Assembly: GCA_964458485.1 (NCBI GenBank)
Contig: CAYWJA010000003.1
Location: 30,524-94,523, forward strand
DNA from: an uncultured Candidatus Peribacteria bacterium
GTDB lineage: Bacteria > Patescibacteriota > Gracilibacteria > UM-FILTER-43-11
Length of the DNA: 64,000 nt
Direction of reading: 5' to 3'
The notes under the pieces: generated by a model
What the model was told of the DNA's origin: nothing
Seen by the model: only the letters and a program-made list of their open reading frames with translations
Database searches by the model: none
Shown here: positions 1 to 64,000 of the stretch, one piece after another
Numbering within the stretch: position 1 is the stretch's first letter
Layout of the letters: each line of letters starts with the position of its first letter
Program-made: the position numbers and the translations under genes

Positions 1-126
1 TTCTTCTTGCTGACTTTTTTACTGATTGATGCAGGTGTATGTAATACATCATCCGGTATTGTTACCCAGTTTGTATCTTTTTTCATTTTGTTTTTGTTAT
101 TTTTATTTTTTATTAGTTATATATTG

Positions 127-146
127 GCGAGGATATTCATCCTCGC
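127..146. terminator. Short GC hairpin downstream of the 787-aa gene
   Basis: GCGAGGAT-ATTC-ATCCTCGC, followed by TTTC on the plus strand. Confidence 0.4.
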
Positions 147-155
147 TTTCATTAC

Positions 156-2519
156 TTACTTATTCTTTCTCCTTCTGCCGATAATGGCAGCACCACCAAG
201 CATGGAAGCGGAAATTACAATCCATACTGCAACAGGACCACTTTTCGGCTGACTAGGTACTTTGGTCAAACTTGTATTAGAAAGTTTACTTGTTGTCTTT
301 TTTGCATTGCTATCGTTAGTAGTTGTTGTTTTCGAATCTGTAGATGAGCTAGTTGATTCAGTTTTAGCAGTAGAAGTGGATGAGCTTGTGTTTGATGATG
401 TTTGAGTAGCTACCACACCTGGCTGTAAATAACTTAAATATTTTGCCCCTTTCCCTGTAATAGTCACATTAGATGTTACTGGTAATTTTGAGCTAAGGTC
501 TTTAAGTGTTATGCCATCTATTGCTACATCTGTTTTATCTTTCGTTGTCACAAGTCTGCTATAAGTAATGGTGGCGATCTTATTAACAGCAATACTATCT
601 ATAATAATATTATTATTCTTATCTAACTTGGCCCCTGATAAATTTTCTATTGCACCAGCAGTCACATCACCGGTCGCAGAGCTAAAATATGGTTCAAGCT
701 GAATATTTGCTGCTGAAACTGCACTCGGATTTTTAATATTCATCTTAAAATAAACACGGGTGGTTTTGTTTTTTGGTAAAACAAGACCTGAACTTTTTAC
801 GCTTGCCTCTTTATATACATTGCCATCAATAGATGCTAATTTGCTGACTTCTAATCTTAATTCTCCAATATACATGGTACCTCCGCCGGAAGATGAAGTA
901 GAAGAATGACCTCCTCCGCCCAAGCCACCACCGGATGAAGAACTGCTTGAGCTACTGCCAGATCCACCAGACGAAGAAGATGAACCGGAAGAAGAACTTG
1001 ATGAAGAACTACTGGAGCTACTACTGGAAGAACTTGAAGATGAGCCAGATGATTTTTTAATATATTTCCCCACATAAACATGACTAGCTCCTGAAATAAG
1101 ATTAAATGTTATATCTTTTGGTGTTGTAAACCCGGATATTGCTTTAAATACAATTTTATATTGTATTCCAGGGCTAACACTTGATTTAAGCATAAAATTG
1201 TCTGGAGTCTTCCCTGAGCCATAATTATCTATATAAGTTGGATCGGTAACTGAAGAAATAGTATAAAAACCACTCAAGTTATTGGTACTAACTGTGATTT
1301 GTGTAGTTTCACTTGAAAGTGAAGAACTACCACTACTTTTTGATGAACTTGAGCTGGAAGATGAACTACTACCGGAGCTACTACCAGATGAAGAACTTAT
1401 ATATGTTCCTTCAAATCTTAGTGGCTTGCCGGTAATCAAATTGAATGTAATGTCTTTTGGTTTTGTGAAACCTATTACACTATCAAAAATTATCATATAT
1501 TTTGTACCGGGCTCCCCCATGGAACTCAAATTAAACGTTTTCTCACCTATCCCATATCTTGGTTCATCTAACAGATTGGTAAGGGATCTGATTGTGTACT
1601 TACCCTTTTCTATATTTGGCTTAACCGTTACGCTTGTAACACCTCTGGATGAAGAACTAGTGTTATCTGACGAAGTACTAATATATGTACCAGAGAATCT
1701 TTGTGGCTGATTAGTAATTAAACTAAAAGTAATATCTCTTGGGGTTATATAACCTGTAACACTATCGAATGTGATTTTATATTTTAATCCCGGGTTATCT
1801 CCTGAGCTTAAATTTATAGTAGATTCTCCTGTTCCCGTTCTTGGTTCATCTATTGGATTGTCAATTGATCGAATAGAATATTTACCATCAGAAATATTTG
1901 TTGAAACAGTTACAGCTGTGTAGCCTGTTGGAATAACGGCAGTAGAAGTTTTTTTTGCTATTTGATCAGATGGCCTTGTGGCCGGTTTAGTTGGATCAAT
2001 TGCATCGGACTTTGAATCTGTAAGCCCATCTGTTGGCACCTTAGCAGGCTTGGTTGGGTCGATCGCAACAGGAGCCTTTGTTTTATCCGTAATTTGATCA
2101 GATGGTAATTGTGTAATTTTAGTCGAATCGGTGGTCTTATCCACCATTTTGTCACTAGGCGTTTTTGGAGGGTATACATCATCCTTAAAAACCGGAACTT
2201 TTGTTAATGAGTCTGTTGGTACCTCCGCAGGCTTTGTGGGATCTGTGACTACGGGGGTCTTTTCAACTTTTTCTATAGTTGTTTTTACTGTTGTATCTGT
2301 TGTTGTTAAATCTCCTTTTAATAACTTCGATAATTGATTGAAGTTAAGTGCACCTGCAACAACTAAAACTATAAATACAGAAGCTAACCCAATAAATAAT
2401 GGTTTTTTGTATATTGGTATACTTTGAGCCGATTTATTTACAGGCTGTGCAGTATTTTGTGTGGGCGTTTGTGCCGTCACATTACCCTGTGTGTTTTGTG
2501 GGTTATTTTCTGTGTTCAT
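156..2519 (-). CDS. Large cell-surface repeat protein (787 aa) with Ser/Gly linkers and a C-terminal sorting-signal-like tail
   Basis: Long ORF. N-terminal hydrophobic segment PLFIGLASVFIVLVVAGAL. Pro/Thr-rich PTKPA-type repeats. Three ~85-aa repeats (KYKITFDSVTGYITPRDITFSLI / KYMIIFDSVIGFTKPKDITFNLI / QYKIVFKAISGFTTPKDITFNLI) separated by long Ser runs. C-terminus is VPSQPKSGP + hydrophobic helix + GRRRKNK. Confidence 0.8.
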   Translation of the reverse strand: MNTENNPQNTQGNVTAQTPTQNTAQPVNKSAQSIPIYKKPLFIGLASVFIVLVVAGALNFNQLSKLLKGDLTTTDTTVKTTIEKVEKTPVVTDPTKPAEVPTDSLTKVPVFKDDVYPPKTPSDKMVDKTTDSTKITQLPSDQITDKTKAPVAIDPTKPAKVPTDGLTDSKSDAIDPTKPATRPSDQIAKKTSTAVIPTGYTAVTVSTNISDGKYSIRSIDNPIDEPRTGTGESTINLSSGDNPGLKYKITFDSVTGYITPRDITFSLITNQPQRFSGTYISTSSDNTSSSSRGVTSVTVKPNIEKGKYTIRSLTNLLDEPRYGIGEKTFNLSSMGEPGTKYMIIFDSVIGFTKPKDITFNLITGKPLRFEGTYISSSSGSSSGSSSSSSSSSSKSSGSSSLSSETTQITVSTNNLSGFYTISSVTDPTYIDNYGSGKTPDNFMLKSSVSPGIQYKIVFKAISGFTTPKDITFNLISGASHVYVGKYIKKSSGSSSSSSSSSSSSSSSSSSSGSSSSSGGSGSSSSSSSSGGGLGGGGHSSTSSSGGGTMYIGELRLEVSKLASIDGNVYKEASVKSSGLVLPKNKTTRVYFKMNIKNPSAVSAANIQLEPYFSSATGDVTAGAIENLSGAKLDKNNNIIIDSIAVNKIATITYSRLVTTKDKTDVAIDGITLKDLSSKLPVTSNVTITGKGAKYLSYLQPGVVATQTSSNTSSSTSTAKTESTSSSTDSKTTTTNDSNAKKTTSKLSNTSLTKVPSQPKSGPVAVWIVISASMLGGAAIIGRRRKNK

Positions 2520-2527
2520 TTTTTTTA

Positions 2528-3622
2528 TTATTTATTTATTTTAATTTTCCTCCCCTTTTTCCTCCCAAAAACAACTGCACCACCAAGGCCTGCCGCGGAA
2601 AAAATTAACCACCCAACAAGTGGGCCGTTTTGCGGCTGCAAAGGAATACTGGCAACTGTTTTTTGAAATAAGGTGGCAAAAGGATGCGTTGAGCTAAGTG
2701 GCTGATTTACTATCACACCTACTTCATTTGAGTAATCACTTTCCTTATTATTACTATCGTAAGCAGTTACTGCAAAATAGTAGGTTTGATTATTGGTAAG
2801 ACCACTAAGTCGGTAACTGGTTAAATTTCCTATAACTCTACGTCTGGAATATTGACCACTAACTTGTCCGTAATAAATATTGAAACCAGACCTATATAAA
2901 TCAGTTGTACCATCCCATTTTAAATCAACATATCCAGACCCTGTATTAACTTTAAGATTTGTAGGGCGTTTTAATGTTATTACCGATGTACCCCCTCCTA
3001 TATTTGTATTTAATGTGGTTACTGGTGTTGAAGTTGTAGTTGTTACCACAGGTGGTGTTGTAACCGTTGGAGCTGCAATAACTCCTGGATTTAATGTAAT
3101 AGATAATTCTGCTGGTTTTTTAGATAAAATATTTAAAGGAAATCCTGAATCAATTATATTTACACTCGCATGGCCAAGTTCACTTACCTGATAATCATAA
3201 AAGCTGATTTTGGATGTTGCAGCAGTAGCTGCAATAACCTCAAAGTTCACAGAGGCTACTGTTGTTTCTGTCTTCGTTACACCTCCGGAAATATTAGATC
3301 GGCCAATTTTAACACGCCCTTCAGATGAAGCAACTGTATCTTCCCCTGGCGCAGATAATGTAAAAAGTGAACTTTTTGTATCTATTCCAGTGGCTTTTAA
3401 AGACTTTGCATCATAAGTTAACCAAGATCGAACGGAGATTATCTTATTTGCACTTGGATTCTTTAATACAATATCCACCTTAAATTTATCGCCTTTCTTG
3501 GCACTAGTTACAGAAGATTTCAGCATAAGCTCTGCATCTTTTGTAGCTGCTGCGTATGTTGGCACAATCCCTGATAGGATTATTACTATTGCCGTTAGTG
3601 TTGTTATTAGTTTTTTCATCAT
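2528..3622 (-). CDS. Secreted cohesin-like + FN3 protein with C-terminal sorting-signal-like tail (candidate anchoring scaffoldin)
   Basis: Signal peptide (..GIVPTYAAA). Residues ~28-165 are cohesin-like (KGDKFKVDIVLKNPSANKIISVRSWLTYDAKSLKA..VASVNFEVIA). Residues ~219-305 are FN3-like (PTNLKVNTGSGYVDLKWDG..YYFAVTAYDSNNKESDYSNEV). C-terminus is IPLQPQNGP + hydrophobic helix + GRKKGRK. Confidence 0.75.
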   Translation of the reverse strand: MMKKLITTLTAIVIILSGIVPTYAAATKDAELMLKSSVTSAKKGDKFKVDIVLKNPSANKIISVRSWLTYDAKSLKATGIDTKSSLFTLSAPGEDTVASSEGRVKIGRSNISGGVTKTETTVASVNFEVIAATAATSKISFYDYQVSELGHASVNIIDSGFPLNILSKKPAELSITLNPGVIAAPTVTTPPVVTTTTSTPVTTLNTNIGGGTSVITLKRPTNLKVNTGSGYVDLKWDGTTDLYRSGFNIYYGQVSGQYSRRRVIGNLTSYRLSGLTNNQTYYFAVTAYDSNNKESDYSNEVGVIVNQPLSSTHPFATLFQKTVASIPLQPQNGPLVGWLIFSAAGLGGAVVFGRKKGRKIKINK

Positions 3623-3623
3623 T

Positions 3624-3727
3624 CCTATTGGTGATCCTATTGGTGATCCGATTGGTGATCCGATTGGGGTTAAGCGGTTAAGCCCCTATTGGATTCCCTA
3701 TGGATCTCCCATTGGATTCCCTATTGG
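3624..3727. repeat. Tandem-repeat-armed hairpin, ATTGGTGATCC family
   Basis: Left arm (CCTATTGGTGAT)x4-like. Right arm CCCCTATTGGATTCCCTATGGATCTCCCATTGGATTCCCTATTGG. Loop around TTAAGCGGTTAAGC. Confidence 0.85.
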
Positions 3728-4347
3728 TTAATAATTAAAAGTGGGCTACTCGGTTTTTCGAGTACGTTATAAGGTCTTGTATCGATTAATGTATTTGCGG
3801 AAGTATGTCCGGTTAAATCTTCACGATAGTCATAGGCATCAATTGCAGCACTTTTTCCTTCTAAAACTTCAAAAGTAACTACTGCAACGTGTATTTCTTT
3901 GTCTGTAACAGCTGTAGAGCTAGAACGCCCCAATTTCATTAAGCCATTTGTACTATCGAATGCATTAGCATATGGTGCATTAAGCGTAAAAGCTGATTTT
4001 GCAACATCAACTTCCACACCTTTTAACTTCGTTGGATCATAACTCAACCAACTTTGTACCGAAGTTATTGGCTTTTGATTTGTATTATCTAAAACAATGG
4101 TTACTTTTACTTTTTTATCTTCCTTTGTGGATTTAAGCACTAATTTCACATCTTTTGCAGCAACTTTGGCTTTTTTTAATGTTTCCTGAATGCTCTCTGT
4201 TGTAGATTTTTTTGATGTTTTTACAGTTTTGGTTATCGATTTTTTATTGTCGACTTTTGAAACTGCACTATCATCCTTACAACCAGTAAGTAAACTGGAA
4301 AGGATTAGAATGACTGCCGTTGCGATGATTATATCCTTAGGTTTCAT
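3721..4347 (-). CDS. Lipoprotein with a single cohesin-like module
   Basis: Lipobox LSSLLTGC after an N-terminal hydrophobic stretch. Module KVKVTIVLDNTNQKPITSVQSWLSYDPTKLKG..IHVAVVTFEVLEG parallels the cohesin-like module of 2528-3622. Confidence 0.7.
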   Translation of the reverse strand: MKPKDIIIATAVILILSSLLTGCKDDSAVSKVDNKKSITKTVKTSKKSTTESIQETLKKAKVAAKDVKLVLKSTKEDKKVKVTIVLDNTNQKPITSVQSWLSYDPTKLKGVEVDVAKSAFTLNAPYANAFDSTNGLMKLGRSSSTAVTDKEIHVAVVTFEVLEGKSAAIDAYDYREDLTGHTSANTLIDTRPYNVLEKPSSPLLIINQ

Positions 4348-4373
4348 AATTGTTTGGGTTATTTTTGTTTTTT

Positions 4374-4430
4374 AGGTTGTAGGCTTATAGGTTGTAGGCT
4401 TGTAGGGATCTATTATAATCCTACATCCTA
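4374..4430. repeat. GTAGGCTTGTAGG-family hairpin (short right arm)
   Basis: AGGTTGTAGGCTTATAGGTTGTAGGCTTGTAGGGATCTATTATAATCCTACATCCTA. Shares unit and loop with 25051-25124. Confidence 0.8.
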
Positions 4431-4437
4431 ATTTTTA

Positions 4438-7400
4438 TTATTTAGTTGGTATTGTTGGTATTTTTGGAGATGAAGTAGTCTTAATAACAGTCCCACCGGC
4501 TGGCACAGATGTTGTAGGTACTGTTGAATCTGGTGTCTTTTTTATAGGTTTTAATACCTGACCAGATGTTGTTGTAGTGGTAGTTGTTGTACTTGCGCTA
4601 GATGCTGCAGATGAACTTGTGGTTTTGCCCGTACTATATGTTTTTCCATACATCGCAGAGAACATCGTAAAGTCTATAAAATCTACTTTTCCATCACCAT
4701 TAAAATCTCCCTGCATAGTAGTGGCCGCCTTTTTAACTGCACTAACATTTACAGCCTTAAAGAATTTTGCAACCGGAGCCTTCATTTTAACTCCTCCGGC
4801 AGAAGCAATATTTTTTATTTGTACACTATAACGCTTGCCAGATGTTTGAGTTGCAGTTTTTAAAATAATATCTTTACCTGTTTTTCCGAATGCAACTGAG
4901 TAAATAGGTAATTTTGTAGATGAATTTTCAGGGAATATTTCAAAATCATAACTGCCTCCATTCGAACTTGATGATTTACCAAGTTTTACACTTGAAGGCC
5001 TTAGTGGTTTCTGAAATTCAATTTCTACAGTATTAGAAGATGTAGCAGACACATAATGTACAACCGGCGGCCAAGTATTTGCTGTATACCCCTTAAAGAA
5101 TGCCTTAGTTGTTCCGGAAGAAAGAGAAATACCAGATGAATCTGTTATTTTGCCGCTGCCATTTACTGCATACTCAGTGCCTGACGTTTGACTTGCTGTA
5201 GTAAGGGTAACTATATTATTTGTTGCATTAATGGTGGCACCAATTACATTTAGAGTTTTACTTACGTTGTTCTTGTCGGTAATTGTAAATTCTTTACCAC
5301 TTGCTGATATTGTTGAAGATAATATTTCTTCATTAAATGTAACCTCAAGCTGTGTAGAAGACGTAGGAACTGCTGCTACAATTTTTGGAGGAGTACTGTC
5401 TGCTGTATAGCCTTTACTGTCTTTTACAATAACGGCAATTTTACCCCTTCCTACTTTTCCGCTTTTATCTGTAGCTACAACTTCGACATCGTAAGCTTTG
5501 GAGCTACCTAGTGTAGTTTTTGCAATAGTAACTCCGGATAGTACAAACCATTGGCCGGCACTTCCTTCTTTATAGCTCGGCTTCATACACACAATAGTTT
5601 TTGAATTTGTATTACATGCACTGCTAACAGATGATGAGCTACTGGTACTAGTACTGGTTTTAGATGAGCTTGTACCAATTCCTATACTACTTGCGCTAGT
5701 GGTAGTACTGGCTTGCTTAAAATCAGGTGGTGTTACAGCACCTAATTGTCCAATTTTAGAAAGATTTACAATTACTGATGACAAATCGCTATCATCATCA
5801 CGCACGAATGCATAAAGTGTAGTGGTTGTCTTGCCGTCGTTAATTGCAACTTTTGGAGATGTATATGATTTTGAAGAAAGAACTATTGGTGCATCTCCAA
5901 CTATTTTCGGATTGGCTAAGTCTAATTGTAAAATCATACTTGCTGTTGTGCCATTTGAATCTGTAGCAATAACCTGAATTTTATGGACACCATAAGTTGC
6001 TGTTTTTGGGGGAATAATTGCTTTTGATGAATAAAGCGCGCTTTTTGCAGTTTTAGAAGCAGTTGTGCTTGCTGTTAACGCGGTAGGTGTAATGCCCATT
6101 GAAGATGAATAAGCAACTACGCTAGTAATATCACTTATGCCACTAGAGTCGCTAACCATTGCATTTACAGTAAATGAAGTTTTTCCATCTCTTGCAATTC
6201 TTTTCCCTGGAGAAACGTAGCTATTTACACTATCAATTTTTGGTCCGGTTGCTGCAGCAGATACATTTACACTTATTGTTTTTGTAACACTTTCACCAGT
6301 GCTATCTGAAGCAGTAATTTTTACTGAATATGTTTTCTGCGTAGCAGTTGTAGGTATAGTGAATTTATCAGAAACATAAAATCCTGTTGTTTGTTCTGTC
6401 GGAGTACTGGCTGTTTTTGTAGTACTTGTAGTTGATGTAGATGCAGTAGTTGATGTAGATGCAGTAGCTGATTTCAATGTTACGAATCCGGCACCTAAAG
6501 CTCCTAAGTCTGCTACAACTGATTTAATAGTACCAATTCCATCAGTATCCGTAATTTTTGCAGAAATTGTTGCAGTAGTTTTACCGTCTGGCGGAATAGT
6601 AGTAGGGCTAATATATGCCTGATCTATCTTTGGTGCCACACTCTTGTAAATATCTTTAGTAACCATTAAAGAAACAGTACCTTTAACCGCCTCCGATCCT
6701 TTTTTAATTTCTACAGGCAATGCATATGCTGTAGTACTAGTTGGTGTGATTGTAGAAACTGTAGTTGTATATGTGTAATATTGTTGATTTTTTGGCTGAA
6801 TACCACTTGCCTTTGTTAAAAGTTGTGATTTATTACCACCAATTTGTGCAAGATTAATAATTGCACTATCTATATTATTCAAACCTACTTCATCTTCTAC
6901 AAGCACCCAGAAAGTCACCTTAGTTTTTCCATCTGGAGCTACTTTATAAGGTAATGCTTTGGAACTTGCAGATACAATTTTCATTTGTTTTTTAAGTCCG
7001 CTTACTACCAATGCCTTAGAAAAAGTTGTTGTTTCACTACTTTTGTTTATAAATTTAAGATCATAAACTCCTGCAGTAAAAGCCTTGGCAACTGTAAAGC
7101 TTAATGCTCCTGAACTTTGTTTGGCAATTTTTGCCTCTACAGTGCCAACAAGTACTTTCGTAACTGTATCTAAATTTGTACCAACTGCTACAACTGTTTT
7201 ATCAGCATCATTTGTAATAGTAGATGGAGTAACCTTAGTTACACTAATTGAAGCTGCTTTGTACCCAATAAAGTTCATTAAAGTATTATTTACCAATTTT
7301 AATCCACCTGAGTCTGTTACTCCGTTGAATCTGATAAAGTAATTTTTGTCTGCAATTAATTTAGGAAGTGTTACATTTATTGTTGTACCTGCTGTATCTA

Positions 7401-8664
7401 GTTCAGTTTTTACAAGTGTTACCTTTGCGGAAGAATTATCATAAATTTCTATATTTATAGGGGTGACTGTACTAGATGTAAGCGCTCCGCTAAAAGTTAA
7501 TGCTACATTTGTACTTGATTTTACAGTCACAGTTTTTAGCAATACATCACTAACATTAATACCATCTGGGTTTTGGTATCCATCGAATTTAACTATATTA
7601 TATTTTGAACCTAATGCTCCTGTTGTATTACCCGTTATATTTTTATTCTTTAAGGTTAATACATATTGCTGTCCCTTCTGTAAATCTGCACTTGTTTTTA
7701 AAATTACTGTTTTTTGATCATAGCCTGTAAATGTTAAATGGCCATATCCAGTTACTGCACTTGATATAGCTACAGGTGTATTTGTTGAACTATGAGTTAA
7801 TACATAATCTGCTGCATTACCAACATTAGTTAAAAGGTCGGAAAAACGAACAACTATATGATCTTTACTTAATGCTTCTGCATTAAAAGCCCGCAGGTTC
7901 GCCTTGCTGGTTAGCTTTAATGTTCCCGTATCTATACTAGTAAAAGTTTTACTTGTTTTATAAGGAATTGATCCTGCAGCTGCCTCAACTACTTCAACAT
8001 TGGAGGTTGTCATAGTAATGCTGCTGCCAGCAGTACCACTAACCTTTGTAGATAATTTTATAAGAGGTCTTGTATCGTCCTTTTTCAAATTAACTGCTTT
8101 ACTTGAAAAAAGAGATACTGTTACTTCTCCGTTTGTACTTGTATTTACACTTTTTAAATCTGCAGACTGAAATACTGTACCGGTTGTAGCATTACTATCG
8201 AATACAATTGAATTGGTATTAAAAGTAAGTGCGGTTACTGGGCTATATTTTAATTTAAATTTAATACTATGTAATTTTACATCTGAGGTAATTGCACTCT
8301 GCCTTAATTTAACTGCTATATTTCCACTATCTGCATGACCTGCTGTGTAACTTGGAATATATAAAGCTGCAGATCCTGCCGGAGCTTTTTTAACCTCCGT
8401 AAGAGCTGCCCTGAACAAACTTGGATTTGTGTAGCCAAGTACACCCACCGCGACCGCAAATACAGCTGCCACACTTATTAGTGCATATTTTATTTTTGGG
8501 ACTTGATACCATTTCGCCGGTTGTGATTCCGATTGGTGATCCATTGGTGATCCATTGGTGATCCCATCGGGGTTATTGTGATCATCCGTTTGAGTTCCCC
8601 CATTGGATCCCTCCATTGGATCTCCTACTGGATCCCCTATTGATTGTGTGTTTGTTTCGTCCAT
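4438..8664 (-). CDS. Giant surface protein (1408 aa): N-terminal TM anchor, cohesin-like module, many Ig-like repeats, dockerin/EF-hand-like loop near C-terminus
   Basis: TM YALISVAAVFAVAVGVLG followed by NPSLFRA. Repeated beta-rich ~90-aa units with Thr/Ser linkers. DFNGDGKVDFIDFTMF near the C-terminus. The first ~55 codons are encoded by a repeat hairpin (8529-8643). Confidence 0.8.
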   Translation of the reverse strand: MDETNTQSIGDPVGDPMEGSNGGTQTDDHNNPDGITNGSPMDHQSESQPAKWYQVPKIKYALISVAAVFAVAVGVLGYTNPSLFRAALTEVKKAPAGSAALYIPSYTAGHADSGNIAVKLRQSAITSDVKLHSIKFKLKYSPVTALTFNTNSIVFDSNATTGTVFQSADLKSVNTSTNGEVTVSLFSSKAVNLKKDDTRPLIKLSTKVSGTAGSSITMTTSNVEVVEAAAGSIPYKTSKTFTSIDTGTLKLTSKANLRAFNAEALSKDHIVVRFSDLLTNVGNAADYVLTHSSTNTPVAISSAVTGYGHLTFTGYDQKTVILKTSADLQKGQQYVLTLKNKNITGNTTGALGSKYNIVKFDGYQNPDGINVSDVLLKTVTVKSSTNVALTFSGALTSSTVTPINIEIYDNSSAKVTLVKTELDTAGTTINVTLPKLIADKNYFIRFNGVTDSGGLKLVNNTLMNFIGYKAASISVTKVTPSTITNDADKTVVAVGTNLDTVTKVLVGTVEAKIAKQSSGALSFTVAKAFTAGVYDLKFINKSSETTTFSKALVVSGLKKQMKIVSASSKALPYKVAPDGKTKVTFWVLVEDEVGLNNIDSAIINLAQIGGNKSQLLTKASGIQPKNQQYYTYTTTVSTITPTSTTAYALPVEIKKGSEAVKGTVSLMVTKDIYKSVAPKIDQAYISPTTIPPDGKTTATISAKITDTDGIGTIKSVVADLGALGAGFVTLKSATASTSTTASTSTTSTTKTASTPTEQTTGFYVSDKFTIPTTATQKTYSVKITASDSTGESVTKTISVNVSAAATGPKIDSVNSYVSPGKRIARDGKTSFTVNAMVSDSSGISDITSVVAYSSSMGITPTALTASTTASKTAKSALYSSKAIIPPKTATYGVHKIQVIATDSNGTTASMILQLDLANPKIVGDAPIVLSSKSYTSPKVAINDGKTTTTLYAFVRDDDSDLSSVIVNLSKIGQLGAVTPPDFKQASTTTSASSIGIGTSSSKTSTSTSSSSSVSSACNTNSKTIVCMKPSYKEGSAGQWFVLSGVTIAKTTLGSSKAYDVEVVATDKSGKVGRGKIAVIVKDSKGYTADSTPPKIVAAVPTSSTQLEVTFNEEILSSTISASGKEFTITDKNNVSKTLNVIGATINATNNIVTLTTASQTSGTEYAVNGSGKITDSSGISLSSGTTKAFFKGYTANTWPPVVHYVSATSSNTVEIEFQKPLRPSSVKLGKSSSSNGGSYDFEIFPENSSTKLPIYSVAFGKTGKDIILKTATQTSGKRYSVQIKNIASAGGVKMKAPVAKFFKAVNVSAVKKAATTMQGDFNGDGKVDFIDFTMFSAMYGKTYSTGKTTSSSAASSASTTTTTTTTSGQVLKPIKKTPDSTVPTTSVPAGGTVIKTTSSPKIPTIPTK
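8529..8643. repeat. ATTGGTGATCC-family hairpin inside the 5' coding end of the 1408-aa gene
   Basis: CCGATTGGTGATCCATTGGTGATCCATTGGTGATCCCATCGGGG ... CCCCCATTGGATCCCTCCATTGGATCTCCTACTGGATCCCCTATTG. Confidence 0.85.
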
Positions 8665-8714
8665 TTTATTTTTGTTATTTATTTGTACGTGGACAAACGA
8701 TTGTCCACTTTCGA

Positions 8715-11700
8715 TTACTTATTTACTTTATTAAAAAGAACTGCAACGTCGATCATGTCGACATCTCCGTCACCGTCCATGTCCGCAGCCTGTTTTTGGG
8801 CTGCTGTAGCAGTTGGTAAATTACCTCCTGCAATCTGAAAAGCTATTAATGCGTCTATTGTTGTAATTTTTCCATCACCATCTACATCACCACTTGCCAC
8901 CTTACCTATATATATAGGCATTACAGCGCTTGTCACCTTTCCTGACTTATCAACTATTTGCAAAACTAATGTATAACTTCCATCCGCCATATTTGCATCA
9001 ACTGGAATTTGAACTGGAATTTCGTAAATTTTATAATACTTTGCAGTAGTTGTTGTACCTCCTCCAGAAGAAGGACTACTTGAAGATGAGCTGGAACTAC
9101 TTGAAGAACTGCTTGAACTTGAACTAGATGAACTTGAGCTACTTGAAGAACTGGATGTCCCACTAGTCGTTCCGCTACTCGCTGTTGTTACATTATTTAC
9201 ATGTGTAGTAGCTGTATACCAAACAGCGCTTTTATCATCTTTTATTGTCGGATAAGTTTTTTTCTCTGTTCTAACAATATAAGAATTGATCTGGTCAATG
9301 TCGGCAATTGTTTCCGGTGAAGTTACTTTTACACTCAATTTAACCTGCCCACCTTTCTCGGCAGGATTACTACCAATTCTTTTTATATAATCAATTATGG
9401 CTTTTGAAGACACCTCTACGGTTAATGTGTTAACACTATTAACCTTTGTCCCATCAGGCTTTGCTATCTGTACATATAAATTAGTAGTACCAGTTGTGTC
9501 GCCTTTTGCCAAAATGCCAGAAGTTAAATATTTGTTACTTAATTTGTTGGTAGGATTATATTTCCATGTAACGTCATTGAAATTTAATTCCTTCATGGAG
9601 CCATCTAGATATTTTCCAAGAATGCGCAATTTATAAGTTGAATTTGGATGCAATGCTAATTTGCTTTCTACAGCAGGGACAACTATCACCTCCCCGCTTG
9701 AGGTTGTAACATCCTCTAGAGAAATTGTGCTATCTGCAGGTGTTAATTTTAAAAGACCTGGTGTATTTGATACTTTTGTAACTTTAATAAATGGCTGACC
9801 ATTCAACTCACTCAGTGCATCGATTAATCCATCTTTTGTTGTAGCTTTGCCATCAGGATCATTTAATATAGCATTTATTTTGTCTTTTTCTGTTGTAGCT
9901 GTAGATGTGGAAGGTAGAGTAGGAATTATTTTTGTGGTACTTCCGATTGTTATTGTTGCACCTGCAGCCTTAGATGAATTAACCATAAGGTATGCACTTT
10001 TATATGCATTACTTTTATCCATTACATCTAATTTTGAGATTGTGTCTTTATGTAAGGTTAAAATAAGGCTCGACAAAGTACTGAATGCACTTTTTTCGCA
10101 TGCTAATTTTGTAGTTGTACTTTTAGATGACTTTCCGTAACCGTTTTTAGAATCACATACATCACATAATCCTGATGTGCCACCATATCCTGTATTGCAT
10201 TGACATTTTCCCGTTGTGGTGTTGTATTGCCCATATACACATTTTAGTAACGGAGCTTTTGCTTTTACCGTAACTAAACCTTGTCTAAAATTTATAGCAT
10301 TTTTTGTAGTTGCTGAGGCAGAAGTTGTATAATATGAATTTGACGTTGATTTTTCATCGGCGTCTATAAGAATCTTTGTACCATCTGCCAATCCAGACAA
10401 AATACTTGTTTGAATTCTAAACAATAAAGCATTATCAGCCACATTTTTAGCAACCGTAGGTTTAACCTTAAGAGTTATTGTATCTTTTCCGCTTAATGTA
10501 GTAGATAAAGTAGTAACTACTGTTTCTCCACTAAATATAGTATCTGGTGAATAATTATTAACAAAGGCATATTGACTCTGAGTAGCGGTCGAAACTGGCT
10601 TAAGTTTAATCTGCAGTTCTGTTAATCCTGTTATTGCCTGAGCTGCTTTCACATCTATATATCCTTTAGTGCCAGCCTCAGCTGTATAGTCTGCAGGGAT
10701 ATAAACATTACGCAATGGTGTAGATGTATCTGTGGAAACATTTTCTGTACCACCTTTAAATGTACTTGTGATTTTTGTGACGGGAGTAGCTGTCTTGGTT
10801 TTTAATGTACAAACTGAACTTTTTAATTCATAACCATCAAGACAAGTGGCACAATCCTTTTTCGGATCAAGATTGGAACCTGTAGCACAAGCAGTACATA
10901 CTGCTACACCCTTAGTAGCCTTACAAGTTCCTCCATTTTTCTTACATACATTAGATGTGGATGAACAAGGATCTGTAATACATTTATTAGAGGAATCTAA
11001 TACATAACCTGTACTACATTTACACTGACCTGTTGATGCATCACACGAGCTATTTGTATCACTACATGTAACTCCGTAACACTTATCTACAACACATGTT
11101 GGGTAGCCCTTAAAACCTGCACTACATTTGTCACATACGGTGGTTTTAGTGCCCGCATAACCAGTATTGCATGTACACTTGCCATCACTACAAGTGCCAT
11201 AACCACAGCTGATATTTTTACATGTGTCTATGGTTATTTGTCCTGATTTAAAACTTGGCGCACCTCCTATACCCCCAATCCCTAAATCAATATAAGACGA
11301 AGAAGATGCGGAGGTTGATATTTTTTTATTACGTATATATATAGTCTGTTTGTTTTTACTCTTATTGCTAACTGATACAAAAAGCTTAAACAATACATCA
11401 TTATCTTTGAACTCATATAATTTATTAAAAGGGCCAAATTCAACCGAATATTCGCCAATGCCAACATTAATTTTTTCACTTTCTTTTTCTAATTTTGCCC
11501 CTTTCTTATCAATCTTCCATATAGCATATTCGTCCGAAGAAATTATAAATGTCAATTTAAATGCTTTAACATTTTTTAAATTCCTTCCTGCTCTAACTTC
11601 CACATAATCAAAATCACCTGGTGCTGCAATATAATTTGGTATATAAAACATATCATCTATCTTTGATGTATCATTTGTGCCAAGTTGAAATTTATCGTAG

Positions 11701-12035
11701 CTACCAGTAGTTTTCCCAACAATTTGTGAGCCTCCTCTGGTTTGACTAGCTGTCGGATCTGTCGGTATAATTGGTGCAACACCTCTAGTATTTCTGGCAG
11801 CATCTATGGCTCTATCTTGCCCCTCTGCCGATTGTGGTCCACCAGCCCCCCCTTCCTCTTCCACTACGATTGCAGGAGCCCCTCTTCTACCTTCTCCAAT
11901 AGTTGCCTTAAACAAACTCGGATTCTTATAAGCCACAATGCTCAATGCAGTTACTACAACCACAACGAATACGGTTAGAATATTGCGCCATAGGTGGCTT
12001 GTTTTTTTGATTTCTGTTTGGTTTTCGTTTTCCAT
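8715..12035 (-). CDS. Giant surface protein (1106 aa): TM anchor, EGF-like Cys-rich region, cohesin-like modules, poly-Ser, C-terminal two-repeat dockerin
   Basis: TM ILTVFVVVVVTALSIVA followed by NPSLFKA. Cys-rich residues ~272-409 (CGYGTCSDGKCTCNTGYAG..QCKCSTGYVLD). 26-residue Ser run. C-terminus GDVDGDGKITTIDALIAF..ADMDGDGDVDMIDVAVLF matches the type-I dockerin duplicated Ca-binding pattern. Confidence 0.85.
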   Translation of the reverse strand: MENENQTEIKKTSHLWRNILTVFVVVVVTALSIVAYKNPSLFKATIGEGRRGAPAIVVEEEGGAGGPQSAEGQDRAIDAARNTRGVAPIIPTDPTASQTRGGSQIVGKTTGSYDKFQLGTNDTSKIDDMFYIPNYIAAPGDFDYVEVRAGRNLKNVKAFKLTFIISSDEYAIWKIDKKGAKLEKESEKINVGIGEYSVEFGPFNKLYEFKDNDVLFKLFVSVSNKSKNKQTIYIRNKKISTSASSSSYIDLGIGGIGGAPSFKSGQITIDTCKNISCGYGTCSDGKCTCNTGYAGTKTTVCDKCSAGFKGYPTCVVDKCYGVTCSDTNSSCDASTGQCKCSTGYVLDSSNKCITDPCSSTSNVCKKNGGTCKATKGVAVCTACATGSNLDPKKDCATCLDGYELKSSVCTLKTKTATPVTKITSTFKGGTENVSTDTSTPLRNVYIPADYTAEAGTKGYIDVKAAQAITGLTELQIKLKPVSTATQSQYAFVNNYSPDTIFSGETVVTTLSTTLSGKDTITLKVKPTVAKNVADNALLFRIQTSILSGLADGTKILIDADEKSTSNSYYTTSASATTKNAINFRQGLVTVKAKAPLLKCVYGQYNTTTGKCQCNTGYGGTSGLCDVCDSKNGYGKSSKSTTTKLACEKSAFSTLSSLILTLHKDTISKLDVMDKSNAYKSAYLMVNSSKAAGATITIGSTTKIIPTLPSTSTATTEKDKINAILNDPDGKATTKDGLIDALSELNGQPFIKVTKVSNTPGLLKLTPADSTISLEDVTTSSGEVIVVPAVESKLALHPNSTYKLRILGKYLDGSMKELNFNDVTWKYNPTNKLSNKYLTSGILAKGDTTGTTNLYVQIAKPDGTKVNSVNTLTVEVSSKAIIDYIKRIGSNPAEKGGQVKLSVKVTSPETIADIDQINSYIVRTEKKTYPTIKDDKSAVWYTATTHVNNVTTASSGTTSGTSSSSSSSSSSSSSSSSSSSSSSSSSSSPSSGGGTTTTAKYYKIYEIPVQIPVDANMADGSYTLVLQIVDKSGKVTSAVMPIYIGKVASGDVDGDGKITTIDALIAFQIAGGNLPTATAAQKQAADMDGDGDVDMIDVAVLFNKVNK

Positions 12036-12044
12036 TTTTTTTCT

Positions 12045-12108
12045 AGGAGTCAGGAGTCAGGAGTCAGAAATCAGTACTGATTTCTTATTCCTTATTCCTT
12101 ATTCCTTA
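12045..12108. repeat. Tandem-repeat-armed hairpin (AGGAGTC x3 / TTATTCC x3)
   Basis: AGGAGTCAGGAGTCAGGAGTCAGAAATCAGTACTGATTTCTTATTCCTTATTCCTTATTCCTTA. Pairing needs G-U wobbles. Confidence 0.75.
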
Positions 12109-13113
12109 AGTTAATAAGTTCATAGCTAAAAGGATTCCGAGGCTCATAGATAGGGATTCCTCTAGTAAATTAAAATTAATATGTCTTACAATCGGTAAAT
12201 GTTTCCATAATCGAGAAAAATATTGAAACCGATTTTTGTGTGGTTCTGACTCCTTTAACATTTGCATAAGTTCTTTGTGCACATGGCTCCTACTCCAATG
12301 ATTTGTATATTTTTCTATTAAGATGTAACGAACTGTGGAGAATGTAATTAATGTAATGAAGTAAAGAGAAAGTGCCACTGCAAAAATTCCTGCAAAGAAG
12401 TAAACTATCATTGATCCGGTTAATGCAAAAAACATTGCCGTAATTATTTGTGCAGGATTTATGTAATCTTCTTTTGTTTTAAAATAAATTTTTGTAAGAC
12501 TATGTATTAAATAAATAATACTTGCTGTAACTGGTATCCAGATACTAGTTGATTTTGAAAGCAGGCTAAAATTTAATATATTCCACGATCCGTAAAGCAT
12601 TTCTGGAACCTTAACCATTAGGTTTAATCCCCAGAATGTAAAAAAGAATAAAGCTATTTGAGCAACAACAAGTATTGCACCACGATGATGAATTCTTTCG
12701 TTAACATCATAAATTTTATGTAATTCATCTTCAGCTGCACCAACGCTAAGTTCACCTCGGTTAAAACGATCCACAAGCTTCTTGTGAAATAGATGAATCT
12801 TTTTTTGTTTAAACTGAATTCTCGCACTTGGATACAAAAGTATTAATTCAACTGCAATAGCAAGAACTACGATGGAAATTAATACACTTCCACCTGACAT
12901 TTGCATTAAGCTGTTAAACACGATTGAAAAAATCTTAGCAACTTCTGCTTTGAACCCAGTGTAAACCAAAGGACTGACCTGTGCGCCGGTTAGCACACTT
13001 TCTGTAGCACTGTTGTGCAATTCTACACCAGATGTATTGCCTTGCATAAAGGCCAGGTAAACACTTAGTGCAAATAGTGTTAGTGTTGCTGTTATTAAAC
13101 TTAATTTTTTCAT
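12106..13113 (-). CDS. Polytopic membrane protein, probably a divergent YidC/Oxa1-type insertase
   Basis: Signal/TM at the N-terminus. The pattern GSVLISIVVLAIAVELILLYPSARIQFKQKK..ELHKIYDVNERIHHRGAILVVAQIALFFFTFWGL resembles the YidC TM2, coiled hairpin and TM3 layout. About 5 TM segments. Assignment is by eye only. Confidence 0.45.
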   Translation of the reverse strand: MKKLSLITATLTLFALSVYLAFMQGNTSGVELHNSATESVLTGAQVSPLVYTGFKAEVAKIFSIVFNSLMQMSGGSVLISIVVLAIAVELILLYPSARIQFKQKKIHLFHKKLVDRFNRGELSVGAAEDELHKIYDVNERIHHRGAILVVAQIALFFFTFWGLNLMVKVPEMLYGSWNILNFSLLSKSTSIWIPVTASIIYLIHSLTKIYFKTKEDYINPAQIITAMFFALTGSMIVYFFAGIFAVALSLYFITLITFSTVRYILIEKYTNHWSRSHVHKELMQMLKESEPHKNRFQYFSRLWKHLPIVRHINFNLLEESLSMSLGILLAMNLLT

Positions 13114-13297
13114 TTTTATTTAATTTTTATTGCTCAATTACTCGATTTCTCAATTGCTCAATTTAAATCTCATAACAAATCAACAAATAAGGAAATCTTA
13201 ATATTATAGCAAATTTTCTTATAATGAGCAATTCCTTGGGGTTGACACGTTATTTGGTTTATTGCGCATAAAAAACTGAAAATCAGACTAGCGTAAA

Positions 13298-13326
13298 TTG
13301 ACACTTTTGCAGATTTTGTGTAAAAA
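13298..13326 (+). promoter_or_regulatory. Sigma70-like promoter candidate for the VirB6-like/pilin operon
   Basis: TTGACA, 17 nt, then TAAAAA. It would place MITE copy a in the 5' leader. Confidence 0.35.
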
Positions 13327-13407
13327 ATTTGTCAAGTTTGGTGTTTTTTCGTTAATCCTGGTTTGTAGTTGTGGTGAGTTTGTATGAAGACGGAGTGTAT
13401 TAACCCT

Positions 13408-13595
13408 GTTTGTCATCCCGCACTTGATGCGGGATCCAGATAATGAAGTGATGGTTATTTTACTAATACACTAATTATCCTATTTACTGATATTGCGAAA
13501 ATATTCGCATATTCAGATTGTCTGATTATAAGTAAATAAGTGATAATATAATTCATTAATCATATGGATCCCCAGTCAAGCTGAGGATGACAAAC
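13408..13595. mobile_element. MITE-like element, copy a (188 bp)
   Basis: Left end GTTTGTCATCCCGCACTTGATGCGGGATCC. Right end GGATCCCCAGTCAAGCTGAGGATGACAAAC. AT-rich core homologous to copy e. Confidence 0.8.
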
Positions 13596-13622
13596 GGTAG
13601 CAATATCATTCATACCATTAAG

Positions 13623-13643
13623 TCCGGGATGACAAATAGTGAA
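13623..13643. mobile_element. Solo right-end fragment of the MITE-like family
   Basis: TCCGGGATGACAAATAGTGAA shares GGGATGACAAATAGTGAA with the right end of copy c (18714-18734). Confidence 0.5.
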
Positions 13644-13737
13644 GCGATACTCCATTCAAAATAGGATGAAAATTATAGAGACAAATTTGCTTTTCCTCCC
13701 TGTTCATGCTATAATAAAGGGATATATTTGTATCTAT

Positions 13738-16341
13738 ATGCAAAGTAAAACAAAAAACATATTTAAAAAAATTGCGTTTTCACTGCTTTTTGCGGGAATA
13801 TTATGTATTCCAAATTTTGTAATGGCTGCTAGTGATCCTGGTGTTAAAAAATTAACAATTACACCAGATAAGCCAGGGCCTGGAGAATCAACAACCTTTG
13901 TGGCTACTTATGCAAACGAAGGCAATGCAAAATCCGGCAAGGTTGAACTGACAATCGATTACAATGAAAATATTTTTGAAAAAATTTCATTAAATGATTC
14001 AAAAAATTGTATCGACACAAAATTTACTGTTTATTGTACATTCGACAAATTACCCGCAAATTATACAAATACCATTAGCTTCAAGGCATCCGTAAAGTCA
14101 GCCGTAATAGTTGGTACTAAGTCTTTAGCAATTGCGCGAATAGATGATGTAAATAATCCAAATGACAATATCAAAAATAATTCCGCAAGTGCCACAACTA
14201 CTATTGCCCCAATGTCCAGCGGGAAAATATCTCAGGCGGGTCTCCCGGCGGCACTTGGATTAACAAAAAGTGTTAAATTAGAAAAGCCTTCTAAAAATCA
14301 GGGAGTTGCTGTTTTTGATGTAACAAATAATAAAAACTGGAAAACAAGCGGTCTTTTTACAACCGGTTTAAAGTTTATGATACGGGGTAAGGAAGCTTTG
14401 GCATGGACACTGGGTATTAGTGACGGTGGTTTTCATAATCCTGCGATAAAAAGCAGTTATTTAAAAGTTCTTACAATTGTTAATAGCTTGTTTATAATCG
14501 GACTTCTTGCGATCGCTGGCATGTGGATGTTTAGTATTTTGATTCCGAGAGCGTATTTAAAGCGAGTCGTATTAATTTATGGAATGGCTGTAATTTTTGT
14601 GAATTTCGCACTGCCGATGAATCAGCTTTTGATAGATACAACAAATCTTCTGCAAAAGACATTTATGGATGGTGTAAAGATTACAAATATTGTGGAAATT
14701 CCGAGTTATAACGATAAAAAAGCTGTTGGTTATCAGAATGAAACTGGTTTTCTTAAAAAAGCGGATACCAGCAAGCTTACATTCAATTTGAGTGATCCTA
14801 AAGTTGCGGCAAGTAGTACGTCGACAAAATCGACAGTAGCCGGTGCAGGTGCAAAAACTAAAACTACTACACCCACAATTACTGTCAAACCGACTAGTAT
14901 TAGTGTTGGGAAAATTACCCAGGATCCTTCAAAAACAAGTTTTATCGGTAATATAAAAAGTTCTAAAACAGCTGAGACAATTTCTTTATCTACTTATGGT
15001 AATGACCCGGAAATTAAATTAAACGCCAGCCAGAATGTTGAACTTATCAATTCAAATAAATTTAACCCAGACCAGGAACATTCAATTTTTGCTTTTGTAA
15101 TGATGATTCTTACGAGCCTTGCCTACTTTGGAATGGCATTAGTTCTAATATTACGGATCGTGATCTTATGGGCACTAATGATTGTATCTCCGGCACTATT
15201 CCTTCTAATAATCTTCCGTGCAACCCGTAGTTATTTTGTAAATTGGCTTGGGCTTTATGCAAGATGGTTACTAATTGGCCCACTAATGGCACTTGGAATT
15301 GCGGTTGTTGTGAACATATGGAAAACAACAGGACTGCCTATCACTAGTTCATATTCCGGAGGGCAGTTTGGTGTGTTTACTAATATCGGATTCTTTTTGC
15401 CTGGCAAAGATACAGCTAATACACTGAGTACAACGGGGCAAATGATGGAATATATTTTGTTTTTGATAATGCTATATCTGCCGATAATATTTGCATTTAT
15501 GCTAACCAGGCAAAAAACATGGGCTGGAGCACTTTCTACTATTATTAATAAAAAAGGTGCTGTGCAAAAGCCAATGGAGGATCCAATGGGAGGATCCAAT
15601 GGGAGGATCCAATCGGGGCAAGAAGGTAAAGAAGAATCTAAAGCTACATCTTTCACTCAAGATATTAAAGGATTTTTGAATGATAAATTTACAAAAACCA
15701 CTGCAACAGCAATACCTGGTAATATGAGAGGTGGTGATGTTACATCAGGTACCATTGCTACAGGAGAATCCAAACCTAAGATAGAAAATGCTGGACATTT
15801 TTTACCGGAAAATTTAGAAAAATCTGATATGAAGAGTATGGTTAATCTTGCATCAGGTGATAAAGGATCTCGCAATTCACATCAAAAAGCTATTGAAAAG
15901 TTAGCAAAGCCACAAAGTATTATAGACCCACAGGAAAGAAAAAAGGTTAGTGCGGTCAAAGAGGAAATTGGCAAACGTGCAGAACAAGGTGATGTGGAGG
16001 CTATACGTGTAATGGGGGAAATTAGTCAAGCTGAACAAAGTCCAGTAGGTGGATCCAATCGGGAATCCGTTGGGGACCCAGTTGGGGTAAGTACCGAAAT
16101 TGTAAAAGAAAAGGAGATAATTAAGGAAGAAAAACCCGAAAAAGATACGGCACAAACGTCAGGTGGTGCCGTAGGGGACGCACATGTGCGTCCTGATGAT
16201 ATGAAAAAAATAAATAAACCAAATGATGATGAAGATTCTGACGAAGATGCTGTAGATCCGCAACACGATGCGGATACAGATAAGGAGGACGAAGATGAAT
16301 CTGATGAGATAAAAGAGGAAAGGAAAAGTCGTCGCAAGTAG
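13738..16341 (+). CDS. Polytopic membrane protein, VirB6/TrbL-like candidate, with N-terminal beta-sandwich domain and long acidic C-terminal tail
   Basis: The ORF track starts at GTG 13639, inside a MITE fragment. ATG 13738 gives a normal signal peptide (MQSKTKNIFKKIAFSLLFAGILCIPNFVMAAS). About 6 further TM helices. It sits directly upstream of three pilin-module genes. The tail contains repeat-derived segments. Confidence 0.6.
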   Translation: MQSKTKNIFKKIAFSLLFAGILCIPNFVMAASDPGVKKLTITPDKPGPGESTTFVATYANEGNAKSGKVELTIDYNENIFEKISLNDSKNCIDTKFTVYCTFDKLPANYTNTISFKASVKSAVIVGTKSLAIARIDDVNNPNDNIKNNSASATTTIAPMSSGKISQAGLPAALGLTKSVKLEKPSKNQGVAVFDVTNNKNWKTSGLFTTGLKFMIRGKEALAWTLGISDGGFHNPAIKSSYLKVLTIVNSLFIIGLLAIAGMWMFSILIPRAYLKRVVLIYGMAVIFVNFALPMNQLLIDTTNLLQKTFMDGVKITNIVEIPSYNDKKAVGYQNETGFLKKADTSKLTFNLSDPKVAASSTSTKSTVAGAGAKTKTTTPTITVKPTSISVGKITQDPSKTSFIGNIKSSKTAETISLSTYGNDPEIKLNASQNVELINSNKFNPDQEHSIFAFVMMILTSLAYFGMALVLILRIVILWALMIVSPALFLLIIFRATRSYFVNWLGLYARWLLIGPLMALGIAVVVNIWKTTGLPITSSYSGGQFGVFTNIGFFLPGKDTANTLSTTGQMMEYILFLIMLYLPIIFAFMLTRQKTWAGALSTIINKKGAVQKPMEDPMGGSNGRIQSGQEGKEESKATSFTQDIKGFLNDKFTKTTATAIPGNMRGGDVTSGTIATGESKPKIENAGHFLPENLEKSDMKSMVNLASGDKGSRNSHQKAIEKLAKPQSIIDPQERKKVSAVKEEIGKRAEQGDVEAIRVMGEISQAEQSPVGGSNRESVGDPVGVSTEIVKEKEIIKEEKPEKDTAQTSGGAVGDAHVRPDDMKKINKPNDDEDSDEDAVDPQHDADTDKEDEDESDEIKEERKSRRK
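15571..15618. repeat. GGATCCAAT-type repeat arm inside the VirB6-like CDS
   Basis: CCAATGGAGGATCCAATGGGAGGATCCAATGGGAGGATCCAATCGGGG, translated PMEDPMGGSNGRIQSG. Confidence 0.8.
16042..16088. repeat. Second GGATCCAAT-type repeat arm inside the VirB6-like CDS (same orientation)
   Basis: CCAGTAGGTGGATCCAATCGGGAATCCGTTGGGGACCCAGTTGGGG, translated PVGGSNRESVGDPVG. Confidence 0.75.
16171..16193. repeat. GTAGGGGACGCA-CATG-TGCGTCC palindrome, in frame in the VirB6-like CDS
   Basis: Variant of the GGACGCAGATCTGCGTCC family with a CATG centre. Encodes VGDAHVRP. Confidence 0.8.
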
Positions 16342-16360
16342 CCTTATTTCGCATTTACAC

Positions 16361-16470
16361 TTTGTCATCCCGGACTTGCCTGCCCCGCCATAGGCGTGGG
16401 ATCCGGGATCCACCGATTGCGGGCAAACCATGGATCCTGATCCCGATAAAATCGGGACAGGATGACAAAA
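16361..16470. mobile_element. MITE-like element, short copy b (110 bp)
   Basis: TTTGTCATCCCGGACTTGCC...CCCGATAAAATCGGGACAGGATGACAAAA with three internal GGATCC sites. Lies between the VirB6-like stop and the first pilin start. Confidence 0.75.
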
Positions 16471-16477
16471 AACAAAA

Positions 16478-17143
16478 ATGATAAAAGCAATATTCAAAAA
16501 ATCACTGAGCATTGTAATACTTGCAGGACTTCTATTAAGTCCGGTAATGGCTTATACAGCAGGTTCGACAACAGGTGGCACTGTTATTAAAAATGCAACA
16601 ACAGCAAGTGGCACTGCAACAACAGCAAAAAAGGCTGTGGTAACTAAAACTCAGACTGCGTTGGGAGAAGTATCGAATTTTGGTGAATTAATTTCATTGA
16701 TTTGGAATTATGGTTCACAAATTATTATTGCATTTTCTGTTTTCTTTATAATCCTCGGAGCCTTGTTCTATATAACATCTGCGGGGAATGAAGAAAAAAT
16801 CAATCAGGGCAAACAAATGGTATTCGGATCACTTATTGCTGTTATAATTGTGATGTTTTCCGGAGTTTTAATGCGTACTTTGCATAAAACATCTCAAGGC
16901 ACCACCGGGAATTTAACCGATGTGCCAACTGTAATTAATAATGCCACTAATATATTGGTTGGGTTCGTGGCGGCATTCTCGGTTTTAATGTTTATTTACG
17001 CTGGCATTAATTATATGCTTGCCCGCGGTGATGCAGATAAAATTAATAAAGCACATCGGGCTTTACGATACGCAGTACTTGGGCTTATTATTGGAGTACT
17101 TGCTTACGGAATAGTAAATTCTGTAATCGCCTATCTTATTTAG
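16478..17143 (+). CDS. Protein with two tandem VirB2/TrbC-like (T4SS pilin) modules
   Basis: Signal peptide, then two copies of TM helix + loop + TM helix: ..FFIILGALFYITSAGNEEKINQGKQMVFGSLIAVIIV.. and ..FSVLMFIYAGINYMLARGDADKINKAHRALRYAVLGLIIGVL.. Confidence 0.7.
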   Translation: MIKAIFKKSLSIVILAGLLLSPVMAYTAGSTTGGTVIKNATTASGTATTAKKAVVTKTQTALGEVSNFGELISLIWNYGSQIIIAFSVFFIILGALFYITSAGNEEKINQGKQMVFGSLIAVIIVMFSGVLMRTLHKTSQGTTGNLTDVPTVINNATNILVGFVAAFSVLMFIYAGINYMLARGDADKINKAHRALRYAVLGLIIGVLAYGIVNSVIAYLI

Positions 17144-17217
17144 TTTTTATTTTTTAATTTTTAATTTTTATTGAACTACTAATTAGTTAGCCAAATAAAA
17201 ACTAAAAACTAAAAATT
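17142..17217. repeat. AT-rich tandem-repeat-armed hairpin between pilin genes
   Basis: AGTTTTTATTTTTTAATTTTTAATTTTTATT..CTAATTAG..AATAAAAACTAAAAACTAAAAATT. Confidence 0.7.
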
Positions 17218-17535
17218 ATGAGTAAATTAATCCCCTGTTCAGACGGTACAATGGCTGACCCCTCAATTGGCTGCGTAAGCGCGCCAAGTAGTGTGGTGAA
17301 TCCGGATTCAAGTGCGGTTGAGCTTATATTAAAAATTTCCGGAATTCTTATGACAGTCGCTGCTGCAATTGCGGTTATGTTACTAATTTATGGAGGCATT
17401 ATTTATGCAATGGCCGCAGGTGAGGAAGAAAAAATTAAAAAAGCAAAACGTACTATGATTTGGAGTGTAATTGGTTTAGTGGTAGCGATTCTTGCGAAAT
17501 ATGGAGTGGAATATATTTTGGGGGCTATTGTATGA
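17218..17535 (+). CDS. VirB2/TrbC-like T4SS pilin (105 aa)
   Basis: C-terminal module VAAAIAVMLLIYGGIIYAMAAGEEEKIKKAKRTMIWSVIGLVVAIL has the same pattern as the neighbouring genes. Confidence 0.7.
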   Translation: MSKLIPCSDGTMADPSIGCVSAPSSVVNPDSSAVELILKISGILMTVAAAIAVMLLIYGGIIYAMAAGEEEKIKKAKRTMIWSVIGLVVAILAKYGVEYILGAIV

Positions 17536-17565
17536 GAAGCTGTTTTGACTTATGGATAGGTTTAT

Positions 17566-17720
17566 ATTTCTGATTTCTGATTTTTGATTTCAGATTCGAT
17601 TTAGTATTTAGTATTTTTACATTTACTATCTGATTATTTAATTAATATGGTTAGTAAATGATAAATATCAGAATCCTAAATCTAGATTCGAATCTGAAAT
17701 CTGAGTTCTGAAATCTGAGA
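17566..17720. repeat. ~155-bp imperfect palindrome (TCTGATTTC units)
   Basis: ATTTCTGATTTCTGATTTTTGATTTCAGATTCGA... ...TCGAATCTGAAATCTGAGTTCTGAAATCTGAGA. Confidence 0.8.
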
Positions 17721-17853
17721 TAATCATTTTTTAGCTATAAAACAATAAAATTATAAAACGTCTACAAAAAGTTATCATTTCCCCCTTGTGCTAAAAAATG
17801 ATTCTTGTATACTTTTTTTGAACAATAAACACTGAAATCAACACTTAATTATC

Positions 17854-18540
17854 ATGAAAAAACTCACCAAATTAACAAGCTTGATCTTCTCGATTGCCTT
17901 TTTTGGCTTTCTTATGGCGCCATCTGCTTTAGCGGTTGAATGCGACACAGATGGAGATGGCTATATTACTATATCCGACAAAATAATGAAGGAGGTTGTT
18001 CCAACTGCAACATCTTACAAAGCTGATGGGAATTTTACCGCAGCGCAATGGGCTAACTTCTATAAATTATATAAAGAGGGTAAAAAGACCACAGAAGAAA
18101 CCTGCAATAGCCTTAACTTTAAAAAGGGTGCTGAGCCATCTAGGTGTGACGCGACTATAGTAAGTGCAACAAGTGGCGTATACGACACATCTAAGGTCAC
18201 CTCAAGTATCTCCGGTAGCTCAGTCTATCCGGGCGCACTAGATAAGGCTGGTAATGGAATTGATGAAGACTGTGATGGAAAAGATGGAAAGCTCTTGGCT
18301 GGAACCGGAACAAAAAAAGATCTGGGGGGATTGGTTGATAAAACAATTTCACTTCTTAGTAAATTAGTAGTTGTTGTTTCTATATTGATTATGATTTGGG
18401 GTGGTGTATTATACTCCACAGCCGCTGGGGATGAAGCAAAAACTGCTAAAGCAAGAAAGGCAATTATCGGAGCGGTTATCGGTTTAATCGTTGGACTACT
18501 CGCGCCATCAATCGTTACTTGGGTAGCGTCCAACATCTAG
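17854..18540 (+). CDS. Chimeric pilin: signal peptide + Cys/Asp-rich metal-binding-like domain + VirB2/TrbC-like module
   Basis: Signal ..LMAPSALA. ECDTDGDGYITISD is a Ca-binding/dockerin-like loop. PGALDKAGNGIDEDCDGKDG is a MopE-type motif as I recall it. C-terminus is VSILIMIWGGVLYSTAAGDEAKTAKARKAIIGAVIGLIVGLL. Confidence 0.7.
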   Translation: MKKLTKLTSLIFSIAFFGFLMAPSALAVECDTDGDGYITISDKIMKEVVPTATSYKADGNFTAAQWANFYKLYKEGKKTTEETCNSLNFKKGAEPSRCDATIVSATSGVYDTSKVTSSISGSSVYPGALDKAGNGIDEDCDGKDGKLLAGTGTKKDLGGLVDKTISLLSKLVVVVSILIMIWGGVLYSTAAGDEAKTAKARKAIIGAVIGLIVGLLAPSIVTWVASNI

Positions 18541-18570
18541 TTTTATTTTCAAACAAAAACAAAAACAAAT

Positions 18571-18615
18571 AAAAAGGCCTGTCGAAATATTTGAAGAATG
18601 ACGGGCCTTTTTTAT
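18571..18615. terminator. Bidirectional intrinsic terminator between the third pilin gene and argH
   Basis: AAAAAGGCCTGTC..loop..GACGGGCCTTTTTT. A-tract and T-tract flank the stem. Confidence 0.7.
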
Positions 18616-18643
18616 TTCTGATTTTAGATTTGTGATTTCGCAC

Positions 18644-18734
18644 TTTTTGTCATTTCGACCCTGTGGAGAAATCCCTTCGATCAACCGAAAGGGCAAGGGA
18701 TCCCTCCATGCTAGTCGGGATGACAAATAGTGAA
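18644..18734. mobile_element. MITE-like element, short divergent copy c
   Basis: TTTTTGTCATTTCGACC...GGGATCCCTCCATGCTAGTCGGGATGACAAATAGTGAA. Overlaps the 3' end of argH. Confidence 0.65.
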
Positions 18735-20029
18735 TCAGAAATGCGAAATTTAGAGATTTTTTTCTCCAAAATTTTCAACCCCAAATTCCCAGTTGCACCC
18801 AAATGTGTTTTGGATTTAATATTCTTCACAACATTCTGTTTTTTTATACCCTTCAATTTTAATGCAACCTGCCTGTAAGCATCACGGAAGGGTGTGCCAT
18901 TTTTAACCATATCGTTGACCATATCAGTGGCAAAAATTTCCGGATCAAAGGCTGCCTGAAGCTGCTTCGTATTTGGCTTTAAATGGTTAAAAAGGAGCTC
19001 TGTTATATTAATGCTCGAAAGTACAATGTCAAATGAATCTATTAATGCTTTCTTGGTTATTTTTAAATCTTTATTATAACCGGAAATTAAATTCTGACTG
19101 ACTGACTGAACTTTGAATTGCTCTCCTGCAACCACACTAACATTCGCCCTTAGAACCTCCATAATATCCAAATTTTTCTTTTGAGGCATAATACTGGAAC
19201 CAGTAGTGAGCTGATCATTTACTTTGAAAAAATTAAATTCTTTAGTTGTAAATAAAATTAAATCATTAGCTATTTTACCTAGTGTTAGCATAGTCTGATT
19301 AAGTACACCTATGGTAAAACTCTCAATCTTACCTCTGCTATTTTGACAATAAAGCGAGTTAATCTGTATTTTGGCAAAACCTAATTTTTTTGTTGTATAT
19401 TCCCTATCGATAGGTAGACTTGTGCCAAATCCTGCAGCAGATCCAAGTGGATTTTGATCGTTTAGATTGTAGGCGGATGAGATTGTCTGATAATCATCTA
19501 ATAACGATTCCACAAAACTACCTGCCCACTGCCCAACGCTGGATGGCATCGCCTGCTGCATATGTGTGTATCCCGGTATAGGTAGAAACTCATGTTTTTT
19601 AGCAAATTTTAAAATCGTCTTAGCTAGTTTAATCGTAGCTAATTGGATTATCTTAAGTTGGTGCTTACTAAACAATCTGATGGCGACCAAAATCTGATCA
19701 TTTCTAGATCTGCCCATATGCACTTTTTTACCAACTGCACCTAACTTTTTTGTTAAATAATTTTCAATAGCAGTATGGCAATCCTCATTTATTTGCTTAA
19801 GTTTAAATTTGCCTTTCTTGTTTAAAGTTAAAACTTCTTTTAATCCTTTTATGAGAGATTCTGCCTCTTTTTTGGTTAACAACTTTACTTTCGCGAGCAT
19901 TTCAACGTGTGCAATTGACGCCTGGATGTCGTATGGAAGTAAAATTTTATCCTGTGCAAGATTTACATCAATAATATATTGATTCACCATTGGGTGCATT
20001 TTTTGATAGGTTTCCCATAATTTACCCAT
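18650..20029 (-). CDS. argH: Argininosuccinate lyase
   Basis: Motifs GRSRNDQ, GYTHMQQAMP and SSIMPQKKNLD. Length 459 aa. The last ~26 codons and the stop lie inside a MITE-like element. Confidence 0.9.
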   Translation of the reverse strand: MGKLWETYQKMHPMVNQYIIDVNLAQDKILLPYDIQASIAHVEMLAKVKLLTKKEAESLIKGLKEVLTLNKKGKFKLKQINEDCHTAIENYLTKKLGAVGKKVHMGRSRNDQILVAIRLFSKHQLKIIQLATIKLAKTILKFAKKHEFLPIPGYTHMQQAMPSSVGQWAGSFVESLLDDYQTISSAYNLNDQNPLGSAAGFGTSLPIDREYTTKKLGFAKIQINSLYCQNSRGKIESFTIGVLNQTMLTLGKIANDLILFTTKEFNFFKVNDQLTTGSSIMPQKKNLDIMEVLRANVSVVAGEQFKVQSVSQNLISGYNKDLKITKKALIDSFDIVLSSINITELLFNHLKPNTKQLQAAFDPEIFATDMVNDMVKNGTPFRDAYRQVALKLKGIKKQNVVKNIKSKTHLGATGNLGLKILEKKISKFRISDSLFVIPTSMEGSLALSVDRRDFSTGSK

Positions 20030-20897
20030 TTTCTGATTGGTTAGTGGCTAAATAACAAGCAATTTTCCCCTTGTGAATGTCCTTTTTAGGAAAAATAATA
20101 AAAGAATTTTGATCTATTGTAATTTTCTGGCCATTATCTTGTGCAATTATTGTTTTATTATCCAAAAAATCAAAATTGTTATAATCAGAAGTAAATTTAA
20201 ATTGATCCGATTTTGGCACTATATGATCGTAAATTATCAGATGCTTTGGATTAGACTGATTAGATATAGGAATATTTAAAAAACATGAACCAATTTTTTG
20301 TAAAAACTGCTGAATTTTTTTTAAAATAATTATTTCTTTACCATTTTCTCTATACCATCCTGTTTCATAAGTAATACCAATACCCCCATGTGCATCTACA
20401 AAAGTATCTATTGATGAGGTAAGGTCTTCAGTTTTAAAATCTGACGCTTTTGAGACCATATAACCTACATCAAATATTGACGCTAAATCTAAATGATCTT
20501 TTGTCGATTTTGTGTAAATAAAAGGTACTGAAGGTTTAAGTGTGGAATGAATATCTAATAAAAAATCTGCCTTTTTTAAAATCGGAGCAATACTTAATGC
20601 TCTTTCTTCTTCATAATTAAGATCTGACTCCTGTTTCTTTTTAAGTAAATCAAAGTTAAACCCAAATTGTCTGTTTAAATCGCAGTCGATGTATCTTTTT
20701 TCCGCTACATAAGCTGGAGGATTTCCAACAATAATGTAAATTTCTCCGTTAATATCCTCTTTTTGCATAATTAATAACAAAATTTCTATTATATGCGCAC
20801 CTATCCTCTCGTTACCATGTACGCTACCAGTAATAACCACGGTTGGACCTGGATTTTTTCCTTTAAAATAATATGTATAAGAAGGTAATTTAGTCAT
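20022..20897 (-). CDS. Succinylglutamate desuccinylase/aspartoacylase (AstE/AspA, M14-like) family deacylase
   Basis: N-terminal VVITGSVHGNERIG zinc-ligand motif and later LLDIHST. The ORF overlaps argH by 8 nt and ends 1 nt after argB, so it is inside the arg operon. Confidence 0.65.
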   Translation of the reverse strand: MTKLPSYTYYFKGKNPGPTVVITGSVHGNERIGAHIIEILLLIMQKEDINGEIYIIVGNPPAYVAEKRYIDCDLNRQFGFNFDLLKKKQESDLNYEEERALSIAPILKKADFLLDIHSTLKPSVPFIYTKSTKDHLDLASIFDVGYMVSKASDFKTEDLTSSIDTFVDAHGGIGITYETGWYRENGKEIIILKKIQQFLQKIGSCFLNIPISNQSNPKHLIIYDHIVPKSDQFKFTSDYNNFDFLDNKTIIAQDNGQKITIDQNSFIIFPKKDIHKGKIACYLATNQSENG

Positions 20898-20898
20898 G

Positions 20899-21753
20899 TC
20901 ATTCTTTTAAATAAGTATTTTTCTCATTTTGATTGGTAAACATAGTGCCAACGCCTTTTTGTGTAAGTACCTCGTTAAGCAAGCTATGTTCCGAAAGACC
21001 ATTTAAAATATGAATACGTTTTACATTGTTTTTAACCGCATGAATGCAGTTTTGAATTTTTACAACCATTCCGTTCTTTGCGATTTTTTTATTAATTAAA
21101 TCCATTCCTTCCTTTGGCGTGAGTACACTAATGAGCTTTGAGCCTTTATAGACACCATCTGTTTTTGTAAATAAGATGAGCTTTTCAGCCTGCATAGCTA
21201 TCGCAATTTCAGTTGCAATCGTATCTGCATTAATGTTTAAAATTGTTCCATTGTTTGAAACTGCTAAGGGGGAAATAATAGGTAAATAACCTTTGCTGAT
21301 CAGATCCGAAAGTATTTGTGGATTAACATTATTGATATCGCCTACATAACCATAATCCACTTTTTTAATTGCCCTCTTCTTAACATCAAGCAAATTTCCA
21401 TCAAGTCCACTAACCCTTATGCCTTTTAGGCCAATTTGCTTCATAATACTGAGAATTTCGAGGTTCAAAGTGCCACCATAAAGCATTTTTACTATTTCCA
21501 GATCTTTTTTAGTTGTCACCCTTCTCCCCTTAATTTTGATAGGGCTATGGCCAAGTTTAAAAGCAAGATCATCAGCCTGTGTACCACCTCCGTGCACTAA
21601 GATTATATGAATACCAAAATCATGAATTGATTTAATATCTTTTAGTATATTTTTTAAATTTCCCTTTGAATTAATCACCTCACCTCCAACTTTTAAAACA
21701 AAGACCTTGTTTTTGAATTTAGAGAGGTAAAATTGTTTCTGAAAATTATTCAT
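20899..21753 (-). CDS. argB: Acetylglutamate (N-acylglutamate) kinase
   Basis: VLKVGGEVI and ILVHGGGTQ amino-acid-kinase motifs. 284 aa. Operon context. Confidence 0.9.
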   Translation of the reverse strand: MNNFQKQFYLSKFKNKVFVLKVGGEVINSKGNLKNILKDIKSIHDFGIHIILVHGGGTQADDLAFKLGHSPIKIKGRRVTTKKDLEIVKMLYGGTLNLEILSIMKQIGLKGIRVSGLDGNLLDVKKRAIKKVDYGYVGDINNVNPQILSDLISKGYLPIISPLAVSNNGTILNINADTIATEIAIAMQAEKLILFTKTDGVYKGSKLISVLTPKEGMDLINKKIAKNGMVVKIQNCIHAVKNNVKRIHILNGLSEHSLLNEVLTQKGVGTMFTNQNEKNTYLKE

Positions 21754-22904
21754 GGCAACTGTTTTATTGATTTAGTAAAAATTTCTAAAAACTGATTTAG
21801 CTCTTCCCACGAAACATTAAGTGGTGGCATGATTCTGATTATATTTTTTATTGAAGAGCTTCCAATTATTAATCCATTCTTCAGACATAATTTAGGTAAA
21901 TCCTGTGCAGGTTTTTTAAATTCAATTCCGATCAACAAACCCTTTCCGTGTATTTGGTTAATTTGTGGATGAGACTTGAGCCTCTTCTTCAGATATTCTC
22001 CTTTTTTCTCTACTTCAAAATCATTTTCAAGCAACATTTTAATTGTCGCCAAGCCTGCTGCACAAACCACCAAACCGCCACCAAAAGTCGTTGCATGTTC
22101 ACCAACCCCAATTGTTTTAGCTATATCTTCTTTGACTAAAACTGCAGATAGAGGTAGGCCAGATGCTATGCCTTTGGCAGTGGTTATAACATCCGGAATT
22201 ACACCAACTGACTGGCAAAACCAAAATGTACCGGTTCTACCAAGTCCGGTTTGTACTTCATCAAAAATGAGTAAAATATTTTTTTCTTCACAAAATTCTG
22301 CAAGCTTTTTATAAAATTTGGTTTCTGCCATTTTAATCCCTCCAATACTTTGAATGGGTTCACAAATAACAGCGGCTACATCTTTGTTGTATACTTTTTT
22401 AATGCTTTCCATATCACCTAGATCAGCAAAACAAGTATATTCATCTAAATTCGGTTCAAATTGATGATATGAAGACAAGCCTGTTACACCTAATGCCGAA
22501 ATACTTCTGCCGTGAAATGAATTTTTAAAAGCAATGATATGTTTTTTGCCGGTTTTTTTTCGTGCTATTTTCAGAGCTGTTTCGTTTGCTTCTGAGCCTG
22601 AATTTGCAAAATAGACCTGGTAAGGCTCCTTTAATGTGCCAGCTAGCTTATCTGCAAGTTGGATAGCGGGATTCGTCTTAAAAATATTGGAATAAAATAT
22701 TAATTTTTCCGATTGCTCCTTTATTGCTTTTACTACCTGTGGTGGGCAGTGGCCAAGTAAACAAACTGCATGCCCACCGTAAAAATCTAAATATTTTTTA
22801 CTTTTACTATCCCAGACGCTACTACCATCCCCTTTTACAATCTCTATAGGATACTGCGCATAAGTTTGAATTAATGCTGATAATTTGGATGATTTTAAAT
22901 TCAT
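21750..22904 (-). CDS. argD: Acetylornithine/succinylornithine aminotransferase (class III)
   Basis: SGSEANETALKIARK, DEVQTGLGRTG and TTAKGIASGLP (PLP lysine). 4-nt overlaps with both neighbours. Confidence 0.9.
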   Translation of the reverse strand: MNLKSSKLSALIQTYAQYPIEIVKGDGSSVWDSKSKKYLDFYGGHAVCLLGHCPPQVVKAIKEQSEKLIFYSNIFKTNPAIQLADKLAGTLKEPYQVYFANSGSEANETALKIARKKTGKKHIIAFKNSFHGRSISALGVTGLSSYHQFEPNLDEYTCFADLGDMESIKKVYNKDVAAVICEPIQSIGGIKMAETKFYKKLAEFCEEKNILLIFDEVQTGLGRTGTFWFCQSVGVIPDVITTAKGIASGLPLSAVLVKEDIAKTIGVGEHATTFGGGLVVCAAGLATIKMLLENDFEVEKKGEYLKKRLKSHPQINQIHGKGLLIGIEFKKPAQDLPKLCLKNGLIIGSSSIKNIIRIMPPLNVSWEELNQFLEIFTKSIKQLP

Positions 22905-23911
22905 GGGTAAATTGGGCTAAATAAATTCAATCCGGTGGACTGACTAAGGCCGAACATTAGGTTCATATTCTGAATAGCATTGCCAGCCGCGCCTTTTATT
23001 AAATTGTCGATTACGGCCTGAATTACAACTTTTTGATTAATAATTTGTATGCTGATATCACAAAAATTTGAGCCAATTACAGAAACAAGTTCTACTTCTG
23101 ATTTCATACGTATAAATGGGAAATCTTGATATGCCTTTTTAAATAAATTATCTAAATCTGATTGATTTATCTTTTTCTTTAAATCAATAAAAGCAGTTAA
23201 ATGTATACCCCTGGTAAATGGTCCACTAGTTGGCACAAAATTAATATTCGATTCAGACAATTTTAAACTTTGTATAATTTCCGGAATATGCTGATGAGAT
23301 CCGATTTTATAACTCTTCATATTATGTCCACGTATGGGGTGATGAGTATTTTCTTTGGCTGTTTTGCCGGAACCACTAGAGCCAGTGACAGCTAAAATAT
23401 CTACATGTTTAATAAAATTTGTAATTGGCAATAATACAAGTTGGGCTGCTATTGCAAAACATCCGGGATTAGCAATGTTATCTGATTTTTCAATAAATTT
23501 TTTCTGGTATTCCGGTAAACCATATGCAAATTTACCTATTAAATTCTGACTTTGATGACAATTGCCGTAATATTTTTTAAATAATGAGATATCTTTAATC
23601 CTGAAATCACCGGAAAGATCAATTATTTTAGTTTTTCCGATAAGTTCTGGAATAATTTTTTGAGACTGCAAATTGGGAAGTGCTAAAAATACCAAGTCAC
23701 TTTCATTTGCAACTATTGCCGGATCAGTATTTGTTAATTCAATATTGCAAACACCTTCTAAATGTGGATATACGTTGTTAATTGTTTCACCTGAATTATT
23801 TTTAGATATAAGGTATTTAAATTCGACATTTGGATGTCCGGCAAGAAGTCTTATTAGCTCAAGTCCTGTATAGCCCGTAGCGCCGATGATTGAGATACTT
23901 ATTTTAGACAT
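22901..23911 (-). CDS. argC: N-acyl-gamma-glutamyl-phosphate reductase
   Basis: IIGATGYTGLELIRLL Rossmann motif and NPGCFAIA active-site Cys. 336 aa. Confidence 0.9.
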   Translation of the reverse strand: MSKISISIIGATGYTGLELIRLLAGHPNVEFKYLISKNNSGETINNVYPHLEGVCNIELTNTDPAIVANESDLVFLALPNLQSQKIIPELIGKTKIIDLSGDFRIKDISLFKKYYGNCHQSQNLIGKFAYGLPEYQKKFIEKSDNIANPGCFAIAAQLVLLPITNFIKHVDILAVTGSSGSGKTAKENTHHPIRGHNMKSYKIGSHQHIPEIIQSLKLSESNINFVPTSGPFTRGIHLTAFIDLKKKINQSDLDNLFKKAYQDFPFIRMKSEVELVSVIGSNFCDISIQIINQKVVIQAVIDNLIKGAAGNAIQNMNLMFGLSQSTGLNLFSPIYP

Positions 23912-23919
23912 AATTTTAT

Positions 23920-23994
23920 AGTCTCATGTGCGAGTGCGAGTCTCAAGTAGCACATTAATAAACCTTGAGACTTGAGACATGCACTTGAGACTTA
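23920..23994. repeat. CTTGAGAC-family hairpin overlapping the 3' end of CDS 23955-25007
   Basis: AGTCTCATGTGCGAGTGCGAGTCTCAAG..loop..CTTGAGACTTGAGACATGCACTTGAGACT. Confidence 0.8.
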
Positions 23995-25007
23995 ATTAAA
24001 ATATAGTTAAATAATTCATCTCCACTATTAAGTGCATTAATAGCCGGAATATTGAGTTTCTTTTTGATAAAATTAACACCCACACTATTGTCGCTTACTG
24101 GCCCCGAAATGACATCTAGGGGTGCACCAATTTCTTTGCATATTTCGGCTAATTGCAATGCCCCTGCAGGATCGTGGGCACAGCCGATGTGGGATACAAT
24201 ATTTTTTTGAATTTCAGGATCTTTTAAGATATTTAAAACACCATATTCACCATAAACACCATCACCGAATTCAATTACAATTGCGTCTGGATTATCCTCA
24301 GAAAGATAATCAATAGATCCTTTGGTAACAGTAACTGGTAACTTACAGCCATTAACGGTAGATGGATAGCCAGCATCGACAAAGGAGGTTACTTTTTTAG
24401 CACCATAATCTTTCATATTCTCAGTATCTTTCAGTGCTGCTACACCTGCCAGCTTAGCCCCAAAAATTGTCATTTTGTTGTGCAATGCGTGTTTTATAAT
24501 TTCACATGCAGCTGAAGTTTTACCAACATGCATACAAGTTCCGCTTACTACGATTAACGGAGTATTGGATTTTAAATTATCTTTCTCTGAAAATAATTTC
24601 GCCTGTTTAATGTTTAAATTTTTTCCACTATTTACTATGGCACCGAGTACTTTGATTTTTAGGACATGTCCTACTTCTTTTATGTTTTCACTGATGCATT
24701 CCCCTGCAACTCCGCCTAAATTAAGTACGCTGATTACATTCCCCACCTCAAGTGACTCAGGAGTATTTCCAACAAACCCCTTCAATGCCTTTCTGTTACC
24801 GAGCGATACAGCAATAACATCTCCTTTTTTAAGGGTCGAGAGCCTACCTGAAGGAAGTTCCAGCTTATTATATTTCTTTTTATCTTCCAATACTTCCACT
24901 GCAAGAACAGCTCCTTCTTCAGAAATTATATTATCTGAAATTTCAACTTCTGTAGGAAGTTTTAAATTATAAGTAACTGATGCGATTTTGTCTAAAGTGA
25001 TGTTCAT
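23955..25007 (-). CDS. P-loop (BioD/DUF1611-like GTxxxVGKT) protein of unknown function embedded in the arg operon
   Basis: VVSGTCMHVGKTSAACEI P-loop, then a Walker-B-like DAIVIEFGDG. The N-terminal ~130 aa are beta-rich. The C-terminal codons (..SQVHVSSLKVY) are encoded by one arm of a repeat hairpin. Confidence 0.6.
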   Translation of the reverse strand: MNITLDKIASVTYNLKLPTEVEISDNIISEEGAVLAVEVLEDKKKYNKLELPSGRLSTLKKGDVIAVSLGNRKALKGFVGNTPESLEVGNVISVLNLGGVAGECISENIKEVGHVLKIKVLGAIVNSGKNLNIKQAKLFSEKDNLKSNTPLIVVSGTCMHVGKTSAACEIIKHALHNKMTIFGAKLAGVAALKDTENMKDYGAKKVTSFVDAGYPSTVNGCKLPVTVTKGSIDYLSEDNPDAIVIEFGDGVYGEYGVLNILKDPEIQKNIVSHIGCAHDPAGALQLAEICKEIGAPLDVISGPVSDNSVGVNFIKKKLNIPAINALNSGDELFNYILIKSQVHVSSLKVY

Positions 25008-25050
25008 GATTTTGATGCTTAGTGCTGTTTTTGTGCTTTTTGTAAGTGCT

Positions 25051-25124
25051 GTAGGCTTGTAGGATGTAGGCTTGTAGGATGTTCTATTATAATAAATTCC
25101 TACATCCTACGTCCTACAAGCCTA
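25051..25124. repeat. GTAGGCTTGTAGG-family hairpin downstream of argF
   Basis: GTAGGCTTGTAGGATGTAGGCTTGTAGGATGTTCTATTATAATAAATTCCTACATCCTACGTCCTACAAGCCTA. Confidence 0.85.
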
Positions 25125-25131
25125 ATTAGTG

Positions 25132-26145
25132 TCATCCCAGCAAATAATCAATTATCCCCATTTGTACCCACATGCGATTTTCAGCCTCCTGGATGACAAC
25201 TGACTGTTCGCTGTCTAGTACTTCATCTGATGCAACTACATTCCTTCTGACAGGCAGGCAGTGCATAAAAATGGCATTATTTGTTAAATCCATCTTATTT
25301 TTATCTACCATCCAATCTGTAAATTTCTTGCGATAGTCTGATTCTGCTTTCCAGTCTCCAAAATATTTGAGCGATGCCCAGCTTTTGGCGATCACAACAT
25401 CAGCATCTTCAAGTGCTGATACTTGATTATTTGTAATTGAAAATTTACCCGCCTTACCCTTAGCAAAATTCATCACATCTGCATCCAATTCAAATCCGGA
25501 TGGACAGGCAAGTGTTACATCAGCGCCAAATATGGATGGTGTAAGTAACTGCGAATGGGGGGTGGCTAAAGGTAAGGCTTTTGGATGCGGTGCCCATGTA
25601 AGAACTATCTTTTTACCTGTAAGTGATCCAAAATGCTCCTGCATTGTCATTACATCCGCCATCGACTGGCATGGATGGAACATATTAGATTCCATGCTGA
25701 TAATCGGTTTATCTGCATACCTGGCAAGTTCATAAATTGGTTGGTCTTTTTTTAACTCTTCCCAAGTTTGCTCAACTTCTTGAGTACTGCTTTTCTTAGT
25801 CATCAAATCACTTTTCCTTAATGCAATCAGATCCGTGTAGGATGAAATCACCTGTGCTGCTTCTTTGATGTATTCCTGTGTATTACCATTCATCACAACA
25901 CCTTTTTTATATTCAAATTCCCATGCATCAGTTGCAGAAAGCACATTAACTTTTCCACCCAATTTTTTCATACCGGATTCGAATGATAATCTGGTTCTGA
26001 GCGATGGGTTTGCAAAAATTAATGTAAGAATTTTATTTGAATAATCAGGTATTTCCTGTCCTTTTTTATATGCAATAGCTTTATCAATTATCAATTGTAG
26101 CTGTGCTTTAGTGTAATCCCCTGTGGTTATAAAATTTTTAGTCAT
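25132..26145 (-). CDS. argF: N-acyl-ornithine (acetyl- or succinyl-) carbamoyltransferase, argF-prime type
   Basis: SLRTR instead of STRTR, HPCQ, TWAPHPKALP and FMHCLPVRRN. These are the motif variants I recall for the Xanthomonas AOTCase and Bacteroides SOTCase clade rather than classical OTCase. Confidence 0.8.
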   Translation of the reverse strand: MTKNFITTGDYTKAQLQLIIDKAIAYKKGQEIPDYSNKILTLIFANPSLRTRLSFESGMKKLGGKVNVLSATDAWEFEYKKGVVMNGNTQEYIKEAAQVISSYTDLIALRKSDLMTKKSSTQEVEQTWEELKKDQPIYELARYADKPIISMESNMFHPCQSMADVMTMQEHFGSLTGKKIVLTWAPHPKALPLATPHSQLLTPSIFGADVTLACPSGFELDADVMNFAKGKAGKFSITNNQVSALEDADVVIAKSWASLKYFGDWKAESDYRKKFTDWMVDKNKMDLTNNAIFMHCLPVRRNVVASDEVLDSEQSVVIQEAENRMWVQMGIIDYLLG

Positions 26146-27337
26146 GATTATTTTGGGTTAAATATGCGTTGACACTTTCCATTCCATATAATTTACAAAA
26201 AGAAGCTGCGTCCTGGCCGCTCCAGTTGCCAACCTCTTCACCATAAATTCCCATGTTTGAATTAAGTAGAGAATATTTACTTTTGATAGACTGAACTTCC
26301 AAATTTCCTTTATATAATTTTATCTGCACTGTTCCTGTAGCGTATTTATTAGATGAGTCTAAAAATGCCTCCAGATTTTTTACCAGCGGATCAAGAAAAA
26401 GTCCTTCGTGGATTAGGTCTCCATATAAATTCCCTAAAATATTTTTCCAAAAAAGCTGTTTAGAAGTTAGGGTAATTTTTTCCAGTTCGCTATGGGCTTT
26501 AATTAATAATTTAAGTGCTGGAGCCTCAAAGCCGATCTTTCCTTTAATGCCGATAATCGTGGTGCCAATGTGATAATCCTTTCCAAAGCTGTGACTAACT
26601 GTAATAGTATTGAGTTTATTAATAATGCTGACACCATCCATTTTCTTGCCATTAAGGGAAACTGGTAAGCCTTTTTTAAATTTTATAGAAATTGAAATGT
26701 ATTTATTACTTGCCTCATTTATACTTTTTACATTGGGAAAAACTGAATCCGGCAATTCTTTATCAGTGCCTTTAGTTTCTTTGCCACCAATAGTAGTACC
26801 AAGTAAACCAATATTAATTGAATAATCTTTTATTTCCGGATTTACATTAATACCTGCCTTTTTTAAGACCGTAACTTCCTGTTTCCTTGTATGCCCCCCA
26901 TCACGGATCGGTGTTAGAATTTCAACTTCTGGCATTAAAGCCTTAAATGCAAAATCAAACCTTGCCTGATCATTGCCAGCACCAGTTGACCCATGTGCGA
27001 TTGCAGTTGCCTTTTCCTTTTTCGCTACCTCGACGATCTTTTCTGCAATTACATTTCTTTCCGGACCAACGCATGCAGGGTAAACACCGCCTTTGAGGTA
27101 GTTGGCCTTTATAATGTAGCTGGCGAACTTGTCGTATAGATCTTTTTTAGCATCAACTTCGTAATGTTTTATTGCGCCAAGTTTTTTGGACTGCATTTTG
27201 ATAGCCTGCAGCTCATCTTTCATAAAACCTCCTGTATGCACAGTTGCAGTTATAACTTTATATCCCTTTTTTTGAAGGTGTGGGATACAAAAGCTGGTAT
27301 CAAGACCACCGGAGAATGCGAGAATTACTGTTTTCAT
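26138..27337 (-). CDS. argG: Argininosuccinate synthase
   Basis: AFSGGLDTS N-type ATP-pyrophosphatase motif. 399 aa. First gene of the operon. Confidence 0.9.
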   Translation of the reverse strand: MKTVILAFSGGLDTSFCIPHLQKKGYKVITATVHTGGFMKDELQAIKMQSKKLGAIKHYEVDAKKDLYDKFASYIIKANYLKGGVYPACVGPERNVIAEKIVEVAKKEKATAIAHGSTGAGNDQARFDFAFKALMPEVEILTPIRDGGHTRKQEVTVLKKAGINVNPEIKDYSINIGLLGTTIGGKETKGTDKELPDSVFPNVKSINEASNKYISISIKFKKGLPVSLNGKKMDGVSIINKLNTITVSHSFGKDYHIGTTIIGIKGKIGFEAPALKLLIKAHSELEKITLTSKQLFWKNILGNLYGDLIHEGLFLDPLVKNLEAFLDSSNKYATGTVQIKLYKGNLEVQSIKSKYSLLNSNMGIYGEEVGNWSGQDAASFCKLYGMESVNAYLTQNNHD

Positions 27338-27581
27338 ATTATTAATTATTAATTAAAAAAACCTCCACACTAGGCAGAGGCTGTATAAATTGATATATCA
27401 CTAAATCACCGCAGCTTCTGCCGTTTTTTTACGCGTCGTCGATTTCTGTTAAATTGATTCATGATTATTACGATTATTACTATTGTGCTTTTCATTATAG
27501 GGTATTGTGGAAGTATTGTCAAGAATCTTACGTCAGTTATTTTGTTTACATTTGGAGGCTTATTGATGATAAAATATGAGG

Positions 27582-27610
27582 TTGACGTAAATTTTTCGTC
27601 AATATATAAT
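27582..27610 (+). promoter_or_regulatory. Sigma70-like promoter with an embedded inverted repeat, upstream of the TrmB-family gene
   Basis: TTGACG, 17 nt, then TATAAT. TTGACG..CGTCAA is a 6-bp inverted repeat spanning the -35 element and the spacer. Confidence 0.55.
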
Positions 27611-27655
27611 TTTGTTGGAATTTGTTCACGGAATCATAAATAACCCAACAAAATT

Positions 27656-28411
27656 ATGATCAACAAAGCCCTCTCACAATTCAACCTCAAATCCTCCGAA
27701 ATCGATACGTACACAACCCTTTTGCAAATCGGTGCGCAACCGGCGAGCGTTGTTGCAAAAAAGCTCGATAAACCGCGCACTACGGTAACCGTGTATCTTA
27801 AAAAACTCAAAAAAGAAGGGTTCATCCGAGTTATATGGAAGGGGCGAACGCAATATTATGTACCGGAGGATCCAAAACAGATTCTTAAAAACCTTCAGGA
27901 AAATAAAATCCGCTCAATGGAAAAAATGGATATGGGAATGCGTGCTTTTTCTACGATCATTCCGGAGCTTGCCTCTATAACGAGGACTGATTATGTTTTA
28001 CCAAAAGTAACATTTTACGAAGGAACTTCTGAATTAAAACAGATGTACAAAGATACACTTACATCTAAAACAGAAATTCTCTGTCTTAGCTCAGTTGAAG
28101 ATTTATGGGATCTTTTTGGCAGAGAATATGATAGTTGGTATGTAAAAAAGCGTGCAAAAAATCAAATTCCATTAATGTATTTGGCAAAAGATACACCAAT
28201 TGAGAGGAGTGAGATTAAAAAGGATAAAGAATTCTTCCGTCAGTCGCGACTACTACCGCCGGAACTTTTTGATATTACTAATGAGATAAATATTTATGAC
28301 AATAAAGTTTCTATAATTACATTAAAGGAGGAGAAGATTGGGATACTTATTGAGAGCAAAGAAATCTATCATACTATGAAGACTATATTTCGGATGTTGT
28401 GGGGGAAATAG
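27656..28411 (+). CDS. TrmB-family HTH transcriptional regulator
   Basis: N-terminal winged helix LSQFNLKSSEIDTYTTLLQIGAQPASVVAKKLDKPRTTVTVYLKKLKKEGFI. 251 aa. Divergent from the arg operon. Confidence 0.7.
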   Translation: MINKALSQFNLKSSEIDTYTTLLQIGAQPASVVAKKLDKPRTTVTVYLKKLKKEGFIRVIWKGRTQYYVPEDPKQILKNLQENKIRSMEKMDMGMRAFSTIIPELASITRTDYVLPKVTFYEGTSELKQMYKDTLTSKTEILCLSSVEDLWDLFGREYDSWYVKKRAKNQIPLMYLAKDTPIERSEIKKDKEFFRQSRLLPPELFDITNEINIYDNKVSIITLKEEKIGILIESKEIYHTMKTIFRMLWGK

Positions 28412-28437
28412 AAGTAGTGATATAAGGGTGTTCCGCT

Positions 28438-28589
28438 GTTTGTCATCCCGGACTTGATCCGGGATCCATGTAATAAAATAACGGCAATATTGCTAATCTA
28501 CATACATACTATTTTGCCCACTATTCAAAAAACGCATATTCGTTTTATACGTAAATGGTGGATCCTGAATCAAGTTCAGGATGACAAAA
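28438..28589. mobile_element. MITE-like element, copy d (152 bp)
   Basis: GTTTGTCATCCCGGACTTGATCCGGGATCC ... GGATCCTGAATCAAGTTCAGGATGACAAAA. Lies between convergent genes. Confidence 0.8.
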
Positions 28590-28598
28590 GGAAGCTAA

Positions 28599-29588
28599 TT
28601 ATTCCGTCTCTTTTGCTACAAATATTTTAGGATCCACTTCTTTGTCTTGTTCCTGTAATTTGGATATAACATCTTCTCGAACCTCTTGATTTGTGATGCC
28701 TGAGTACCTAAAATTTTCATAAAATTCTATAACAGTATCTGGCTGATGTTCTGCAGCCATTAATAAAAAGGTTTTAACATGTAAAATGTCAATTCTCCAT
28801 TGAAATGTGTCTACTATATTAATAGCTGCATGTACTTTTTCCGAATCTCCCCAAATTTCATTAATATCATCTACTTCTGCAGCACCTAAAATGCGTTCGC
28901 CATCATCTGTGCTTTCAAGGTCTTTCATTACCTCAAGGCTCTCCGTATCTTCTGTAACCTGAGCCGGCATACCTGCTTCTGGAGCATCTGGTATTTTACT
29001 ATCAGGTGATCTTTTTTTAGCAACCTCCAGTGCTGCCTGTAGCGCTTTTTCATTTTTAATTATACTTTCCATACCTGTATCTTCTATCCCCTCTATCGGT
29101 CTTTCAGCATAAAGATTGAAAAAAACATCAGGCTGAATGGTGGCTGCTATTATTAATAAAACTGCAAAATCTTCCGATTCCATTTCATATTCAAGTTTTG
29201 CAAAATCAATACAAACTTCATAAAAATGTTCTACAAACAATTCAAGAAGTGTTTCACATTTATAAATTTTTAAAAGGCGTTTGCATACTTCGGTATGTTC
29301 TATTTTTTCAGCCAATTCTTCAATGCCCTCATCTATATCTTCCGTTTCAATTTTTATAATCCCCTGAATGCCCCGCCTTACTGTAATTGCCGCTATTTCT
29401 TTTTCTAATTTTATGAAACTTTCCTCCTTCATCCTTGCTACAATTCCAATAACACCATCGTCAACATAATCATCAACAATATTCCCAAGGTTACTTTGTA
29501 TAAGCTCACGTATTTCTTGTGCAGCGCCAGATTCTGCTTCGGATGGCTTTTTTCCTTCCATTTTTATATCAATATGTATTTCTTTCAT
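28599..29588 (-). CDS. Highly acidic hypothetical protein (329 aa) with an internal duplication
   Basis: Long ORF, no TM or signal. Duplicated segment LLIIAATIQPDVFFNLYAE / FLLMAAEHQPDTVIEFYEN. Confidence 0.6.
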   Translation of the reverse strand: MKEIHIDIKMEGKKPSEAESGAAQEIRELIQSNLGNIVDDYVDDGVIGIVARMKEESFIKLEKEIAAITVRRGIQGIIKIETEDIDEGIEELAEKIEHTEVCKRLLKIYKCETLLELFVEHFYEVCIDFAKLEYEMESEDFAVLLIIAATIQPDVFFNLYAERPIEGIEDTGMESIIKNEKALQAALEVAKKRSPDSKIPDAPEAGMPAQVTEDTESLEVMKDLESTDDGERILGAAEVDDINEIWGDSEKVHAAINIVDTFQWRIDILHVKTFLLMAAEHQPDTVIEFYENFRYSGITNQEVREDVISKLQEQDKEVDPKIFVAKETE

Positions 29589-29703
29589 AGTAAGTGGTGA
29601 GAAACGAATGTAAAATTAAAAAATTAATGAATCAATTTATTATACTCTTTTTTTAGTTAAAAATCAAATTTTGTTATATATAATGTTAAAAAGCATGTGA
29701 TGC

Positions 29704-29756
29704 TTTTACCCTTACGAAAATGCTATACTTTTACTATACTTTTCGTAAGGTAAAAA
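29704..29756. terminator. Hairpin downstream of uvrB
   Basis: TTTTACCCTTACGAAAA..loop..TTTTCGTAAGGTAAAA. Confidence 0.4.
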
Positions 29757-29818
29757 ATAGCTAACAACTAGAAAAAGGGTAGCAAATTTTTTGGTCAATT
29801 TTGGTTATATGTATAAAC

Positions 29819-29846
29819 GTAGTGGACGCAGATCTGCGTCCACTAC
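29819..29846. repeat. Perfect 28-bp palindrome GTAGTGGACGCAGATCTGCGTCCACTAC
   Basis: Read directly. Lies just downstream of the uvrB stop. Confidence 0.95.
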
Positions 29847-29876
29847 ATGATTACATAATACCTTGCAAAAAATTTG

Positions 29877-31832
29877 CTAAATATTCTTCAGCTCATCAAT
29901 CTGATCCCTAAATCCTGCGGCTTTTTCGAATTCAAGGTTTTGAGACGCGATGTCCATCTTTGCGTTAAGTTCTTCGAGTAAACGAGGGATTTCTTCAGCT
30001 GGTATATTTGATTTAGTGTATTTCTTTTTCGGTTTACTTGTTCCCTGCTGAATATCACGGATTTCTTTTTGGATTGTCTGTGGAGTAATGCCGTGCTTTT
30101 TGTTATATGCCATTTGAATTGTACGACGACGGTTGGTTTCATCAATCGCCCCCTTCATGGCAGCAGTCATAACATCACCGTACATTATCACCTTTCCATT
30201 CACATTACGCGCGGTACGGCCGATGGTTTGAATAAGTGCATCGCGGGAGCGAAGGAAGCCTTGCTTATCTGCATCTAAAATCGCAACAAGAGATACCTCC
30301 GGTAAATCTAGGCCTTCACGCAATAAGTTGATTCCTACGATAATATCAATTTTACCCAAACGAAGGTCACGTAAAATTTCGATTCTTTCCATTGTATCTA
30401 CATCTGAATGCAGATATTTAACTTTATGATCTGCCTCGAGTAGGAAATCTGTGAGTTTTTCTGAAGATTTTTTAGTTAAAGTTGTGATAAGTATTCGCTC
30501 ATTTCTTTCTAATACCTGCCTGATTTCTTCCAAAAGATCATCTATTTGCTCTTTAGTTGGCCGAACTTCAACCGGCGGATCTATGAGGCCTGTTGGGCGA
30601 ATAATCTGTTCTATAATGTACTTCTTTTTTGTATTTTTAAATTCATATTTACCAGGTGTGGCGGATGTATAAACCACATTATTCATATGCTTTTCAAATT
30701 CTTCAAACTTTAAAGGGCGATTATCGTGTGCACTGGGCAATCGGAATCCATGTTCTATTAAATTTGTTTTACGAGAGTAATTTCCACTATGCATACCTCC
30801 TATTTGTGGAATCGAGATATGGGATTCATCTATCATCATCAAATAATCATCAGGAAAATAATCAAGCAATGTTGCCGGTTGTTCACCTGGTTCACGGCTA
30901 TTAATATAACGGATGTAATTTTCAATTCCACCGCAGTATCCTGTTTCCATCATCATTTCAATGTCATATTCCGTTCGAGTTTTAATTCTTTCCGCTTCAA
31001 CTAATTTTCCGATTTTTTTGAATTGTTTATAGCGAACATCCAAGTCTTCCCGAATTTGCTCAACTGCCTCATTAATTTTTTCTTTAGTAGTTACATTATG
31101 TTTGGATGGAAAGATTTTAACTTCGGTAAGATCTTTAATCACCTCACCTGTAAATGAGTCCGCCTCCTGCATCGCTTCAATTTCATCCCCAAAAAATTCA
31201 ACGCGAATCATATTATCTGAACTTGGTGGAATAATCTCCACAACATCACCCAGTACATGGAACATGCCGGATTTGAAATCTTTATGGGATCGGCTGTATT
31301 GCAGATCGGTTAGTTTGCGAAGGAGTTTGTCTCGTTTTACAAATTCGCCAACTTTTAATGTAATGGCTAAATCTTCATAGCTCGATACATCCCCAAGACC
31401 ATAAATAGCGGACACAGATGCAATTACTAAAACATCATTACGAGTTAACAGATTATGCGTAGCCATATGGCGGTGCTTATCGATTTCTTCATTTATAGAA
31501 GCATCTTTTTCAATATAAGTATCTGTTTTTGCTATATATGCTTCCGGTTGGTAGTAATCGTAGTAACTGACGAAATACGATACAGCATTATCCGGAAAAA
31601 ATTCCTGAAATTCTGAGCATAGCTGGGCGGCGAGCGTCTTATTATGCGACATGATAAGTGTAGGACGCTGAATCTCCTGAATTACATTTGCCATTGTGAA
31701 AGTTTTACCGGAACCAGTTACACCTAAAAGAGTTTGGTGTTTTTCACCTTTTTTTATACCTTTGATCAGTTTTTCTATTGCCTGCGGCTGATCGCCTGTG
31801 GGTTTGAATTTGGTTTTGAGATTGAATTTCAT
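29877..31832 (-). CDS. uvrB: Excinuclease ABC subunit B
   Basis: GVTGSGKTF Walker A, helicase motifs and a C-terminal UVR domain (..FEKAAGFRDQIDELK). Start moved to ATG 31832 (MKFNLKTKFKPTGDQPQAI). The longer track ORF reads through a repeat element. Confidence 0.92.
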   Translation of the reverse strand: MKFNLKTKFKPTGDQPQAIEKLIKGIKKGEKHQTLLGVTGSGKTFTMANVIQEIQRPTLIMSHNKTLAAQLCSEFQEFFPDNAVSYFVSYYDYYQPEAYIAKTDTYIEKDASINEEIDKHRHMATHNLLTRNDVLVIASVSAIYGLGDVSSYEDLAITLKVGEFVKRDKLLRKLTDLQYSRSHKDFKSGMFHVLGDVVEIIPPSSDNMIRVEFFGDEIEAMQEADSFTGEVIKDLTEVKIFPSKHNVTTKEKINEAVEQIREDLDVRYKQFKKIGKLVEAERIKTRTEYDIEMMMETGYCGGIENYIRYINSREPGEQPATLLDYFPDDYLMMIDESHISIPQIGGMHSGNYSRKTNLIEHGFRLPSAHDNRPLKFEEFEKHMNNVVYTSATPGKYEFKNTKKKYIIEQIIRPTGLIDPPVEVRPTKEQIDDLLEEIRQVLERNERILITTLTKKSSEKLTDFLLEADHKVKYLHSDVDTMERIEILRDLRLGKIDIIVGINLLREGLDLPEVSLVAILDADKQGFLRSRDALIQTIGRTARNVNGKVIMYGDVMTAAMKGAIDETNRRRTIQMAYNKKHGITPQTIQKEIRDIQQGTSKPKKKYTKSNIPAEEIPRLLEELNAKMDIASQNLEFEKAAGFRDQIDELKNI

Positions 31833-31963
31833 GTTGTTACCAAATGGTTTCCAGATAGTTTCCATGTTGTTACCAAATAGTTTCCAGATAGTTATTTTAG
31901 TAAACAATTTGGCAACTATTTGGAAACGCGATCCCGATGAAATCGGGAGAGCTGGGAACAATA
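31833..31963. repeat. CCAAATAGTTTCC-family element upstream of uvrB
   Basis: Tandem TACCAAATGGTTTCCAGATAGTTTCC units plus the core hairpin ATCCCGATGAAATCGGGA. Shares blocks with 57954-58060 in the opposite orientation. Confidence 0.8.
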
Positions 31964-32034
31964 GAATTATTAACCTAAAAAGAGTATCAAAAAAGACCTT
32001 GATGAGCAAGTGAGAGTTAAAAAAGCAAACTTTT

Positions 32035-32469
32035 TTACCTAAAACATCCAGATCGCCTAATGCCGTCACTACATACCATTGACCTCTCTTTTATCAATCT
32101 GCGCAAAGACTTCAGTAAAACAGATACATGTTCTATAAAACTATTTAATTCATTAGTAAATTGCGACTCTTTTAATTCAGCCAATGCCTGTTGAGATTCA
32201 CTCATCATAGATTCAATTTCTTCGTCAGATTGTCTTACTGGCTTAAGCTCATTAATATCTCTATAGATAGGTATTATTGCATATGCCGTATTTATCGTTG
32301 CCCTCATATCATCCGGCAATTGATTGCTCATTTCATCCATACCCACAAAAGTGTGTAAAACTTCAGCACTAATGACTACATCTACAGATTCTCTGGTAGA
32401 CGAAGCTACAGCACTTGACTCATCAGGTGATTCACTTGATTCTGGTGGAGTTTCTCCGGCAACTGGCAT
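32035..32469 (-). CDS. Acidic hypothetical protein (144 aa)
   Basis: ORF only. Ser/Glu-rich N-terminus and helical C-terminus. Confidence 0.4.
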   Translation of the reverse strand: MPVAGETPPESSESPDESSAVASSTRESVDVVISAEVLHTFVGMDEMSNQLPDDMRATINTAYAIIPIYRDINELKPVRQSDEEIESMMSESQQALAELKESQFTNELNSFIEHVSVLLKSLRRLIKERSMVCSDGIRRSGCFR

Positions 32470-32536
32470 TTTAAAAATGGTTAAAATATAGAAGGATTAA
32501 GAGTTTAGAATATTAATTAGGATTTGACAATGTTTT

Positions 32537-33454
32537 TTATTCCAAAATTTCAAACCCCTCCATAACAGCATCGCATATGAAGTCCTCTAGTAAGCTGGCG
32601 TCATCTGTAGTTTGTGCTTTTTGGAGGTAGGTGTAATAAAGTTGCTTATTTTCCTGCATTATCATTGCAGGTGGAAAATTTGCCTTAATAAGAATTGCAT
32701 TTAAAAGCAAACGGCCAACACGCCCATTACCATCGGAGAATGGGTGAATTTGTTCAAAACGACTGTGAATTTTGGATGCATGCAGAATGATATCTTTTCT
32801 TTTTCTGTTGATATATCTGACTAACTTATCCATTAAATAGGGTATTTTTATAAAATTGGCAGTCGGCACATTAGAGCCTACAATACGAACCCCGTGATTA
32901 CGGTAAAAACCCGCATCGTCGCGTATGCTGTTCATAAGGATTCCGTGAAGCTTTAATATAAACTTTTCATTAATCCTTTTTCTGCCCGCAAGGTGCCTGA
33001 TTAAATATTCAAAAGCTGCCTGATGATTTTTGGCTTCAATTTGTTCAATAAGGCTTTTATTTGGCAAGGGGCGATTTCTAAAAATCACCTGAGCTGTTTC
33101 ATTTTCACTTAAAGTACTGCCCTCGATACCATTAGAATTATAAGTTAAAGATAGTACAAATTCCTCCTGGATATCAGGAAATCCAGCAATTTTTTTTAGT
33201 ACACCAGGATGTGCGTTACTTCTGTCGGACAAAAATAACTTCTTTGCCTTTAAAAGGCTTGTTGGAATAACTTTTTGACCAGTGTACTCTTTATACATTT
33301 CATCGATCAGTTTTCCAGCTTCTCGACGGGGTTTTGAATGGTTATTTATCCAGCTATTTAAGGTTGCAAAAGAAACATCAAACTTTTGTGCAAGTTTTTC
33401 CTGAGTTAGCCGAGACAGGCGTTTGATGATTTGGAGCTTTTGGGATGTGTTCAT
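32537..33454 (-). CDS. HTH (XRE-like) + Fic-domain protein, class II (N-terminal inhibitory helix)
   Basis: Fic motif HPFSDGNGRVGRLL. Upstream SNGIEG fits the (S/T)xxxE(G/N) inhibitory motif. N-terminus is RLSRLTQEKLAQKFDVSFATLNSWIN. Start taken at ATG 33454. Confidence 0.8.
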   Translation of the reverse strand: MNTSQKLQIIKRLSRLTQEKLAQKFDVSFATLNSWINNHSKPRREAGKLIDEMYKEYTGQKVIPTSLLKAKKLFLSDRSNAHPGVLKKIAGFPDIQEEFVLSLTYNSNGIEGSTLSENETAQVIFRNRPLPNKSLIEQIEAKNHQAAFEYLIRHLAGRKRINEKFILKLHGILMNSIRDDAGFYRNHGVRIVGSNVPTANFIKIPYLMDKLVRYINRKRKDIILHASKIHSRFEQIHPFSDGNGRVGRLLLNAILIKANFPPAMIMQENKQLYYTYLQKAQTTDDASLLEDFICDAVMEGFEILE

Positions 33455-33614
33455 AACCACCTTTAAATTGATAACTTTATAAACTATCTTAATTTTATCA
33501 AACTTTATAAAGTTAGTCAATTATAAAAAAATTTATAAAGTTATCAATAATTATACTTCACAAAAAATACACCTCCTGATCTATAAAAGTCAGTGGTGAT
33601 AAAATTTTAAAGTC

Positions 33615-34346
33615 CTAATTAGCATCTTCATCATCTATTACCAATCTCTCCTTAGTCAATTTTATAACATCTTTAGATAACTCAGGGTCAACCTTTACTC
33701 CCGTAAAATCTCTTGCCATAAGTAATTGCTCGGCCGTTATATTGGAACCCCGTAAATCTGATCCATTTAAAGTTACGCTATCGAAAGTAGCACCTGCAAA
33801 ATTGACACTGCGCAAATCTGTATTGATAAAATCAACAGATCCAATGTCACCCCCTAATATAGCATCTCTTAAGTTAGCTCCTTTCAAATCAGATCCTTTA
33901 AATGTAGCCACATTTATCTCAGCACCTCTTAGATTGGCTCCTGCTAACGAACATTCAATAAAACCATTAAATGCAAATATACTTGCGGCAGCTAAATTTG
34001 CACCATTTAAATTTGATCTGCGCATACTGGTACTCAAATAACCCCCTTCAAGATTAATCCCCATGAGATGGAGATCTGTAATTTCTCTGCCTGCAAGATT
34101 AGGATGCCATTGTGGATATTCCTGTCGAAGTTTATTAAATTCCTCTACTTTATTTTGCAAAAACAGTATTCCTGCCTCTTCATTAATCGCTTGATTGAGA
34201 GCTGCTTCGATCCTAGATCTTCTTGTGCTAACTTTTTTTCTATTTTTCTCTTCTTCTCCAATTACCCTATTAAGATCCACTTCAAGTTCAAATCTTCTCA
34301 CCCTTGCATCTTCTCTTTCTTTGTTTGCTGTAGCTGCTGTAGCCAT
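33615..34346 (-). CDS. Pentapeptide-repeat protein with N-terminal coiled-coil
   Basis: About 20 A(D/N)LxX-type pentapeptides (NLNGANLAAASIF..LAGANLRGAEINVATFKGSDLKGANLRDAIL..). Confidence 0.85.
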   Translation of the reverse strand: MATAATANKEREDARVRRFELEVDLNRVIGEEEKNRKKVSTRRSRIEAALNQAINEEAGILFLQNKVEEFNKLRQEYPQWHPNLAGREITDLHLMGINLEGGYLSTSMRRSNLNGANLAAASIFAFNGFIECSLAGANLRGAEINVATFKGSDLKGANLRDAILGGDIGSVDFINTDLRSVNFAGATFDSVTLNGSDLRGSNITAEQLLMARDFTGVKVDPELSKDVIKLTKERLVIDDEDAN

Positions 34347-34471
34347 AGTTTTAGAAATTTTGATTGATATATCTGTATATTATAACATAGATTAATAAAT
34401 AAATAAAGATATTTACAATAAAAAATTATAATTTTCTGCTATTATGCCCCCCACTTAAATATTAAATAATA

Positions 34472-36736
34472 ATGCTTAAAAAACTATTCCTCCCATTTCT
34501 TGCCACCCTATTATTTATTATCCCTACGCAGGTATCTGCATCTGAGGATTTTAATAATATGAGTCCAACTGTTAAGGTTACGAGCTATAAAAAATTATTT
34601 ATTAATAATGTACAGGGTCATGGCAGTGGTTCCGGTACTGTAATTAGTGCTGATGGGATCGTTGTTACAAACCATCATGTTATTTTTGATGAAGATGATT
34701 TTGAAAATCTGGATGCATTTAAAATTTGTATTACATTTGACACCAAAAAAGAGCCTGTTTGTAAATATACAGCACGCCTAATGGCAAGTGATAAAGATAT
34801 GGACATAGCACTTCTTAAAGTTAACCAAAAAGATGTATTTGGAAACACACTTCCTGCTTTAAAGTATCTGGATTATAAAAATTCTAAAAAACCAACAAAT
34901 CAGGATGCTATAAGTATAGTTGGATACCCTGGCAGCGGCGGTGATACTATAACAATTACCAAGGGGCAAATAAGTGGTTCAGAAAAATACAATAATTATA
35001 ATTATTTTAAAACAGACACTGACTTTGATCATGGCAGTTCCGGCGGTACAGCACTGGATGCATCCGGCAACTTTGTAGGTATTCCTACTTATTTAAGATC
35101 TTATGCAGCAAATGTGGGATATTTTTTAGATATTAGTGAAGCTAAAGGCTGGATTAGTAACAATACATTCAAAACTCCAAAAGAAAATAAAAAAGCTGAA
35201 GAATTTTTAACAAAAAATTTGGCCAGGCTATCTAGGGCAAATACTACTTTTACATATACACAGGATAAATACCCATATGTAAGTGTTGATTTGCCTTCTG
35301 ATTGGGAATTTTTAGCATTAAACGGGGATAGTTTTTATGTATCACAAAAAAATCTTGGCAATCCTGCTTCACTTTCTTTTGCTGCATTTGAGAATCAATT
35401 TCAAATAGATAAGGCCTATATGGATGAAATTAATAAACAGATGGATAAATATAAAAAAAATTATCCTGATTTTAAAAAAGAAGAGGTTATATTTGCAGGA
35501 GCCAAGGGTTGGAAAGCTACCTTTACAAGTTATTCCAATAAAAATGTAACCTATTATATTCCATATGGATATTCGCTTGTAATGATTACTTATTCAATAG
35601 ATTTGAATGAATCGGCAAAGCAGGAAAAAGCAATTGAGCCCGTACTTCAATCATTTAAATTTACAAAATCTGCAGTAAATAATCGGGCACTTCCTGTAAC
35701 AATGACTTTTGATGATCCAAAATTCGGCATATCTTCTGCGGATAAATGGATTTTACAAAAGAATTTTAGTAAGCAATCACCTACATTGCTTGTGGATGGT
35801 TCGGAAAAAAATAATTTTAAAGGTAATTTTAATGTTTATTATGGCAGAATTCCTAAGGATGAAAAAAGCCTGACAAGCAAAGAAAGGCTTGATGACAGAA
35901 CAAAAAACTTATATGGAGATAAATTGGTTTATAAAAATGATAAAGTTGTCTTAAGCGGCCTTGAAGGCTTTGTTTATACTTATGAATATGAAGGAAGTGA
36001 ATATCAGGAGATAAAAAAGAGTTTTAATATGAAACTAAAAAATGGTGATTTTGAATTTACTCTTGTTTATGATGATCTTTCTAAAAACTTTGATAAAAAT
36101 CTGCCTTCTATAAAAAAGATTCTTAATTCTTTCAAATTTCAGGGCAAGACGAATAAGAGTAAAGCTACCTATTCATATGGCAGCCTAAATTATACTTTTA
36201 ACGATATTCAATTTCACACCTATGCACTTTCTATAAGCGAACTTGCAGACAAGGATATTGTAAATGGTTACCCAGATGGAAATTTTTATCCGGAAAAAAA
36301 TGTAACCAGAGCAGAGGCTCTAAAAATGATACTTACCAGCAAAAATCACCTGGAAAAAAAGAATAATTCTACAAAACATGTTGATTTTAATAAGTTCGAG
36401 GAAGTTGTATCTTATTTTTGGGACATAAAGGATGCTGGTAAAGATCTTGCTAAATATATAAACTATGCCACTAGCAAAAAAATAGTTAAGGGGTATTCTA
36501 ATAAAAAATTTAAACCAAATAATCCTGTAACACTTGCTGAAGCACTAAAAATTATTACTAATGTTTATGAGTTATCTATTTGGCAGAAGGAAACTAATCC
36601 ATGGCATAAAAAATATATGGAAAAAGGATTTGAGCTTAATATTATTCCTTATGGAATGTATAATCCAAATAAGAAATTGACTAGGGCTGAGCTTTCTTAC
36701 TTGATTGATACGGTTTATAAGCAGGCTAAATATTAA
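34472..36736 (+). CDS. Secreted trypsin-like (S1) serine protease with three C-terminal SLH domains
   Basis: Signal peptide. Triad context TNHHV / DIALLKV / DHGSSGGT. C-terminal SLH-like repeats (..IVNGYPDGNFYPEKNVTRAEALKMIL.. and ..IVKGYSNKKFKPNNPVTLAEALKII..). Confidence 0.8.
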   Translation: MLKKLFLPFLATLLFIIPTQVSASEDFNNMSPTVKVTSYKKLFINNVQGHGSGSGTVISADGIVVTNHHVIFDEDDFENLDAFKICITFDTKKEPVCKYTARLMASDKDMDIALLKVNQKDVFGNTLPALKYLDYKNSKKPTNQDAISIVGYPGSGGDTITITKGQISGSEKYNNYNYFKTDTDFDHGSSGGTALDASGNFVGIPTYLRSYAANVGYFLDISEAKGWISNNTFKTPKENKKAEEFLTKNLARLSRANTTFTYTQDKYPYVSVDLPSDWEFLALNGDSFYVSQKNLGNPASLSFAAFENQFQIDKAYMDEINKQMDKYKKNYPDFKKEEVIFAGAKGWKATFTSYSNKNVTYYIPYGYSLVMITYSIDLNESAKQEKAIEPVLQSFKFTKSAVNNRALPVTMTFDDPKFGISSADKWILQKNFSKQSPTLLVDGSEKNNFKGNFNVYYGRIPKDEKSLTSKERLDDRTKNLYGDKLVYKNDKVVLSGLEGFVYTYEYEGSEYQEIKKSFNMKLKNGDFEFTLVYDDLSKNFDKNLPSIKKILNSFKFQGKTNKSKATYSYGSLNYTFNDIQFHTYALSISELADKDIVNGYPDGNFYPEKNVTRAEALKMILTSKNHLEKKNNSTKHVDFNKFEEVVSYFWDIKDAGKDLAKYINYATSKKIVKGYSNKKFKPNNPVTLAEALKIITNVYELSIWQKETNPWHKKYMEKGFELNIIPYGMYNPNKKLTRAELSYLIDTVYKQAKY

Positions 36737-36841
36737 CCCATAGGGGATCCATAGGAGATCCATAGGAGATCCAATAGGGGTTGTAACCGAGCTAGCCCCA
36801 ATCGGATCACCAATCGGATCACCAATCGGATCACCAATCGG
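36737..36841. repeat. ATTGGTGATCC-family hairpin
   Basis: CCCATAGGGGATCCATAGGAGATCCATAGGAGATCCAATAGGGG ..loop.. CCCCAATCGGATCACCAATCGGATCACCAATCGGATCACCAATCGG. Confidence 0.9.
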
Positions 36842-36844
36842 AAA

Positions 36845-37747
36845 GTGTACAAACAAATATCTTCCAATAAGCGTAACACCTGGATCCTCCTAATAGTATT
36901 CATAATGTTCTTTTTAGGACTTGGATACTTAATGGGTTTTATTTATACAGAAAATGACCAGGCAGCAATTGGTTATATGGGTGCTTTTGGAATTGGCGCG
37001 ATGATTTATTCGACCATAAGTTATTATGCAGCTGGCAAACTAACACTTGCGATTGCACATGCAAAAGAGATTCAAAAACGGGATAATCCGACTTTATATA
37101 GAACTGTTGAAAATTTATGTATTGCATCCGGTTTGCCTACGCCAAAGATATATTTAATTGATGATACTGCTTTAAATGCTTTTGCGACCGGCAGGGACCC
37201 CAAGCACGCAGCAGTTGCTATAACAAAAGGGCTTTTAAATAAACTAGAAAAAACTGAGCTTGAGGGGGTAATGGCACATGAACTTTCTCATATTAAAAAT
37301 TACGACATCCGTTTACAAAGTTTTACAGTAGCGCTGATTGGATTGATTGCACTTGTTTCCGATATATTTTTGAGATCTATGTTTTATGGAAGGCGCTCAA
37401 ATAATCGAAGTAAGGGGGGTGGAATACTTATAATTATTGGTATTGTACTTGCAATTCTGAGTCCAATTATCGCAAAACTGATGCAACTTGCCATTTCCCG
37501 CGAACGAGAATATTTAGCAGACGCAAGCGGTGCACTTATGACGAGGTATCCGGAGGGACTTATAAAAGCTCTTCAAAAAATTTCTGCAGATCATGAGCCT
37601 TTGGAAGTTGCAAATAAAGCAACTGCACATTTATACATTGAAAATCCCTTAAGGAATGAAAAGGGAATGAAGTGGTTAAATAAATTATTTTCAACACATC
37701 CTCCTATGGAGGAAAGGATTAAAAGATTAAGGCATATGGGGACATAG
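36845..37747 (+). CDS. htpX: Zinc metalloprotease HtpX (M48)
   Basis: HELSHIKNYD HExxH motif, 4 TM segments and C-terminal STHPPMEERI. GTG start abuts a repeat hairpin. Confidence 0.88.
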   Translation: MYKQISSNKRNTWILLIVFIMFFLGLGYLMGFIYTENDQAAIGYMGAFGIGAMIYSTISYYAAGKLTLAIAHAKEIQKRDNPTLYRTVENLCIASGLPTPKIYLIDDTALNAFATGRDPKHAAVAITKGLLNKLEKTELEGVMAHELSHIKNYDIRLQSFTVALIGLIALVSDIFLRSMFYGRRSNNRSKGGGILIIIGIVLAILSPIIAKLMQLAISREREYLADASGALMTRYPEGLIKALQKISADHEPLEVANKATAHLYIENPLRNEKGMKWLNKLFSTHPPMEERIKRLRHMGT

Positions 37748-37812
37748 TAACATACTATTGACTTTTAGTCAAAAATACTGTATTATATATAGATAAATAT
37801 ATAGTGCTTTTT

Positions 37813-38574
37813 ATGCCTAAATCCACCCCCACACCACTGGAGGATCAGCTAGCTGATATAAAAGAAACTCTTGAAAAAGAGAAGGTAAAACTTACTCCGG
37901 AAGTTGAGAAATATATCAGAAATCATCTGCGAGTTGTACAGGATAAAATTGCAGATAAAAAGGATATTACTGAGGGGGATTTGGCTTTTATTGGGAAGGT
38001 GAAGATATGGATATTGTTGCCAAAAAATATAAGGGATAAATATGATAGCATTGAAAAAATGGAAGGACCTGATGTAGTTAAAAATGCACAAGAACGAGGA
38101 CTCTCATTGCAACAATGGTTGGGTCTTTTGCATGTGGCAGAAGCTGACGACAAAGGGGAAGATTGGATTGATGAAACTTTTACTTTTTCAGGAGGAAAAA
38201 TAATATGTGAAGAATATTTGAATCTCACAAACTGTACTTCACTCACATCTCTCCCTGAAGGGCTGAATGTGGGAAAAGATTTGTATCTAAGAAACTGCAC
38301 TTCTCTCACATCCCTCCCAGAAGGGCTGACTGTGAAAGGAAATTTGGGTCTCACAAACTGTACTTCCCTCACATATCTCCCCGAAGGGCTGAATGTGGGA
38401 GAACATTTGCATCTCGACGACTGCACCCCCCTTACATTCTTGCCTGAAGATATGAAAGTGGGTAGAAATTTGTGTTTATCTGGCAATATTAATGAGTATG
38501 TAGAAGATGACGCTGACAAATTAAGGAGTGAGGGGAAAATTAGAGGAATTCAATATACCTATTATAATTGTTGA
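37813..38574 (+). CDS. Leucine-rich-repeat protein (four 21-aa CxxLxxLPEGL repeats)
   Basis: NCTSLTSLPEGLNVGKDLYLR appears x4, encoded by four 63-bp near-identical tandem units at 38230-38481. Start taken at ATG 37813. Confidence 0.7.
   Translation: MPKSTPTPLEDQLADIKETLEKEKVKLTPEVEKYIRNHLRVVQDKIADKKDITEGDLAFIGKVKIWILLPKNIRDKYDSIEKMEGPDVVKNAQERGLSLQQWLGLLHVAEADDKGEDWIDETFTFSGGKIICEEYLNLTNCTSLTSLPEGLNVGKDLYLRNCTSLTSLPEGLTVKGNLGLTNCTSLTYLPEGLNVGEHLHLDDCTPLTFLPEDMKVGRNLCLSGNINEYVEDDADKLRSEGKIRGIQYTYYNC
38230..38481 (+). repeat. Four 63-bp tandem repeats encoding the LRR units
   Basis: AACTG(T/C)ACTTC(A/T/C)CTCACAT(C/A)(T/C)CTCCC(T/A/C)GAAGGGCTGA.. is repeated. The fourth unit is more divergent. 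Confidence 0.85.
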
Positions 38575-38769
38575 TCGCAGAATGAAACCAAAAGTAAAGC
38601 AGGATGCTGAAAGGCTAATGAAAAATCAACAAATATATGAAATTAGATATTGGTGATAATTAAATACTTTTTTATTGCTGAAGCTTTTTGCAATATTTTT
38701 CTGCATTTTTAAATTTATTTTACAAAATATAAAAAAACTGTATAATATACTACATTAAACATTTTTAAA

Positions 38770-39030
38770 ATGACTAATAAAGAAATCGTACGTTTCGACA
38801 ACGATCATAAAGATCCAGAAATTCCTGGCGTAAGCCATGTTGCAATTCAAAAAGGAACAAGAAGTAAAATAATATTAATGGCTTTTCAGGAAGGTCAAAG
38901 AATTCCACCTTCTATTACCGAAGATCCGAACACAAAAGTTTTGGATTTAAAGTCTGCAAGAAAAAAATACAATTTTCAGCCATTTGCAGAGGGAGCGGAG
39001 ATAAAGCTTCATTCGCCATCGTATAATTAA
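38770..39030 (+). CDS. Hypothetical protein (86 aa)
   Basis: ORF only. Confidence 0.35.
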   Translation: MTNKEIVRFDNDHKDPEIPGVSHVAIQKGTRSKIILMAFQEGQRIPPSITEDPNTKVLDLKSARKKYNFQPFAEGAEIKLHSPSYN

Positions 39031-39092
39031 AAAATACAAAATACCAGACTGTAATGTGTCGGCCATAGCGTAGATAGGCTGTTATTAGATAT

Positions 39093-39187
39093 TTTTATTG
39101 TTGTCGGTTGCGGTTGTTGTTGTGTATATTGTAGGGGACGCAGATCTGCGTCCAATACCGTATATATATACAACACAACAATAAAAA
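39093..39187. repeat. Hairpin with GTTGTTGT/ACAACAAC arms around the GGACGCAGATCTGCGTCC core
   Basis: TTATTGTTGTCGGTTGCGGTTGTTGTTGTGTATATTGTAGGGGACGCAGATCTGCGTCCAATACCGTATATATATACAACACAACAATAA. Confidence 0.85.
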
Positions 39188-39188
39188 T

Positions 39189-39995
39189 ATGAACGGACAA
39201 TTAATAAAATTAAAAATCCTCCAAATAGCAGTTGATGCAATTTTAATACTCAGTGCATTTGCATTAGCTTATTTTTTGCGAATCGGATTTTATTTTTCAT
39301 CGGACTTTCCATTTGATAAATACGCGGAAATAGCCTTAATCACAACGCCGATTACATTGCTTTTTATGTTTTTTGCACGTGCATATAAATTAACTCAACA
39401 AATAAAAAGCTTTAGGCATATACAGCGCATTGCCTTTGTAGCCATAGAGAATGTGGCTGTATTTATGGTTCTTTATTATTTTGCATATAAAAATTTCTTT
39501 TCCAGATTAATTTTAGTTTATATATTCCTTCTGACATTCGTATTTGTTTACTTTTGGCATAGGATATTTAAATGGATTATGCAAGAAAGTGCACAAAGAG
39601 AGGTTGGAATATATAGAACACTTGTTGTTGGAGCAAATAGGCCTGCGGAAGAGATTGTTAAACATCTTTTAAAAAATAAATCCCACATCAAACCTGTTGC
39701 GATAATCGATGCGTTCGGCAGTGGCAAATCCCACATTCATGGAATACCGGTTGTTGGCAAAATGAATATGTTTGAAAAAGCAATTGCAGAGCATGAGATT
39801 GATCATATTTTACAAACTGACCATTTGGAGCAAACTTTAAATATTATAAATTACGCATTAAATAACAATATTAAATACATCATGCCGCCGGAACTCCTTG
39901 GAGTATTTCAAGGTCATCATCATGTTGAAGAAATTGACGGACAACCCTTTTTGAAGATACATAGGAATAAGAGGTGGTGGGATCATATTTGGTAG
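39189..39995 (+). CDS. N-terminal (TM + CoA-binding-like) part of a WbaP/EpsB-type polyprenyl glycosylphosphotransferase, with no catalytic domain
   Basis: About 4 TM helices, then LVVGANRPAEEIVKHLLKNKSHIKPVAIIDAFG..IHGIPVVG..IDHIL. The ORF stops where the Bac_transf catalytic domain normally begins. Confidence 0.5.
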   Translation: MNGQLIKLKILQIAVDAILILSAFALAYFLRIGFYFSSDFPFDKYAEIALITTPITLLFMFFARAYKLTQQIKSFRHIQRIAFVAIENVAVFMVLYYFAYKNFFSRLILVYIFLLTFVFVYFWHRIFKWIMQESAQREVGIYRTLVVGANRPAEEIVKHLLKNKSHIKPVAIIDAFGSGKSHIHGIPVVGKMNMFEKAIAEHEIDHILQTDHLEQTLNIINYALNNNIKYIMPPELLGVFQGHHHVEEIDGQPFLKIHRNKRWWDHIW

Positions 39996-40080
39996 TTTTT
40001 AGTTTATAGTTTATAGTTTTTATTTGCTGATCTGATTAGCTATATTAAATAAAAATTAAAAATTAAAAATTAAAAACTAG
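39994..40080. repeat. AT-rich tandem-repeat-armed hairpin
   Basis: AGTTTTTAGTTTATAGTTTATAGTTTTTATTT ... AAATAAAAATTAAAAATTAAAAATTAAAAACT. Confidence 0.65.
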
Positions 40081-40083
40081 TTT

Positions 40084-41031
40084 ATGAAATGTATTATTCT
40101 GGCAGGCGGCTTTGCCACCAGACTCTGGCCACTTACAGAAAATAAGGCAAAACCATTATTACACCTGAAGGACAGGCCGTTAATTTCGCATATTGTGGAT
40201 GGTTTGCCGGAAGATATGGAAGTTATTGTTTCTACAAATGCGGTTTTTGCGGATGAATTTAATAAGTGGGCTAAAAACTTCCCAGATAGAAAAATTAAAA
40301 TATTTATAGAAGATTCGACTGGTGAAAAAACAAAAAAGGGTGCACTTGGTGCAACATCACTTGTTATCCAAAGGGAGAAAATCGAGGAGGATCTGATGCT
40401 CATTGCTGGTGATAACTATTTTGGATTCCAAATGAATGATTTTATTGATTTCTACAAAAATAATCCGATTTTGGCAGCCTATGACATACAAAATTTAGAT
40501 GAAGCCCGAAAATTTGGGGTTGTTGTAGAAAAAGATGGTCAGGTTGTCGAATTTCAGGAAAAACCACAAGAGCCTAAAAGTACTTTAGTAAGTACCGGGT
40601 GTTATATCTTCCCACAAAAAAACCTTAATGACATAATTGAGTACGCCAAACATAAAAATGATGACCTTGGAGGTATTTTTGAATATTTAAAACAAAAAGA
40701 TCAGACAATCGATGTATTTTCTTTCAAAGAAAAATGGTTTGATGTGGGCTCTTTTGATGGCTACCTAAAGGCAAATCATGATTTATTGAACGATCAAATT
40801 ATCGAAAACGGACATGTCGAAAAAAACGACAATAATAAACTCATTGGCGGTGTTTATCTTGGTGATGAGGTTATCATTGATGACTCTACGATTGAAAACT
40901 CTGTAATTTTAAATGATTGTAAAATCAAAAACTGCGTTATCCGGAATTGCATTATTGACGAAAAATGCGATCTAAAAAATATAGATCTAAGTCATAAGAT
41001 GATTAGGCAGGGAAGTGTGATTGAGAAATAA
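40084..41031 (+). CDS. Sugar-1-phosphate nucleotidyltransferase with C-terminal left-handed beta-helix
   Basis: MKCIILAGGFATRLWPLT signature. Hexapeptide-like C-terminus (IENSVILNDCKIKNCVIRNCIIDEKCDL). Confidence 0.8.
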   Translation: MKCIILAGGFATRLWPLTENKAKPLLHLKDRPLISHIVDGLPEDMEVIVSTNAVFADEFNKWAKNFPDRKIKIFIEDSTGEKTKKGALGATSLVIQREKIEEDLMLIAGDNYFGFQMNDFIDFYKNNPILAAYDIQNLDEARKFGVVVEKDGQVVEFQEKPQEPKSTLVSTGCYIFPQKNLNDIIEYAKHKNDDLGGIFEYLKQKDQTIDVFSFKEKWFDVGSFDGYLKANHDLLNDQIIENGHVEKNDNNKLIGGVYLGDEVIIDDSTIENSVILNDCKIKNCVIRNCIIDEKCDLKNIDLSHKMIRQGSVIEK

Positions 41032-41050
41032 TTTTTCATTCTAAAATACT

Positions 41051-41242
41051 GTTTTGTCATCCTGAACTTGGTTCAGGATCCATAATAATGGAGTTATGGT
41101 TGTATTACTATAATACTTATAATCTTATTCTCCGATATGCGATTAATAGTTTTGTATATACCGAAAAACCGATAATAAGTAAATCAGTTATAATATAATA
41201 CATCAATCACATGGATCCCGCATCAAGTGCGGGATGACAAAC
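41051..41242. mobile_element. MITE-like element, copy e (192 bp)
   Basis: GTTTTGTCATCCTGAACTTGGTTCAGGATCC ... GGATCCCGCATCAAGTGCGGGATGACAAAC. Core aligns with copy a. Confidence 0.8.
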
Positions 41243-41318
41243 GGATTATTATCCTCTTATCTCTCAAACATTCAATTGCACTTATCCCCTCTTTGGGGTA
41301 AACTATTTCAGCCTGATT

Positions 41319-41436
41319 CCAATTGGAGGTCCTATAGAGGACCCAATAGAGGACCCAATAGAGGACCCAATAATTGATAATTAATTAAATGTTCAATTGG
41401 GTCACCAATCGGGTCACCAATCGGGTCACCAATTGG
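41319..41436. repeat. Tandem-repeat-armed hairpin (AATAGAGGACCC x3 / GGGTCACCAATC x3)
   Basis: CCAATTGGAGGTCCTATAGAGGACCCAATAGAGGACCCAATAGAGGACCCAATAATTG...CAATTGGGTCACCAATCGGGTCACCAATCGGGTCACCAATTGG. Confidence 0.85.
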
Positions 41437-41468
41437 ATATTTCAATTATATAAAATTAAATAAGAAGT

Positions 41469-43829
41469 ATGTTTAGTAAAATTTCAAAAAGTCTGGTTTT
41501 AATAATCATCGCCAGCATATTCATGGGGGCTATTTCCCTCCCTGGTTCTGTTAAATCTAAATTACCAAACCACAAAGCATTTAATTGGCTAAAAAACCCC
41601 AAGGTTACACTCGGTTTGGATCTGCAAGGTGGTACGCAATTGGACTATAGAATTGATCTTAGGAATGCAGAAGCTAAAAATAAAGATGATGACAAAAGTA
41701 ATGATGTGCGAATTAAAGATATTGTGGAGGGTGTGCGCGCAACCATTGAAAGACGTGTAAACGGTCTTGGTGTTTCTGAGCCGCAAATTTATTTGTCTAA
41801 TATTGCTGATGAACAGCATATTATTGTGGAGTTAGCAGGAATAAAGGATGTTAATAAGGCTAAGTCTATTGTTGGCAAAACAATCCAGTTAGAATTCAAA
41901 GAAAAAAAGACTGAAATGGATGCAGGCGAAAAAGATAAGGTAAAAAAAGAAGCGGAAGCCACTTTAAAAAAGGTACTTGCCAAAAATGCTGATTTTACGA
42001 AAATCGGAAAAAGCACTGCAACTTCTGATAAAAAAATCCAGTTCTTTGTCAATAAAACGAAGTATGAATCCGATATCCCATCTCATTACAAAGATGTACT
42101 TTCTAAATTAAAAGAAGATCAGATTCATAAAAAAATAGTGGAGGGTAGTGATGGTTATATGGTTGGGGCCAATAATCAACTCCAAAAGAAGGTGGGGATG
42201 TTTATTGTTCAGCTTGTTAAAGCTGAAGTAAAAGACCGCACACAAAAAAAGAAACCTACATTTAGTGAAATTGCAAAGGAATTAAATACTAAACTTGAAA
42301 CATTAAATGACAAACCTGCATCAGCATTTACAGACGGTGAGGCTGAGGCTGTTTGGAAAATGACTGAAACCGGTGCAGATAACAAGACAAAGCCTCTTGA
42401 GGTTAAAGATGAACTAAGGGTATATAAACTTATAAAACATAATAAGGGTGAGAAAGAGATAAAGGCAAGCCATATCCTTATTGCATACAAAGGTGCACAG
42501 AGGGCTGATGCTAAAGTTACACGTACTAAAGCTGAAGCTGACAAAAAGGTCAAAGAAGTATATATACAGGCAAATAAAGATCCTAGTAAGTTTGCAGAAC
42601 TTGCTAAAAAACATTCTGACGGTCCATCTGCCAGCAAAGGTGGTGATTTAGGATTCTTTGGCAAAGGAAAAATGACTAAGGCGTTTGAAAATGCTGCATT
42701 TGCAAGAAAAAAAGGTGAAATTGCTCAAATAACTGAAACTGAATTTGGATATCACATTATTAAAGTTACCGATACAAAACCTCCAAAAGATGAAACTGTG
42801 AATTTAGAACTTCTTAAACTTAAAAAGTCTGATGAAAATAAGAAAAAATTAGAAGCAGGTTTAAAAAAGATTAAAGAAGGTTATGACGTTACTACCAAGG
42901 AAAAGGAATATAAATATAATGAAATTTATTTCGATATGACACCGGATCCATGGAAATCAACAGGACTTGATGGATCTCATTTTAAGTTTGCATCTGTAAC
43001 TTATAATCAAATCGGATCCCCGGAGGTTAGTATTAGATTTGATAGCAAAGGTGGAGACATGTTTGAAAAAATAACAGGCCGTTTGGTTGGTCAGCCTTTG
43101 GCTATTTTTGTAGGAGGGCAACTTATTTCTGCTCCAAATGTTAATGGTAAAATTTCTGGTGGAAGTGCTGTAATTACGGGTAATTATAATATTAAAGAAG
43201 CTATGCAGCTAGCAAACGACTTAAATACCGGTGCCATAGATGCCCCTGTAATACTTTCCGGTCAATATACTATTAGTGCCACACTTGGAGAAAGCGCATT
43301 ACGCGTTTCTTTAATCGCCGGCTTGCTCGGTTTAATTGTTTTGGCACTATATATGATTGTTTATTATCGTATTTTTGGACTATTTGCAGTTTTTGCGCTA
43401 CTAATTTATTCAATCATTATTATGTTCATTTTAAATACAACAGGTATTGTAATGACGCTCGCTGGTATTGCAGGAATTATCCTTTCTATAGGTATGGCGG
43501 TTGATGCAAATATTCTGATTTTTGAAAGAACGAAGGAAGAATTAAATACCGGAAAAAACTTCTCAGCTTCTATCACAGCTGGTTTTGAAAGGGCATGGTC
43601 TTCTATTCGAGATTCTAATGTTTCTTCTTTAATTACATGCGCGATTTTATGGTTTTTTGGCAATTCGATTATCCGCGGATTTGCTTTGATGCTTGCTATT
43701 GGTATTTTGATTTCAATGTTTACAGCAATTACCATTACCCGCAAATTCCTTCAATCCCTAACCGGTACTTCGCTTTCTAAAAAACGCTGGCTTTTGGGGG
43801 TTAAGAAGGTTGAGACAATAAATCGATAG
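41469..43829 (+). CDS. secD: Protein translocase subunit SecD carrying a ~335-aa PrsA/SurA-like insertion with a parvulin PPIase domain
   Basis: SecD hallmarks [45 protein letters not shown] and the C-terminal TM bundle ..[20 protein letters not shown]. Residues ~331-435 are parvulin-like ([38 protein letters not shown]). No secF follows. Confidence 0.85.
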
Positions 43830-43839
43830 TGGATCGAAT

Positions 43840-43963
43840 AGTAGGGCGAATTGTTGGGCGAATTGTTGGGCGAATTGTGGATTGCTATCCAGTATAAATA
43901 CCACAACCCGCCCCACAACTTGCCCTACAAAGCAAAGCGTCGCCCCACAACCTGCCCTACAAC
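43840..43963. repeat. Tandem-repeat-armed hairpin (GGGCGAATTGTT x3 / CCCCACAAC..GCCCTACAA) abutting the rnhA ATG
   Basis: Read directly. Arms pair imperfectly. Confidence 0.75.
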
Positions 43964-44491
43964 ATGAATTTAGATAAATCTCTACAACAAAAGTTAGACA
44001 AGCATATCCCCAAAAAGGACCAAAATTCCTTTGTAGAAAAAGCTGTTAAGAAAGAATTGGATCAGCATGTGGCAAAAACAACTAATGTAATTGATCTATT
44101 TGTAGATGGCGGATCTCGAGGGAATCCTGGTATCGCAGGTGGTGGCTTTGCAGTATTTAGAGGTGTAGAAAATGTTTTGGAAGGCTCTGAATTTTATGGC
44201 ACAAAAACAAATAATCAAGCGGAGTATTTGGCATTGCGGACAGCACTGCGAGAAACTTATGAACGCTTTCCGGATGCCAATATTCATTGTTTTATGGATA
44301 GTCAACTTGTAGTTGAGCAGATGAAGGGCAATTATAAGGTTAAGAGTGCAAATGTACGGCCATTGTACGATGAAGTAAGCCGGATCGCGGAGCAGTTTAC
44401 ATCTTTTACCATTGAACATATAGAACGGGAGCAGAATGGATTGGCGGATAGGTTGGCAAATGAGGCGATGGATACTTCCAAAAACCTTTAA
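43964..44491 (+). CDS. rnhA: Ribonuclease HI
   Basis: DGGSRGNPG, NNQAEYLAL, DSQLVVEQ and NGLADRLAN. About 45-aa N-terminal extension. Confidence 0.85.
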   Translation: MNLDKSLQQKLDKHIPKKDQNSFVEKAVKKELDQHVAKTTNVIDLFVDGGSRGNPGIAGGGFAVFRGVENVLEGSEFYGTKTNNQAEYLALRTALRETYERFPDANIHCFMDSQLVVEQMKGNYKVKSANVRPLYDEVSRIAEQFTSFTIEHIEREQNGLADRLANEAMDTSKNL

Positions 44492-44496
44492 CAAAT

Positions 44497-44785
44497 CTAC
44501 CACACTCCAAAAACGGGTCTAAAATCACCTTTGCCCTCAAGATAAATAGAAATTTGTTCCCTTACCATCTCACAGGCATTTTGAATGTTGATCTTTGTAC
44601 GTGCTGCACGAACTATACCCCCCCCTATCAAGCTCACTAATTTTCCTTCCTTCTGCCATACTTTCAATAGTCTGACCATTTAATAATATATAAATTTTCC
44701 CCCTACCACCCCCTTCTTCTACAGCACCCCAAACTCCTTCACCTTCCATTGGCCCCCGCCATTCAACTTCATAGGTATCTATCAT
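44497..44785 (-). pseudogene. ~95-codon gene split into two frames at a G8 homopolymer (possible HicB/UPF0150-like fold)
   Basis: ORFs 44570-44785 and 44497-44679 overlap in different frames. C8 on the plus strand lies at 44618-44625. Removing one G fuses ..ELDRGG to IVRAARTKINIQNACEMVREQISIYLEGKG.. The fold guess is weak. Confidence 0.5.
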
Positions 44786-44866
44786 CTTGGAATTAATTAA
44801 AGGAGGATATTTTAACTAAATTATGTCGAAAAAGCCATGAAATATTTCTGATTTTAGATTTTTGAT

Positions 44867-45136
44867 TCAATTTATTTCATTATAATAACAATCCTCACAA
44901 TAAATAATATATGGTGTGTCAGGCGAATAAGTACTTGCTAGCTTAACATCACATTTATCGCATTTACGTTTATACAACCTTCTCTCATTTCGCAGTGACC
45001 TTCGCCTATTTCTCCTGCATTCATGGCAATTTAACGGAAGTGGTAACCTCTTTTTTACATAAAATGCTTTTTCCTGGGGAATTATGTTGAATTCCTTTTT
45101 GCATTGCCGACAATTTTTTGTAAGAGAATTTTTCAT
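44867..45136 (-). CDS. Stand-alone double zinc-ribbon protein (89 aa)
   Basis: CRQCKKEF..CHECRRNRR..RKCDKCDVKL..YCEDCY. Paralogous to the C-terminal 80 aa of the upstream gene. The start overlaps the upstream stop (TAATG). Confidence 0.7.
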   Translation of the reverse strand: MKNSLTKNCRQCKKEFNIIPQEKAFYVKKRLPLPLNCHECRRNRRRSLRNERRLYKRKCDKCDVKLASTYSPDTPYIIYCEDCYYNEIN

Positions 45137-46434
45137 TATTTAAAATTATTTAACCAGCAATCTAGACAATAAATTACGTAAGGGCTATCACTTGGATATG
45201 TAGTAATAAGAGTGTTTTTACATTTGTCGCATTTGCGTTTGTACATTGTTCTGTCATTACGGAGGCCGACACGCTGTTTGGCACGGCAATCAGGGCAATA
45301 AATAGGGTATTCAATGTCCATTTTTTTGTAAAATTTGATTTCTTTGTCGATAATTTTAAATTCATTTTTACATAGGGTGCAGTTTCGGGTTAATTCATTA
45401 TTTTGGGGATGCAGATCTGCGTCCCCTACGGCATCGCCTGACCCCTCAACTACGTTCGGGACATGCGTTGTTGCCGTATTTTTATTAATTAAATCATAAA
45501 ATGTAAAAATGCCTGCCTTTCTTAATTCTTTATCGATGGCTTTTGTGGTTTTTTTGTAAAAGTCTTCATCAACTTTTTGGTTCAAAATATAATAACCATC
45601 ATCTTTATGTTTTAAATAATTACAGCCAAAGAGATTTTTGGATTCCATACAGCATGTTGTCCATTTGCAGTCTTTTAGGTTTCCACACCAATGCAAATGC
45701 TGACAGTTAAAAAGGTAATGCGCGTATGCAATGTCATAACATAAATCCATTCCTGTAGGTATAGGGCCACAATCCCAGCTGTCTTTTGTTCCCATCTCCA
45801 GATTTGCCTGATTTATATATCCACTATCTTCTGTATGGCGTGTATCAAAGCACATGTGGCAATTTTTGCTGTGATAAATATAATCCCCTGTACAATTCTG
45901 CGTATCGAATTGATGGACGAACATGCGGGGGGTTTTCTTCTTTATTTTTTCTAACTTTTTATCAATCACCTTTAGGATATCAGAATTAGACATATCTAAA
46001 GTTTTCAATGCCTTTTTGTATTCTGATTCTGACTTTTTTTCATTAAATATATAATACTGTTTATCTCGCAGTCCAACGCAGCCGATACAATGTTTACATC
46101 TTCTTAAATCATAAGAAAAATGAATATCTTCGCAGTTTGCACTGTCCTGGCAATAATTAGAATTATAACAGCTATTGCAATCAACACATTCATAACAAAG
46201 CTGGCAATCTTCGCAAAAAGCACAGTCTGTACAATCATTTAATGCACGACTGTCTTCACAATAATAGGTATCGCGGCAATTTCCAGAATTAAAACACATG
46301 TAACAGTCTTTAGATACTGTAATGATGTCACCATAATCACAATTTTCACTCCCACGCGACCACGAGCCGCATTTAGGCGACCTCATGTATAAATTTCTGA
46401 AATCTTGGATGAAGGTTTTCGGGGAGATGTTCAT
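45136..46434 (-). CDS. Cys-rich repeat protein (432 aa) ending in the same double zinc-ribbon module
   Basis: Two blocks of densely spaced Cys (..DCTDCAFCEDCQLCYECVDCNSCYNSNYCQD..) each followed by a ..YYI(F/L)N(E/Q)K.. segment. C-terminus is CTLCKNEF..CPDCRAKQR..RKCDKCKNTL..YCLDCW. The linker carries an in-frame palindrome copy. Confidence 0.75.
   Translation of the reverse strand: MNISPKTFIQDFRNLYMRSPKCGSWSRGSENCDYGDIITVSKDCYMCFNSGNCRDTYYCEDSRALNDCTDCAFCEDCQLCYECVDCNSCYNSNYCQDSANCEDIHFSYDLRRCKHCIGCVGLRDKQYYIFNEKKSESEYKKALKTLDMSNSDILKVIDKKLEKIKKKTPRMFVHQFDTQNCTGDYIYHSKNCHMCFDTRHTEDSGYINQANLEMGTKDSWDCGPIPTGMDLCYDIAYAHYLFNCQHLHWCGNLKDCKWTTCCMESKNLFGCNYLKHKDDGYYILNQKVDEDFYKKTTKAIDKELRKAGIFTFYDLINKNTATTHVPNVVEGSGDAVGDADLHPQNNELTRNCTLCKNEFKIIDKEIKFYKKMDIEYPIYCPDCRAKQRVGLRNDRTMYKRKCDKCKNTLITTYPSDSPYVIYCLDCWLNNFK
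45405..45429. repeat. GGACGCAGATCTGC(A)TCC palindrome copy, in frame in the Cys-rich CDS
   Basis: Minus strand reads GTAGGGGACGCAGATCTGCATCCCC and encodes VGDADLHP. Confidence 0.85.
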
Positions 46435-46445
46435 GTTTTTTATAA

Positions 46446-46532
46446 GTCCTGTAGTGCTTTAGTGCTGTAGTCCTTTCGTGCTAATTGACAGAATAGAACG
46501 AAAGCACTACAGGACGACAGGACGAAAGCACT
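46446..46532. repeat. GTGCTGTAG-family hairpin
   Basis: GTCCTGTAGTGCTTTAGTGCTGTAGTCCTTTCGTGC..loop..GAACGAAAGCACTACAGGACGACAGGACGAAAGCAC. Confidence 0.85.
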
Positions 46533-46647
46533 TGTTATTAAATGTCAAAACAGTGCCAACCTCAAGTAACATCAATATTGTAACATTTTGCCTAAAAATG
46601 TGTATATAACTATGCAAAAGCAGCTTTAATTTTTAACCCCCACCGAC

Positions 46648-46746
46648 ATGACCTACCTAATAGCAATTACAGCATTGACCTTGATAGCAAATATATATGC
46701 AGACTACAAATTAAATTCCAAAAGTTACATCAAAGTTAAATCTTAG
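46648..46746 (+). CDS. Possible 32-aa small hydrophobic peptide (MTYLIAITALTLIANIYADYKLNSKSYIKVKS)
   Basis: Not in the ORF track (too short). It lies alone in a 480-bp intergenic gap and is followed immediately by a strong A7-stem-T4 hairpin. Speculative. Confidence 0.25.
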   Translation: MTYLIAITALTLIANIYADYKLNSKSYIKVKS

Positions 46747-46764
46747 GATCTCTAAAAAAACCAA

Positions 46765-46814
46765 ACTGAAGCGCTTCCTCTCTTGGCAGAAAGGCTGTAA
46801 GGGCTTCAGTTTTC
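46765..46814. terminator. Bidirectional intrinsic terminator (trxA side and small-ORF side)
   Basis: A7, then ACTGAAGCGCTT..AAGGGCTTCAGT, then TTTT. Confidence 0.65.
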
Positions 46815-46917
46815 GAATGTGATTAAAAAATGTAAAAATGATAAATTCTACATATGAATCTGAAATCTAAAATCAGAAATGCAAAATCCTAAAAATGTTT
46901 CGTATAACGAATCATTT

Positions 46918-47241
46918 TTAGGAGTGTTTCTCAATCATTTCCATCAATTGATCTTTTTGATGAACTCCGACTAATTCTTCAGCTACCTCACCATTTTTGA
47001 AAACTTTTAGGGCAGGAATGCTCATAATTCCGTATTTTTGGGCGAGGTCACCATTTTCATCTACATTTACTTTGTAAACTTTAGCTTTATCACCAATTTC
47101 ATCGGCAAGTTCATCGAGGATCGGGCCTTGAGCTTGGCATGGACCACACCATGGTGCCCAAAAATCTACAAGAACTGGTATATCTTTAACTTCTAATACA
47201 TCTGCCGGAAAGGTGTCTCCGCTTGTTTGTTGTGCTGGCAT
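46918..47241 (-). CDS. trxA: Thioredoxin
   Basis: WAPWCGPCQ active site. 107 aa. Confidence 0.92.
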   Translation of the reverse strand: MPAQQTSGDTFPADVLEVKDIPVLVDFWAPWCGPCQAQGPILDELADEIGDKAKVYKVNVDENGDLAQKYGIMSIPALKVFKNGEVAEELVGVHQKDQLMEMIEKHS

Positions 47242-47267
47242 AATATAAAAATTTATGGAATAAATTT

Positions 47268-47406
47268 TTCATTTCGCATTTTGCATTTCTGATTTCGCAA
47301 TCACATTTAGCATTTTTTCATTTGGCAATTTATTTGATTATTTTAGTAAATGCAGAATGCTAAATGTAAAATGACAATGCGAAATCTGAGATGCGAGATG
47401 CGAAAT
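47268..47406. repeat. ~140-bp imperfect palindrome (CATTTCGCAT units)
   Basis: The left arm CATTTCGCATTTTGCATTTCTGATTTCGCAATCACATTTAGCATT pairs with the reverse complement of AATGCTAAATGTAAAATGACAATGCGAAATCTGAGATGCGAGATGCGAAATG. Confidence 0.85.
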
Positions 47407-47529
47407 GTTTATTGTAGCATACAAGATCATCAAAAATTTTTCAATCATCAAAAGTAGCTTATGTTACATAATACAAAAAACCTCCTCGACAATATGCCAG
47501 AGAAGGTTTTATCTTGTAATTAGACGAAT

Positions 47530-47805
47530 TTATCTAACTGCATCTTTTAAGCTCTTACCAGCTTTAAATGCAGGAATCTTCATAGCTGGAATTTTGATTT
47601 TTATAGATGGATTGCGTGGGTTAACACCAGTGCGAGCTGCACGTTTGCTAACACGGAAAGTTCCGAAACCAGTAATGGTTACATTCTTTCCTTTTTTAAG
47701 TTCTTTTGTTACTGCAGAAAGAAGAGCATCTAAAGAAACAGCGGCTGTTTTTTTTGTAACGCCTGCTGCAGATGCAATTGCTGCAATTAGATCTTGTTTA
47801 GTCAT
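47530..47805 (-). CDS. hup: HU/IHF-family nucleoid protein
   Basis: MTKQDLIAAIA..GFGTFRVSKRAARTGVNPRNP..IPAFKAGKSLKDAV. 91 aa. Confidence 0.92.
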   Translation of the reverse strand: MTKQDLIAAIASAAGVTKKTAAVSLDALLSAVTKELKKGKNVTITGFGTFRVSKRAARTGVNPRNPSIKIKIPAMKIPAFKAGKSLKDAVR

Positions 47806-48129
47806 AGCTAAATTAAGTTAAAATGATAAAATCTGCTACTTCATAATTTCGGAAGAGCAGGGGCAAGTATAGTAGTATAAAAAGTGTCTGGCAAGGGTTT
47901 TTTCGCTTTATTTAGCGAAAAAGTCATATGTATGCTTTTTTTATTCAAATAAAATGGCTTATTTAAGCCAAAATTTAATAATTTGACGAAATAACGATTT
48001 TTCTGTCAAAGCTAATTTTTGGCTCTATTAACACAAAAAAACGCTTGACTTTGATATTTTGAAATGGTAAATAAGAGTTCCTAATCAGTAATTAAAAAAT
48101 AATTTTTTGTATTAACGTGAATATTTTGT

Positions 48130-48489
48130 ATGAAACATCGTAGTATTGAACGCAAACGTCTCCGGTTATCCGGATACGATTATTCATCGGATGGATATTA
48201 TTTTATTACGGTTTGTACACAAAATCGTGCATGTTTTTTTGGGAATGTGAAAAATGGAATAATGGGATTAAATGACATTGGTTGTATTATTGCAAAATCT
48301 TGGCAGGATATTCCCAATCATTTTTGCGATGTACAATTGTATGATTGGGTTGTAATGCCAAATCATTTTCATGGGGTCATGGTTTTGGAACAACAATTTA
48401 ACCATGATACGGTTGTTATTGGTATCCGTAAAACTTTTTCCAAATCTGAAATTAAAAAACATTATGACAGTTTATTTGATGATCCATAA
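48130..48489 (+). CDS. Truncated REP-associated tyrosine transposase (RAYT, IS200-like Y1 HUH) homologue
   Basis: LSGYDYSSDGYYFITVCTQNRACFFG..WVVMPNHFHGVMVL matches the COG1943-type N-terminus and HUH motif. Only 119 aa, so the usual C-terminal helix with the catalytic Tyr seems to be missing. A REP-like hairpin lies 58 bp downstream. Confidence 0.65.
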   Translation: MKHRSIERKRLRLSGYDYSSDGYYFITVCTQNRACFFGNVKNGIMGLNDIGCIIAKSWQDIPNHFCDVQLYDWVVMPNHFHGVMVLEQQFNHDTVVIGIRKTFSKSEIKKHYDSLFDDP

Positions 48490-48546
48490 GAAATCATTTG
48501 AAAATAAGAAATTAATAATGTATCGTTTCGGCGATATTAAATTATT

Positions 48547-48627
48547 AGTGCTTTAGTCTGGTAGTGCTTTAGTGCTGTAGTGCTTGCTATATAAAATAGC
48601 ACTACAGGACTACAGCACTACAGCACG
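48547..48627. repeat. GTGCTGTAG-family (REP-like) hairpin next to the RAYT fragment
   Basis: AGTGCTTTAGTCTGGTAGTGCTTTAGTGCTGTAGTGCTTGCTATATAAAATAGCACTACAGGACTACAGCACTACAGCACG. Confidence 0.9.
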
Positions 48628-48686
48628 TATAAAAAGTGTAAATACAGCAACAACGACAAATAATATATAAGTTAACGAAAAATAGT

Positions 48687-50921
48687 ATGAATCATGTAAT
48701 AATAGTAGAATCACCGGCAAAAGCCAGAACTCTGAAAAAATTTTTGGGTGCCAAATATAATGTAAAAGCCTCTATGGGGCATATTCGTGATCTGCCTAAA
48801 AAGGAACTTGGAATTGACATAGACAATGAATTCCATCCTAAATATGAAATTAGCCCTGATAAAAAAAAAGTTGTCCGGGATCTAAAAACACTCGTCCATA
48901 AATATGCCGATACAATGGTGTGGCTCGCAGCTGATGAGGACCGCGAAGGAGAAAGCATTGCCTGGCATTTAATACATGCGCTTGGTCTGAAAAAAGGGCA
49001 ATTTAAGCGTATTGCATTTCATGAGATAACCAAGCCAGCAATCCTGAAGGCGCTTGAAAACCCTCGTAGTGTTAATATTAATTTAGTGCATGCACAGCAG
49101 GCACGTAGGGTATTAGATCGTTTAGTTGGATATAAATTATCTCCACTGCTTTGGAAAAAGGTAAGGTCTGGATTAAGTGCAGGACGTGTACAAAGTGTAG
49201 CGGTGCGCCTTATTGTTGAGCGAGAAAGAGAAATCGAAAAATTCAAACCAGAGGAATATTGGAAAATTGATACTGATTTGAAGGCTAAAAAAGGTGACTT
49301 TAATGCAGGTTTGATAAAAATAGAGGGTAAAAAAGCAAAGGTAGATAATAAAAAAGATGCCACTACTATACTGGATGATTTAAATAAAGCTAATTATAAG
49401 GTAGTTGATTTGAAGGAGAAAAAGGCAAAGCGCCATCCTGCTCCGCCATTTATAACAAGTACGTTACAGCAGGAAGCATCACGTAAGCTTGGCTTTTCCG
49501 TTAAACAGACAATGATGATTGCACAACAATTATATGAAGGTATTGAGCATGGCAAACATCATACAGGTTTAATAACTTATATGCGTACCGATTCTTTTAA
49601 TTTATCTATGGAGTTTTTAAAAAATGTGCCGAAAATTATTAAAAAAACATATGGTGATGAGTATGTCTTAGATAAACCGCGTTTCTTTACTAAAAAGACT
49701 AAAGGTGCACAAGAAGCTCATGAAGCCATACGCCCTACTCATGCAGATAAAACACCTGCTGATTTAAAAGCCCATTTAGACACCAGACAATACAAATTAT
49801 ATAAACTGATATGGGAAAGATCTATTGCCTCGCAAATGCCTACCGCAGAACTTAGCGTTACTACTGTTACAGTTGAAACAGATAACAATTATATCCTTGA
49901 GGCTAAGGGGCAGGTGATAAAATTCCCAGGATTTATGAAGGTATATGTTGAAGGTACTGATCATCCGGATGATGCACTAGCGCATAAAGAAAAATTATTA
50001 CCACCAATAGAAAATGGTGAGGTATGCGATTTAATTAAAGTAAATACTGAGCAAAAATTTACACAACCACCTGCAAGATATACTGAGGCAACTCTTGTTA
50101 AAAAATTAGAATCTGAAGGCATCGGACGACCTTCTACTTATGCTCCAACAATTTCTACAATAGTCAGCCGTGGATATATAGAGAAGCAAGAGGATAAAAA
50201 ATTACACCCTATGGAAATTGGCTGTATTGTTAATGACTTTTTAGTTAAACATTTCCCGGATATTGTAGGCTACAACTTCACTGCTGGTATGGAAAAACAA
50301 TTGGACGATATTGCTGAAGGAAAAATTAAATGGGAGCCTGTTATTGGTGATTTTTATGCGCCATTCGAAAAAAGATTGGAAGAAAAGGCCAAAAGCATTA
50401 AAAAGGAAGATATTATTCATGAAAAAACCGATGAAGTCTGCGATATATGCGGTGAGCCAATGCTTGTTAAGCTTGGTAAAAATGGTAAATTTTTAAGCTG
50501 CAGTGCTTATCCTAAATGTAAAAATGCCAAACCAATGAAGGAAGATAGGGAAAAAGAAGAAAAATTGCAAAAAGAATTTAAAGATGAAAAGTGTGAAAAA
50601 TGCGGATCTGCTATGATCGTGAAAAAGGGACGATTTGGTGAATTCCTCGCTTGCAGTGCTTACCCAAACTGCAAAACTACCAGGCCCCTTGCGCATGCCC
50701 TAAATATAAAGTGTCCTAAATGCGATGGTGATATTACTGAAAAGAGAACTAAAAGAGGAAAAGTATTTTATGGATGTAATAATTATCCTAAATGCGATTT
50801 TGCCGTTTGGGGCAAACCCCTTGAAGATCCATGTACCGTATGTAAAGGGTTACAAATACAGGCTAAAAAGAATTTGATTAAATGCCAGCAGTGTGGGAAG
50901 GAGACCGAGGTTAATGCATAA
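48687..50921 (+). CDS. topA: DNA topoisomerase I
   Basis: TOPRIM VIIVESPAKA, active-site LITYMRTDS and four C-terminal CxxC zinc ribbons. Confidence 0.93.
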   Translation: MNHVIIVESPAKARTLKKFLGAKYNVKASMGHIRDLPKKELGIDIDNEFHPKYEISPDKKKVVRDLKTLVHKYADTMVWLAADEDREGESIAWHLIHALGLKKGQFKRIAFHEITKPAILKALENPRSVNINLVHAQQARRVLDRLVGYKLSPLLWKKVRSGLSAGRVQSVAVRLIVEREREIEKFKPEEYWKIDTDLKAKKGDFNAGLIKIEGKKAKVDNKKDATTILDDLNKANYKVVDLKEKKAKRHPAPPFITSTLQQEASRKLGFSVKQTMMIAQQLYEGIEHGKHHTGLITYMRTDSFNLSMEFLKNVPKIIKKTYGDEYVLDKPRFFTKKTKGAQEAHEAIRPTHADKTPADLKAHLDTRQYKLYKLIWERSIASQMPTAELSVTTVTVETDNNYILEAKGQVIKFPGFMKVYVEGTDHPDDALAHKEKLLPPIENGEVCDLIKVNTEQKFTQPPARYTEATLVKKLESEGIGRPSTYAPTISTIVSRGYIEKQEDKKLHPMEIGCIVNDFLVKHFPDIVGYNFTAGMEKQLDDIAEGKIKWEPVIGDFYAPFEKRLEEKAKSIKKEDIIHEKTDEVCDICGEPMLVKLGKNGKFLSCSAYPKCKNAKPMKEDREKEEKLQKEFKDEKCEKCGSAMIVKKGRFGEFLACSAYPNCKTTRPLAHALNIKCPKCDGDITEKRTKRGKVFYGCNNYPKCDFAVWGKPLEDPCTVCKGLQIQAKKNLIKCQQCGKETEVNA

Positions 50922-50926
50922 GTGTT

Positions 50927-53900
50927 CTATAAAATAATCTCCACTTTATAATTTCTGTCTTTGGGATATTCTCCATAATGCCTACCTAGTATTCTTTTTT
51001 TATGCATTAGCTTAGAATGTCCAATTATACGTTTTGTAGCTAAATCTGTAACATGTGCCAATTGCTCATCATCAGACTGCTTAATATGATCATGCAATTT
51101 CATCGCGGCTTTTGGTATTTGTATATCAACCTCAGGCCCCTCTATAAGATCACTATGTGAATCATTATAGAAAAATTGTAATATATTTAATTCTTCTAAA
51201 AACTCAAGCTGCTGTCCATCGCTCAATTTCCCATATACATCAATCAACACATCTCCATATCCTTCGTCATTCCACCTATTTTCATCTAAAAATAATAAAT
51301 CAATTAAATATGGGAAATTATCATTTTTAGACAATCTTAGAACGACAGAATGAAATATGTCTTTGTCGGAATGTGCAGCTTTATAATCTACAGTCCATAA
51401 CCTTAAAAATTCAACCTCATCTTTAATACTTAAAATAAAATCCATTTTTTGCTGCTGCAAATCTAAAGATTTCCTTTTGTATTTTCCATTTATCCTTTTC
51501 TGTAAAGCACCCCTTGATAAGGCTAGATCTTGATCAATATTTTTTTGATCTTTGGCAAATTGTTCAAACCAGCTGTCTTCTTTTAGATCTAGTCCATACT
51601 CCTCATCCCAATCTTCTTGTAATCTTTCCATTAGTTCTGCAGGCATCTGTTCAATTCCAAGCTTTGTTGCAATAGAATTAATAATTAAAACAACTTTTGC
51701 CAAATTGTATTTTAGTTGTGCATATTTAGACCCTTCTTCTTTTGATAAATCACAAATTTTTTCAATAATAATTGGTAATTGATTAATTTGATATTGCCAA
51801 AAATCTATTATTCCCTGCTTCATCTCTCCAGGCATATCATCAATGATGGCTAACATTCCAATCATACGCTTACGAGTTGGTTTTCTTGTGAATATTAAAT
51901 CAGTGGTTTCCAAAAAGTCGTTAGCATAAAAACTAATTGAATCGTTAGGGTCCATTTTACTGTCATCTTCTTTAATTTCCTCGATAATATCTGGAGTAGA
52001 ATGCCCCCAAAACAATAATTGCTTATAAAATTCCACCTGCTTCAATCTTAAAAGTTTCTCGTCATCACTATCTGCATCATTAATATATCTGAATAATCTC
52101 AATAATACATCTTGCTTTTTTGTATCTAATTCAAAAAAATCACACATTCTCCTTTTAGACCAGCTATTCCCACCTTGTAAGAAATATTCTAATACACTTT
52201 CTGCATGCACATTTTCATCAATATCAACACTCCTATATACACCATGTGATTGATATAAATTTTCTTTTAATATATTTAAAGATACATTATCGTCAAAGTC
52301 TCTGGCTTCAGGATAACTGACTGGACATGTTAAGAATACCTGATTTCTTTCGGATGCCGCATTATAATCATGAAAATCCTGACAATCGACCAAATTCCAA
52401 ATATCTGATTCGTTATCAAGTTGTCCATCTGTTGCAATGCATAAATCACTATGTGAATCAATCGATCTGCCTCTGGCTGCATTATAAATTACATCAAAAA
52501 TAAATTTTGAAACTGCTGCTACATAAAATGGTATATTCTCCCTTGTTAGCAGGCTGCTTCTAGATTCTACTAATACCTTTCTGACCTCTCCTCGTGCCTC
52601 TTGTTCTATGCTTACTTCATCTTCCTCAGCTAAAAAAGATTGTGCAACTTTCTGTATGCGATTATATAAATTGCTTTCAAAATCACAATCCCTGCTATGA
52701 TGCAGTACCTGCCCATCTTTACAATGAGTAATAAAAAATTCACTCTCAGGCATATAATACCTGCCCCAATTATATAAACCTCCGCCTCTTTCATGATCAT
52801 TATCTGCAGCATCTGGTGTCCTACGAAATGTCTTACATTTAAAAGATCTGGGGTTATTACCAATAGACACCATCATTCTTATGCCTTCTTCTGAAGATTT
52901 TTTTTGAAATAATTCTACCAAATAAGAATCACCTTCCGCCGTGCTGTTATGCGATCTAACTATATAACACTTTCTATCATGACTAAGTAAAAATTGAATA
53001 TCTGTTGGTAAGTTATCTTCGAATTCTTCGAGTATAGCCTCTGTCGAAAAATCAGCACTATAATCAGATTCATGCTCAAGGCTATTAACATACATTATTT
53101 CGCCTAATTCACTTTGCTGACCCCATATAAGAGGTTCTGCAAAATATTTAATAATATCAGCAATATCAGCAATTTTAGGTAACTCACCCTCCATCACATC
53201 AGCATTAAGCAATGTTCTAAAAAAATCATTAACACAAGCTTTCTCATAATTTTTTATAGATTTATCAAATACAATAGGATTTGTTATATGCTTTACAGCT
53301 GTAGGGCGAGACACATACCTTCTTTTGGTGACATCGTAATAACTAAGCATTAAAACGCTATTGCACTTCTTTCTCTCTTCCCAATACTCCTTACCCTTTG
53401 TGTGCATATGTTGGCTTGCAGTACGATGGTCAATCGTAGCAGTCCTGTATCTAAGTCCTTCCCAACTTGTTATACTTGGCCGCTTTGCCCCCAGCCTACC
53501 AAGCTTAAAAATTTGTTCATACTCATCACCAATTCCATATAATTCCCTTGCAACACCTATTGGCAATGTGCCAAATCCTCCAAATGCACCCGCAGGGCTA
53601 TGGGCATAACGAAGAATATGTGATTGAAAAATTTCAGTCCTATTCTGCCCTTTTGTTGGCCCCGAATAACCAGCCTTATCTCTTAGCTTAGCAATTGTTT
53701 TAAATAAATTGGCAAAAAAATTATCTGGATCATCTAAAATTCTATCAGCTATTAATAATATTTGTGCATCTAGATCTGGGTGTGCATCTGATGCACCTAT
53801 ATTATCAAGAATGCCATAAGCCTCTTTGGATATTTCTGACACTAAACCATATCCGATAAAGCTGAATAAATTTTTACTGTATACATCTTTATGGTCCTTA

Positions 53901-54136
53901 TTTTTCTCTGAAAAATCTCGTAATCCATCCCCAGCACTTTCCGTGAATTCATACATTATCCATCTGCTATATGCTGTTTGCAGGGAAGAGAATTTATCTA
54001 AGTCAATCGCTGCAAGCCTTTCGTGAAAATATTGGAAAAAATTATCCGGCTTTTTTAGCCTAGGTTCTTTTTCCCGAACATGTTCAGTGTCAGGGATAGA
54101 ATGCAACCCGTTCTCATGACTATGAGGTGTTTCCAT
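50927..54136 (-). CDS. Orphan protein, 1069 aa, no signal/TM and no motif I recognise
   Basis: Uninterrupted ORF. Starts 3 nt after the upstream ORF ends. Confidence 0.7.
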   Translation of the reverse strand: METPHSHENGLHSIPDTEHVREKEPRLKKPDNFFQYFHERLAAIDLDKFSSLQTAYSRWIMYEFTESAGDGLRDFSEKNKDHKDVYSKNLFSFIGYGLVSEISKEAYGILDNIGASDAHPDLDAQILLIADRILDDPDNFFANLFKTIAKLRDKAGYSGPTKGQNRTEIFQSHILRYAHSPAGAFGGFGTLPIGVARELYGIGDEYEQIFKLGRLGAKRPSITSWEGLRYRTATIDHRTASQHMHTKGKEYWEERKKCNSVLMLSYYDVTKRRYVSRPTAVKHITNPIVFDKSIKNYEKACVNDFFRTLLNADVMEGELPKIADIADIIKYFAEPLIWGQQSELGEIMYVNSLEHESDYSADFSTEAILEEFEDNLPTDIQFLLSHDRKCYIVRSHNSTAEGDSYLVELFQKKSSEEGIRMMVSIGNNPRSFKCKTFRRTPDAADNDHERGGGLYNWGRYYMPESEFFITHCKDGQVLHHSRDCDFESNLYNRIQKVAQSFLAEEDEVSIEQEARGEVRKVLVESRSSLLTRENIPFYVAAVSKFIFDVIYNAARGRSIDSHSDLCIATDGQLDNESDIWNLVDCQDFHDYNAASERNQVFLTCPVSYPEARDFDDNVSLNILKENLYQSHGVYRSVDIDENVHAESVLEYFLQGGNSWSKRRMCDFFELDTKKQDVLLRLFRYINDADSDDEKLLRLKQVEFYKQLLFWGHSTPDIIEEIKEDDSKMDPNDSISFYANDFLETTDLIFTRKPTRKRMIGMLAIIDDMPGEMKQGIIDFWQYQINQLPIIIEKICDLSKEEGSKYAQLKYNLAKVVLIINSIATKLGIEQMPAELMERLQEDWDEEYGLDLKEDSWFEQFAKDQKNIDQDLALSRGALQKRINGKYKRKSLDLQQQKMDFILSIKDEVEFLRLWTVDYKAAHSDKDIFHSVVLRLSKNDNFPYLIDLLFLDENRWNDEGYGDVLIDVYGKLSDGQQLEFLEELNILQFFYNDSHSDLIEGPEVDIQIPKAAMKLHDHIKQSDDEQLAHVTDLATKRIIGHSKLMHKKRILGRHYGEYPKDRNYKVEIIL

Positions 54137-54139
54137 GGA

Positions 54140-55591
54140 TTATAATTCACGTTCATCATCTGAATCCTTATCCGGTGTGCTTGAATCTGCTAAAGGTATG
54201 TCTTTTTTTGCGGCAGTAGAATGAGGTTCTGTAGAACTAGCACGACCTGCTCCTATCCTTCTTTCGGCTGCTGACTGTGTAAGCAAAGCAACGGCGGGGT
54301 TAAGATAAGCTTGAGTTTCTAATTTTAATTTATCTATTTCTACACCTAAAAAATTACTAAAAACAGCATCAATATAAGCTTTTAATGGCATTCCAACTGG
54401 CATTTGTATGCTCCATTTAAGCTTTCTCCATCTTGCCTTAGTAATCAATTCTTTTATAACTGGATCATATAACTCTTGGTGATGAGTAAAAAGTGTATCT
54501 AAGTATTCCTCTACTCCCTCGGCCTCAGTAAAAATTCTTGAAGGATGTGCAATTTGTGGTGCATCAAGGTCAAGGCCTACCGGAGATATTGCTGTAGATA
54601 ACAACTCATCGTCATTGTTGTGCATTATATGAGATGCCTCAGCCTCTCCTTGAAGATACTGCTCCTCCTCTTCTATTTCTTCATTTTCCAACACCCTGTG
54701 TGTAGATGGAAGAATAAGATCTCCAGATTCTTCTACGAGCCTATAATTTAATAATTTCAAAGCAATTAAATACGCTAATCCATCGCTAGGATCCTGTAGA
54801 TCTCCAACTACTTCATCGTCCAATTTTTTTGCGCACTCAATTAAACGATTATAAGCTCTTGGTGATAAACCTTCATCTACTTCTTTTAATAAACGATAAA
54901 TTGGTGTTGTGCCTGGTCTTTTCTTAACCTTCATGAGGATCAAAGCAATTAAAAGTGCAGGCTCTGTCCTTGGGAACAAGTCTAATTTCTCAACGCCTAA
55001 TAAACCTACTAATACATCATAAATATCACGATTTCCCAACATTTCTGTATACCGCATTCCAATTATTAATTGTTCGCGTGTTGACAGTGTTCCAAACTTT
55101 CTGCCAATAAAAGTTCTTCTAAAAGATGCAAGAGCTTTATTTGCAGAAAACTTTCTTGCACTTCTGTCCGCACTTACTGCCTTAATTAAAATACTAAACA
55201 CTTCTGCTATCAACTGAGGCCTTGCATCCACATCAAAAGAGCTTTCCATAAGACCTGGCATTCCTTTTGTCATGCCATCTATAACTCTAAATGGATCTTC
55301 TCCAAGTGTACTTTGAACACCTCTTCTTTGAGTCAATGAAACACTAACTGCACCGGGGGTCTTTTTGTCTGCCTCAGTGCCATGTTCTGATGACTCTGGA
55401 ATTGCAGTCTCTTTTGATTCTACCATACCTGAATCTTTAGGCTGTGATAGATCTTCTGGTGCACTAGCTCCAGATTCATCTTGTTCAGGTGTCATTTTTA
55501 ATAAATCACCTACTTCAGAACGCTTTATTTCTGCACTTGGCGCTTGTGCTTGTGCAGGGTCTTTAGGCCCTTTTGGAGTGTTGGAAGGCAT
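54140..55591 (-). CDS. Orphan protein, 483 aa, with disordered acidic/Pro-rich N-terminal ~100 aa
   Basis: Uninterrupted ORF. First gene of a two-gene minus-strand unit. Confidence 0.65.
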   Translation of the reverse strand: MPSNTPKGPKDPAQAQAPSAEIKRSEVGDLLKMTPEQDESGASAPEDLSQPKDSGMVESKETAIPESSEHGTEADKKTPGAVSVSLTQRRGVQSTLGEDPFRVIDGMTKGMPGLMESSFDVDARPQLIAEVFSILIKAVSADRSARKFSANKALASFRRTFIGRKFGTLSTREQLIIGMRYTEMLGNRDIYDVLVGLLGVEKLDLFPRTEPALLIALILMKVKKRPGTTPIYRLLKEVDEGLSPRAYNRLIECAKKLDDEVVGDLQDPSDGLAYLIALKLLNYRLVEESGDLILPSTHRVLENEEIEEEEQYLQGEAEASHIMHNNDDELLSTAISPVGLDLDAPQIAHPSRIFTEAEGVEEYLDTLFTHHQELYDPVIKELITKARWRKLKWSIQMPVGMPLKAYIDAVFSNFLGVEIDKLKLETQAYLNPAVALLTQSAAERRIGAGRASSTEPHSTAAKKDIPLADSSTPDKDSDDEREL

Positions 55592-55675
55592 AATATTTTG
55601 ATTAATTTTATAAAGATGGATTCTACTTTATACTATTTTTATTTACTTGTCAATAAAAAAATTACAAGGCTTTAT

Positions 55676-55717
55676 ATTACAAGAATTACAAAAATTAATC
55701 TTTGTAATTCTTGTAAT
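55676..55717. repeat. Perfect 17-bp inverted repeat ATTACAAGAATTACAAA-N8-TTTGTAATTCTTGTAAT in a divergent promoter region
   Basis: Read directly. ATTACAAG also occurs at 55661. Confidence 0.9.
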
Positions 55718-55768
55718 AGTCATTTTACGTATGTAATATAATGATTGTAATCTTTATAATCAACAACC

Positions 55769-57502
55769 ATGAAGAAGAAAGAGCTCCTAAAAAAAATCAT
55801 AGAGCATAAGAGTAAAAAGAAGAAAAGTGTTGTGATTCTAGACAGAGTCCTCTACATAATACTTGGAATTGGAGGCTTATTGATGCTTACTTTTATTGCA
55901 TATTTTTTATGGTTTTATGCAACAAATAAAAGCATTACGCACTTTCTTCCTGCACAAAAAACTGTAGCTTATTTTGAACTGGAAAATGCATCACTCCCAC
56001 CAAAATTAAATCAAAATATTATTAATAATTTATTAAATTTTAACCCCTTAATTCAAAAAAATCTGAAAGGCTTTCAGAATATTATACAAGGTAGATTTGG
56101 AGTATCTTTCATACAGGGAAAAAATAAGAAAAATGATTTAATTTTATTTTTTAGAAAATATAGTAAGAAAAAAACATTAAAATACTTTAAAAAATTAGGA
56201 TTAAAAAATGAAATTTTACAAATTAAAGATGGTATTTATTCATATCCGCAAAGCCAGTCGTTTGTATTCAGCTTTGTTGGCCCATATGTTTTTGCTGCAA
56301 AAAATGCAGATGCCCTACAAACGATTAAATCTGTATATAAAAAAAATATAACCAGCCTTAAAGATAATAAGGATTATCAAAAAACACTATCTAATCTACC
56401 TAAATATACATGGGGTAAGGGGTATCTGGATTTAAAATTACTGGCATCAAATTCTGCTGATCCTATAAGCCAGATAGCTGATCCGCTTAAGTATATTGTT
56501 AACCATTTTGCATTAACTATACGCAAGCAACCAAATGGGTTTCATTTTAATACATTAACTTCTGTTAATCCCAAACTACTTCCTAATCAAAAAGGCTATA
56601 CCGATACAAGTTTATTTACATATAAGTTAGCCGATTTTATAGGTGTAAAAAATACAGCTATATATATAGGTGGTGCTAATTTAGGTGATGAATGGGAAAA
56701 TACGTTAAAAACAATAAGTGGTTTAAACCCTGCATATGGTGTAATTCTGGAGGGAATGCTTAGGGCTAAGATTAATAAAATCTTCGGTGATACTGTAAGT
56801 TTGCGGAATGATATTTATCCATTACTGGATAACGAATATGCGCTCTCTATAGAAAGACTTCAGATTTCAGATGTCGGAATCCAGGATCAGCCTGAAAATA
56901 AATCAAAATTACCCAAAATACCAAAGTCCAATATCCAAAATAGCTTAGGGATAAAATTAATATTAAGCCATTCAGATAAAAAATTTACGGAGGTAAAAAT
57001 GAAGAAATTGTTAAGAGGATTTAGGCTTCTTGCCGCGCAATTTGCGCCAAAGCTGAAAATATTAAAACTTCCAGGTGACAAGATTAATAAGGAGCTTGTC
57101 GCAGAGACTTCACAAATAAAAGAAGCTAGTACAAATTATAAAAACTATATAATTAACTGTCTTGATGTTACAAACTCGCTATATGGCTTTTGCTATTTGG
57201 TTACAGATACTCTGCTTATAATTGCAACTAATGCCAGTTCAATAGAAGAAACTATAGATCTTGGCACAAATCAAACCAATGCCTTGTCTCAATCTAAATC
57301 ATTTAAACAAATTTTAGGTAAACTTAGCTCTATTAGTGATGAAATTACCTTTGTCAATTTTGAAAATATGAATAAGCTTATTGGGAATATAGATATTAGT
57401 GCAGTAATTAGTAATCCTTTTACTTCATTTGATTCCTCGGCATGGGTTAAACATTATTTTAAAGATGGAGTATCTTCAGAGGGATATCTTTTGATGAAGT
57501 GA
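55769..57502 (+). CDS. N-terminally membrane-anchored protein of unknown function (577 aa)
   Basis: Lys-rich N-terminus, then TM VLYIILGIGGLLMLTFIAYFLWF, then a large extracytoplasmic region. Confidence 0.65.
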   Translation: MKKKELLKKIIEHKSKKKKSVVILDRVLYIILGIGGLLMLTFIAYFLWFYATNKSITHFLPAQKTVAYFELENASLPPKLNQNIINNLLNFNPLIQKNLKGFQNIIQGRFGVSFIQGKNKKNDLILFFRKYSKKKTLKYFKKLGLKNEILQIKDGIYSYPQSQSFVFSFVGPYVFAAKNADALQTIKSVYKKNITSLKDNKDYQKTLSNLPKYTWGKGYLDLKLLASNSADPISQIADPLKYIVNHFALTIRKQPNGFHFNTLTSVNPKLLPNQKGYTDTSLFTYKLADFIGVKNTAIYIGGANLGDEWENTLKTISGLNPAYGVILEGMLRAKINKIFGDTVSLRNDIYPLLDNEYALSIERLQISDVGIQDQPENKSKLPKIPKSNIQNSLGIKLILSHSDKKFTEVKMKKLLRGFRLLAAQFAPKLKILKLPGDKINKELVAETSQIKEASTNYKNYIINCLDVTNSLYGFCYLVTDTLLIIATNASSIEETIDLGTNQTNALSQSKSFKQILGKLSSISDEITFVNFENMNKLIGNIDISAVISNPFTSFDSSAWVKHYFKDGVSSEGYLLMK

Positions 57503-57569
57503 CGAGTGCAAGTGCGAGTCACAAGGTCTACTAACCCGCTACTTGAGACTGGCACTTGCACTTGAGACT
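57500..57569. repeat. CTTGAGAC-family hairpin
   Basis: TGACGAGTGCAAGTGCGAGTCACAAGG...CTTGAGACTGGCACTTGCACTTGAGACTA. Confidence 0.75.
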
Positions 57570-57578
57570 AAAAAAATA

Positions 57579-57606
57579 TTGACACCACGTCGAACATTGC
57601 TAGAAT
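57579..57606 (+). promoter_or_regulatory. Sigma70-like groESL promoter
   Basis: TTGACA, 16 nt, then TAGAAT. Confidence 0.65.
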
Positions 57607-57609
57607 GGA

Positions 57610-57637
57610 TTGGCACTCAAATAGTTGAAGTGCTAGC
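57610..57637 (+). promoter_or_regulatory. CIRCE-like HrcA operator
   Basis: TTGGCACTC-N9-AAGTGCTAG versus the consensus TTAGCACTC-N9-GAGTGCTAA. Lies immediately after the -10 element. Confidence 0.7.
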
Positions 57638-57661
57638 TTTTTATCATCTAATCAATCAATC

Positions 57662-57952
57662 ATGAATATACAACCATTAAACGGTTATGTGGTCATTAAA
57701 CCTCTTGAGCAAGAGGAGATGACAAAAAGTGGAATTGTAATTCCCGATACTGCAAACAAAGAAAAACCCCAAGAGGGTGAAGTTGTAGCTGTGGCAAATA
57801 AAAATATAAGTTCAAATGGCACAGATCTTCCTATCGAATTAAAAGTTGGGGATAAGGTTTTATATGGCCGTTATTCCGGAGAAGATGTAAAGGTGGATGA
57901 AGTTGAATATAAAATAGTCGAGATGACCTCTGTGCGCGCTATTATTAATTGA
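57662..57952 (+). CDS. groES: Co-chaperonin GroES
   Basis: MNIQPLNGYVVIKPLEQEEMTKSGIVIPD..GDKVLYGRYSG. 96 aa. Confidence 0.95.
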   Translation: MNIQPLNGYVVIKPLEQEEMTKSGIVIPDTANKEKPQEGEVVAVANKNISSNGTDLPIELKVGDKVLYGRYSGEDVKVDEVEYKIVEMTSVRAIIN

Positions 57953-57953
57953 T

Positions 57954-58060
57954 CCAAATAGTTTCCAAATAGTTACCAGCTTCGCGTTTCCAAATAGTTG
58001 CCAATCCCGAGTTCATCGGGACTGGAAACAATCTGGAAACCATTTGGTCACTATTTGAAA
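57954..58060. repeat. CCAAATAGTTTCC-family element filling the groES-groEL spacer
   Basis: CCAAATAGTTTCCAAATAGTTACC..CGCGTTTCCAAATAGTTGCCAATCCCGAGTTCATCGGGACTGGAAACAATCTGGAAACCATTTGGTCACTATTTG. Confidence 0.85.
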
Positions 58061-58083
58061 TTTATAAACTAACCAAATTAAAA

Positions 58084-59745
58084 ATGTCTAAAACAATATT
58101 ACACGGTGACGAAGCACGTCAAAAATTACTAGATGGAATTGAACAGCTCAATAATGCTGTCCGAGTTACAATGGGGCCAAAAGGAAGAAATGTTCTTCTG
58201 GAGAAAAAGTTTGGATCACCAACAGTTACAAATGATGGCGTAACCATCGCACGAGAGATTGAACTTGAGGATCCAAATGAAAATATGGGTGCTCAAATGG
58301 TTAAAGAAGTTGCTAATAAAACCAATGATGTTGCCGGTGACGGTACAACTACAGCAACTGTTATGGCTCATGCAATCATAAAAGAAGGTATGCACCATAT
58401 TACAACAAATAAGGTTAACCCTATGTTGCTTAAAAAGGGTATTGAAGAAGCTGTAAAAACCGTTGTGGATGAATTGGATAAAATGAGAAAAGATATTAAA
58501 TCTAAGGAAGAAATGGCACAGGTTGCCACTATCTCTGCACAAAACCCTGAAGTTGGTGATTTGATTGCTGAAGTTTTTGAAAAAATAGGCGGAGAAGGTG
58601 TAGTACAAGTAGAGGAAGGTCAAACTATGGGGCTTTCTATCGATATGGTAGAAGGTATGCAGTTTGATAATGGCTATATTTCTCCTTACATGATTACAGA
58701 TACCGCAAGAATGGAAGCAGTGTTTGATGATGCACATATTCTTTTAACTGATTCAAAAGTATCTAATATCAAAGAAATCCTTCCACTTCTTGAAGCTATG
58801 GCTCAAGCAGGTAAAAAGAATTTAGTAATTATTGCTGAAGATATTGATGGTGAAGCTCTCGCTACATTGGTAGTTAATAAACTCCGAGGTACTTTTAATA
58901 CTCTTGCTATCAAAGCTCCTGGCTTTGGTGACAGAAGAAAGGCGAGCTTACAGGATATCGCAATTCTTACTGGCGGACGAGTTATTAGCCAAGAGGTTGG
59001 ATTAAAGCTCGAAAACGCAACAATGGAAGATCTTGGAACTGCCCGTAAAGTTGTTTCCGGCAAAGATCATACAACAGTAGTTGAAGGTAAAGGCAGAAGT
59101 GAAGCTATAAAAACCAGAGTTGAACAAATAAAGATGGAATTAAGTAATTCTACTTCTGATTTTGATAAAGAAAAGCTGCAAGAAAGACTTGCTAAGCTTA
59201 CGGGCGGAGTTGCTGTAATTAAAGTAGGTGCCGCTACAGAAATTGAGCTAAAGGAAAAGAAACATCGTATCGAAGATGCACTTTCTGCAACACGTGCTGC
59301 TATGGAAGAAGGTGTAGTTATTGGTGGTGGCGCTGCGCTTTTGCAAGCCAGCTTAAAAATTAATCCGGATAAATACGAAAATGAAGCTGAAAAACTTGGT
59401 GCTGAGATTGTAAAAGGTGCACTTGCCTACCCTTCAAATCAGATCGCTGAAAATGCCGGTGTTGACGGTGCAACTGTTCAAAATAAATTAATTGAAGCAT
59501 GGAGTAAGGATAAAAATACTGGTTACGATGCCAATTCATCGATCAATGATCCACTTTATACGGATATGTTCAAAGCTGGTATTATTGATCCCAAAAAAGT
59601 TACACGTAGTGCATTACAAAATGCAGCTAGTGTTGCAGCAATGTTCCTAACTACAGAAACTGCAGTTTCTGAAATTCCTAAAGATGAACCAGCTATGCCT
59701 GCTATGCCAGGAGGTGGAATGCCAGGCATGGGGGGGATGATGTAG
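58084..59745 (+). CDS. groEL: Chaperonin GroEL
   Basis: [22 protein letters not shown] and a C-terminal [10 protein letters not shown] tail. Confidence 0.97.
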
Positions 59746-59750
59746 GTACT

Positions 59751-59777
59751 CTGAAAACCTTTAAAAAAGGTTTTCAG
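59751..59777 (+). terminator. Hairpin just after groEL
   Basis: CTGAAAACCTTT-AAA-AAAGGTTTTCAG, a perfect 12-bp stem with no clear T-tract. Confidence 0.5.
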
Positions 59778-60103
59778 CCTTTCCCAAATATCTGTCTTCG
59801 CTCTACAGAAAGTTCGCTTTGCTTCGATTTTTTTAGCTTCGGGGCCCACCGAAGGATACCCAAAACTAAAAAAATTCTACACATGCTCACTTTCTTATGA
59901 GCTCACTTATTTTATATTTTCCGAAAACCTTTAAAAACTAAGCCGCTTATCATAAATTGAATGGGCGGTTTTTGGAATTAAAATTTGTTGAACGACCGCC
60001 TGGAGTGAACCAGGCGGCCGCTTGTTGCGAGTTGGACATCAGCCTTCCTGAAGCACGGGGTATCCGGGCTTAGGTGACTACTGCCACAGTGGTTGTCCTG
60101 CCA

Positions 60104-61153
60104 TTACTTCCTCTTCCCCTTCTTCTTCTTCTCCTTCTTCTTCTCCTTCTTCTGCACGACCTCCTGTATGAACATGGGGCCACCCATATACATTATACCT
60201 CTGGTCACCGGCGCTCCCATGATGAATGGCCAGGACGACGGATTGATCTTCTTTGCGTTAAACGGGATCCTTTGGGCGGGGCGTATGGTGAAGATTACAC
60301 CGCTCGTGCCGTTCGTGATGTAAGCCATGAAAGACTTCTGCTTCATGAATCGGTCCGACTCGGTGTCGATGGTGAAGGTTCGATCGTAGATGCGGAGGCT
60401 GTAAATCTTGGGGTCGAGCCTGTAGGTCTTCATGCCCCCCATACGGCCGTGGTGCTCTAGCCTGACGGACTTCCTGGGCTTGGCCTTCTTGAGGTAGAAG
60501 TCATTCTTCTTGCCGAAGTAGTACCTCTTGTCATTCATGTGGAAGTAGGTGTAGACGAACTTCTTGCTGCTGGTGGGGTGCTTGATCTGGACCACGTTGT
60601 CGAAAACCCTGAGGCCGACAGCACCTTGGCGCAGCTTAAGCCCATCCTCCTCCTTTTTAGCATCCGAGATGTAGCGGTTGTGGTACTGCCAGTCGCCCTT
60701 CTTGTAGATAAGGAGCCCTGCGAACTTGTTGGAGTTGTCCTTGGGGCGCAAGGAGTAGATCATGGTCTGGCCGTTGGGGTACAGCACGGGCTTGGTGCCG
60801 TCGATGCGGTACTCCTCGGACCAGACGAGGGCGTGGTACCACACTCCGTTGAAAATGGCAACCTTCGACCCCTTACTGGAAGAGGTAAGCAGGAAGATGC
60901 TCCTCGTCCTCTTATCCTGGACCAGCCCGTTGAAGATCGCGGCCTCCAGGCCGTGCATGATGGGGCGTTTCTTGTACCCATCCGCAGAGTTTCCGATGTA
61001 GCTAGGGACACCCTTGGAGAGGGAGAAATGCACCGACTCGTCGCCGAGCTCGAAGCTGAAGTCCGCGGCGTAGCCGGAACCGGCGTAGGTGGGTGCGGTG
61101 CCCAGGAGGACAACCGCAAAAAGGGTGAATGCAATCAACTTTCGATAACTCAC
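60104..61153 (-). CDS. Secreted protein of unknown function encoded by a compositionally foreign high-GC gene
   Basis: 349-aa ORF. GTG start preceded by GGAGG with a 7-nt spacer. Signal peptide ..LLGTAPTYAGS. Lys/Glu tail QKKEKKKEKKKKGKRK. G/C-ending codons, unlike all neighbours. Confidence 0.75.
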   Translation of the reverse strand: MSYRKLIAFTLFAVVLLGTAPTYAGSGYAADFSFELGDESVHFSLSKGVPSYIGNSADGYKKRPIMHGLEAAIFNGLVQDKRTRSIFLLTSSSKGSKVAIFNGVWYHALVWSEEYRIDGTKPVLYPNGQTMIYSLRPKDNSNKFAGLLIYKKGDWQYHNRYISDAKKEEDGLKLRQGAVGLRVFDNVVQIKHPTSSKKFVYTYFHMNDKRYYFGKKNDFYLKKAKPRKSVRLEHHGRMGGMKTYRLDPKIYSLRIYDRTFTIDTESDRFMKQKSFMAYITNGTSGVIFTIRPAQRIPFNAKKINPSSWPFIMGAPVTRGIMYMGGPMFIQEVVQKKEKKKEKKKKGKRK

Positions 61154-61201
61154 TTCAACACCTCCATGGTATTGAATAATGATCGGCCAAAATTGACCCC
61201 T

Positions 61202-61252
61202 TCGAAGTCACATACTTAATATTAAATATTAAAACCAAATATGTGACTTCGA
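61202..61252. promoter_or_regulatory. Perfect 13-bp inverted repeat TCGAAGTCACATA-N25-TATGTGACTTCGA at the AT-rich edge of the GC island
   Basis: Read directly. Lies 49-99 bp upstream of the GTG start of the GC-rich gene. Confidence 0.6.
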
Positions 61253-61400
61253 GTTACTTAACAGGCAGGACATTTAGAGGTCATATAATATACCTCCAAA
61301 TCAATACCTGCTAAGAATTAATAATGTAAAAGAACATAGGATTATATATATAATACATATTTTATAATTTTGTCAACTTAAAACTCAAAAATATATTCTC

Positions 61401-61430
61401 TTGCAAGTCAATCCCAACATAGGTTAAAAT
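61401..61430 (+). promoter_or_regulatory. Sigma70-like promoter for 61461-62003
   Basis: TTGCAA, 18 nt, then TAAAAT. Confidence 0.45.
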
Positions 61431-61460
61431 ACGATCCTTTAATATATAAAATATATAATT

Positions 61461-62003
61461 ATGGTACAAGAAAAGCACAAATTAAGTGAATTATTAGATA
61501 AAAAGCTTGATATGAGCAATGTAATGGACCCTGGAGAAGTTAAGCAACTTTTCGAATTAATAAATTCTGCTGATAAATTAGAAGAAGGCTTTGCTGAAGC
61601 AGTTGCAAAGTTAATTAACACCCTTAGGACTGTAATGGGCGGAGGTATGAATAATGCAGAAGGCGATGATGGCTATATTTCAAGCTTATCTGATGGTAAT
61701 ATGCCTGGCTTTATCGTAAAGCTAACAAAAAATCCCCAAGGATTAGTGGTGCAAACAACAGACCCCGATAATGATCATTTATATAAATTGAAACTCATTG
61801 CTGACGGAGAAAGGTGTGGTATGCAATACGCATCGGAAGATGGAAAAGATGAGCCAAGTGGTGAACTTTCATTTAAAAGACTATGGACTATGGACGATGC
61901 TGGTAATTTTGCCGGCTCAACTCTTGATCATGAAGGCAGAAGTCCATTTAAAATTATCAGGCAGGAGATCGAAAGAGTGCTGGAAGAAGCTGAAGCTGCT
62001 TAA
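61461..62003 (+). CDS. Acidic hypothetical protein (180 aa)
   Basis: ORF with a sigma70-like promoter about 30 nt upstream. Confidence 0.5.
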   Translation: MVQEKHKLSELLDKKLDMSNVMDPGEVKQLFELINSADKLEEGFAEAVAKLINTLRTVMGGGMNNAEGDDGYISSLSDGNMPGFIVKLTKNPQGLVVQTTDPDNDHLYKLKLIADGERCGMQYASEDGKDEPSGELSFKRLWTMDDAGNFAGSTLDHEGRSPFKIIRQEIERVLEEAEAA

Positions 62004-62077
62004 TAATCAAATTTGCCTACGTTTCTAATTACTGGTAAGTTATTAGAGCTTATTTTTAATGAAGTGTGATTGTTAAG

Positions 62078-62109
62078 CCTTGAGACTTGAGACTCGCACT
62101 TGAGACTTA
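62078..62109. repeat. Solo arm of the CTTGAGAC family
   Basis: CCTTGAGACTTGAGACTCGCACTTGAGACTTA, close to 23966-23994. Confidence 0.7.
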
Positions 62110-62114
62110 ATTTT

Positions 62115-63410
62115 ATGATAATAACAATTAATGATGCCAAAAACCACATAGATAAAGAAGCCACCATCCAAGGCTGGATGTATAACAAACGTGGTAGTGG
62201 GAAAATTTATTTTTTACAACTTCGTGATGGTACTGGCATGATGCAGGCTGTGGCTTTTAAGGGTGACACCCCGAATAATGTAATGCAAATTGCAGATGAA
62301 CTTACCATGGAATCATCTGTAAAAGTTACTGGTAAAATTACTCAGCATCCAAAAAAAGATGATGTATTTGAGATGCAGGTAAAAGATATTGAGGTAGTAC
62401 AAATGGTTGAAGGAGAATATCCAATTAGTAAAAAGGAGCATGGGCCGGATTTTTTACTGGATAACAGGCATTTATGGCTTAGATCCGGTAAACAATGGGC
62501 AATTCAGAGAGTAAGAAATACAATTATTAATGCAACCTATGAATATTTGAATAATAATAATTTCATTAAGATTGACTCCCCTATTTTTACTCCAAATGCT
62601 TGTGAAGGAACTACTGAGCTTTTTGAAGTACCTTATTTTGAGGATGAAAGTGCATACCTTACGCAATCCGGACAGCTTTATATAGAGGCTGCAATCATGA
62701 GCCATGGCAGAGTATTTGATTTTGGCCCTGTTTTCCGGGCCGAAAAATCTAAAACAAGGCGTCATCTAACAGAATTCTGGATGATGGACGCAGAAATGGC
62801 ATTCGTAGAACACACAGGTAATATGGATATTCAAGAGGGGCTTATTTGCCATATTGTTAAAAAAGTATTGGAAATTAATAAAAAGGAATTAGAAATACTA
62901 GAGCGTGATATTGAACCACTGACAAAAATTGAAGTGCCGTTTATTCGCAAAACTCATTCAGAAGTTATAGAAGAGCTTCATAGCATGGGTTCAGATATAG
63001 GTAAAAAAGATGATCTTGGTGCAGATGATGAAACAATACTTACCAAAAAATATGACAAACCTATATTTGTTGAAAAATACCCATCTGAAGTAAAGGCTTT
63101 TTACATGAAGAGAGACCCTGAGAATGAGTCGCTGGCATTATGTTCAGATCTATTAGCACCTGAGGGTTATGGCGAGATAATAGGTGGCAGTCAACGTGAA
63201 GATGATTATGATGTCATTCTAAATAGAATAAAAGAGCATAATCTAGACCCAAAAGTATTTGAATGGTATTTGGATTTGCGAAAATACGGCTCTGTACCGC
63301 ATAGTGGGTTTGGCTATGGTCTCGAAAGGATTACTGGCTGGATTACAGGTGTAAAACACATACGCGAAACAATACCATTCCCGAGGATGCTTAGTAGGCT
63401 GACTCCTTAA
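62115..63410 (+). CDS. asnS: Asparagine--tRNA ligase
   Basis: Class IIb motifs FRAEKSKTRRHLTEFWMMDAEMAF and GFGYGLERITGW. About 430 aa. Start taken at ATG 62115; the TTG at 62100 lies in a repeat arm. Confidence 0.88.
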   Translation: MIITINDAKNHIDKEATIQGWMYNKRGSGKIYFLQLRDGTGMMQAVAFKGDTPNNVMQIADELTMESSVKVTGKITQHPKKDDVFEMQVKDIEVVQMVEGEYPISKKEHGPDFLLDNRHLWLRSGKQWAIQRVRNTIINATYEYLNNNNFIKIDSPIFTPNACEGTTELFEVPYFEDESAYLTQSGQLYIEAAIMSHGRVFDFGPVFRAEKSKTRRHLTEFWMMDAEMAFVEHTGNMDIQEGLICHIVKKVLEINKKELEILERDIEPLTKIEVPFIRKTHSEVIEELHSMGSDIGKKDDLGADDETILTKKYDKPIFVEKYPSEVKAFYMKRDPENESLALCSDLLAPEGYGEIIGGSQREDDYDVILNRIKEHNLDPKVFEWYLDLRKYGSVPHSGFGYGLERITGWITGVKHIRETIPFPRMLSRLTP

Positions 63411-63424
63411 AAAATTTTTAATTA

Positions 63425-63955
63425 TTAAATATATTTATTTAATTGTGATTCATATTTTGCTATAGCTTTCTTTATAGTGTTTCTTATATTTACAGAAGTA
63501 TATCCCCAGATATTATCATCATAATCAATTGGTATTTTTAATACTCCATCCTTAAAGGAAGTGCGATATCCCCGTCCATCAATTAGATCTAATTGGATTT
63601 TTGGTAAATGTCTTTTTTCATCTTTGGTTAAGCCATTAATTGCGTCTTTGATTTGATCAAGGTTTTTTTCTGCATTGTCGATGTCAGCATTATGATCATT
63701 TTTAAATAACATCCTCCTAATGCCAAGTTCATCTGCTAAGTTATTCAATTTAGATTGAAATTTTGCTATTCTTGGATTTGACATCCTCTTGCCTACCTGT
63801 TCATTTTTACGTTTTATAGGATTTTTTGGTACAACTAAATCTTCTACTCTTATTTCACCATTATTAATTTGTTTTATAACTTTATTAATCTCATCTACGC
63901 CTTTTTTTGTCCATGGATTATATTTATTTGGTTTTCGAGACATTATTAATACCAT
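63425..63955 (-). CDS. Basic hypothetical protein (176 aa)
   Basis: ORF only. Confidence 0.45.
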   Translation of the reverse strand: MVLIMSRKPNKYNPWTKKGVDEINKVIKQINNGEIRVEDLVVPKNPIKRKNEQVGKRMSNPRIAKFQSKLNNLADELGIRRMLFKNDHNADIDNAEKNLDQIKDAINGLTKDEKRHLPKIQLDLIDGRGYRTSFKDGVLKIPIDYDDNIWGYTSVNIRNTIKKAIAKYESQLNKYI

Positions 63956-64000
63956 TTTATCATGAAACCCTGAAAGCAGATCTGAATCTTCTATAAAGTA

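Follow-up and report, generated by a model that had tools for sequence, protein, structure and literature searches.

The five repeated elements in this 64-kb window (the whole stretch of DNA that was analysed) are probably ORF-less dimers of a TGTC-tagged repeat of the CGTC superfamily of REPs, also described as an Ssn-related motif (SRM), the single-stranded DNA site of Ssn GIY-YIG nucleases. This reading rests on the anatomy of the elements, the covariation of their stems, the identity of the module across phyla, its adjacency to GIY-YIG genes in other genomes and the presence or absence of copies between relatives. The repeat class is known and very widespread, and its occurrence in CPR bacteria is new relative to the survey of Di Nocera 2013 and the main text of Chenal 2025. 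The window is chromosomal and rich in housekeeping genes (the arg operon, uvrB, topA, groESL and a secDF fused to a PPIase), with TrbL/VirB6-like and T4SS-pilin genes that are typical of CPR bacteria; the closest named homologs of its proteins are from Candidatus Peregrinibacteria.

Direct reading of the five regions gave a canonical end of the form (C[T/C]G)TTTGTC - ATCC NNNN - CTTGA - NNNN GGAT - CCA, with an 8-bp hairpin stem whose four outer pairs are constant (ATCC) and whose four inner pairs vary. TGTC stands directly before the stem in 10/10 modules, and in six canonical modules the 8-bp stem (ATCCNNNN/NNNNGGAT) is combined with the loop CTTGA and the tail CCA. Three inner stems (CGCA/TGCG, CGGA/TCCG and TGAA/TTCA) are complementary, as the preliminary description had claimed for all of them, but the fourth, TCAG/CTGG, contains one T.G wobble. 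Likewise, the loop said to be conserved is CTTGA in canonical modules but CTTGG at the 5' end of element e, and extra hairpins occupy the loops of element b. Each element is bounded by one module and its inverted copy, with tags outside in 5/5 elements, spacers of ~15-128 nt and inner stems that always differ between the two ends (heterodimers in 5/5, with combinations that include CGCA+TCAG, CGGA+TGAA and TGAA+CGCA). Reading all five confirmed the inverted bounding ends TTTGTCATCC...GGATGACAAA, as well as one solo end, at positions within 1-3 nt of those first proposed.

The 10-mer TTTGTCATCC occurs exactly 11 times in the window, and 17 times at one mismatch or fewer versus 5.2 +/- 2.2 times in shuffles. 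A covariance model of 125 modules, an analysis that the preliminary description had called for, recovered from the 64 kb exactly the 10 modules, gave one weak match to the solo end and none elsewhere, and scored six modules at 46-58 bits and those of b and c at 12-30 bits. Six of the 10 modules are perfect 8-bp hairpins with tag and tail intact, the hairpins of the elements fold well in a fold calculation, and module density in the window is ~1 per 6 kb. All elements are intergenic, and 4/5 begin within 30 nt of a stop codon.

The dimers are given here without strand and their modules with it. Element a (13406..13597; 55.9 and 46.5 bits) is a tags-outside dimer between divergent YidC-like and TrbL/VirB6-like genes and has an ssDNA fold z of -9.7. 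Its left module (13409-13439, + strand; stem CGCA/TGCG) is separated by an AT-rich spacer (13440-13563) from its right module (13564-13594, - strand; TCAG/CTGG, the stem with one T.G). The solo end, (A)GTCCGGGATGACAAATAGTGAA (13623..13643, - strand), is only weakly matched by the covariance model (9.3 bits); it is near-identical to the right end of c, including the 8 nt past the tag, and the sequence GGATGACAAATAGG lies at the orthologous position in the relative L118. A further degenerate remnant, GGATGAAAAT, is found at ~13664-13675. Element b (16361..16470; 23.6 and 30.3 bits) occupies the 136-nt gap between the stop of the TrbL-like gene and the first pilin gene. Its left module (16361-16412, + strand; CGGA/TCCG) carries a 23-nt GC-rich insertion in the loop, and its right module (16428-16470, - strand) has a 6-bp outer stem in which an inner hairpin, CCCGAT-TTTA-TCGGG, replaces the loop.

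Element c (18644..18734; 12.3 and 23.5 bits) is a decayed dimer with a degenerate 5' end (TTTGTCATTTC...GAAATCC); its left module, TTTTTGTCATTTC-N11-GAAATCC, spans 18644-18678 (+ strand) and its right module 18694-18730 (- strand). The last ~25 codons (FVIPTSMEGSLALSVDRRDFSTGSK*) and the stop codon of the argininosuccinate-lyase ORF (18650-20029, - strand) are encoded by this element, a tail that resembles the in-frame Rickettsia palindromic elements. Element d (28436..28591; 57.8 and 53.1 bits) lies between convergent genes, with the stop of a TrmB-like gene 27 nt before it and that of the opposing ORF 10 nt after it. Its left module (28439-28469, + strand; CGGA/TCCG) and right module (28559-28588, - strand; TGAA/TTCA) enclose a spacer of 89 nt, part of which is related to those of a and e. 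Element e (41050..41244; 50.9 and 55.1 bits), 20 nt past the stop of an NTP-transferase gene and upstream of SecDF, pairs a left module (41053-41083, + strand; TGAA/TTCA, loop CTTGG) with a right module (41211-41241, - strand; CGCA/TGCG) across a 128-nt AT-rich spacer homologous to that of a. The AT-rich core common to the long copies a and e (77% over 94 nt) is present in part in d and missing from b and c, in agreement with the preliminary description. We tested whether these cores are decayed ssn genes or occur in other genomes, and neither was found.

Several other repeats share the window. A second palindromic family of 28 nt, GTAGKGGACGCA-GATC-TGCGTCCMCTAC, carries GTAG on both arms and looks like a GTAG-type REP. 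Its copies are at 16171-16198, 29819-29846, 39131-39158 and 45402-45429, two of them inside ORFs (the TrbL-like gene and the ORF at 45136-46434), and the copy in the latter ORF has a conserved counterpart near position 8682 of the relative L202. Units of 12 nt (CCAATCGGATCA x3-4, ATAGAGGACCCA x3.5) form intergenic tandem arrays at 3622-3672 (- strand), 36775-36854 and 41330-41449; those adjoining element e are missing from the orthologous L202 spacer. Long intergenic hairpins with arms of tandem 8-nt units (TTTCGCAT/TTTCTGAT and AGTGCTKT/AGTCCTGT) are found at 17565-17722, 18608-18642, 46437-46531, 47270-47407 and 48539-48634, and at 6780-6850 of L118. One such hairpin abuts element c, and a like repeat fills site b in L118. 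A 63-nt sequence is present in two inverted, 83% identical copies, both intergenic, after argC (23910-23972) and before groES (57517-57579). Finally, GC content is 0.47 at 60001-62000 versus about 0.35 elsewhere in the window, and the ORF at 60104-61153 (- strand) had no Pfam match; this region may be foreign DNA.

The module is not confined to this genome. A 29-nt pattern with 20 fixed bases and free stem bases (TTTGTCATCCNNNNCTTGNNNNNGGATCC), scanned against one representative genome per species, matched 117 loci or more, many of them CPR, drawn from roughly a dozen phyla, versus ~1 expected by chance. CPR hosts among the matches listed include Saccharibacteria, Parcubacteria, Moranii-, Uhr-, Doudna-, Davies- and Kuenenbacteria and others. 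The remaining hosts listed are Alpha-, Beta-, Gamma- and Deltaproteobacteria, Campylobacterota, Bacteroidota and Dependentiae, together with Margulisbacteria, Omnitrophota, Nitrospirales, Spirochaetales and one Bathyarchaeia bin. This last match (L031; contig DATGZC010000078.1, labelled Candidatus Bathyarchaeia) is one perfect hairpin dimer, either on a mis-binned bacterial contig or as a rare archaeal case. In most of the 117 loci listed, a second, inverted module of like grammar lies downstream, forming tags-outside dimers with spacers unrelated to those of the window; second-module flavours elsewhere include GGATCC..GGATGACA, GGATTCC..GGAATGACA, GGATTGC..GCAATGACA and GACCCC..GGGGTGAC. The 29-nt module was nearly absent from IMG/VR viral contigs (2 matches), and neither of the two contigs carrying it contained an Ssn ORF, which gives no support to viruses as carriers of its spread.

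Among the matches listed, the variable 4+4 stem bases were perfectly complementary in 106/119 instances, representing 14 stem types, of which CGGA, TGAA, CGGG and CGCA were, in that order, the most frequent. Three of these four are window types, so the window's stem variants were not generated in the window genome: the same variants are the commonest across phyla. In an alignment of 125 modules (122 distinct) combining window and outside copies, 99.1% of cells in the 8-bp helix of the distinct modules were paired. Double changes occurred at 4/4 variable pairs (127 cells), a result equalled by 0/500 shuffles, and pairing fell to 7-55% once partner columns were shifted out of register, with 38-55% left after a slide of one column. 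Once outside copies are included, stem covariation is thus far beyond chance, which supports the original description of a repeated, non-coding family bounded by inverted repeats with covarying subterminal hairpins. Mismatches on the tagged strand, counted by hand over the listed stems and the a3' end of the window, were G.T in 7 cases versus A.C in 3, numbers in which strand-specific selection is not separable from chance.

The genes found beside the module point to a partner enzyme. When every ORF of the 117 loci listed was searched with a profile, five strong GIY-YIG matches emerged (L014, L047, L053, L073 and L080), all to proteins of ~95 aa with the motif YVYILASKRNGTLYIGVT...EHK that match PF01541 with E about 1e-17. 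Modules adjoin both sides of the gene at 5/5 of these loci. In L047 (Parcubacteria), L053 (Flavobacteriaceae) and L073 (Burkholderiales), the gene takes up the spacer between the two modules of a tags-outside dimer. By comparison, 994 kb of loci chosen without the motif contained 0 GIY-YIG ORFs of this kind. These Ssn-like proteins have at least 8000 close homologs and are ~70% identical between CPR groups, Omnitrophota, Burkholderiales and Flavobacteriaceae. Since such identity is unusually high for hosts so distant, their sequences suggest frequent horizontal transfer. A PDB search with the GIY-YIG profile returned one distant structure only (UPF0213, 1zg2). In the 64-kb window itself there was no ssn gene or fragment, and no GIY-YIG domain in any ORF.

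A literature text search for the literal module sequence found no paper. As a class, the modules belong with the CGTC-tagged REPs, in which the tag CGTC or a variant (TGTC, CCTC) directly precedes an 8-9 bp stem starting A-T, T-A, followed by a loop of 4-5 nt and the tail CCA (Di Nocera 2013, PMC3733652). These REPs usually form HH dimers (tags outside), in many cases heterodimers, separated by 20-100 bp, and they lie near stop codons and occasionally within genes; the class takes in Neisseria dRS3 and Rickettsia RPE-4 and RPE-6 (PMC3733652). The window modules match every one of these descriptors: tag, stem, loop, tail, HH heterodimers and stop-codon proximity (within 50 nt). They are most like the CGTC-2 type (PMC3733652) in the TGTC variant, 8-bp A-T/T-A stem, 5-nt loop and CCA tail, and like CGTC REPs generally in their heterodimers with 20-100+ bp spacers near stop codons, their in-frame intrusion into an ORF (element c, argH) and their coexistence with GTAG repeats, as reported for Neisseria and Coxiella. 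They differ in that a and e have spacers (125-128 nt) near the upper limit of the range, the loops in both modules of b are enlarged and c has degenerated. The Di Nocera survey covered 5 phyla, with no CPR and no associated enzyme (PMC3733652).

The enzyme came with the redefinition of dRS3 as an oriented sequence, the NTS (CGTCATTCCCGCGMAVGCGGGAATCYRG), and its generalisation to SRMs (Chenal 2025, PMC11893778). SsnA is a 94-aa, single-domain GIY-YIG protein (cd10448); 71% of ssnA homologs have SRMs nearby and 42% have them on both sides; 19% of SRM-rich genomes have no Ssn homolog (PMC11893778). SsnA binds the hairpin as ssDNA only and on the tagged strand only, cuts it a few nt upstream, and does not interact with RNA (PMC11893778). 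Cutting depends on the GTC before the palindrome and binding on the C after it; no particular loop sequence is needed and a lengthened loop is tolerated, but altering the palindrome while keeping the hairpin abolishes the activity of N. meningitidis SsnA (PMC11893778). Binding and cleavage biochemistry has been published only for the Neisseria and Wolbachia homologs, and in N. meningitidis the Ssn system lowers transformation by NTS-flanked DNA (PMC11893778).

The published SRM search pattern, HGTCWYN(0-2)YYVSBRHN(0-5)WNVSBRGN(0-2)RNCYNB (PMC11893778), matched 3/10 window ends (a5', d5' and e3') versus 0.03 expected; the other 7/10 fall outside it because of A/T at stem positions (TGAA, TCAG) or enlarged loops. 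Likenesses to SRM/NTS include the xGTC tag, the A-T/T-A-initiated palindrome, the short loop and the C after the palindrome. In other genomes, moreover, a module flavour like that of the window flanks ~95-aa single-domain GIY-YIG genes. The window copies also lie between genes and form a cluster in the neighbourhood of membrane and secretion genes (a-TrbL-b-pilins-c), and a...TrbL-like...b and b...three pilin genes...c recall the NTS-gene-NTS arrangements around surface genes in Neisseria, a parallel that is anecdotal with five elements. Differences are the stem, ATCC-NNNN versus ATTCCCGC in the published motif; a longer tag, TTTGTC; AT-rich stem variants outside the published pattern; and a host that is a Peregrinibacteria-like CPR bacterium, a group unnamed in the Chenal 2025 main text. 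In addition, the window has discrete dimers with a conserved spacer and no ssn, whereas Neisseria has large clusters.

The preliminary description had attributed the elements to a hairpin-recognising enzyme, and a recogniser acting on ssDNA was right in spirit. Its specific candidate, a Y1 HUH transposase (IS200/IS605 TnpA or RAYT) that recognises the subterminal hairpins of MITEs or REPINs, now appears very unlikely given the TGTC tag, the symmetric ends and the GIY-YIG association. RAYT-associated REPs are tagged GTAG (GTRG), and IS200/IS605 ends are distinct, asymmetric left and right subterminal hairpins with no terminal inverted repeats. The window ends, in contrast, are inverted copies of one module tagged TGTC. 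Admittedly, the layout is that of a REPIN (two inverted palindromic units plus a conserved spacer, with no visible target duplication), and the separate GTAG-tagged palindromes in the window mean that a RAYT could exist in the genome. However, a search for an IS200/IS605 or RAYT gene, recommended for the whole genome and covering the window here, found no Y1_Tnp or other transposase domain in any of the 45 window ORFs, and the gene between modules in five loci elsewhere is a GIY-YIG nuclease rather than TnpA/TnpB. Likewise, the survey of CGTC-class repeats found none of its species to have a tyrosine transposase flanked by them (PMC3733652). The resemblance to REPINs and RAYTs (Bertels and Rainey 2011; Nunvar 2010) lies in the model, a non-autonomous element that depends on a single-copy ssDNA-hairpin enzyme, and in the inverted palindromic pair, the genome-specific spacer and the singlets with the appearance of decayed dimers. 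The two systems differ in tag (GTAG versus TGTC) and in enzyme fold (HUH Y1 versus the unrelated GIY-YIG), and REP sequences are species-specific whereas the window module is near-identical across phyla.

The terminal inverted repeats of ~13 nt (C[T/C]GTTTGTCATCC) plus module, the small size and the AT-rich core might also suggest conventional MITEs that arose from an insertion sequence of the DDE-transposase type with the same ends, an origin that we regard as scarcely credible. An insertion sequence with such ends was found neither in the window nor among the 117 loci listed, and target-site duplication was not visible at a, d or e, a weak test in which no exact empty site was found. Furthermore, the "TIR" folds on itself and is shared across phyla with unrelated spacers, whereas IS ends are lineage-specific.

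A primary function at the RNA level, with the elements serving to stabilise the 3' ends of mRNAs, as attenuators or as small structured RNAs, is unlikely as well, and the structured RNA that the preliminary description had offered as a second reading found no specific support. The 4/5 elements that begin within 30 nt of a stop codon would be co-transcribed, their hairpins fold well, and REPs generally share this stop-codon bias (PMC3733652). Yet no Rfam family matched at the gathering score (below it, there was one spurious miRNA match, E = 0.15), and no U-tract terminator was found. Because the module is on both strands of every element, any transcript would carry one sense and one antisense copy. 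An RNA role also leaves unexplained why the TTTGTC tag and CCA tail, both unpaired, are invariant across phyla, a conservation that points instead to a protein-recognition site, and SsnA acts on ssDNA without interacting with RNA (PMC11893778). The elements may nonetheless affect RNA as a by-product.

Comparison with relatives indicates that copies have been gained or lost. In three near-identical strains (L119-L121; 99.5-99.8% identity), a, b and c are present unchanged; since there is no presence/absence polymorphism among these three, recent mobility is not shown. L118 is more distant (TrbL 71% aa identity; 78-83% nt identity to the window). There, element b is absent from the orthologous site, where an 8-mer-type repeat is found instead, and site a holds a solo end and a single hairpin carrying both tags (TTTGTCGTCCTGAACTTGTTTCAAGATAACAAACGG), probably a dimer collapsed by slippage between internal direct repeats. 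Conversely, L118 has a TGTC-hairpin dimer just downstream of its YidC-like gene (2667-2748) at a site where the window has AGGAGTC and TTATTCC tandem repeats (12036-12105). L202 is collinear with the window over 35.4-46.8 kb at ~81% identity and lacks element e, its spacer being about 320 nt shorter. A metagenome scan with ArgG for sites b, c and d in relatives returned short or distant contigs only. The absence of b from L118 and of e from L202, together with the dimer present only in L118, means that copies turn over: they were gained or lost after the window, L118 and L202 lineages split, with site a occupied throughout. The preliminary description had said that copies fixed at identical positions in all relatives would count against a mobile element, and this is not what the relatives show. 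The comparative evidence for dimer gain and loss consists of two empty sites, a reciprocal insertion and a dimer that has collapsed.

Alternatively, the organism may have no Ssn, having lost it or never had it, and the copies may be inert, decaying leftovers of past invasions or imports whose pairing was inherited. The absence of an ssn gene from the 64 kb, the decay of c and the solo end, the rearrangement of b, the lack of polymorphism among near-identical strains and the 19% of SRM-rich genomes without an Ssn homolog (PMC11893778) are all consistent with such relics. Nevertheless, 6/10 modules are still perfect 8-bp hairpins with tag and tail intact, and a density of ~1 module per 6 kb in a CPR genome of small size, combined with gain and loss relative to ~80%-identity relatives, argues for activity after the lineages split. 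We therefore consider relics a rather unlikely explanation.

If the elements are Ssn sites, as we favour, the host would be expected to encode a cognate Ssn that acts on the window copies, and Ssn or another agent would spread them. By analogy with the Neisseria system, the module would fold when DNA becomes single-stranded during replication, transformation, conjugation or repair; Ssn would then bind the stem together with the C immediately 3' to the stem, and would nick a few nt 5' of the GTC tag, on the tagged strand only. Compensatory stem changes would persist because a copy must fold to be recognised, and the loop would be of little importance, which fits the loop insertions in element b. 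Because palindrome changes abolish N. meningitidis SsnA activity (PMC11893778), one enzyme may not serve all four stem types. Elements a, d and e share a genome-specific spacer and therefore behave like REPIN-type non-autonomous derivatives, in this case of an SRM-ssn-SRM cassette, and such dimers come and go over evolutionary time.

Chenal et al. likened NTS-ssnA-NTS to an insertion sequence, raising the mobile-element idea as a hypothesis; mobility was not demonstrated there (PMC11893778). Extending this idea, SRM-ssn-SRM may tentatively be viewed as an insertion sequence with a mechanism of a new class, in which a GIY-YIG nuclease acting on ssDNA hairpins drives transposition or homing, with the ORF-less CPR dimers as its non-autonomous derivatives, mobilised in trans. 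If this possibility were borne out, a near-identical module and a ~70%-identical nuclease over a dozen phyla would represent ongoing inter-phylum spread.

The analysis gives this repeat a name and a likely partner enzyme, guards against misfiling it as an IS200/RAYT MITE or an RNA, and adds Peregrinibacteria and further CPR lineages to the known hosts of Ssn-type hairpin repeats. Because CPR lineages, whose genomes are tiny, rely on taking up DNA, a nuclease editing the ssDNA that enters the cell would be of biological relevance in them. In naturally competent CPR bacteria, the Ssn system could, if the insertion-sequence interpretation is correct, also gate which incoming ssDNA is retained.

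Follow-up and report, generated by a model that had tools for sequence, protein, structure and literature searches.

What does a VirB6-like gene followed by three pilin genes do on a stretch of DNA that carries no T4SS ATPase? Such a block occupies positions 13738-18540 of the forward strand of the window (the whole 64 kb stretch analysed here), where Pfam identifies a VirB6/TrbL-like polytopic protein and then three T4SS_pilin (PF18895) proteins. An earlier, sequence-only reading of this DNA had described the same gene content, with one of the pilins double, and both the Pfam matches and the ORF coordinates bear it out. It had also proposed a search with VirB2 and VirB6 profiles; T4SS_pilin matched three times and TrbL/VirB6 once, all above cut-off. 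Four observations guide the answer given here: these family assignments, the gene order and its conservation, the lack of a local ATPase, and a relative of the double pilin beside VirB4 in another lineage. They suggest that the block is probably the VirB6 platform and VirB2-like pilin module of a Patescibacteria-type T4SS of monoderm (MPF-FATA) derivation. The genes for VirB4, TraC-like/TrsD and PrgI/VirB3 would then most probably sit elsewhere in the genome.

The VirB6-like protein and its three pilins

The first gene (13738..16341, +) encodes an extended VirB6/TrbL-like polytopic membrane protein of 867 aa. The mechanical ORF starts at GTG 13639; a start at ATG 13738 yields a normal signal peptide and agrees with the homologues. 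The protein had been described as having seven transmembrane helices. It is indeed polytopic, but the count is approximate (a signal peptide and about 5-7 membrane helices). An N-terminal CARDB/cohesin-like beta-sandwich (aa 34-155) precedes a first block of membrane helices (aa 205-309). A second helix block (aa 446-610), which carries the TrbL match, is set off from the first by an extracellular insert that is variable and rich in beta structure (aa 330-445). The C-terminal part comprises a helical domain in the cytoplasm (aa 690-767) and an acidic, disordered tail (aa 770-867). The score against Pfam TrbL/VirB6 (PF04610) is 26.9 bits over residues 482-573, just over the gathering cut-off of 25.9, and the predicted membership of the VirB6 family, which rests on it, is borderline. 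PF04610 is also precomputed in most of the 86 VirB6-like homologues, and hhalign aligned the conserved helix segment with the VirB6 (TrbL_3) that adjoins VirB4 in locus L037 (E 0.0013). Neither Foldseek, a profile search of the PDB nor a tblastn search of plasmids lent membership independent support. The beta-sandwich alone of the AF2 model (mean pLDDT 63.7) found Foldseek matches, e.g. CARDB 3idu, with a target-normalised TM-score of 0.76-0.82.

The pilins differ in architecture. pil1, the 'double pilin' (16478..17143, +; 221 aa), has a signal peptide, a T/A-rich linker and two VirB2-like hairpins; pil2 (17218..17535, +; 105 aa) is a short single-hairpin pilin; and pil3 (17854..18540, +; 228 aa) joins a signal peptide and Cys-rich ectodomain to a C-terminal pilin hairpin. 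All exceed the PF18895 cut-off of 26.6 bits (pil1 55.6, in two stretches; pil2 48.6; pil3 43.6), and pil1 and pil2 also exceed that of NCBIfam NF045849 (Mbov_0395 pilin-like conjugal transfer protein). The TrbC/VirB2 cut-off (PF04956, 27.9 bits) is not reached; pil2 alone matches (21.2 bits, E 3.5e-4), and some relatives pass, e.g. P0210 with 51.2 bits. The helix-motif-helix module recognised earlier in each pilin gene was found, in the form helix, (A/S)(A/R)G(D/N/E)(E/A)-x-K-x-x-K(A/G)(K/H/R), helix, with four copies across the three paralogues, whose mutual identity is 20-35%.

The two helix-loop-helix hairpins of pil1 lie at about aa 60-136 and 145-221, and its AF2 model consists of four long helices (68-100, 105-136, 145-181 and 186-220). 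A two-module pilin had been called unusual, which does not hold within this family: the double pilin has 141 conserved homologues (60-70% identity across the core), polypeptides of 3-8 tandem modules are common in metagenomes, and in L037 the gene next to VirB6 in the VirB4 locus encodes a two-module relative that can be aligned with the pil1 profile from end to end (59.8 bits). A fold search with the double-pilin model and a profile search with pil2 each returned no similar solved pilin. pil2 carries an N-terminal Cys-x11-Cys ectodomain tail (LIPCxDGxxADxxxGC) and has no hydrophobic signal peptide; in the window it lacks even the short ...AYAQ leader of its orthologues, and an in-frame stop codon lies upstream. 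The conserved ectodomain of pil3 (~125 aa) contains two motifs, DxDGDGYI, which resembles a calcium loop, and the MopE-like NGIDExCDG, and precedes the hairpin at aa 156-228. Cys and Asp residues are invariant in the alignment of its orthologues. Its score against Cu-binding_MopE is under cut-off (22.4 bits), and its likeness to the neighbouring dockerin is limited to a 10-residue loop.

Between pil3 and a convergent argH-like gene lies a terminator-like hairpin (18571..18612, unstranded; inverted repeat I8, 13 nt, 92% complementary), which contains GC and has A and T runs on either side. It is likely a bidirectional terminator ending the operon. AT-rich inverted repeats also occupy the pil1-pil2 spacer (I3, 17139..17213, +) and the pil2-pil3 spacer (I1, 17565-17722); they may act as mRNA hairpins or attenuators, and an Rfam search matched neither to a family. 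The 624-bp region upstream of the VirB6-like gene (13114..13737, unstranded) presumably holds its promoter and that of the divergent YidC-like gene. No conserved ORF was found there, and promoter-like matches were no commoner than in shuffled sequence.

Gene neighbourhood, conservation and the search for an ATPase

The divergent neighbour encodes a YidC/Oxa1-like membrane protein (12106..13113, -; 335 aa, about 5 TM). Its scores against Pfam 60KD_IMP (PF02096; 24.6 bits vs a cut-off of 35) and TIGR03592 (23.9 bits vs 84.3) span profile positions 2-162 of 163 and 2-190 of 191, respectively. The TM2-C1-TM3 region was aligned with E. coli YidC by hhalign (E 0.043), and the PDB profile search gave no match. 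Next to it lies the gene for a secreted or anchored surface protein (8715..12035, -; 1106 aa) with a C-terminal type I dockerin (Dockerin_1, 42 bits, E 1.1e-10), then that for a giant surface protein of 1408 aa with an N-terminal TM anchor (4438..8664, -). Two cohesin-domain proteins follow (2528-3622 and 3721-4347, -; Cohesin E 3e-8 and 1e-7, 32.3 and 34.3 bits); FN3 and a QPQNGP-TM-basic tail at the C-terminus are found in the 364-aa protein, a lipobox (LLTGC) in the 208-aa one. Judged by these domains, both above their Pfam cut-offs, a predicted cohesin-dockerin system adjoins the block.

The order VirB6-pil1-pil2-pil3 was found in 18 of 21 Peregrinibacteria/Peribacteria GTDB species genomes, as well as in L005, L006 and three metagenome loci. 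In these relatives all block ORFs are intact, at 35-70% identity. The divergence from the YidC-like and cohesin-dockerin genes, which the sequence-only reading had pointed out, is present in the window and conserved in relatives, whose blocks face away from a YidC-like gene and genes for dockerin and giant Ig-like surface proteins. Counted from the VirB6 side, 14/15 loci have the YidC-like gene as divergent neighbour of VirB6, and counted from the YidC-like gene, 10/11 do. Dockerin_1 is present in 9/13 orthologues of the next gene, phmmer orthologues of the 1408-aa protein occur in nearly all loci with sufficient flank, and both cohesin genes recur in L011, L012 and L029. However, uvrB is a neighbour as conserved as the YidC-like gene and the adhesins, and the chromosomal place of the block beside it is fixed in relatives. 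Synteny with the YidC-like and adhesin genes is therefore weak evidence of functional coupling and may reflect collinearity. The earlier proposal of an orphan filament coupled to the adhesin island is partly supported, by this conserved synteny with the adhesin genes. The 86 VirB6-like and 141 double-pilin homologues all come from Peregrinibacteria or unclassified Patescibacteria, and no copy of the block was found on viral contigs in IMG/VR. As part of the reading preferred here, the block in Peregrinibacteria is probably chromosomal, vertically inherited and of one fixed layout.

VirB4, VirD4 and VirB11 had been reported missing nearby, and this extends to the whole window, where PrgI and TraC-like genes are likewise absent. 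No T4SS ATPase family was detected in window ORFs of at least 150 aa or in the 6.8 kb past its left end. The CPR VirB4, TraC-like and PrgI proteins of L037 gave nothing at E<=1 by tblastn in the window or related loci, and none of the three was found in related loci that together span about 489 kb, with some redundancy. In no relative does a T4SS ATPase gene come within 10 kb of the four-gene block. TraC-like/TrsD and PrgI/VirB3 adjoining VirB4 and VirB6, the Patescibacteria-type arrangement, are absent from the window, and its ORFs include no relaxase, coupling protein (VirD4/TcpA), integrase or mobile-element context. A conjugative T4SS or ICE was rejected on the lack of relaxase, coupling protein and integrase, the fixed place by uvrB and the lack of an IMG/VR copy.

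A probable dispersed secretion system and its alternatives

We infer from the above an assembly in which VirB4 is encoded elsewhere and the YidC-like protein has a role. The pilins would enter the membrane as helical hairpins, N-out/C-out, and their basic loop would face the cytoplasm; for pil2, which has no signal peptide, the adjacent YidC-like protein is a plausible insertase. The pilins would gather round the VirB6-like platform, from where the VirB4 ATPase would extract them and stack them to form a short pilus, or a conduit crossing the wall. As a covalent hairpin pair, pil1 could be a specialised subunit such as a base or adaptor, and pil3, with its Cys-rich calcium-loop ectodomain, one such as a tip or adhesive unit. 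Host-cell attachment at the same episymbiotic interface would fall to the neighbouring cohesin/dockerin proteins and giant Ig-like proteins. We know of no Patescibacterium in which such a pilus has been imaged.

Dispersal of this kind has precedent. VirB4 is present in 2417/3035 Patescibacteria assemblies (about 80%), pilin genes lie near virB4 in only 1135/1948 assemblies and away from it in about 40% of those with both, and in the class Gracilibacteria (GTDB) TrsD and VirB3 are not near virB4 (PMC12102498). VirB6 was reported absent from class Gracilibacteria in that survey (Quinonero-Coronel et al. 2025; PMC12102498), whose assemblies were taken from the NCBI 'Patescibacteria group'; Candidatus Peregrinibacteriota lies outside that group. 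Pilin arrays of 2-11 genes occur in Patescibacteria (PMC12102498) and are treated as pilus subunits (PMC10633639, PMC12857230). Southlakia cannot do without its pilin array and T4SS genes (PMC10633639), nor without VirB6 (PMC12102498), and in Saccharibacteria the system is required for growth as an epibiont (PMC10633639). The earlier suggestion that the block does not serve DNA transfer fits this role, as well as the finding that relaxases are for the most part missing from Patescibacteria T4SSs (PMC12102498).

It is rather unlikely, but deserves weighing, that no pilus is extruded and that the hairpins are permanent anchors or platform subunits of a membrane complex. The four-helix double pilin would be platform-like and pil3 an ectodomain held by its hairpin. 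The hairpins, the VirB6-like scaffold and the YidC-like insertase would jointly organise or anchor the giant cohesin/dockerin surface proteins. In L036 a PKD-repeat protein of 1619 aa has a T4SS_pilin hairpin as its N-terminal membrane segment, and pil3 likewise joins an ectodomain to a hairpin. Moreover, chains of 3-8 tandem hairpins fit poorly with the classical one-hairpin subunit of a helical pilus, the 60-70% identity of the double pilin is unlike that of typical fast-evolving exposed major pilins, and in L033 a double pilin takes the usual place of a platform gene, behind two T2SSE ATPase genes. Nevertheless, the sequences belong to a pilin family, pil2 is remotely TrbC/VirB2-like, the L037 relatives sit in a full VirB4 locus, and the literature regards such arrays as pilus subunits (PMC10633639, PMC12857230).

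An orphan surface filament independent of VirB4 and functionally welded to the adhesin island, as in the earlier proposal, appears decidedly unlikely. Assembly would be spontaneous or YidC-mediated, or would use a different motor, for instance an ATPase of the PilB/PilT type. The lack of a T4SS ATPase within 10 kb in about 40 related loci is consistent with such a filament, as is the conserved linkage to the YidC-like gene, dockerin and Ig-like proteins. In L033, the divergent double pilin overlaps the end of the two T2SSE (PilB/PilT/VirB11-family) ATPase genes; however, this is a single locus from a distant lineage. VirB4 is, to our knowledge, the sole universal T4SS component, and membrane extraction of pilin depends on it, which argues against such a filament. 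So do the presence of VirB4 in most Patescibacteria and the documented dispersal of T4SS genes (PMC12102498). We also think it improbable that in Peregrinibacteria the VirB2-like hairpins and VirB6-like protein have left VirB4-driven secretion and form a distinct envelope structure, inserted by a dedicated YidC-like protein and either motorless or driven by a motor of non-T4SS type, for example a PilB/PilT-type ATPase. Its single, double and ectodomain-bearing hairpin subunits would display or anchor cohesin-dockerin adhesins for host contact, and the widespread 'poly-pilins' of 2-8 modules would be pre-linked segments of it.

Decay of an old T4SS locus or integrated conjugative element into a functionless remnant would account for the missing ATPase, coupling protein and relaxase genes, but is very improbable and largely refuted by conservation: the four ORFs are intact, their order is kept across genomes with only 35-50% VirB6 identity, many residues are invariant, the place beside uvrB is fixed, and no integrase or mobile-element genes adjoin.

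Comparison with known systems

The window pilins share two hydrophobic helices and a short basic loop with VirB2/TrbC/TraA pilins, pil2 through a remote PF04956 match. However, they stay under the PF04956 cut-off and show no evident long cleaved leader or cyclisation signal. We know of no tandem-module fusions among classical VirB2/TrbC/TraA pilins. Monoderm conjugative T4SSs (MPF-FATA; pCF10, ICEs, Mycoplasma ICE Mbov_0395) resemble the block in the NF045849 match and in having no outer-membrane components, but are mobile elements with VirB4, coupling protein and relaxase, generally without a pilin array. The rvh T4SS of Rickettsiales is also scattered over several chromosomal islands, with VirB2 and VirB6 paralogues and an 'extended' VirB6 with large hydrophilic domains (PMC2653234; PMC12857230). 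It differs in its diderm host, outer-membrane core complex, VirB4 plus VirD4 and unrelated lineage, so the comparison is by analogy only.

The Patescibacteria (CPR) T4SS (Southlakia epibionticum SEML1_0006-0019; PMC12102498) shares with the window PF18895 pilins, a VirB6 homologue, divergent pilin paralogues (about 25% identity reported vs 20-35% in the window), a monoderm host, a chromosomal locus and no relaxase or coupling protein nearby. In contrast, the window VirB6 and pilins stand apart from VirB4, TraC-like/TrsD and PrgI, the array is a fixed orthologous trio with a two-hairpin fusion and an ectodomain-bearing pilin, and a YidC-like gene and cohesin/dockerin surface proteins consistently accompany the block. 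In the canonical CPR T4SS of L037 (VirB4 <- TraC-like <- PrgI <- TrbL_3 VirB6 <-|-> two-module pilin -> pilin -> pilin), VirB6 again lies by the pilin array, with the two-module pilin first and single-module pilins after it. There, however, VirB6 belongs to the ATPase operon, which diverges from the pilins, whereas in the window it is the first gene of the pilin operon, which has the YidC-like gene as its divergent partner. Under the preferred reading, the block would be no new system but a lineage-wide layout of the known machine of ultrasmall Patescibacteria, set away from its motor gene and beside adhesin genes.

Composition of the VirB6-pilin block

Four genes are found in a single orientation at 13738-18540 (+), namely a VirB6-like gene (13738-16341) followed by pil1 (16478-17143), pil2 (17218-17535) and pil3 (17854-18540). 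The sequence-only reading had identified these as a VirB6-like gene and three pilins, and the family models agree: all three pilins pass the Pfam T4SS_pilin (PF18895) cut-off, and the VirB6-like protein barely passes that of TrbL/VirB6 (26.9 vs 25.9 bits, residues 482-573). The mechanical ORF of the VirB6-like gene opens at GTG 13639, whilst the ATG at 13738 (+) yields a normal signal peptide and a product of 867 aa. In the AlphaFold2 model of this product (mean pLDDT 63.7) the N-terminal part is confidently predicted as a beta-sandwich (aa 34-155). Long membrane helices form two blocks, aa 205-309 and aa 446-610, separated by a poorly predicted beta-rich insert, and the chain ends with a cytoplasmic helical domain (aa 690-767) and an acidic tail predicted to be disordered. 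The arrangement is that of the 'extended VirB6' proteins in a recent review (PMC12857230). Foldseek matches to the model were restricted to the beta-sandwich (CARDB, cohesin and adhesin modules) and gave no independent structural support for the membrane core. Searching the PDB with sequence profiles of VirB6, the YidC-like protein and pil2 returned no match, nor did tblastn against plasmids. Two related loci, L005 and L006, have a short Cys-rich segment in place of the CARDB/cohesin-like beta-sandwich (aa 34-155, 13837-14202), so that the outward-facing part of VirB6 differs between species.

Each of the pilins has its own architecture. Pil1 (221 aa) contains two PF18895 stretches, as the sequence-only reading had proposed, and in its model a signal peptide precedes two hairpins made up of four long helices. 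Pil2 (105 aa) has no signal peptide and consists of one hairpin after a Cys-x11-Cys tail. Pil3 (228 aa) begins with a signal peptide and ends in a C-terminal hairpin; between them lies a conserved Cys-rich ectodomain (~125 aa) with the motif NGIDExCDG as well as a DxDGDGYI loop. The four hairpins of the block share 20-35% pairwise identity. Pil1 and pil2 also score above the cut-off of the NCBIfam model for the Mycoplasma-ICE 'pilin-like conjugal transfer protein'. A Foldseek search with the double-pilin model returned helical bundles only, none of them significant. The pil3 ectodomain was considered as a dockerin plugging into the adjacent cohesins, but this is unsupported: just the 10-residue DxDGDG loop aligns and a Dockerin_1 match is absent.

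The operon is closed by a hairpin at 18571-18612, facing convergent arginine-biosynthesis genes; Rfam and promoter/terminator scans of the block found nothing else. AT-rich inverted repeats fill the inter-pilin spacers at 17139-17213 (21 nt, 90% complementary) and 17565-17722 (61 nt, 74%), and could determine how strongly the three pilins are expressed relative to one another.

Conservation and gene neighbourhood

Homologues of the VirB6-like protein (n = 86) were labelled, where the source was named, Peregrinibacteria or Patescibacteria, with one labelled Pacearchaeota. Scanning the GTDB species representatives, a set of single genomes that does not include the window's own, gave 21 loci at 35-49% identity, all labelled as Peregrinibacteria, Peribacteria, Gracilibacteria or Patescibacteria MAGs. 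When these were annotated with the window's own proteins, the order VirB6-pil1-pil2-pil3 was present in 18 of the 21; two others are cut by contig ends and one has no pil2 call. The same order was found on JGI contigs of 461 kb and 205 kb and in three more metagenome loci, and the block was not found on IMG/VR contigs. The VirB6 and three-pilin block is lineage-wide and no accident.

Of the 15 loci with sufficient flanking sequence, 14 have the YidC-like gene (12106-13113, -) as the divergent upstream neighbour of VirB6, and beyond it in these loci lie orthologues of the 1106-aa dockerin protein (8715-12035, -) and the 1408-aa giant protein (4438-8664, -). Among 13 orthologues of the former, nine have a detectable Dockerin_1 domain. 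A search from the YidC side gave the same picture, VirB6 being the divergent neighbour in 10 of the 11 metagenome loci having upstream sequence; the exception, L058, is the most divergent locus. Here (2903-7001) the VirB6-pilin genes are gone from between uvrB and the YidC-like gene, and their place is held by two unrelated Cys-rich secreted or lipoprotein-like ORFs of 376 and 380 aa. The divergence from the YidC-like gene and dockerin locus, noted from the sequence alone, is hence not only present but conserved. However, the accompanying proposal of a filament coupled to the adhesin island stands only in part. The synteny with the adhesin and YidC-like genes is real, but uvrB is likewise conserved beside the block, and general collinearity accounts for part of it.

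In the window, an arginine-biosynthesis operon (18650-27337, -; argH-, argB-, argD-, argC-, argF- and argG-like genes) sits between pil3 and uvrB. Since uvrB in relatives is usually within ~2.5 kb after pil3, this operon is a lineage-specific insertion. The set is biosynthetically rich to an unusual degree for a Patescibacterium.

Several further features of the neighbourhood were observed. Residue E89 of the YidC-like protein is an invariant Glu, aligned at low confidence by hhalign to the groove arginine of E. coli YidC (FIVRGIMYP region); should this alignment hold, the charge of the hydrophilic groove would be the opposite one. The 787-aa protein (156-2519, -) and the 364-aa cohesin-FN3 protein (2528-3622, -) share a C-terminal end composed of QP(K/Q)(S/N)GP, a hydrophobic helix and an Arg/Lys tail, which from its sequence looks like a C-terminal sorting signal other than LPXTG, and the 208-aa cohesin protein (3721-4347, -) carries the lipobox LLTGC. 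Cumulative GC skew reaches a minimum at ~32000-34500, and minus-strand genes give way to plus-strand genes at ~34.4 kb. This resembles the strand switch of a replication origin, though no dnaA gene is found; the T4SS block lies ~16-20 kb away.

Tandem pilin modules

The double pilin had been thought unusual for a pilin subunit, a view that the wider family contradicts. Pil1 shares 60-70% identity over its two-hairpin core with 141 homologues, and 33,940 relatives (E<=0.001) emerged when 1.84 billion cluster representatives were searched with a profile. Multi-module proteins are frequent among the best of these, with 3-8 Pfam-confirmed tandem PF18895 modules in polypeptides of 280-820 aa. The representative proteins P0209-P0221 contain 4-8 modules each, an 820-aa example having eight, and the two- and three-module ORFs are uninterrupted in the contigs examined. 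The two-module pil1 is thus one case of a common habit of the pilin family. No description of such tandem-fused pilins ('poly-pilins', 2-8 hairpins per polypeptide) was found in the literature searched, where PF18895 itself comes up in only two papers, and these data expose them as a common feature.

An initial search of metagenomes that used divergent double pilins as queries found nothing. At locus L037, a two-module pilin that aligns over its full length to the pil1 profile (59.8 bits) heads a pilin array, with TrbL_3 VirB6, PrgI, TraC-like and VirB4 genes running divergently. This is a direct association of the pilin family with a complete Patescibacteria T4SS. No ATPase was found near the pilins of L035, L036, L038 and L039 (none within 10 kb in L036). 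In L036 (Logan SRR22387757_98447, 9042-15907) two three-module pilins (308 and 325 aa) precede a 1619-aa protein whose N-terminal membrane segment is a T4SS_pilin hairpin and whose remainder is PKD repeats, with PKD and FN3 proteins downstream. In L033 (JGI Ga0272440_1003053, 7064-10498) two T2SSE-family ATPase genes (PilB/PilT/VirB11-type; 392 and 569 aa) stand one after the other, and the gene of a divergent double pilin, P0256 (190 aa), shares 29 nt with the end of this pair; the 12.7 kb contig has neither a VirB4 nor a PilC gene. The arrangement may be a hint of another motor serving some VirB2-like double pilins.

Motor genes and comparison with described systems

The expectation that no T4SS ATPase lies nearby was borne out across the 64 kb window. 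A Pfam scan of every ORF of at least 150 aa found no VirB4, VirD4, VirB11 or T2SSE-type ATPase, and no relaxase, PrgI or TraC-like gene; the 6.8 kb past the left end of the window also has none of these. The CPR VirB4, TraC-like and PrgI proteins of L037, a distant lineage (GroEL 47% identical), gave nothing at E<=1 by tblastn in the window or any related locus. Large unexplained ORFs in the related loci proved to encode surface proteins (EGF, DUF4215 or Ig-like) or housekeeping functions, with no T4SS ATPase amongst them.

We consider the block to be probably part of a dispersed T4SS with its VirB4 encoded elsewhere in the genome. Such a VirB4 would pull pilin hairpins out of the membrane at the VirB6 platform and build them into a short pilus or conduit, with pil1 and pil3 as its specialised subunits. 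Hairpins that have no signal peptide, such as pil2, could plausibly be inserted by the YidC-like protein, and the cohesin/dockerin proteins would serve attachment. We infer all of these assembly steps from established T4SS knowledge; what is observed is the parts list, its order and its conservation alone. With the same parts, the block could instead form an anchor or platform complex and no filament, which seems unlikely. A structure truly independent of VirB4 is, in our judgement, decidedly improbable. That the block is a decaying remnant is contradicted by its conservation and is scarcely credible.

Patescibacteria T4SS are described as monoderm MPF-FATA derivatives, usually without a relaxase, with arrays of 2-11 divergent VirB2-like pilins and with pilin genes near virB4 in 1135 of 1948 assemblies (PMC12102498). 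Southlakia, the sole species tested, requires its T4SS genes, those of the pilin array among them, to grow on its host (PMC10633639). Throughout the Peregrinibacteria/Peribacteria, a VirB6 platform and a fixed trio of specialised pilins are uncoupled from motor genes and retained next to cohesin/dockerin adhesin genes and the gene of a YidC-like protein. The 2025 survey took its assemblies from the NCBI 'Patescibacteria group' (PMC12102498). Candidatus Peregrinibacteriota lies outside that group in the NCBI taxonomy, and the accessible part of the survey's genome table lists neither Peregrinibacteria nor Peribacteria by name and has hardly any rows for class Gracilibacteria (PMC12102498). The NCBI names on the loci found here are Peregrinibacteria, Peribacteria, Gracilibacteria and Patescibacteria group. 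For GTDB class Gracilibacteria, the survey reported TrsD and VirB3 away from virB4, and VirB6 was undetected (PMC12102498). VirB6 exists in the lineage studied here, heads the pilin operon and is apart from any T4SS ATPase gene found; the locus thus gives a VirB6 homologue for a class in which the survey had none.

What the first reader, a model, noticed from the sequence alone, without database searches (positions are those of the whole stretch)
18650..27337. Arginine operon of the N-acyl-ornithine carbamoyltransferase type with two non-canonical members and no argJ/argA/argE
The gene order is argG, argF-prime, P-loop protein, argC, argD, argB, AstE-family deacylase, argH, with 4-8-nt overlaps. 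The carbamoyltransferase has SLRTR, HPCQ and HCLPVRRN. These are the variants of the acetyl-/succinyl-ornithine transcarbamylase clade, which acts before deacylation. The canonical deacetylase ArgE and the first-step acyltransferase (ArgA/ArgJ) are absent. In their place are an AstE/AspA-family zinc deacylase and an unknown P-loop protein. The AstE-like protein is a natural candidate for an N-succinyl- (or acetyl-) citrulline deacylase. From memory, a single residue (Glu in the acetyl-specific enzyme, Pro in the succinyl-specific one) sets specificity. My unaided alignment puts Gln there (..NGNTQEY..), so the acyl group is undetermined. A full arginine pathway would also be unusual if this really is a reduced CPR-type genome.
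Basis: partly seen in the sequence, partly recalled or inferred. Interest (0 to 1): 0.6.

Follow-up and report, generated by a model that had tools for sequence, protein, structure and literature searches.

The report
Succinyl-type arginine operon in Peregrinibacteria
An uncultured ultrasmall (CPR, Peregrinibacteria-like) bacterium carries a complete operon, apparently switched by arginine supply, that most likely makes arginine through succinylated intermediates; a P-loop protein already predicted elsewhere would do the first step, and an AstE-type zinc hydrolase replaces the usual deacylase.

Summary
Eight co-directional minus-strand genes run argG, argF', unknown P-loop gene, argC, argD, argB, AstE-family gene, argH. 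ArgJ, ArgA and M20 ArgE are not detected in the 92.7%-complete genome.

- **Acyl group:** the carbamoyltransferase has Gln90/Pro192/Val304 at the three published discriminating positions. That is the succinyl-ornithine pattern, so the acyl group can be called succinyl.
- **P-loop protein:** its family occurs in at least 440 species of about ten phyla. It almost always sits in arg operons whose ArgF' is succinyl-type (55 of 55). A 2026 GapMind preprint already predicts, without experiment, that what looks like the same family is an alternative N-succinylglutamate synthase. This scan has noted the family 56 times on other DNA.
- **Found here, unreported in the searched literature:**
  1. An AstE-family hydrolase with an intact zinc site sits in the Peregrinibacteria operons where other phyla have an M20 ArgE-like gene. 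It is a candidate N-succinylcitrulline desuccinylase.
  2. An arginine-codon leader-peptide attenuator precedes argG. Six relatives have Arg-specific T-boxes there instead.
  3. Seven Peregrinibacteria genomes keep the P-loop gene but lack the arginine genes tested (argC, argG in six of seven; argF' in the five tested).
  4. The P-loop motifs resemble ATP-using BioD more than DUF1611. An ATP-dependent succinate-glutamate ligase is therefore not excluded.

All enzyme functions are inferred; nothing has been tested at the bench.

The parts
27494..27522 (-). Promoter-like site, TTGACA-17-TATAAT (12 of 12 consensus positions), upstream of the operon
   Evidence: Conserved in the close relative L113. 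Consensus match only; not shown to be functional.
27406..27462 (-). Leader ORF of 18 codons, MNQFNRNRRRVKKRQKLR*, with 6 Arg codons including CGA CGA CGC at 27441-27433
   Evidence: Only 8 of 13,529 small ATG ORFs in the genome have RRR and at least 6 Arg. In L113 the ORF is kept, all three changes in the Arg run are synonymous, and six of the eight changed sense codons are synonymous.
27354..27422 (-). Attenuator RNA. Region 2 (GGCAGAAGCT, 27422-27413, inside the 3' end of the leader ORF) can pair with region 3 (AGCCTCTGCC, 27382-27373) as an anti-terminator. Regions 3:4 (27382-27360) plus a U-run form the terminator.
   Evidence: Terminator scan. Constrained folds: the terminator forms only when a ribosome at the stop codon masks region 2, and the anti-terminator forms in free RNA or with a ribosome at the Arg codons. 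Regions 2 and 3 are identical in L113.
26138..27337 (-). argG, argininosuccinate synthase (399 aa)
   Evidence: TIGR00032 318 bits (cut-off 268); PF00764 and PF20979.
25132..26145 (-). argF', knotted acyl-ornithine carbamoyltransferase (337 aa), predicted N-succinyl-L-ornithine transcarbamylase
   Evidence: NF003384 361 bits. 261 bits to Xanthomonas AOTCase and 175 bits to Bacteroides fragilis SOTCase structures. Trp75, Gln90, Lys189, Pro192 and Val304 match the SOTCase rule of PMC4581275.
25053..25124 (-). Very stable hairpin in the argF'-unknown spacer, with no U-run after it
   Evidence: RNA fold -40 kcal/mol, z = -10.6, 0 of 200 shuffles as good. Role not studied.
23955..25007 (-). Unknown two-domain protein (350 aa): an N-terminal beta-rich domain of about 140 aa without a known fold, plus a C-terminal SIMIBI-type P-loop domain. 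Predicted N-succinyl-L-glutamate synthase.
   Evidence: No family hit. AF2 pLDDT 88.8 for the whole protein and 93.6 for the N-domain. Foldseek hits SRP/FtsY, DUF1611, BioD and HypB for the C-domain and finds no match for the N-domain. Arg-operon synteny across phyla. ArgB fusion P0184. Family-wide invariant residues G156, G162, K163, T164, K185, D211, E246, D249.
22901..23911 (-). [quoted passage not shown]
   Evidence: TIGR01850 352 bits (cut-off 234).
21750..22904 (-). argD, acyl-ornithine aminotransferase (384 aa)
   Evidence: PF00202 341 bits; TIGR00707 392 bits, just under its cut-off of 410.
20899..21753 (-). argB, N-acylglutamate kinase (284 aa)
   Evidence: TIGR00761 213 bits (cut-off 151).
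20022..20897 (-). AstE/AspA-family zinc hydrolase (291 aa), candidate N-succinyl-L-citrulline desuccinylase
   Evidence: PF24827 73 bits. Hits to AstE 1YW6 and aspartoacylase structures. H27, E30, H117, R68, N75, R76 and E178 are conserved in 43 orthologues. It occupies the argB-argH slot that holds an M20 gene in other phyla. Close orthologues occur only in genomes with the arg operon.
18650..20029 (-). argH, argininosuccinate lyase (459 aa, with a tail about 30 residues longer than in relatives)
   Evidence: TIGR00838 322 bits (cut-off 280) over residues 10-389. The close relative L111 has a 429-aa ArgH.

Best explanation
This is one transcription unit that encodes the whole route from glutamate to arginine through N-succinylated intermediates. 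Proposed order of steps:
1. The P-loop protein makes N-succinyl-L-glutamate.
2. ArgB phosphorylates it.
3. ArgC reduces it.
4. ArgD transaminates it to N-succinylornithine.
5. ArgF' (succinyl-ornithine type) carbamoylates that to N-succinylcitrulline, using carbamoyl phosphate from CarB, which is encoded elsewhere in the genome.
6. The AstE-family zinc hydrolase removes succinate to give citrulline.
7. ArgG and ArgH finish arginine.

Expression is probably set by charged tRNA-Arg. A ribosome stalled on the Arg-Arg-Arg run of an 18-codon leader ORF leaves an anti-terminator free to form. A ribosome that reaches the stop codon covers it, so the terminator just before argG forms instead.

Shown directly: gene content and order, family membership of six enzymes, the specificity residues, intact catalytic residues, synteny across phyla, and the alternative RNA pairings in silico. 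Inferred: all substrate assignments, the succinyl donor, and attenuation itself.
For: Pathway content:
- Six canonical arg enzymes are identified, five above their curated cut-offs and ArgD just under its own.
- CarB is present.
- ArgJ, ArgA and ArgE were not detected in the 92.7%-complete genome. The only M20 protein is carbamoylase-like.

Succinyl assignment:
- Gln90/Pro192/Val304 fit the published SOTCase rule A/S/P/V/Q, P, V/I/E.
- All 55 ArgF' genes next to a homologue of the P-loop gene fit the rule, and none has Glu/Asn/Lys.

P-loop protein as the first enzyme:
- It is the only unassigned gene, and step 1 is the only unassigned step apart from deacylation.
- The gene lies between argG or argF' and argC in Peregrinibacteria, Gemmatimonadota, Elusimicrobiota, Planctomycetota, Acidobacteriota, Myxococcota, Spirochaetota and Eisenbacteria, and in a MAG labelled Woesearchaeota.
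- One representative, P0184, is a single ORF that joins it to an ArgB-type kinase domain. This is the same pairing as in bifunctional ArgA/ArgB.
- An independent preprint makes the same prediction.

AstE-like protein as the desuccinylase:
- Zinc ligands, catalytic Glu and carboxylate-binding Arg residues are conserved.
- It is present wherever the argB-argH interval lies on the contig in the CPR loci that carry the operon (14 loci), in the slot that holds an M20 ArgE-like gene in other phyla.
- It stays in the operon when the gene order changes (L027).
- Orthologues of 47-51% identity occur only in genomes with the operon.
- The characterised family member AstE hydrolyses an N-succinyl amino acid.

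Arginine-specific control:
- Leader ORF and switchable terminator.
- Synonymous-only changes in the Arg run in relative L113.
- T-box leaders with specifier CGC (Arg) at the same place in L010, L018 and L031. The T-box motif is found in six CPR loci and nowhere else in the 80 loci.
Against: - No biochemical data exist for any of these proteins.
- ArgF' is closer overall to Xanthomonas AOTCase (261 bits) than to Bacteroides SOTCase (175 bits).
- ArgF' has Lys189 where SOTCase has the succinyl anchor Arg178.
- I found no report that a Glu92-to-Gln change was tested.
- Seven Peregrinibacteria genomes carry the P-loop gene but no ArgC (0 of 7). ArgF' was absent in the five of them that were tested (0 of 5), and only one of the seven has ArgG. 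The family therefore has, or can acquire, a role outside arginine synthesis.
- Four GNAT-domain proteins are encoded elsewhere in the genome and cannot be excluded as the first enzyme.
- The fusion P0184 is a single, N-terminally truncated sequence from a high-GC metagenome.
- The leader RNA as a whole does not fold better than shuffled sequence (z = -0.63).
- The genome is incomplete, so absence of genes is not proven.
Confidence: 0.7

Rival explanations
1. The pathway is as described, but the P-loop protein is an ATP-dependent succinate:L-glutamate ligase (BioD/CobQ-type acyl-phosphate chemistry), not a succinyl-CoA-dependent transferase like DgcN. With the AstE-type hydrolase it would recycle free succinate, and the pathway would need no acyl-CoA.
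For: - The family-wide invariant Walker A is GKT with Thr164, and the Walker-B-like motif is E246-x-G-D249-G.
- The best profile match in the PDB is dethiobiotin synthetase. It aligns the P-loop and puts Lys185 on the BioD Lys that follows the P-loop helix (E = 0.08).
- Five bona fide DUF1611 proteins have GKM[T/F] instead and lack that Lys.
- hhalign between the family and DUF1611 gives 7% probability over 38 P-loop columns only.
- The genome shows no succinyl-CoA synthetase or other Ligase_CoA domain, no 2-oxoacid dehydrogenase E2 and no family-I CoA transferase.
Against: - The only characterised enzyme with a related fold that acylates glutamate, DgcN (DUF1611), uses acetyl-CoA. This rests on my knowledge of Yu et al. 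2023 as cited.
- The genome encodes a two-subunit 2-oxoacid:acceptor oxidoreductase (TIGR03710, 554 bits). It could make succinyl-CoA from 2-oxoglutarate.
- The BioD alignment is not statistically significant.
- A P-loop can also bind the phosphates of CoA.
Confidence: 0.3
2. The acyl group is acetyl, or another acyl group, rather than succinyl. ArgF' would then be an acetylornithine transcarbamylase and the AstE-like enzyme an N-acetylcitrulline deacetylase.
For: - ArgF' matches the NCBIfam 'N-acetylornithine carbamoyltransferase' model (361 bits) and is most similar to the Xanthomonas enzyme.
- It has Lys189, as in AOTCase, at the position of the SOTCase succinyl anchor Arg178.
- Gln is isosteric with Glu.
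- AspA-family members such as aspartoacylase and DoeB hydrolyse N-acetyl amino acids.
Against: - All three discriminating residues are of the SOTCase type, and Gln is listed among them.
- Pro192 and Val304 replace Asn185 and Lys302.
- The NCBIfam model does not separate the two specificities.
- All 55 ArgF' linked to this P-loop family are non-Glu at position 92.
Confidence: 0.15
3. The P-loop protein is not the first enzyme. It would be an accessory NTPase (regulator, assembly or metal-delivery factor, as many SIMIBI proteins are), and an unlinked GNAT makes the N-acylglutamate.
For: - The top Foldseek hits are the SRP/FtsY and HypB GTPases.
- The gene persists in seven genomes that lack the arginine genes tested, in five loci next to two RimK-like ATP-grasp genes.
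- Four GNAT-domain proteins are encoded elsewhere.
Against: - None of the GNATs is linked to arg genes. Two of them are parts of UvrC-like and ELP3-like proteins.
- The strict operon position across about ten phyla and the fusion to ArgB fit an enzyme that acts next to ArgB.
- The conserved N-terminal domain carries invariant Arg, Lys and Asp residues suited to binding dicarboxylates.
- The preprint reports that the family and ArgA homologues are never found in the same genome.
Confidence: 0.1

Closest known systems
Bacteroides-type arginine biosynthesis through N-succinylated intermediates (SOTCase of B. fragilis, PDB 1JS1/2FG6; B. thetaiotaomicron BT3761, BT3717, BT3549; GapMind 2020, PMC7311316)
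   Same: Both use an acyl-ornithine transcarbamylase with the succinyl-type residues, deacylate after carbamoylation, and use the ArgB, ArgC, ArgD, ArgG and ArgH homologues.
   Different: The first enzyme there is a GNAT (BT3761) and the desuccinylase candidate is an M20 protein (BT3549). Here the first enzyme is an unrelated P-loop protein and the deacylase is an AstE/AspA-family enzyme. ArgF' has Gln, not Pro, at the key position, and Lys at the Arg178 position.
[quoted passage not shown]
   Same: Both are hypothetical proteins embedded in arg operons. ArgA is absent, the neighbouring ArgF' is succinyl-type (the preprint also reports two homologues with Gln), and there is remote Foldseek similarity to the DUF1611/DgcN fold.
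   Different: The preprint states the family is 'virtually always' in arg operons, but in Peregrinibacteria about half of the loci are outside them and seven such genomes lack the arg genes tested. The preprint does not discuss the acyl donor, an AstE-type deacylase or CPR genomes.
Succinylglutamate desuccinylase AstE / aspartoacylase family (Pfam PF24827 and PF04952; E. coli AstE PDB 1YW6; human aspartoacylase 2O4H)
   Same: Both share the catalytic-domain fold family, the HxxE...H zinc site, the catalytic Glu, and the RYIDCDLNR motif found in aspartoacylase.
   Different: Scores lie far below the equivalog cut-offs: TIGR03242 astE 63 bits against 306, and aspartoacylase 69 bits against 180. 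The gene sits in a biosynthetic arg operon with no other ast genes nearby. The proposed substrate, N-succinylcitrulline, is not a known substrate of the family.
DgcN / DUF1611 (PF07755; PDB 2OBN, 2G0T, 7XRJ), D-glutamate N-acetyltransferase
   Same: Both are two-domain proteins of about 340 aa whose C-terminal domain is a SIMIBI P-loop fold with a GTxxxVGK motif. The known activity is N-acylation of glutamate.
   Different: The window protein has no Pfam hit. hhalign gives 7% probability over the P-loop only. The N-terminal domain is a beta-rich fold with no PDB match. The P-loop reads GKT, not GKM. True DUF1611 genes coexist with this family in five of ten genomes tested.
Classical leader-peptide transcription attenuators (trpL, hisL, leuL, thrL of enterobacteria) and Arg-specific T-box leaders (Rfam RF00230)
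   Same: The window has a promoter, a short ORF with a run of codons for the end-product amino acid, mutually exclusive 2:3 and 3:4 hairpins, and a U-run before the first gene. Relatives use a T-box with an Arg specifier at the same place.
   Different: I know of no described arginine-codon attenuator for an arg biosynthetic operon, and Rfam has no family matching this leader. The T-box matches score 70-84 bits, below Rfam's gathering score of 93.

Membership tests
[quoted passage not shown] | Transcarbamylase core motifs SxRT, HPxQ and HxLP, and both OTCace domains | tested here: met
   SLRTR, HPCQ and HCLP are present. PF02729 scores 114 bits and PF00185 112 bits.
[quoted passage not shown] | Knotted acyl-ornithine subgroup: extended 80's loop with Trp, and the Glu144 and Lys252 equivalents | tested here: met
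   Full-length alignment to AOTCase 3KZC at E = 1.7e-76. Trp75, the Glu of 'SMES' and the Lys of 'AKSW' align with Trp, Glu144 and Lys252. NF003384 scores 361 bits, above its cut-off of 288.
[quoted passage not shown] | Discriminating residues at AOTCase positions 92/185/302 are A/S/P/V/Q, P and V/I/E rather than E, N, K (PMC4581275) | tested here: met
   Gln90, Pro192 and Val304.
[quoted passage not shown] | Succinyl anchors His176, Arg178 and Arg278 of the B. fragilis enzyme | tested here: inconclusive
   His187 and Arg300/Arg301 are present, but Lys189 stands at the Arg178 position, as in AOTCase and in 52 of the 55 operon-linked ArgF'.
[quoted passage not shown] | Catalytic preference for N-succinylornithine | not testable with these tools
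   Needs an enzyme assay.
AstE/AspA zinc deacylase family (PF24827) | Catalytic-domain profile match above the Pfam threshold | tested here: met
   73.4 bits against a cut-off of 25. The C-terminal hybrid domain PF04952 scores only 16.8 bits, below its cut-off of 25.
AstE/AspA zinc deacylase family (PF24827) | Zinc ligands His-x-x-Glu and a distal His, a catalytic Glu, and substrate-carboxylate Arg/Asn | tested here: met
   H27, E30, H117, E178, R68, N75 and R76 are at least 95% conserved in 43 orthologues. The alignments to AstE 1YW6 and aspartoacylase cover these motifs.
AstE proper (succinylglutamate desuccinylase, TIGR03242) | Equivalog score, and context with astCADB | tested here: not met
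   62.7 bits against a cut-off of 305.65. The neighbours are arg biosynthetic genes, not ast genes.
Predicted P-loop-type N-succinylglutamate synthase (ACG33_RS14135 family, GapMind 2026) | Gene embedded in arg operons of genomes without ArgA/ArgJ | tested here: met
   The gene is arg-linked in 65 of 82 family members examined.
Predicted P-loop-type N-succinylglutamate synthase (ACG33_RS14135 family, GapMind 2026) | Neighbouring ArgF' of the succinyl type | tested here: met
   55 of 55.
Predicted P-loop-type N-succinylglutamate synthase (ACG33_RS14135 family, GapMind 2026) | Sequence homology to A0A127FCT3 itself | not tested
The identity of the two families is inferred from matching descriptions.
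Predicted P-loop-type N-succinylglutamate synthase (ACG33_RS14135 family, GapMind 2026) | Formation of N-succinyl-L-glutamate | not testable with these tools
   No member of the family has been assayed.
DUF1611 / DgcN (PF07755) | Profile match to PF07755 and to the DUF1611 N-terminal domain | tested here: not met
   The window protein has no hit at E <= 0.01. Distant family members give sub-threshold P-loop hits of 17-21 bits. hhalign against five DUF1611 proteins gives 7% probability over 38 columns. The N-domain has no structural match.
Dethiobiotin synthetase-like (BioD) ATP-dependent enzymes | GxxxxxGKT P-loop, a Lys after the P-loop helix, and an acidic Walker B | tested here: inconclusive
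   The motifs are present and invariant. The profile match to BioD has E = 0.08 over 43 residues. The Foldseek hit to BioD 3OF5 has E = 1.7e-5.
Leader-peptide transcription attenuator | Promoter, short ORF with a run of regulatory codons, alternative anti-terminator and terminator, and a U-run before the first gene | tested here: met
   All evidence is in silico. Attenuation itself is not testable with these tools.

The most novel reading that the evidence does not exclude
The P-loop protein is an ATP-dependent succinate:L-glutamate ligase that uses BioD-like acyl-phosphate chemistry. Together with the AstE-type desuccinylase it closes a CoA-independent succinate cycle, so that an organism without a TCA cycle or succinyl-CoA synthetase can protect and deprotect the arginine intermediates. 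The copies kept in Peregrinibacteria that have lost the arginine pathway would show that the same ligase chemistry serves a second, unknown N-acyl-amino-acid product, perhaps with the neighbouring RimK-like ligases.
Probability: 0.25. Interest if true: 0.8.

Novelty: new variant of a known kind. Interest (0 to 1): 0.5.

Why it matters
- **CPR metabolism:** arginine synthesis is one of the textbook pathways whose first and fifth steps are still unassigned in many genomes. This operon shows that a CPR lineage usually described as metabolically minimal can encode the whole route.
- **A second solution for desuccinylation:** an AstE-type enzyme stands where other phyla have an M20 enzyme. Genome annotation pipelines and auxotrophy predictors such as GapMind would currently score this step as a gap. 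The preprint notes the same ArgE gap in Steroidobacter.
- **Independent evidence of function:** the arginine-codon attenuator and the Arg T-boxes indicate, without relying on enzyme homology, that both unassigned genes are expressed in response to arginine supply.
- **Bench-ready questions:** the motif comparison with BioD and the P-loop genes left behind in genomes without the pathway give two concrete questions about a protein family found in hundreds of species. Does it use ATP or an acyl-CoA, and what else does it make?

Tried and rejected
- **Sequence searches for the P-loop protein.** Pfam, NCBIfam and PDB searches with the single sequence found nothing. A profile search of the PDB gave only a non-significant BioD match.
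- **DUF1611 membership.** Rejected after hhalign against five real DUF1611 proteins taken from genomes that also carry the P-loop gene.
- **Fold of the N-terminal domain.** It was modelled alone (pLDDT 93.6) and searched against the PDB. The best E-value was 0.3, so no fold was assigned.
- **'No route to succinyl-CoA in this genome'.** I set out to use this as an argument for an ATP-dependent ligase and had to drop it as decisive. SucCD, E2 and family-I CoA transferase are absent, but a two-subunit 2-oxoacid:acceptor oxidoreductase is present.
- **The second argB/argC/argD-like cluster on contig C5.** It turned out to be a LysW/LysX/LysZ/LysY/LysJ set, so it is not a second arginine operon.
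- **The single M20 protein as a hidden ArgE.** Rejected, because it is of the hydantoinase/carbamoylase type and is unlinked to arg genes.
- **T-box in the window's own leader.** None was found in an E-value scan. Rfam at gathering thresholds also missed the relatives' T-boxes, which appeared only in local E-value scans.
- **Arg-rich leader ORFs in other relatives.** L005, L011 and L014 have RRR or RRRR mini-ORFs, but the geometry in L005 does not fit the classical model. I do not claim them.
- **Direct comparison with A0A127FCT3.** Not possible with the tools available.
- **Primary papers.** Shi et al. 2007 (PMC2203365) is not held, so the residue rule is taken from the 2015 review by the same authors. 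The DgcN primary paper did not turn up in the full-text searches.

Full report
**1. What is there**

Profile searches identify six of them as ArgG, ArgF' (NF003384 'N-acetylornithine carbamoyltransferase', 361 bits against a cut-off of 288), ArgC, ArgD, ArgB and ArgH; all but ArgD (392 bits against its cut-off of 410) score above their curated cut-offs. The 291-aa protein is a member of the AstE/AspA catalytic-domain family (PF24827, 73 bits). The 350-aa protein matches nothing in Pfam, NCBIfam or the PDB. Four junctions overlap by 4 or 8 nt, and two spacers of 124 and 43 nt flank the unknown gene.

The window lies in a 1.64-Mb, 56-contig genome estimated 92.66% complete. Its closest relatives are labelled Peregrinibacteria, Peribacteria or Gracilibacteria. 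That genome shows:
- no ArgJ, no ArgE (TIGR01892) and no ArgA;
- a carbamoyl-phosphate synthetase large subunit;
- a single M20 protein, of the hydantoinase/carbamoylase type and unlinked to arg genes.

**2. The acyl group**

A HMMER alignment to Xanthomonas campestris AOTCase (PDB 3KZC, E = 1.7e-76) places Gln90 on Glu92, Pro192 on Asn185 and Val304 on Lys302 (checked by MAFFT). The 2015 review by Shi, Allewell and Tuchman states that these three residues separate AOTCase (Glu, Asn, Lys) from SOTCase (A/S/P/V/Q, P, V/I/E) (PMC4581275). The protein therefore has the succinyl pattern at all three positions, and Gln is explicitly on the list.

Two caveats apply. The protein is more similar overall to the Xanthomonas enzyme than to the Bacteroides SOTCase (261 against 175 bits). 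It also has Lys189 where B. fragilis SOTCase uses Arg178 as one of three succinyl anchors.

**3. The P-loop protein**

A word-indexed search found 1,990 homologues, all unnamed. An exhaustive profile search found 1,496 clusters at 50% identity. A scan of one genome per GTDB species found at least 440 species that encode it.

In 80 fetched loci I mapped the window's eight proteins by tblastn.
- CPR loci show argG-argF'-X-argC-argD-argB-AstE-argH.
- Gemmatimonadota, Elusimicrobiota, Planctomycetota, Acidobacteriota, Myxococcota, Eisenbacteria and a MAG labelled Woesearchaeota show argG-X-argC-argD-argF'-argB-[1.1-kb gene]-argH.
- The 1.1-kb gene is an M20 ArgE/DapE-like peptidase.

All 55 ArgF' genes in these loci carry the succinyl-type residues (V, A, Q, S, T or P; then P; then E, V or I), and none has Glu/Asn/Lys. 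One representative, P0184 (626 aa), joins the family to an amino-acid-kinase (ArgB-type) domain in one ORF. That is the domain partnership seen in bifunctional ArgA/ArgB.

The AlphaFold model (pLDDT 88.8) has two domains. The C-terminal domain is a SIMIBI-class P-loop fold with Foldseek hits to SRP54/FtsY, DUF1611 (2OBN, 2G0T), BioD and HypB. The N-terminal 140-residue beta-rich domain, modelled alone at pLDDT 93.6, has no match in the PDB (best E = 0.3).

**4. What the literature already says**

A full-text search found the GapMind 2026 preprint (10.1101/2024.10.14.618325, version of 2 July 2026). [quoted passage not shown] Its arguments are:
- the gene is 'virtually always' in arg operons;
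- it never co-occurs with ArgA homologues;
- it has weak Foldseek similarity to the D-glutamate acetyltransferase DgcN (7XRJ);
- the neighbouring ArgF' proteins have succinyl-type residues, with two of 70 carrying Gln.

No experiment is reported. I could not obtain that sequence, so I infer rather than show that the two families are the same, but every descriptor matches. The scan's own notes show the same family and the same preprint in 56 earlier findings on other genomes. The preprint does not mention AstE-type enzymes or CPR genomes, and it notes that Steroidobacter also lacks a recognisable ArgE.

**5. The AstE-like protein**

Its zinc ligands (His27, Glu30, His117), catalytic Glu178 and carboxylate-binding Arg68, Asn75 and Arg76 are at least 95% conserved in 43 orthologues. 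The RYIDCDLNR stretch is shared with human aspartoacylase. Its scores are far below the AstE and aspartoacylase equivalog cut-offs, so it is a separate subfamily. The subfamily is small: about 50 clusters above 40% identity, those with names all from Patescibacteria or Peregrinibacteria, followed by a drop to 30% or less.

Three observations tie it to the operon.
- It is present wherever the argB-argH interval lies on the contig in the CPR loci that carry the operon (14 loci), in the argB-argH slot that holds the M20 gene elsewhere.
- It remains in the operon in L027, where it has moved to follow the P-loop gene.
- Among nine Peregrinibacteria genomes, orthologues of 47-51% identity occur only in the two that have the operon.

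The pathway needs one hydrolase, and the characterised family member AstE hydrolyses N-succinylglutamate. The natural assignment is therefore N-succinylcitrulline desuccinylase. I found no paper that proposes this. The scan has noted AstE-type genes at the 'argE' position in a few other genomes.

**6. Regulation, an independent line of evidence**

Upstream of argG lies a perfect TTGACA-17-TATAAT promoter-like site (27522-27494). A terminator-like hairpin with a U-run ends 23 nt before the start codon. Between them is an 18-codon ORF, MNQFNRNRRRVKKRQKLR, with six Arg codons, three of them consecutive. Only 8 of 13,529 small ATG ORFs in all frames of the genome are as Arg-rich.

The last codons of the ORF (GGCAGAAGCT) are complementary to the 5' arm of the terminator (AGCCTCTGCC). 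Constrained folding gave these results:
- In the free RNA, or with a ribosome placed on the Arg run, this anti-terminator pairing is the minimum-energy structure.
- With a ribosome at the stop codon, the terminator forms.

In a close relative (L113, P-loop protein 91% identical) the ORF is retained with its start shifted by one codon. The Arg run reads CGT CGT CGA, so all three changes in it are synonymous. Six of the eight changed sense codons are synonymous, and regions 2 and 3 are identical.

Other CPR relatives have a T-box leader at the same place instead. L010, L018 and L031 give RF00230 matches of 70-84 bits (E = 4e-15 to 7e-19, below the gathering score of 93), each with GAA-CGC at the specifier position, which is an Arg codon. 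The T-box motif lies 95-152 nt upstream of argG in six CPR loci and nowhere else in the 80 loci. Two different tRNA-Arg-sensing devices in front of the same operon argue that all eight genes, including the two unassigned ones, serve arginine supply.

**7. Observations that complicate the picture**

Within the CPR clade of the family (30 rows, support 99), 14 loci have no arg gene within 10 kb. I searched seven of those genomes.
- None has ArgC above threshold (0 of 7).
- None of the five tested has an acyl-ornithine transcarbamylase; their best hits of 38-59 bits were not examined further.
- Only one has ArgG.
- Two operon-bearing control genomes scored positive.

The catalytic motifs are retained in these 'orphan' copies. 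Five of them lie next to two RimK-like ATP-grasp genes and clpP. The family therefore has a role beyond arginine synthesis in some lineages, and I cannot explain it.

Second, the acyl donor is open. The family-wide invariant motifs are GKT (Lys163, Thr164), Lys185 and E246-x-G-D249-G. These resemble ATP-using BioD, to which the family profile aligns best (E = 0.08). Five authentic DUF1611 proteins have GKM[T/F] and no equivalent Lys, and hhalign links the two families only through 38 P-loop columns at 7% probability.

An ATP-dependent ligation of free succinate, recycled by the desuccinylase, is chemically plausible. It would suit a genome with no detected succinyl-CoA synthetase, E2 or family-I CoA transferase. 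A two-subunit 2-oxoacid:acceptor oxidoreductase could nevertheless supply succinyl-CoA. I put the ligase reading at roughly one in four to one in three.

**8. Verdict**

It is sharpened to a succinyl-type pathway.
- The P-loop 'ArgA' is a new member of a family whose role has already been predicted but not tested.
- The AstE-type desuccinylase in place of the M20 enzyme, the arginine-codon attenuator or Arg T-box control, the orphan copies and the BioD-like motif pattern are, as far as the searched literature goes, new details.

Overall this is a new variant of a known kind of pathway. It is of moderate interest and offers clear bench tests.

Noticed in passing
window 27354-27522 (minus strand): A promoter, an 18-codon Arg-rich leader ORF (MNQFNRNRRRVKKRQKLR) and a switchable anti-terminator/terminator lie in front of argG. 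This looks like an arginine-codon leader-peptide attenuator. It is conserved, with synonymous changes in the Arg run, in relative L113.
   Followed up: yes
L010:7440-7714, L018:7303-7547, L031:7368-7660 (T-box motif also in L007, L009, L012): T-box leaders with specifier CGC (Arg) lie 95-152 nt upstream of argG in six Peregrinibacteria/Gracilibacteria-labelled genomes. They score 70-84 bits, below Rfam's gathering score of 93. The same operon therefore uses a T-box in some CPR lineages and a leader peptide in others.
   Followed up: partly
L013, L016, L020-L026, L029, L032-L034, L003 (P-loop gene at about 10001-11010 in most): 'Orphan' copies of the P-loop gene occur in Peregrinibacteria genomes that lack argC (0 of 7), argF' (0 of 5 tested) and mostly argG (1 of 7). 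In five loci the gene is beside clpP and two RimK-like ATP-grasp genes. In four it is beside priA, trpS and pyrG. Their function is unexplained.
   Followed up: partly
protein P0184 (626 aa, from the representative library): A single ORF joins the P-loop family (residues 3-310) to an amino-acid-kinase/ArgB-type domain (363-597). It is N-terminally truncated and comes from a high-GC source. I could not check its genomic context.
   Followed up: partly
own genome G000, contig C5:32658-37923 (outside the window): A LysW carrier-protein cluster is present: LysJ-like aminotransferase, [LysW]-aminoadipate kinase (347 bits, cut-off 223), LysY-like reductase, LysX (334 bits, cut-off 276) and a 57-aa LysW ending in EDWGQ. 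A class-II amidotransferase-like gene sits between lysX and lysW. This suggests an alpha-aminoadipate-type lysine route in a CPR genome.
   Followed up: partly
window 25053-25124 (minus strand): The argF'-P-loop spacer holds a very stable imperfect hairpin built from GTAGG-type repeats (-40 kcal/mol, z = -10.6) with no U-run after it. It may be an intra-operon RNA stabiliser or a repeat-element insertion.
   Followed up: partly
window 18650-18740: ArgH is 459 aa here but 429 aa in the close relative L111. The extra C-terminal residues do not match the ArgH model.
   Followed up: partly
window 27656-28411 (plus strand): A TrmB-family winged-helix regulator (PF01978, 44.7 bits) is transcribed divergently from the arg operon. 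I did not check whether the pairing is conserved.
   Followed up: no
L085:8805-18387: A MAG labelled Woesearchaeota carries the bacterial-style operon (argG-X-argC-argD-argF'-argB-M20-argH) followed by a second, distant transcarbamylase-like gene. This could be a binning or labelling error, or a transfer into a DPANN archaeon.
   Followed up: no
own genome G000, contig C1 around 89313-89546: A 583-aa UvrC-like ORF contains a GNAT (PF00583) match of 26 bits in its middle. This is an unusual insertion that I did not examine further.
   Followed up: no
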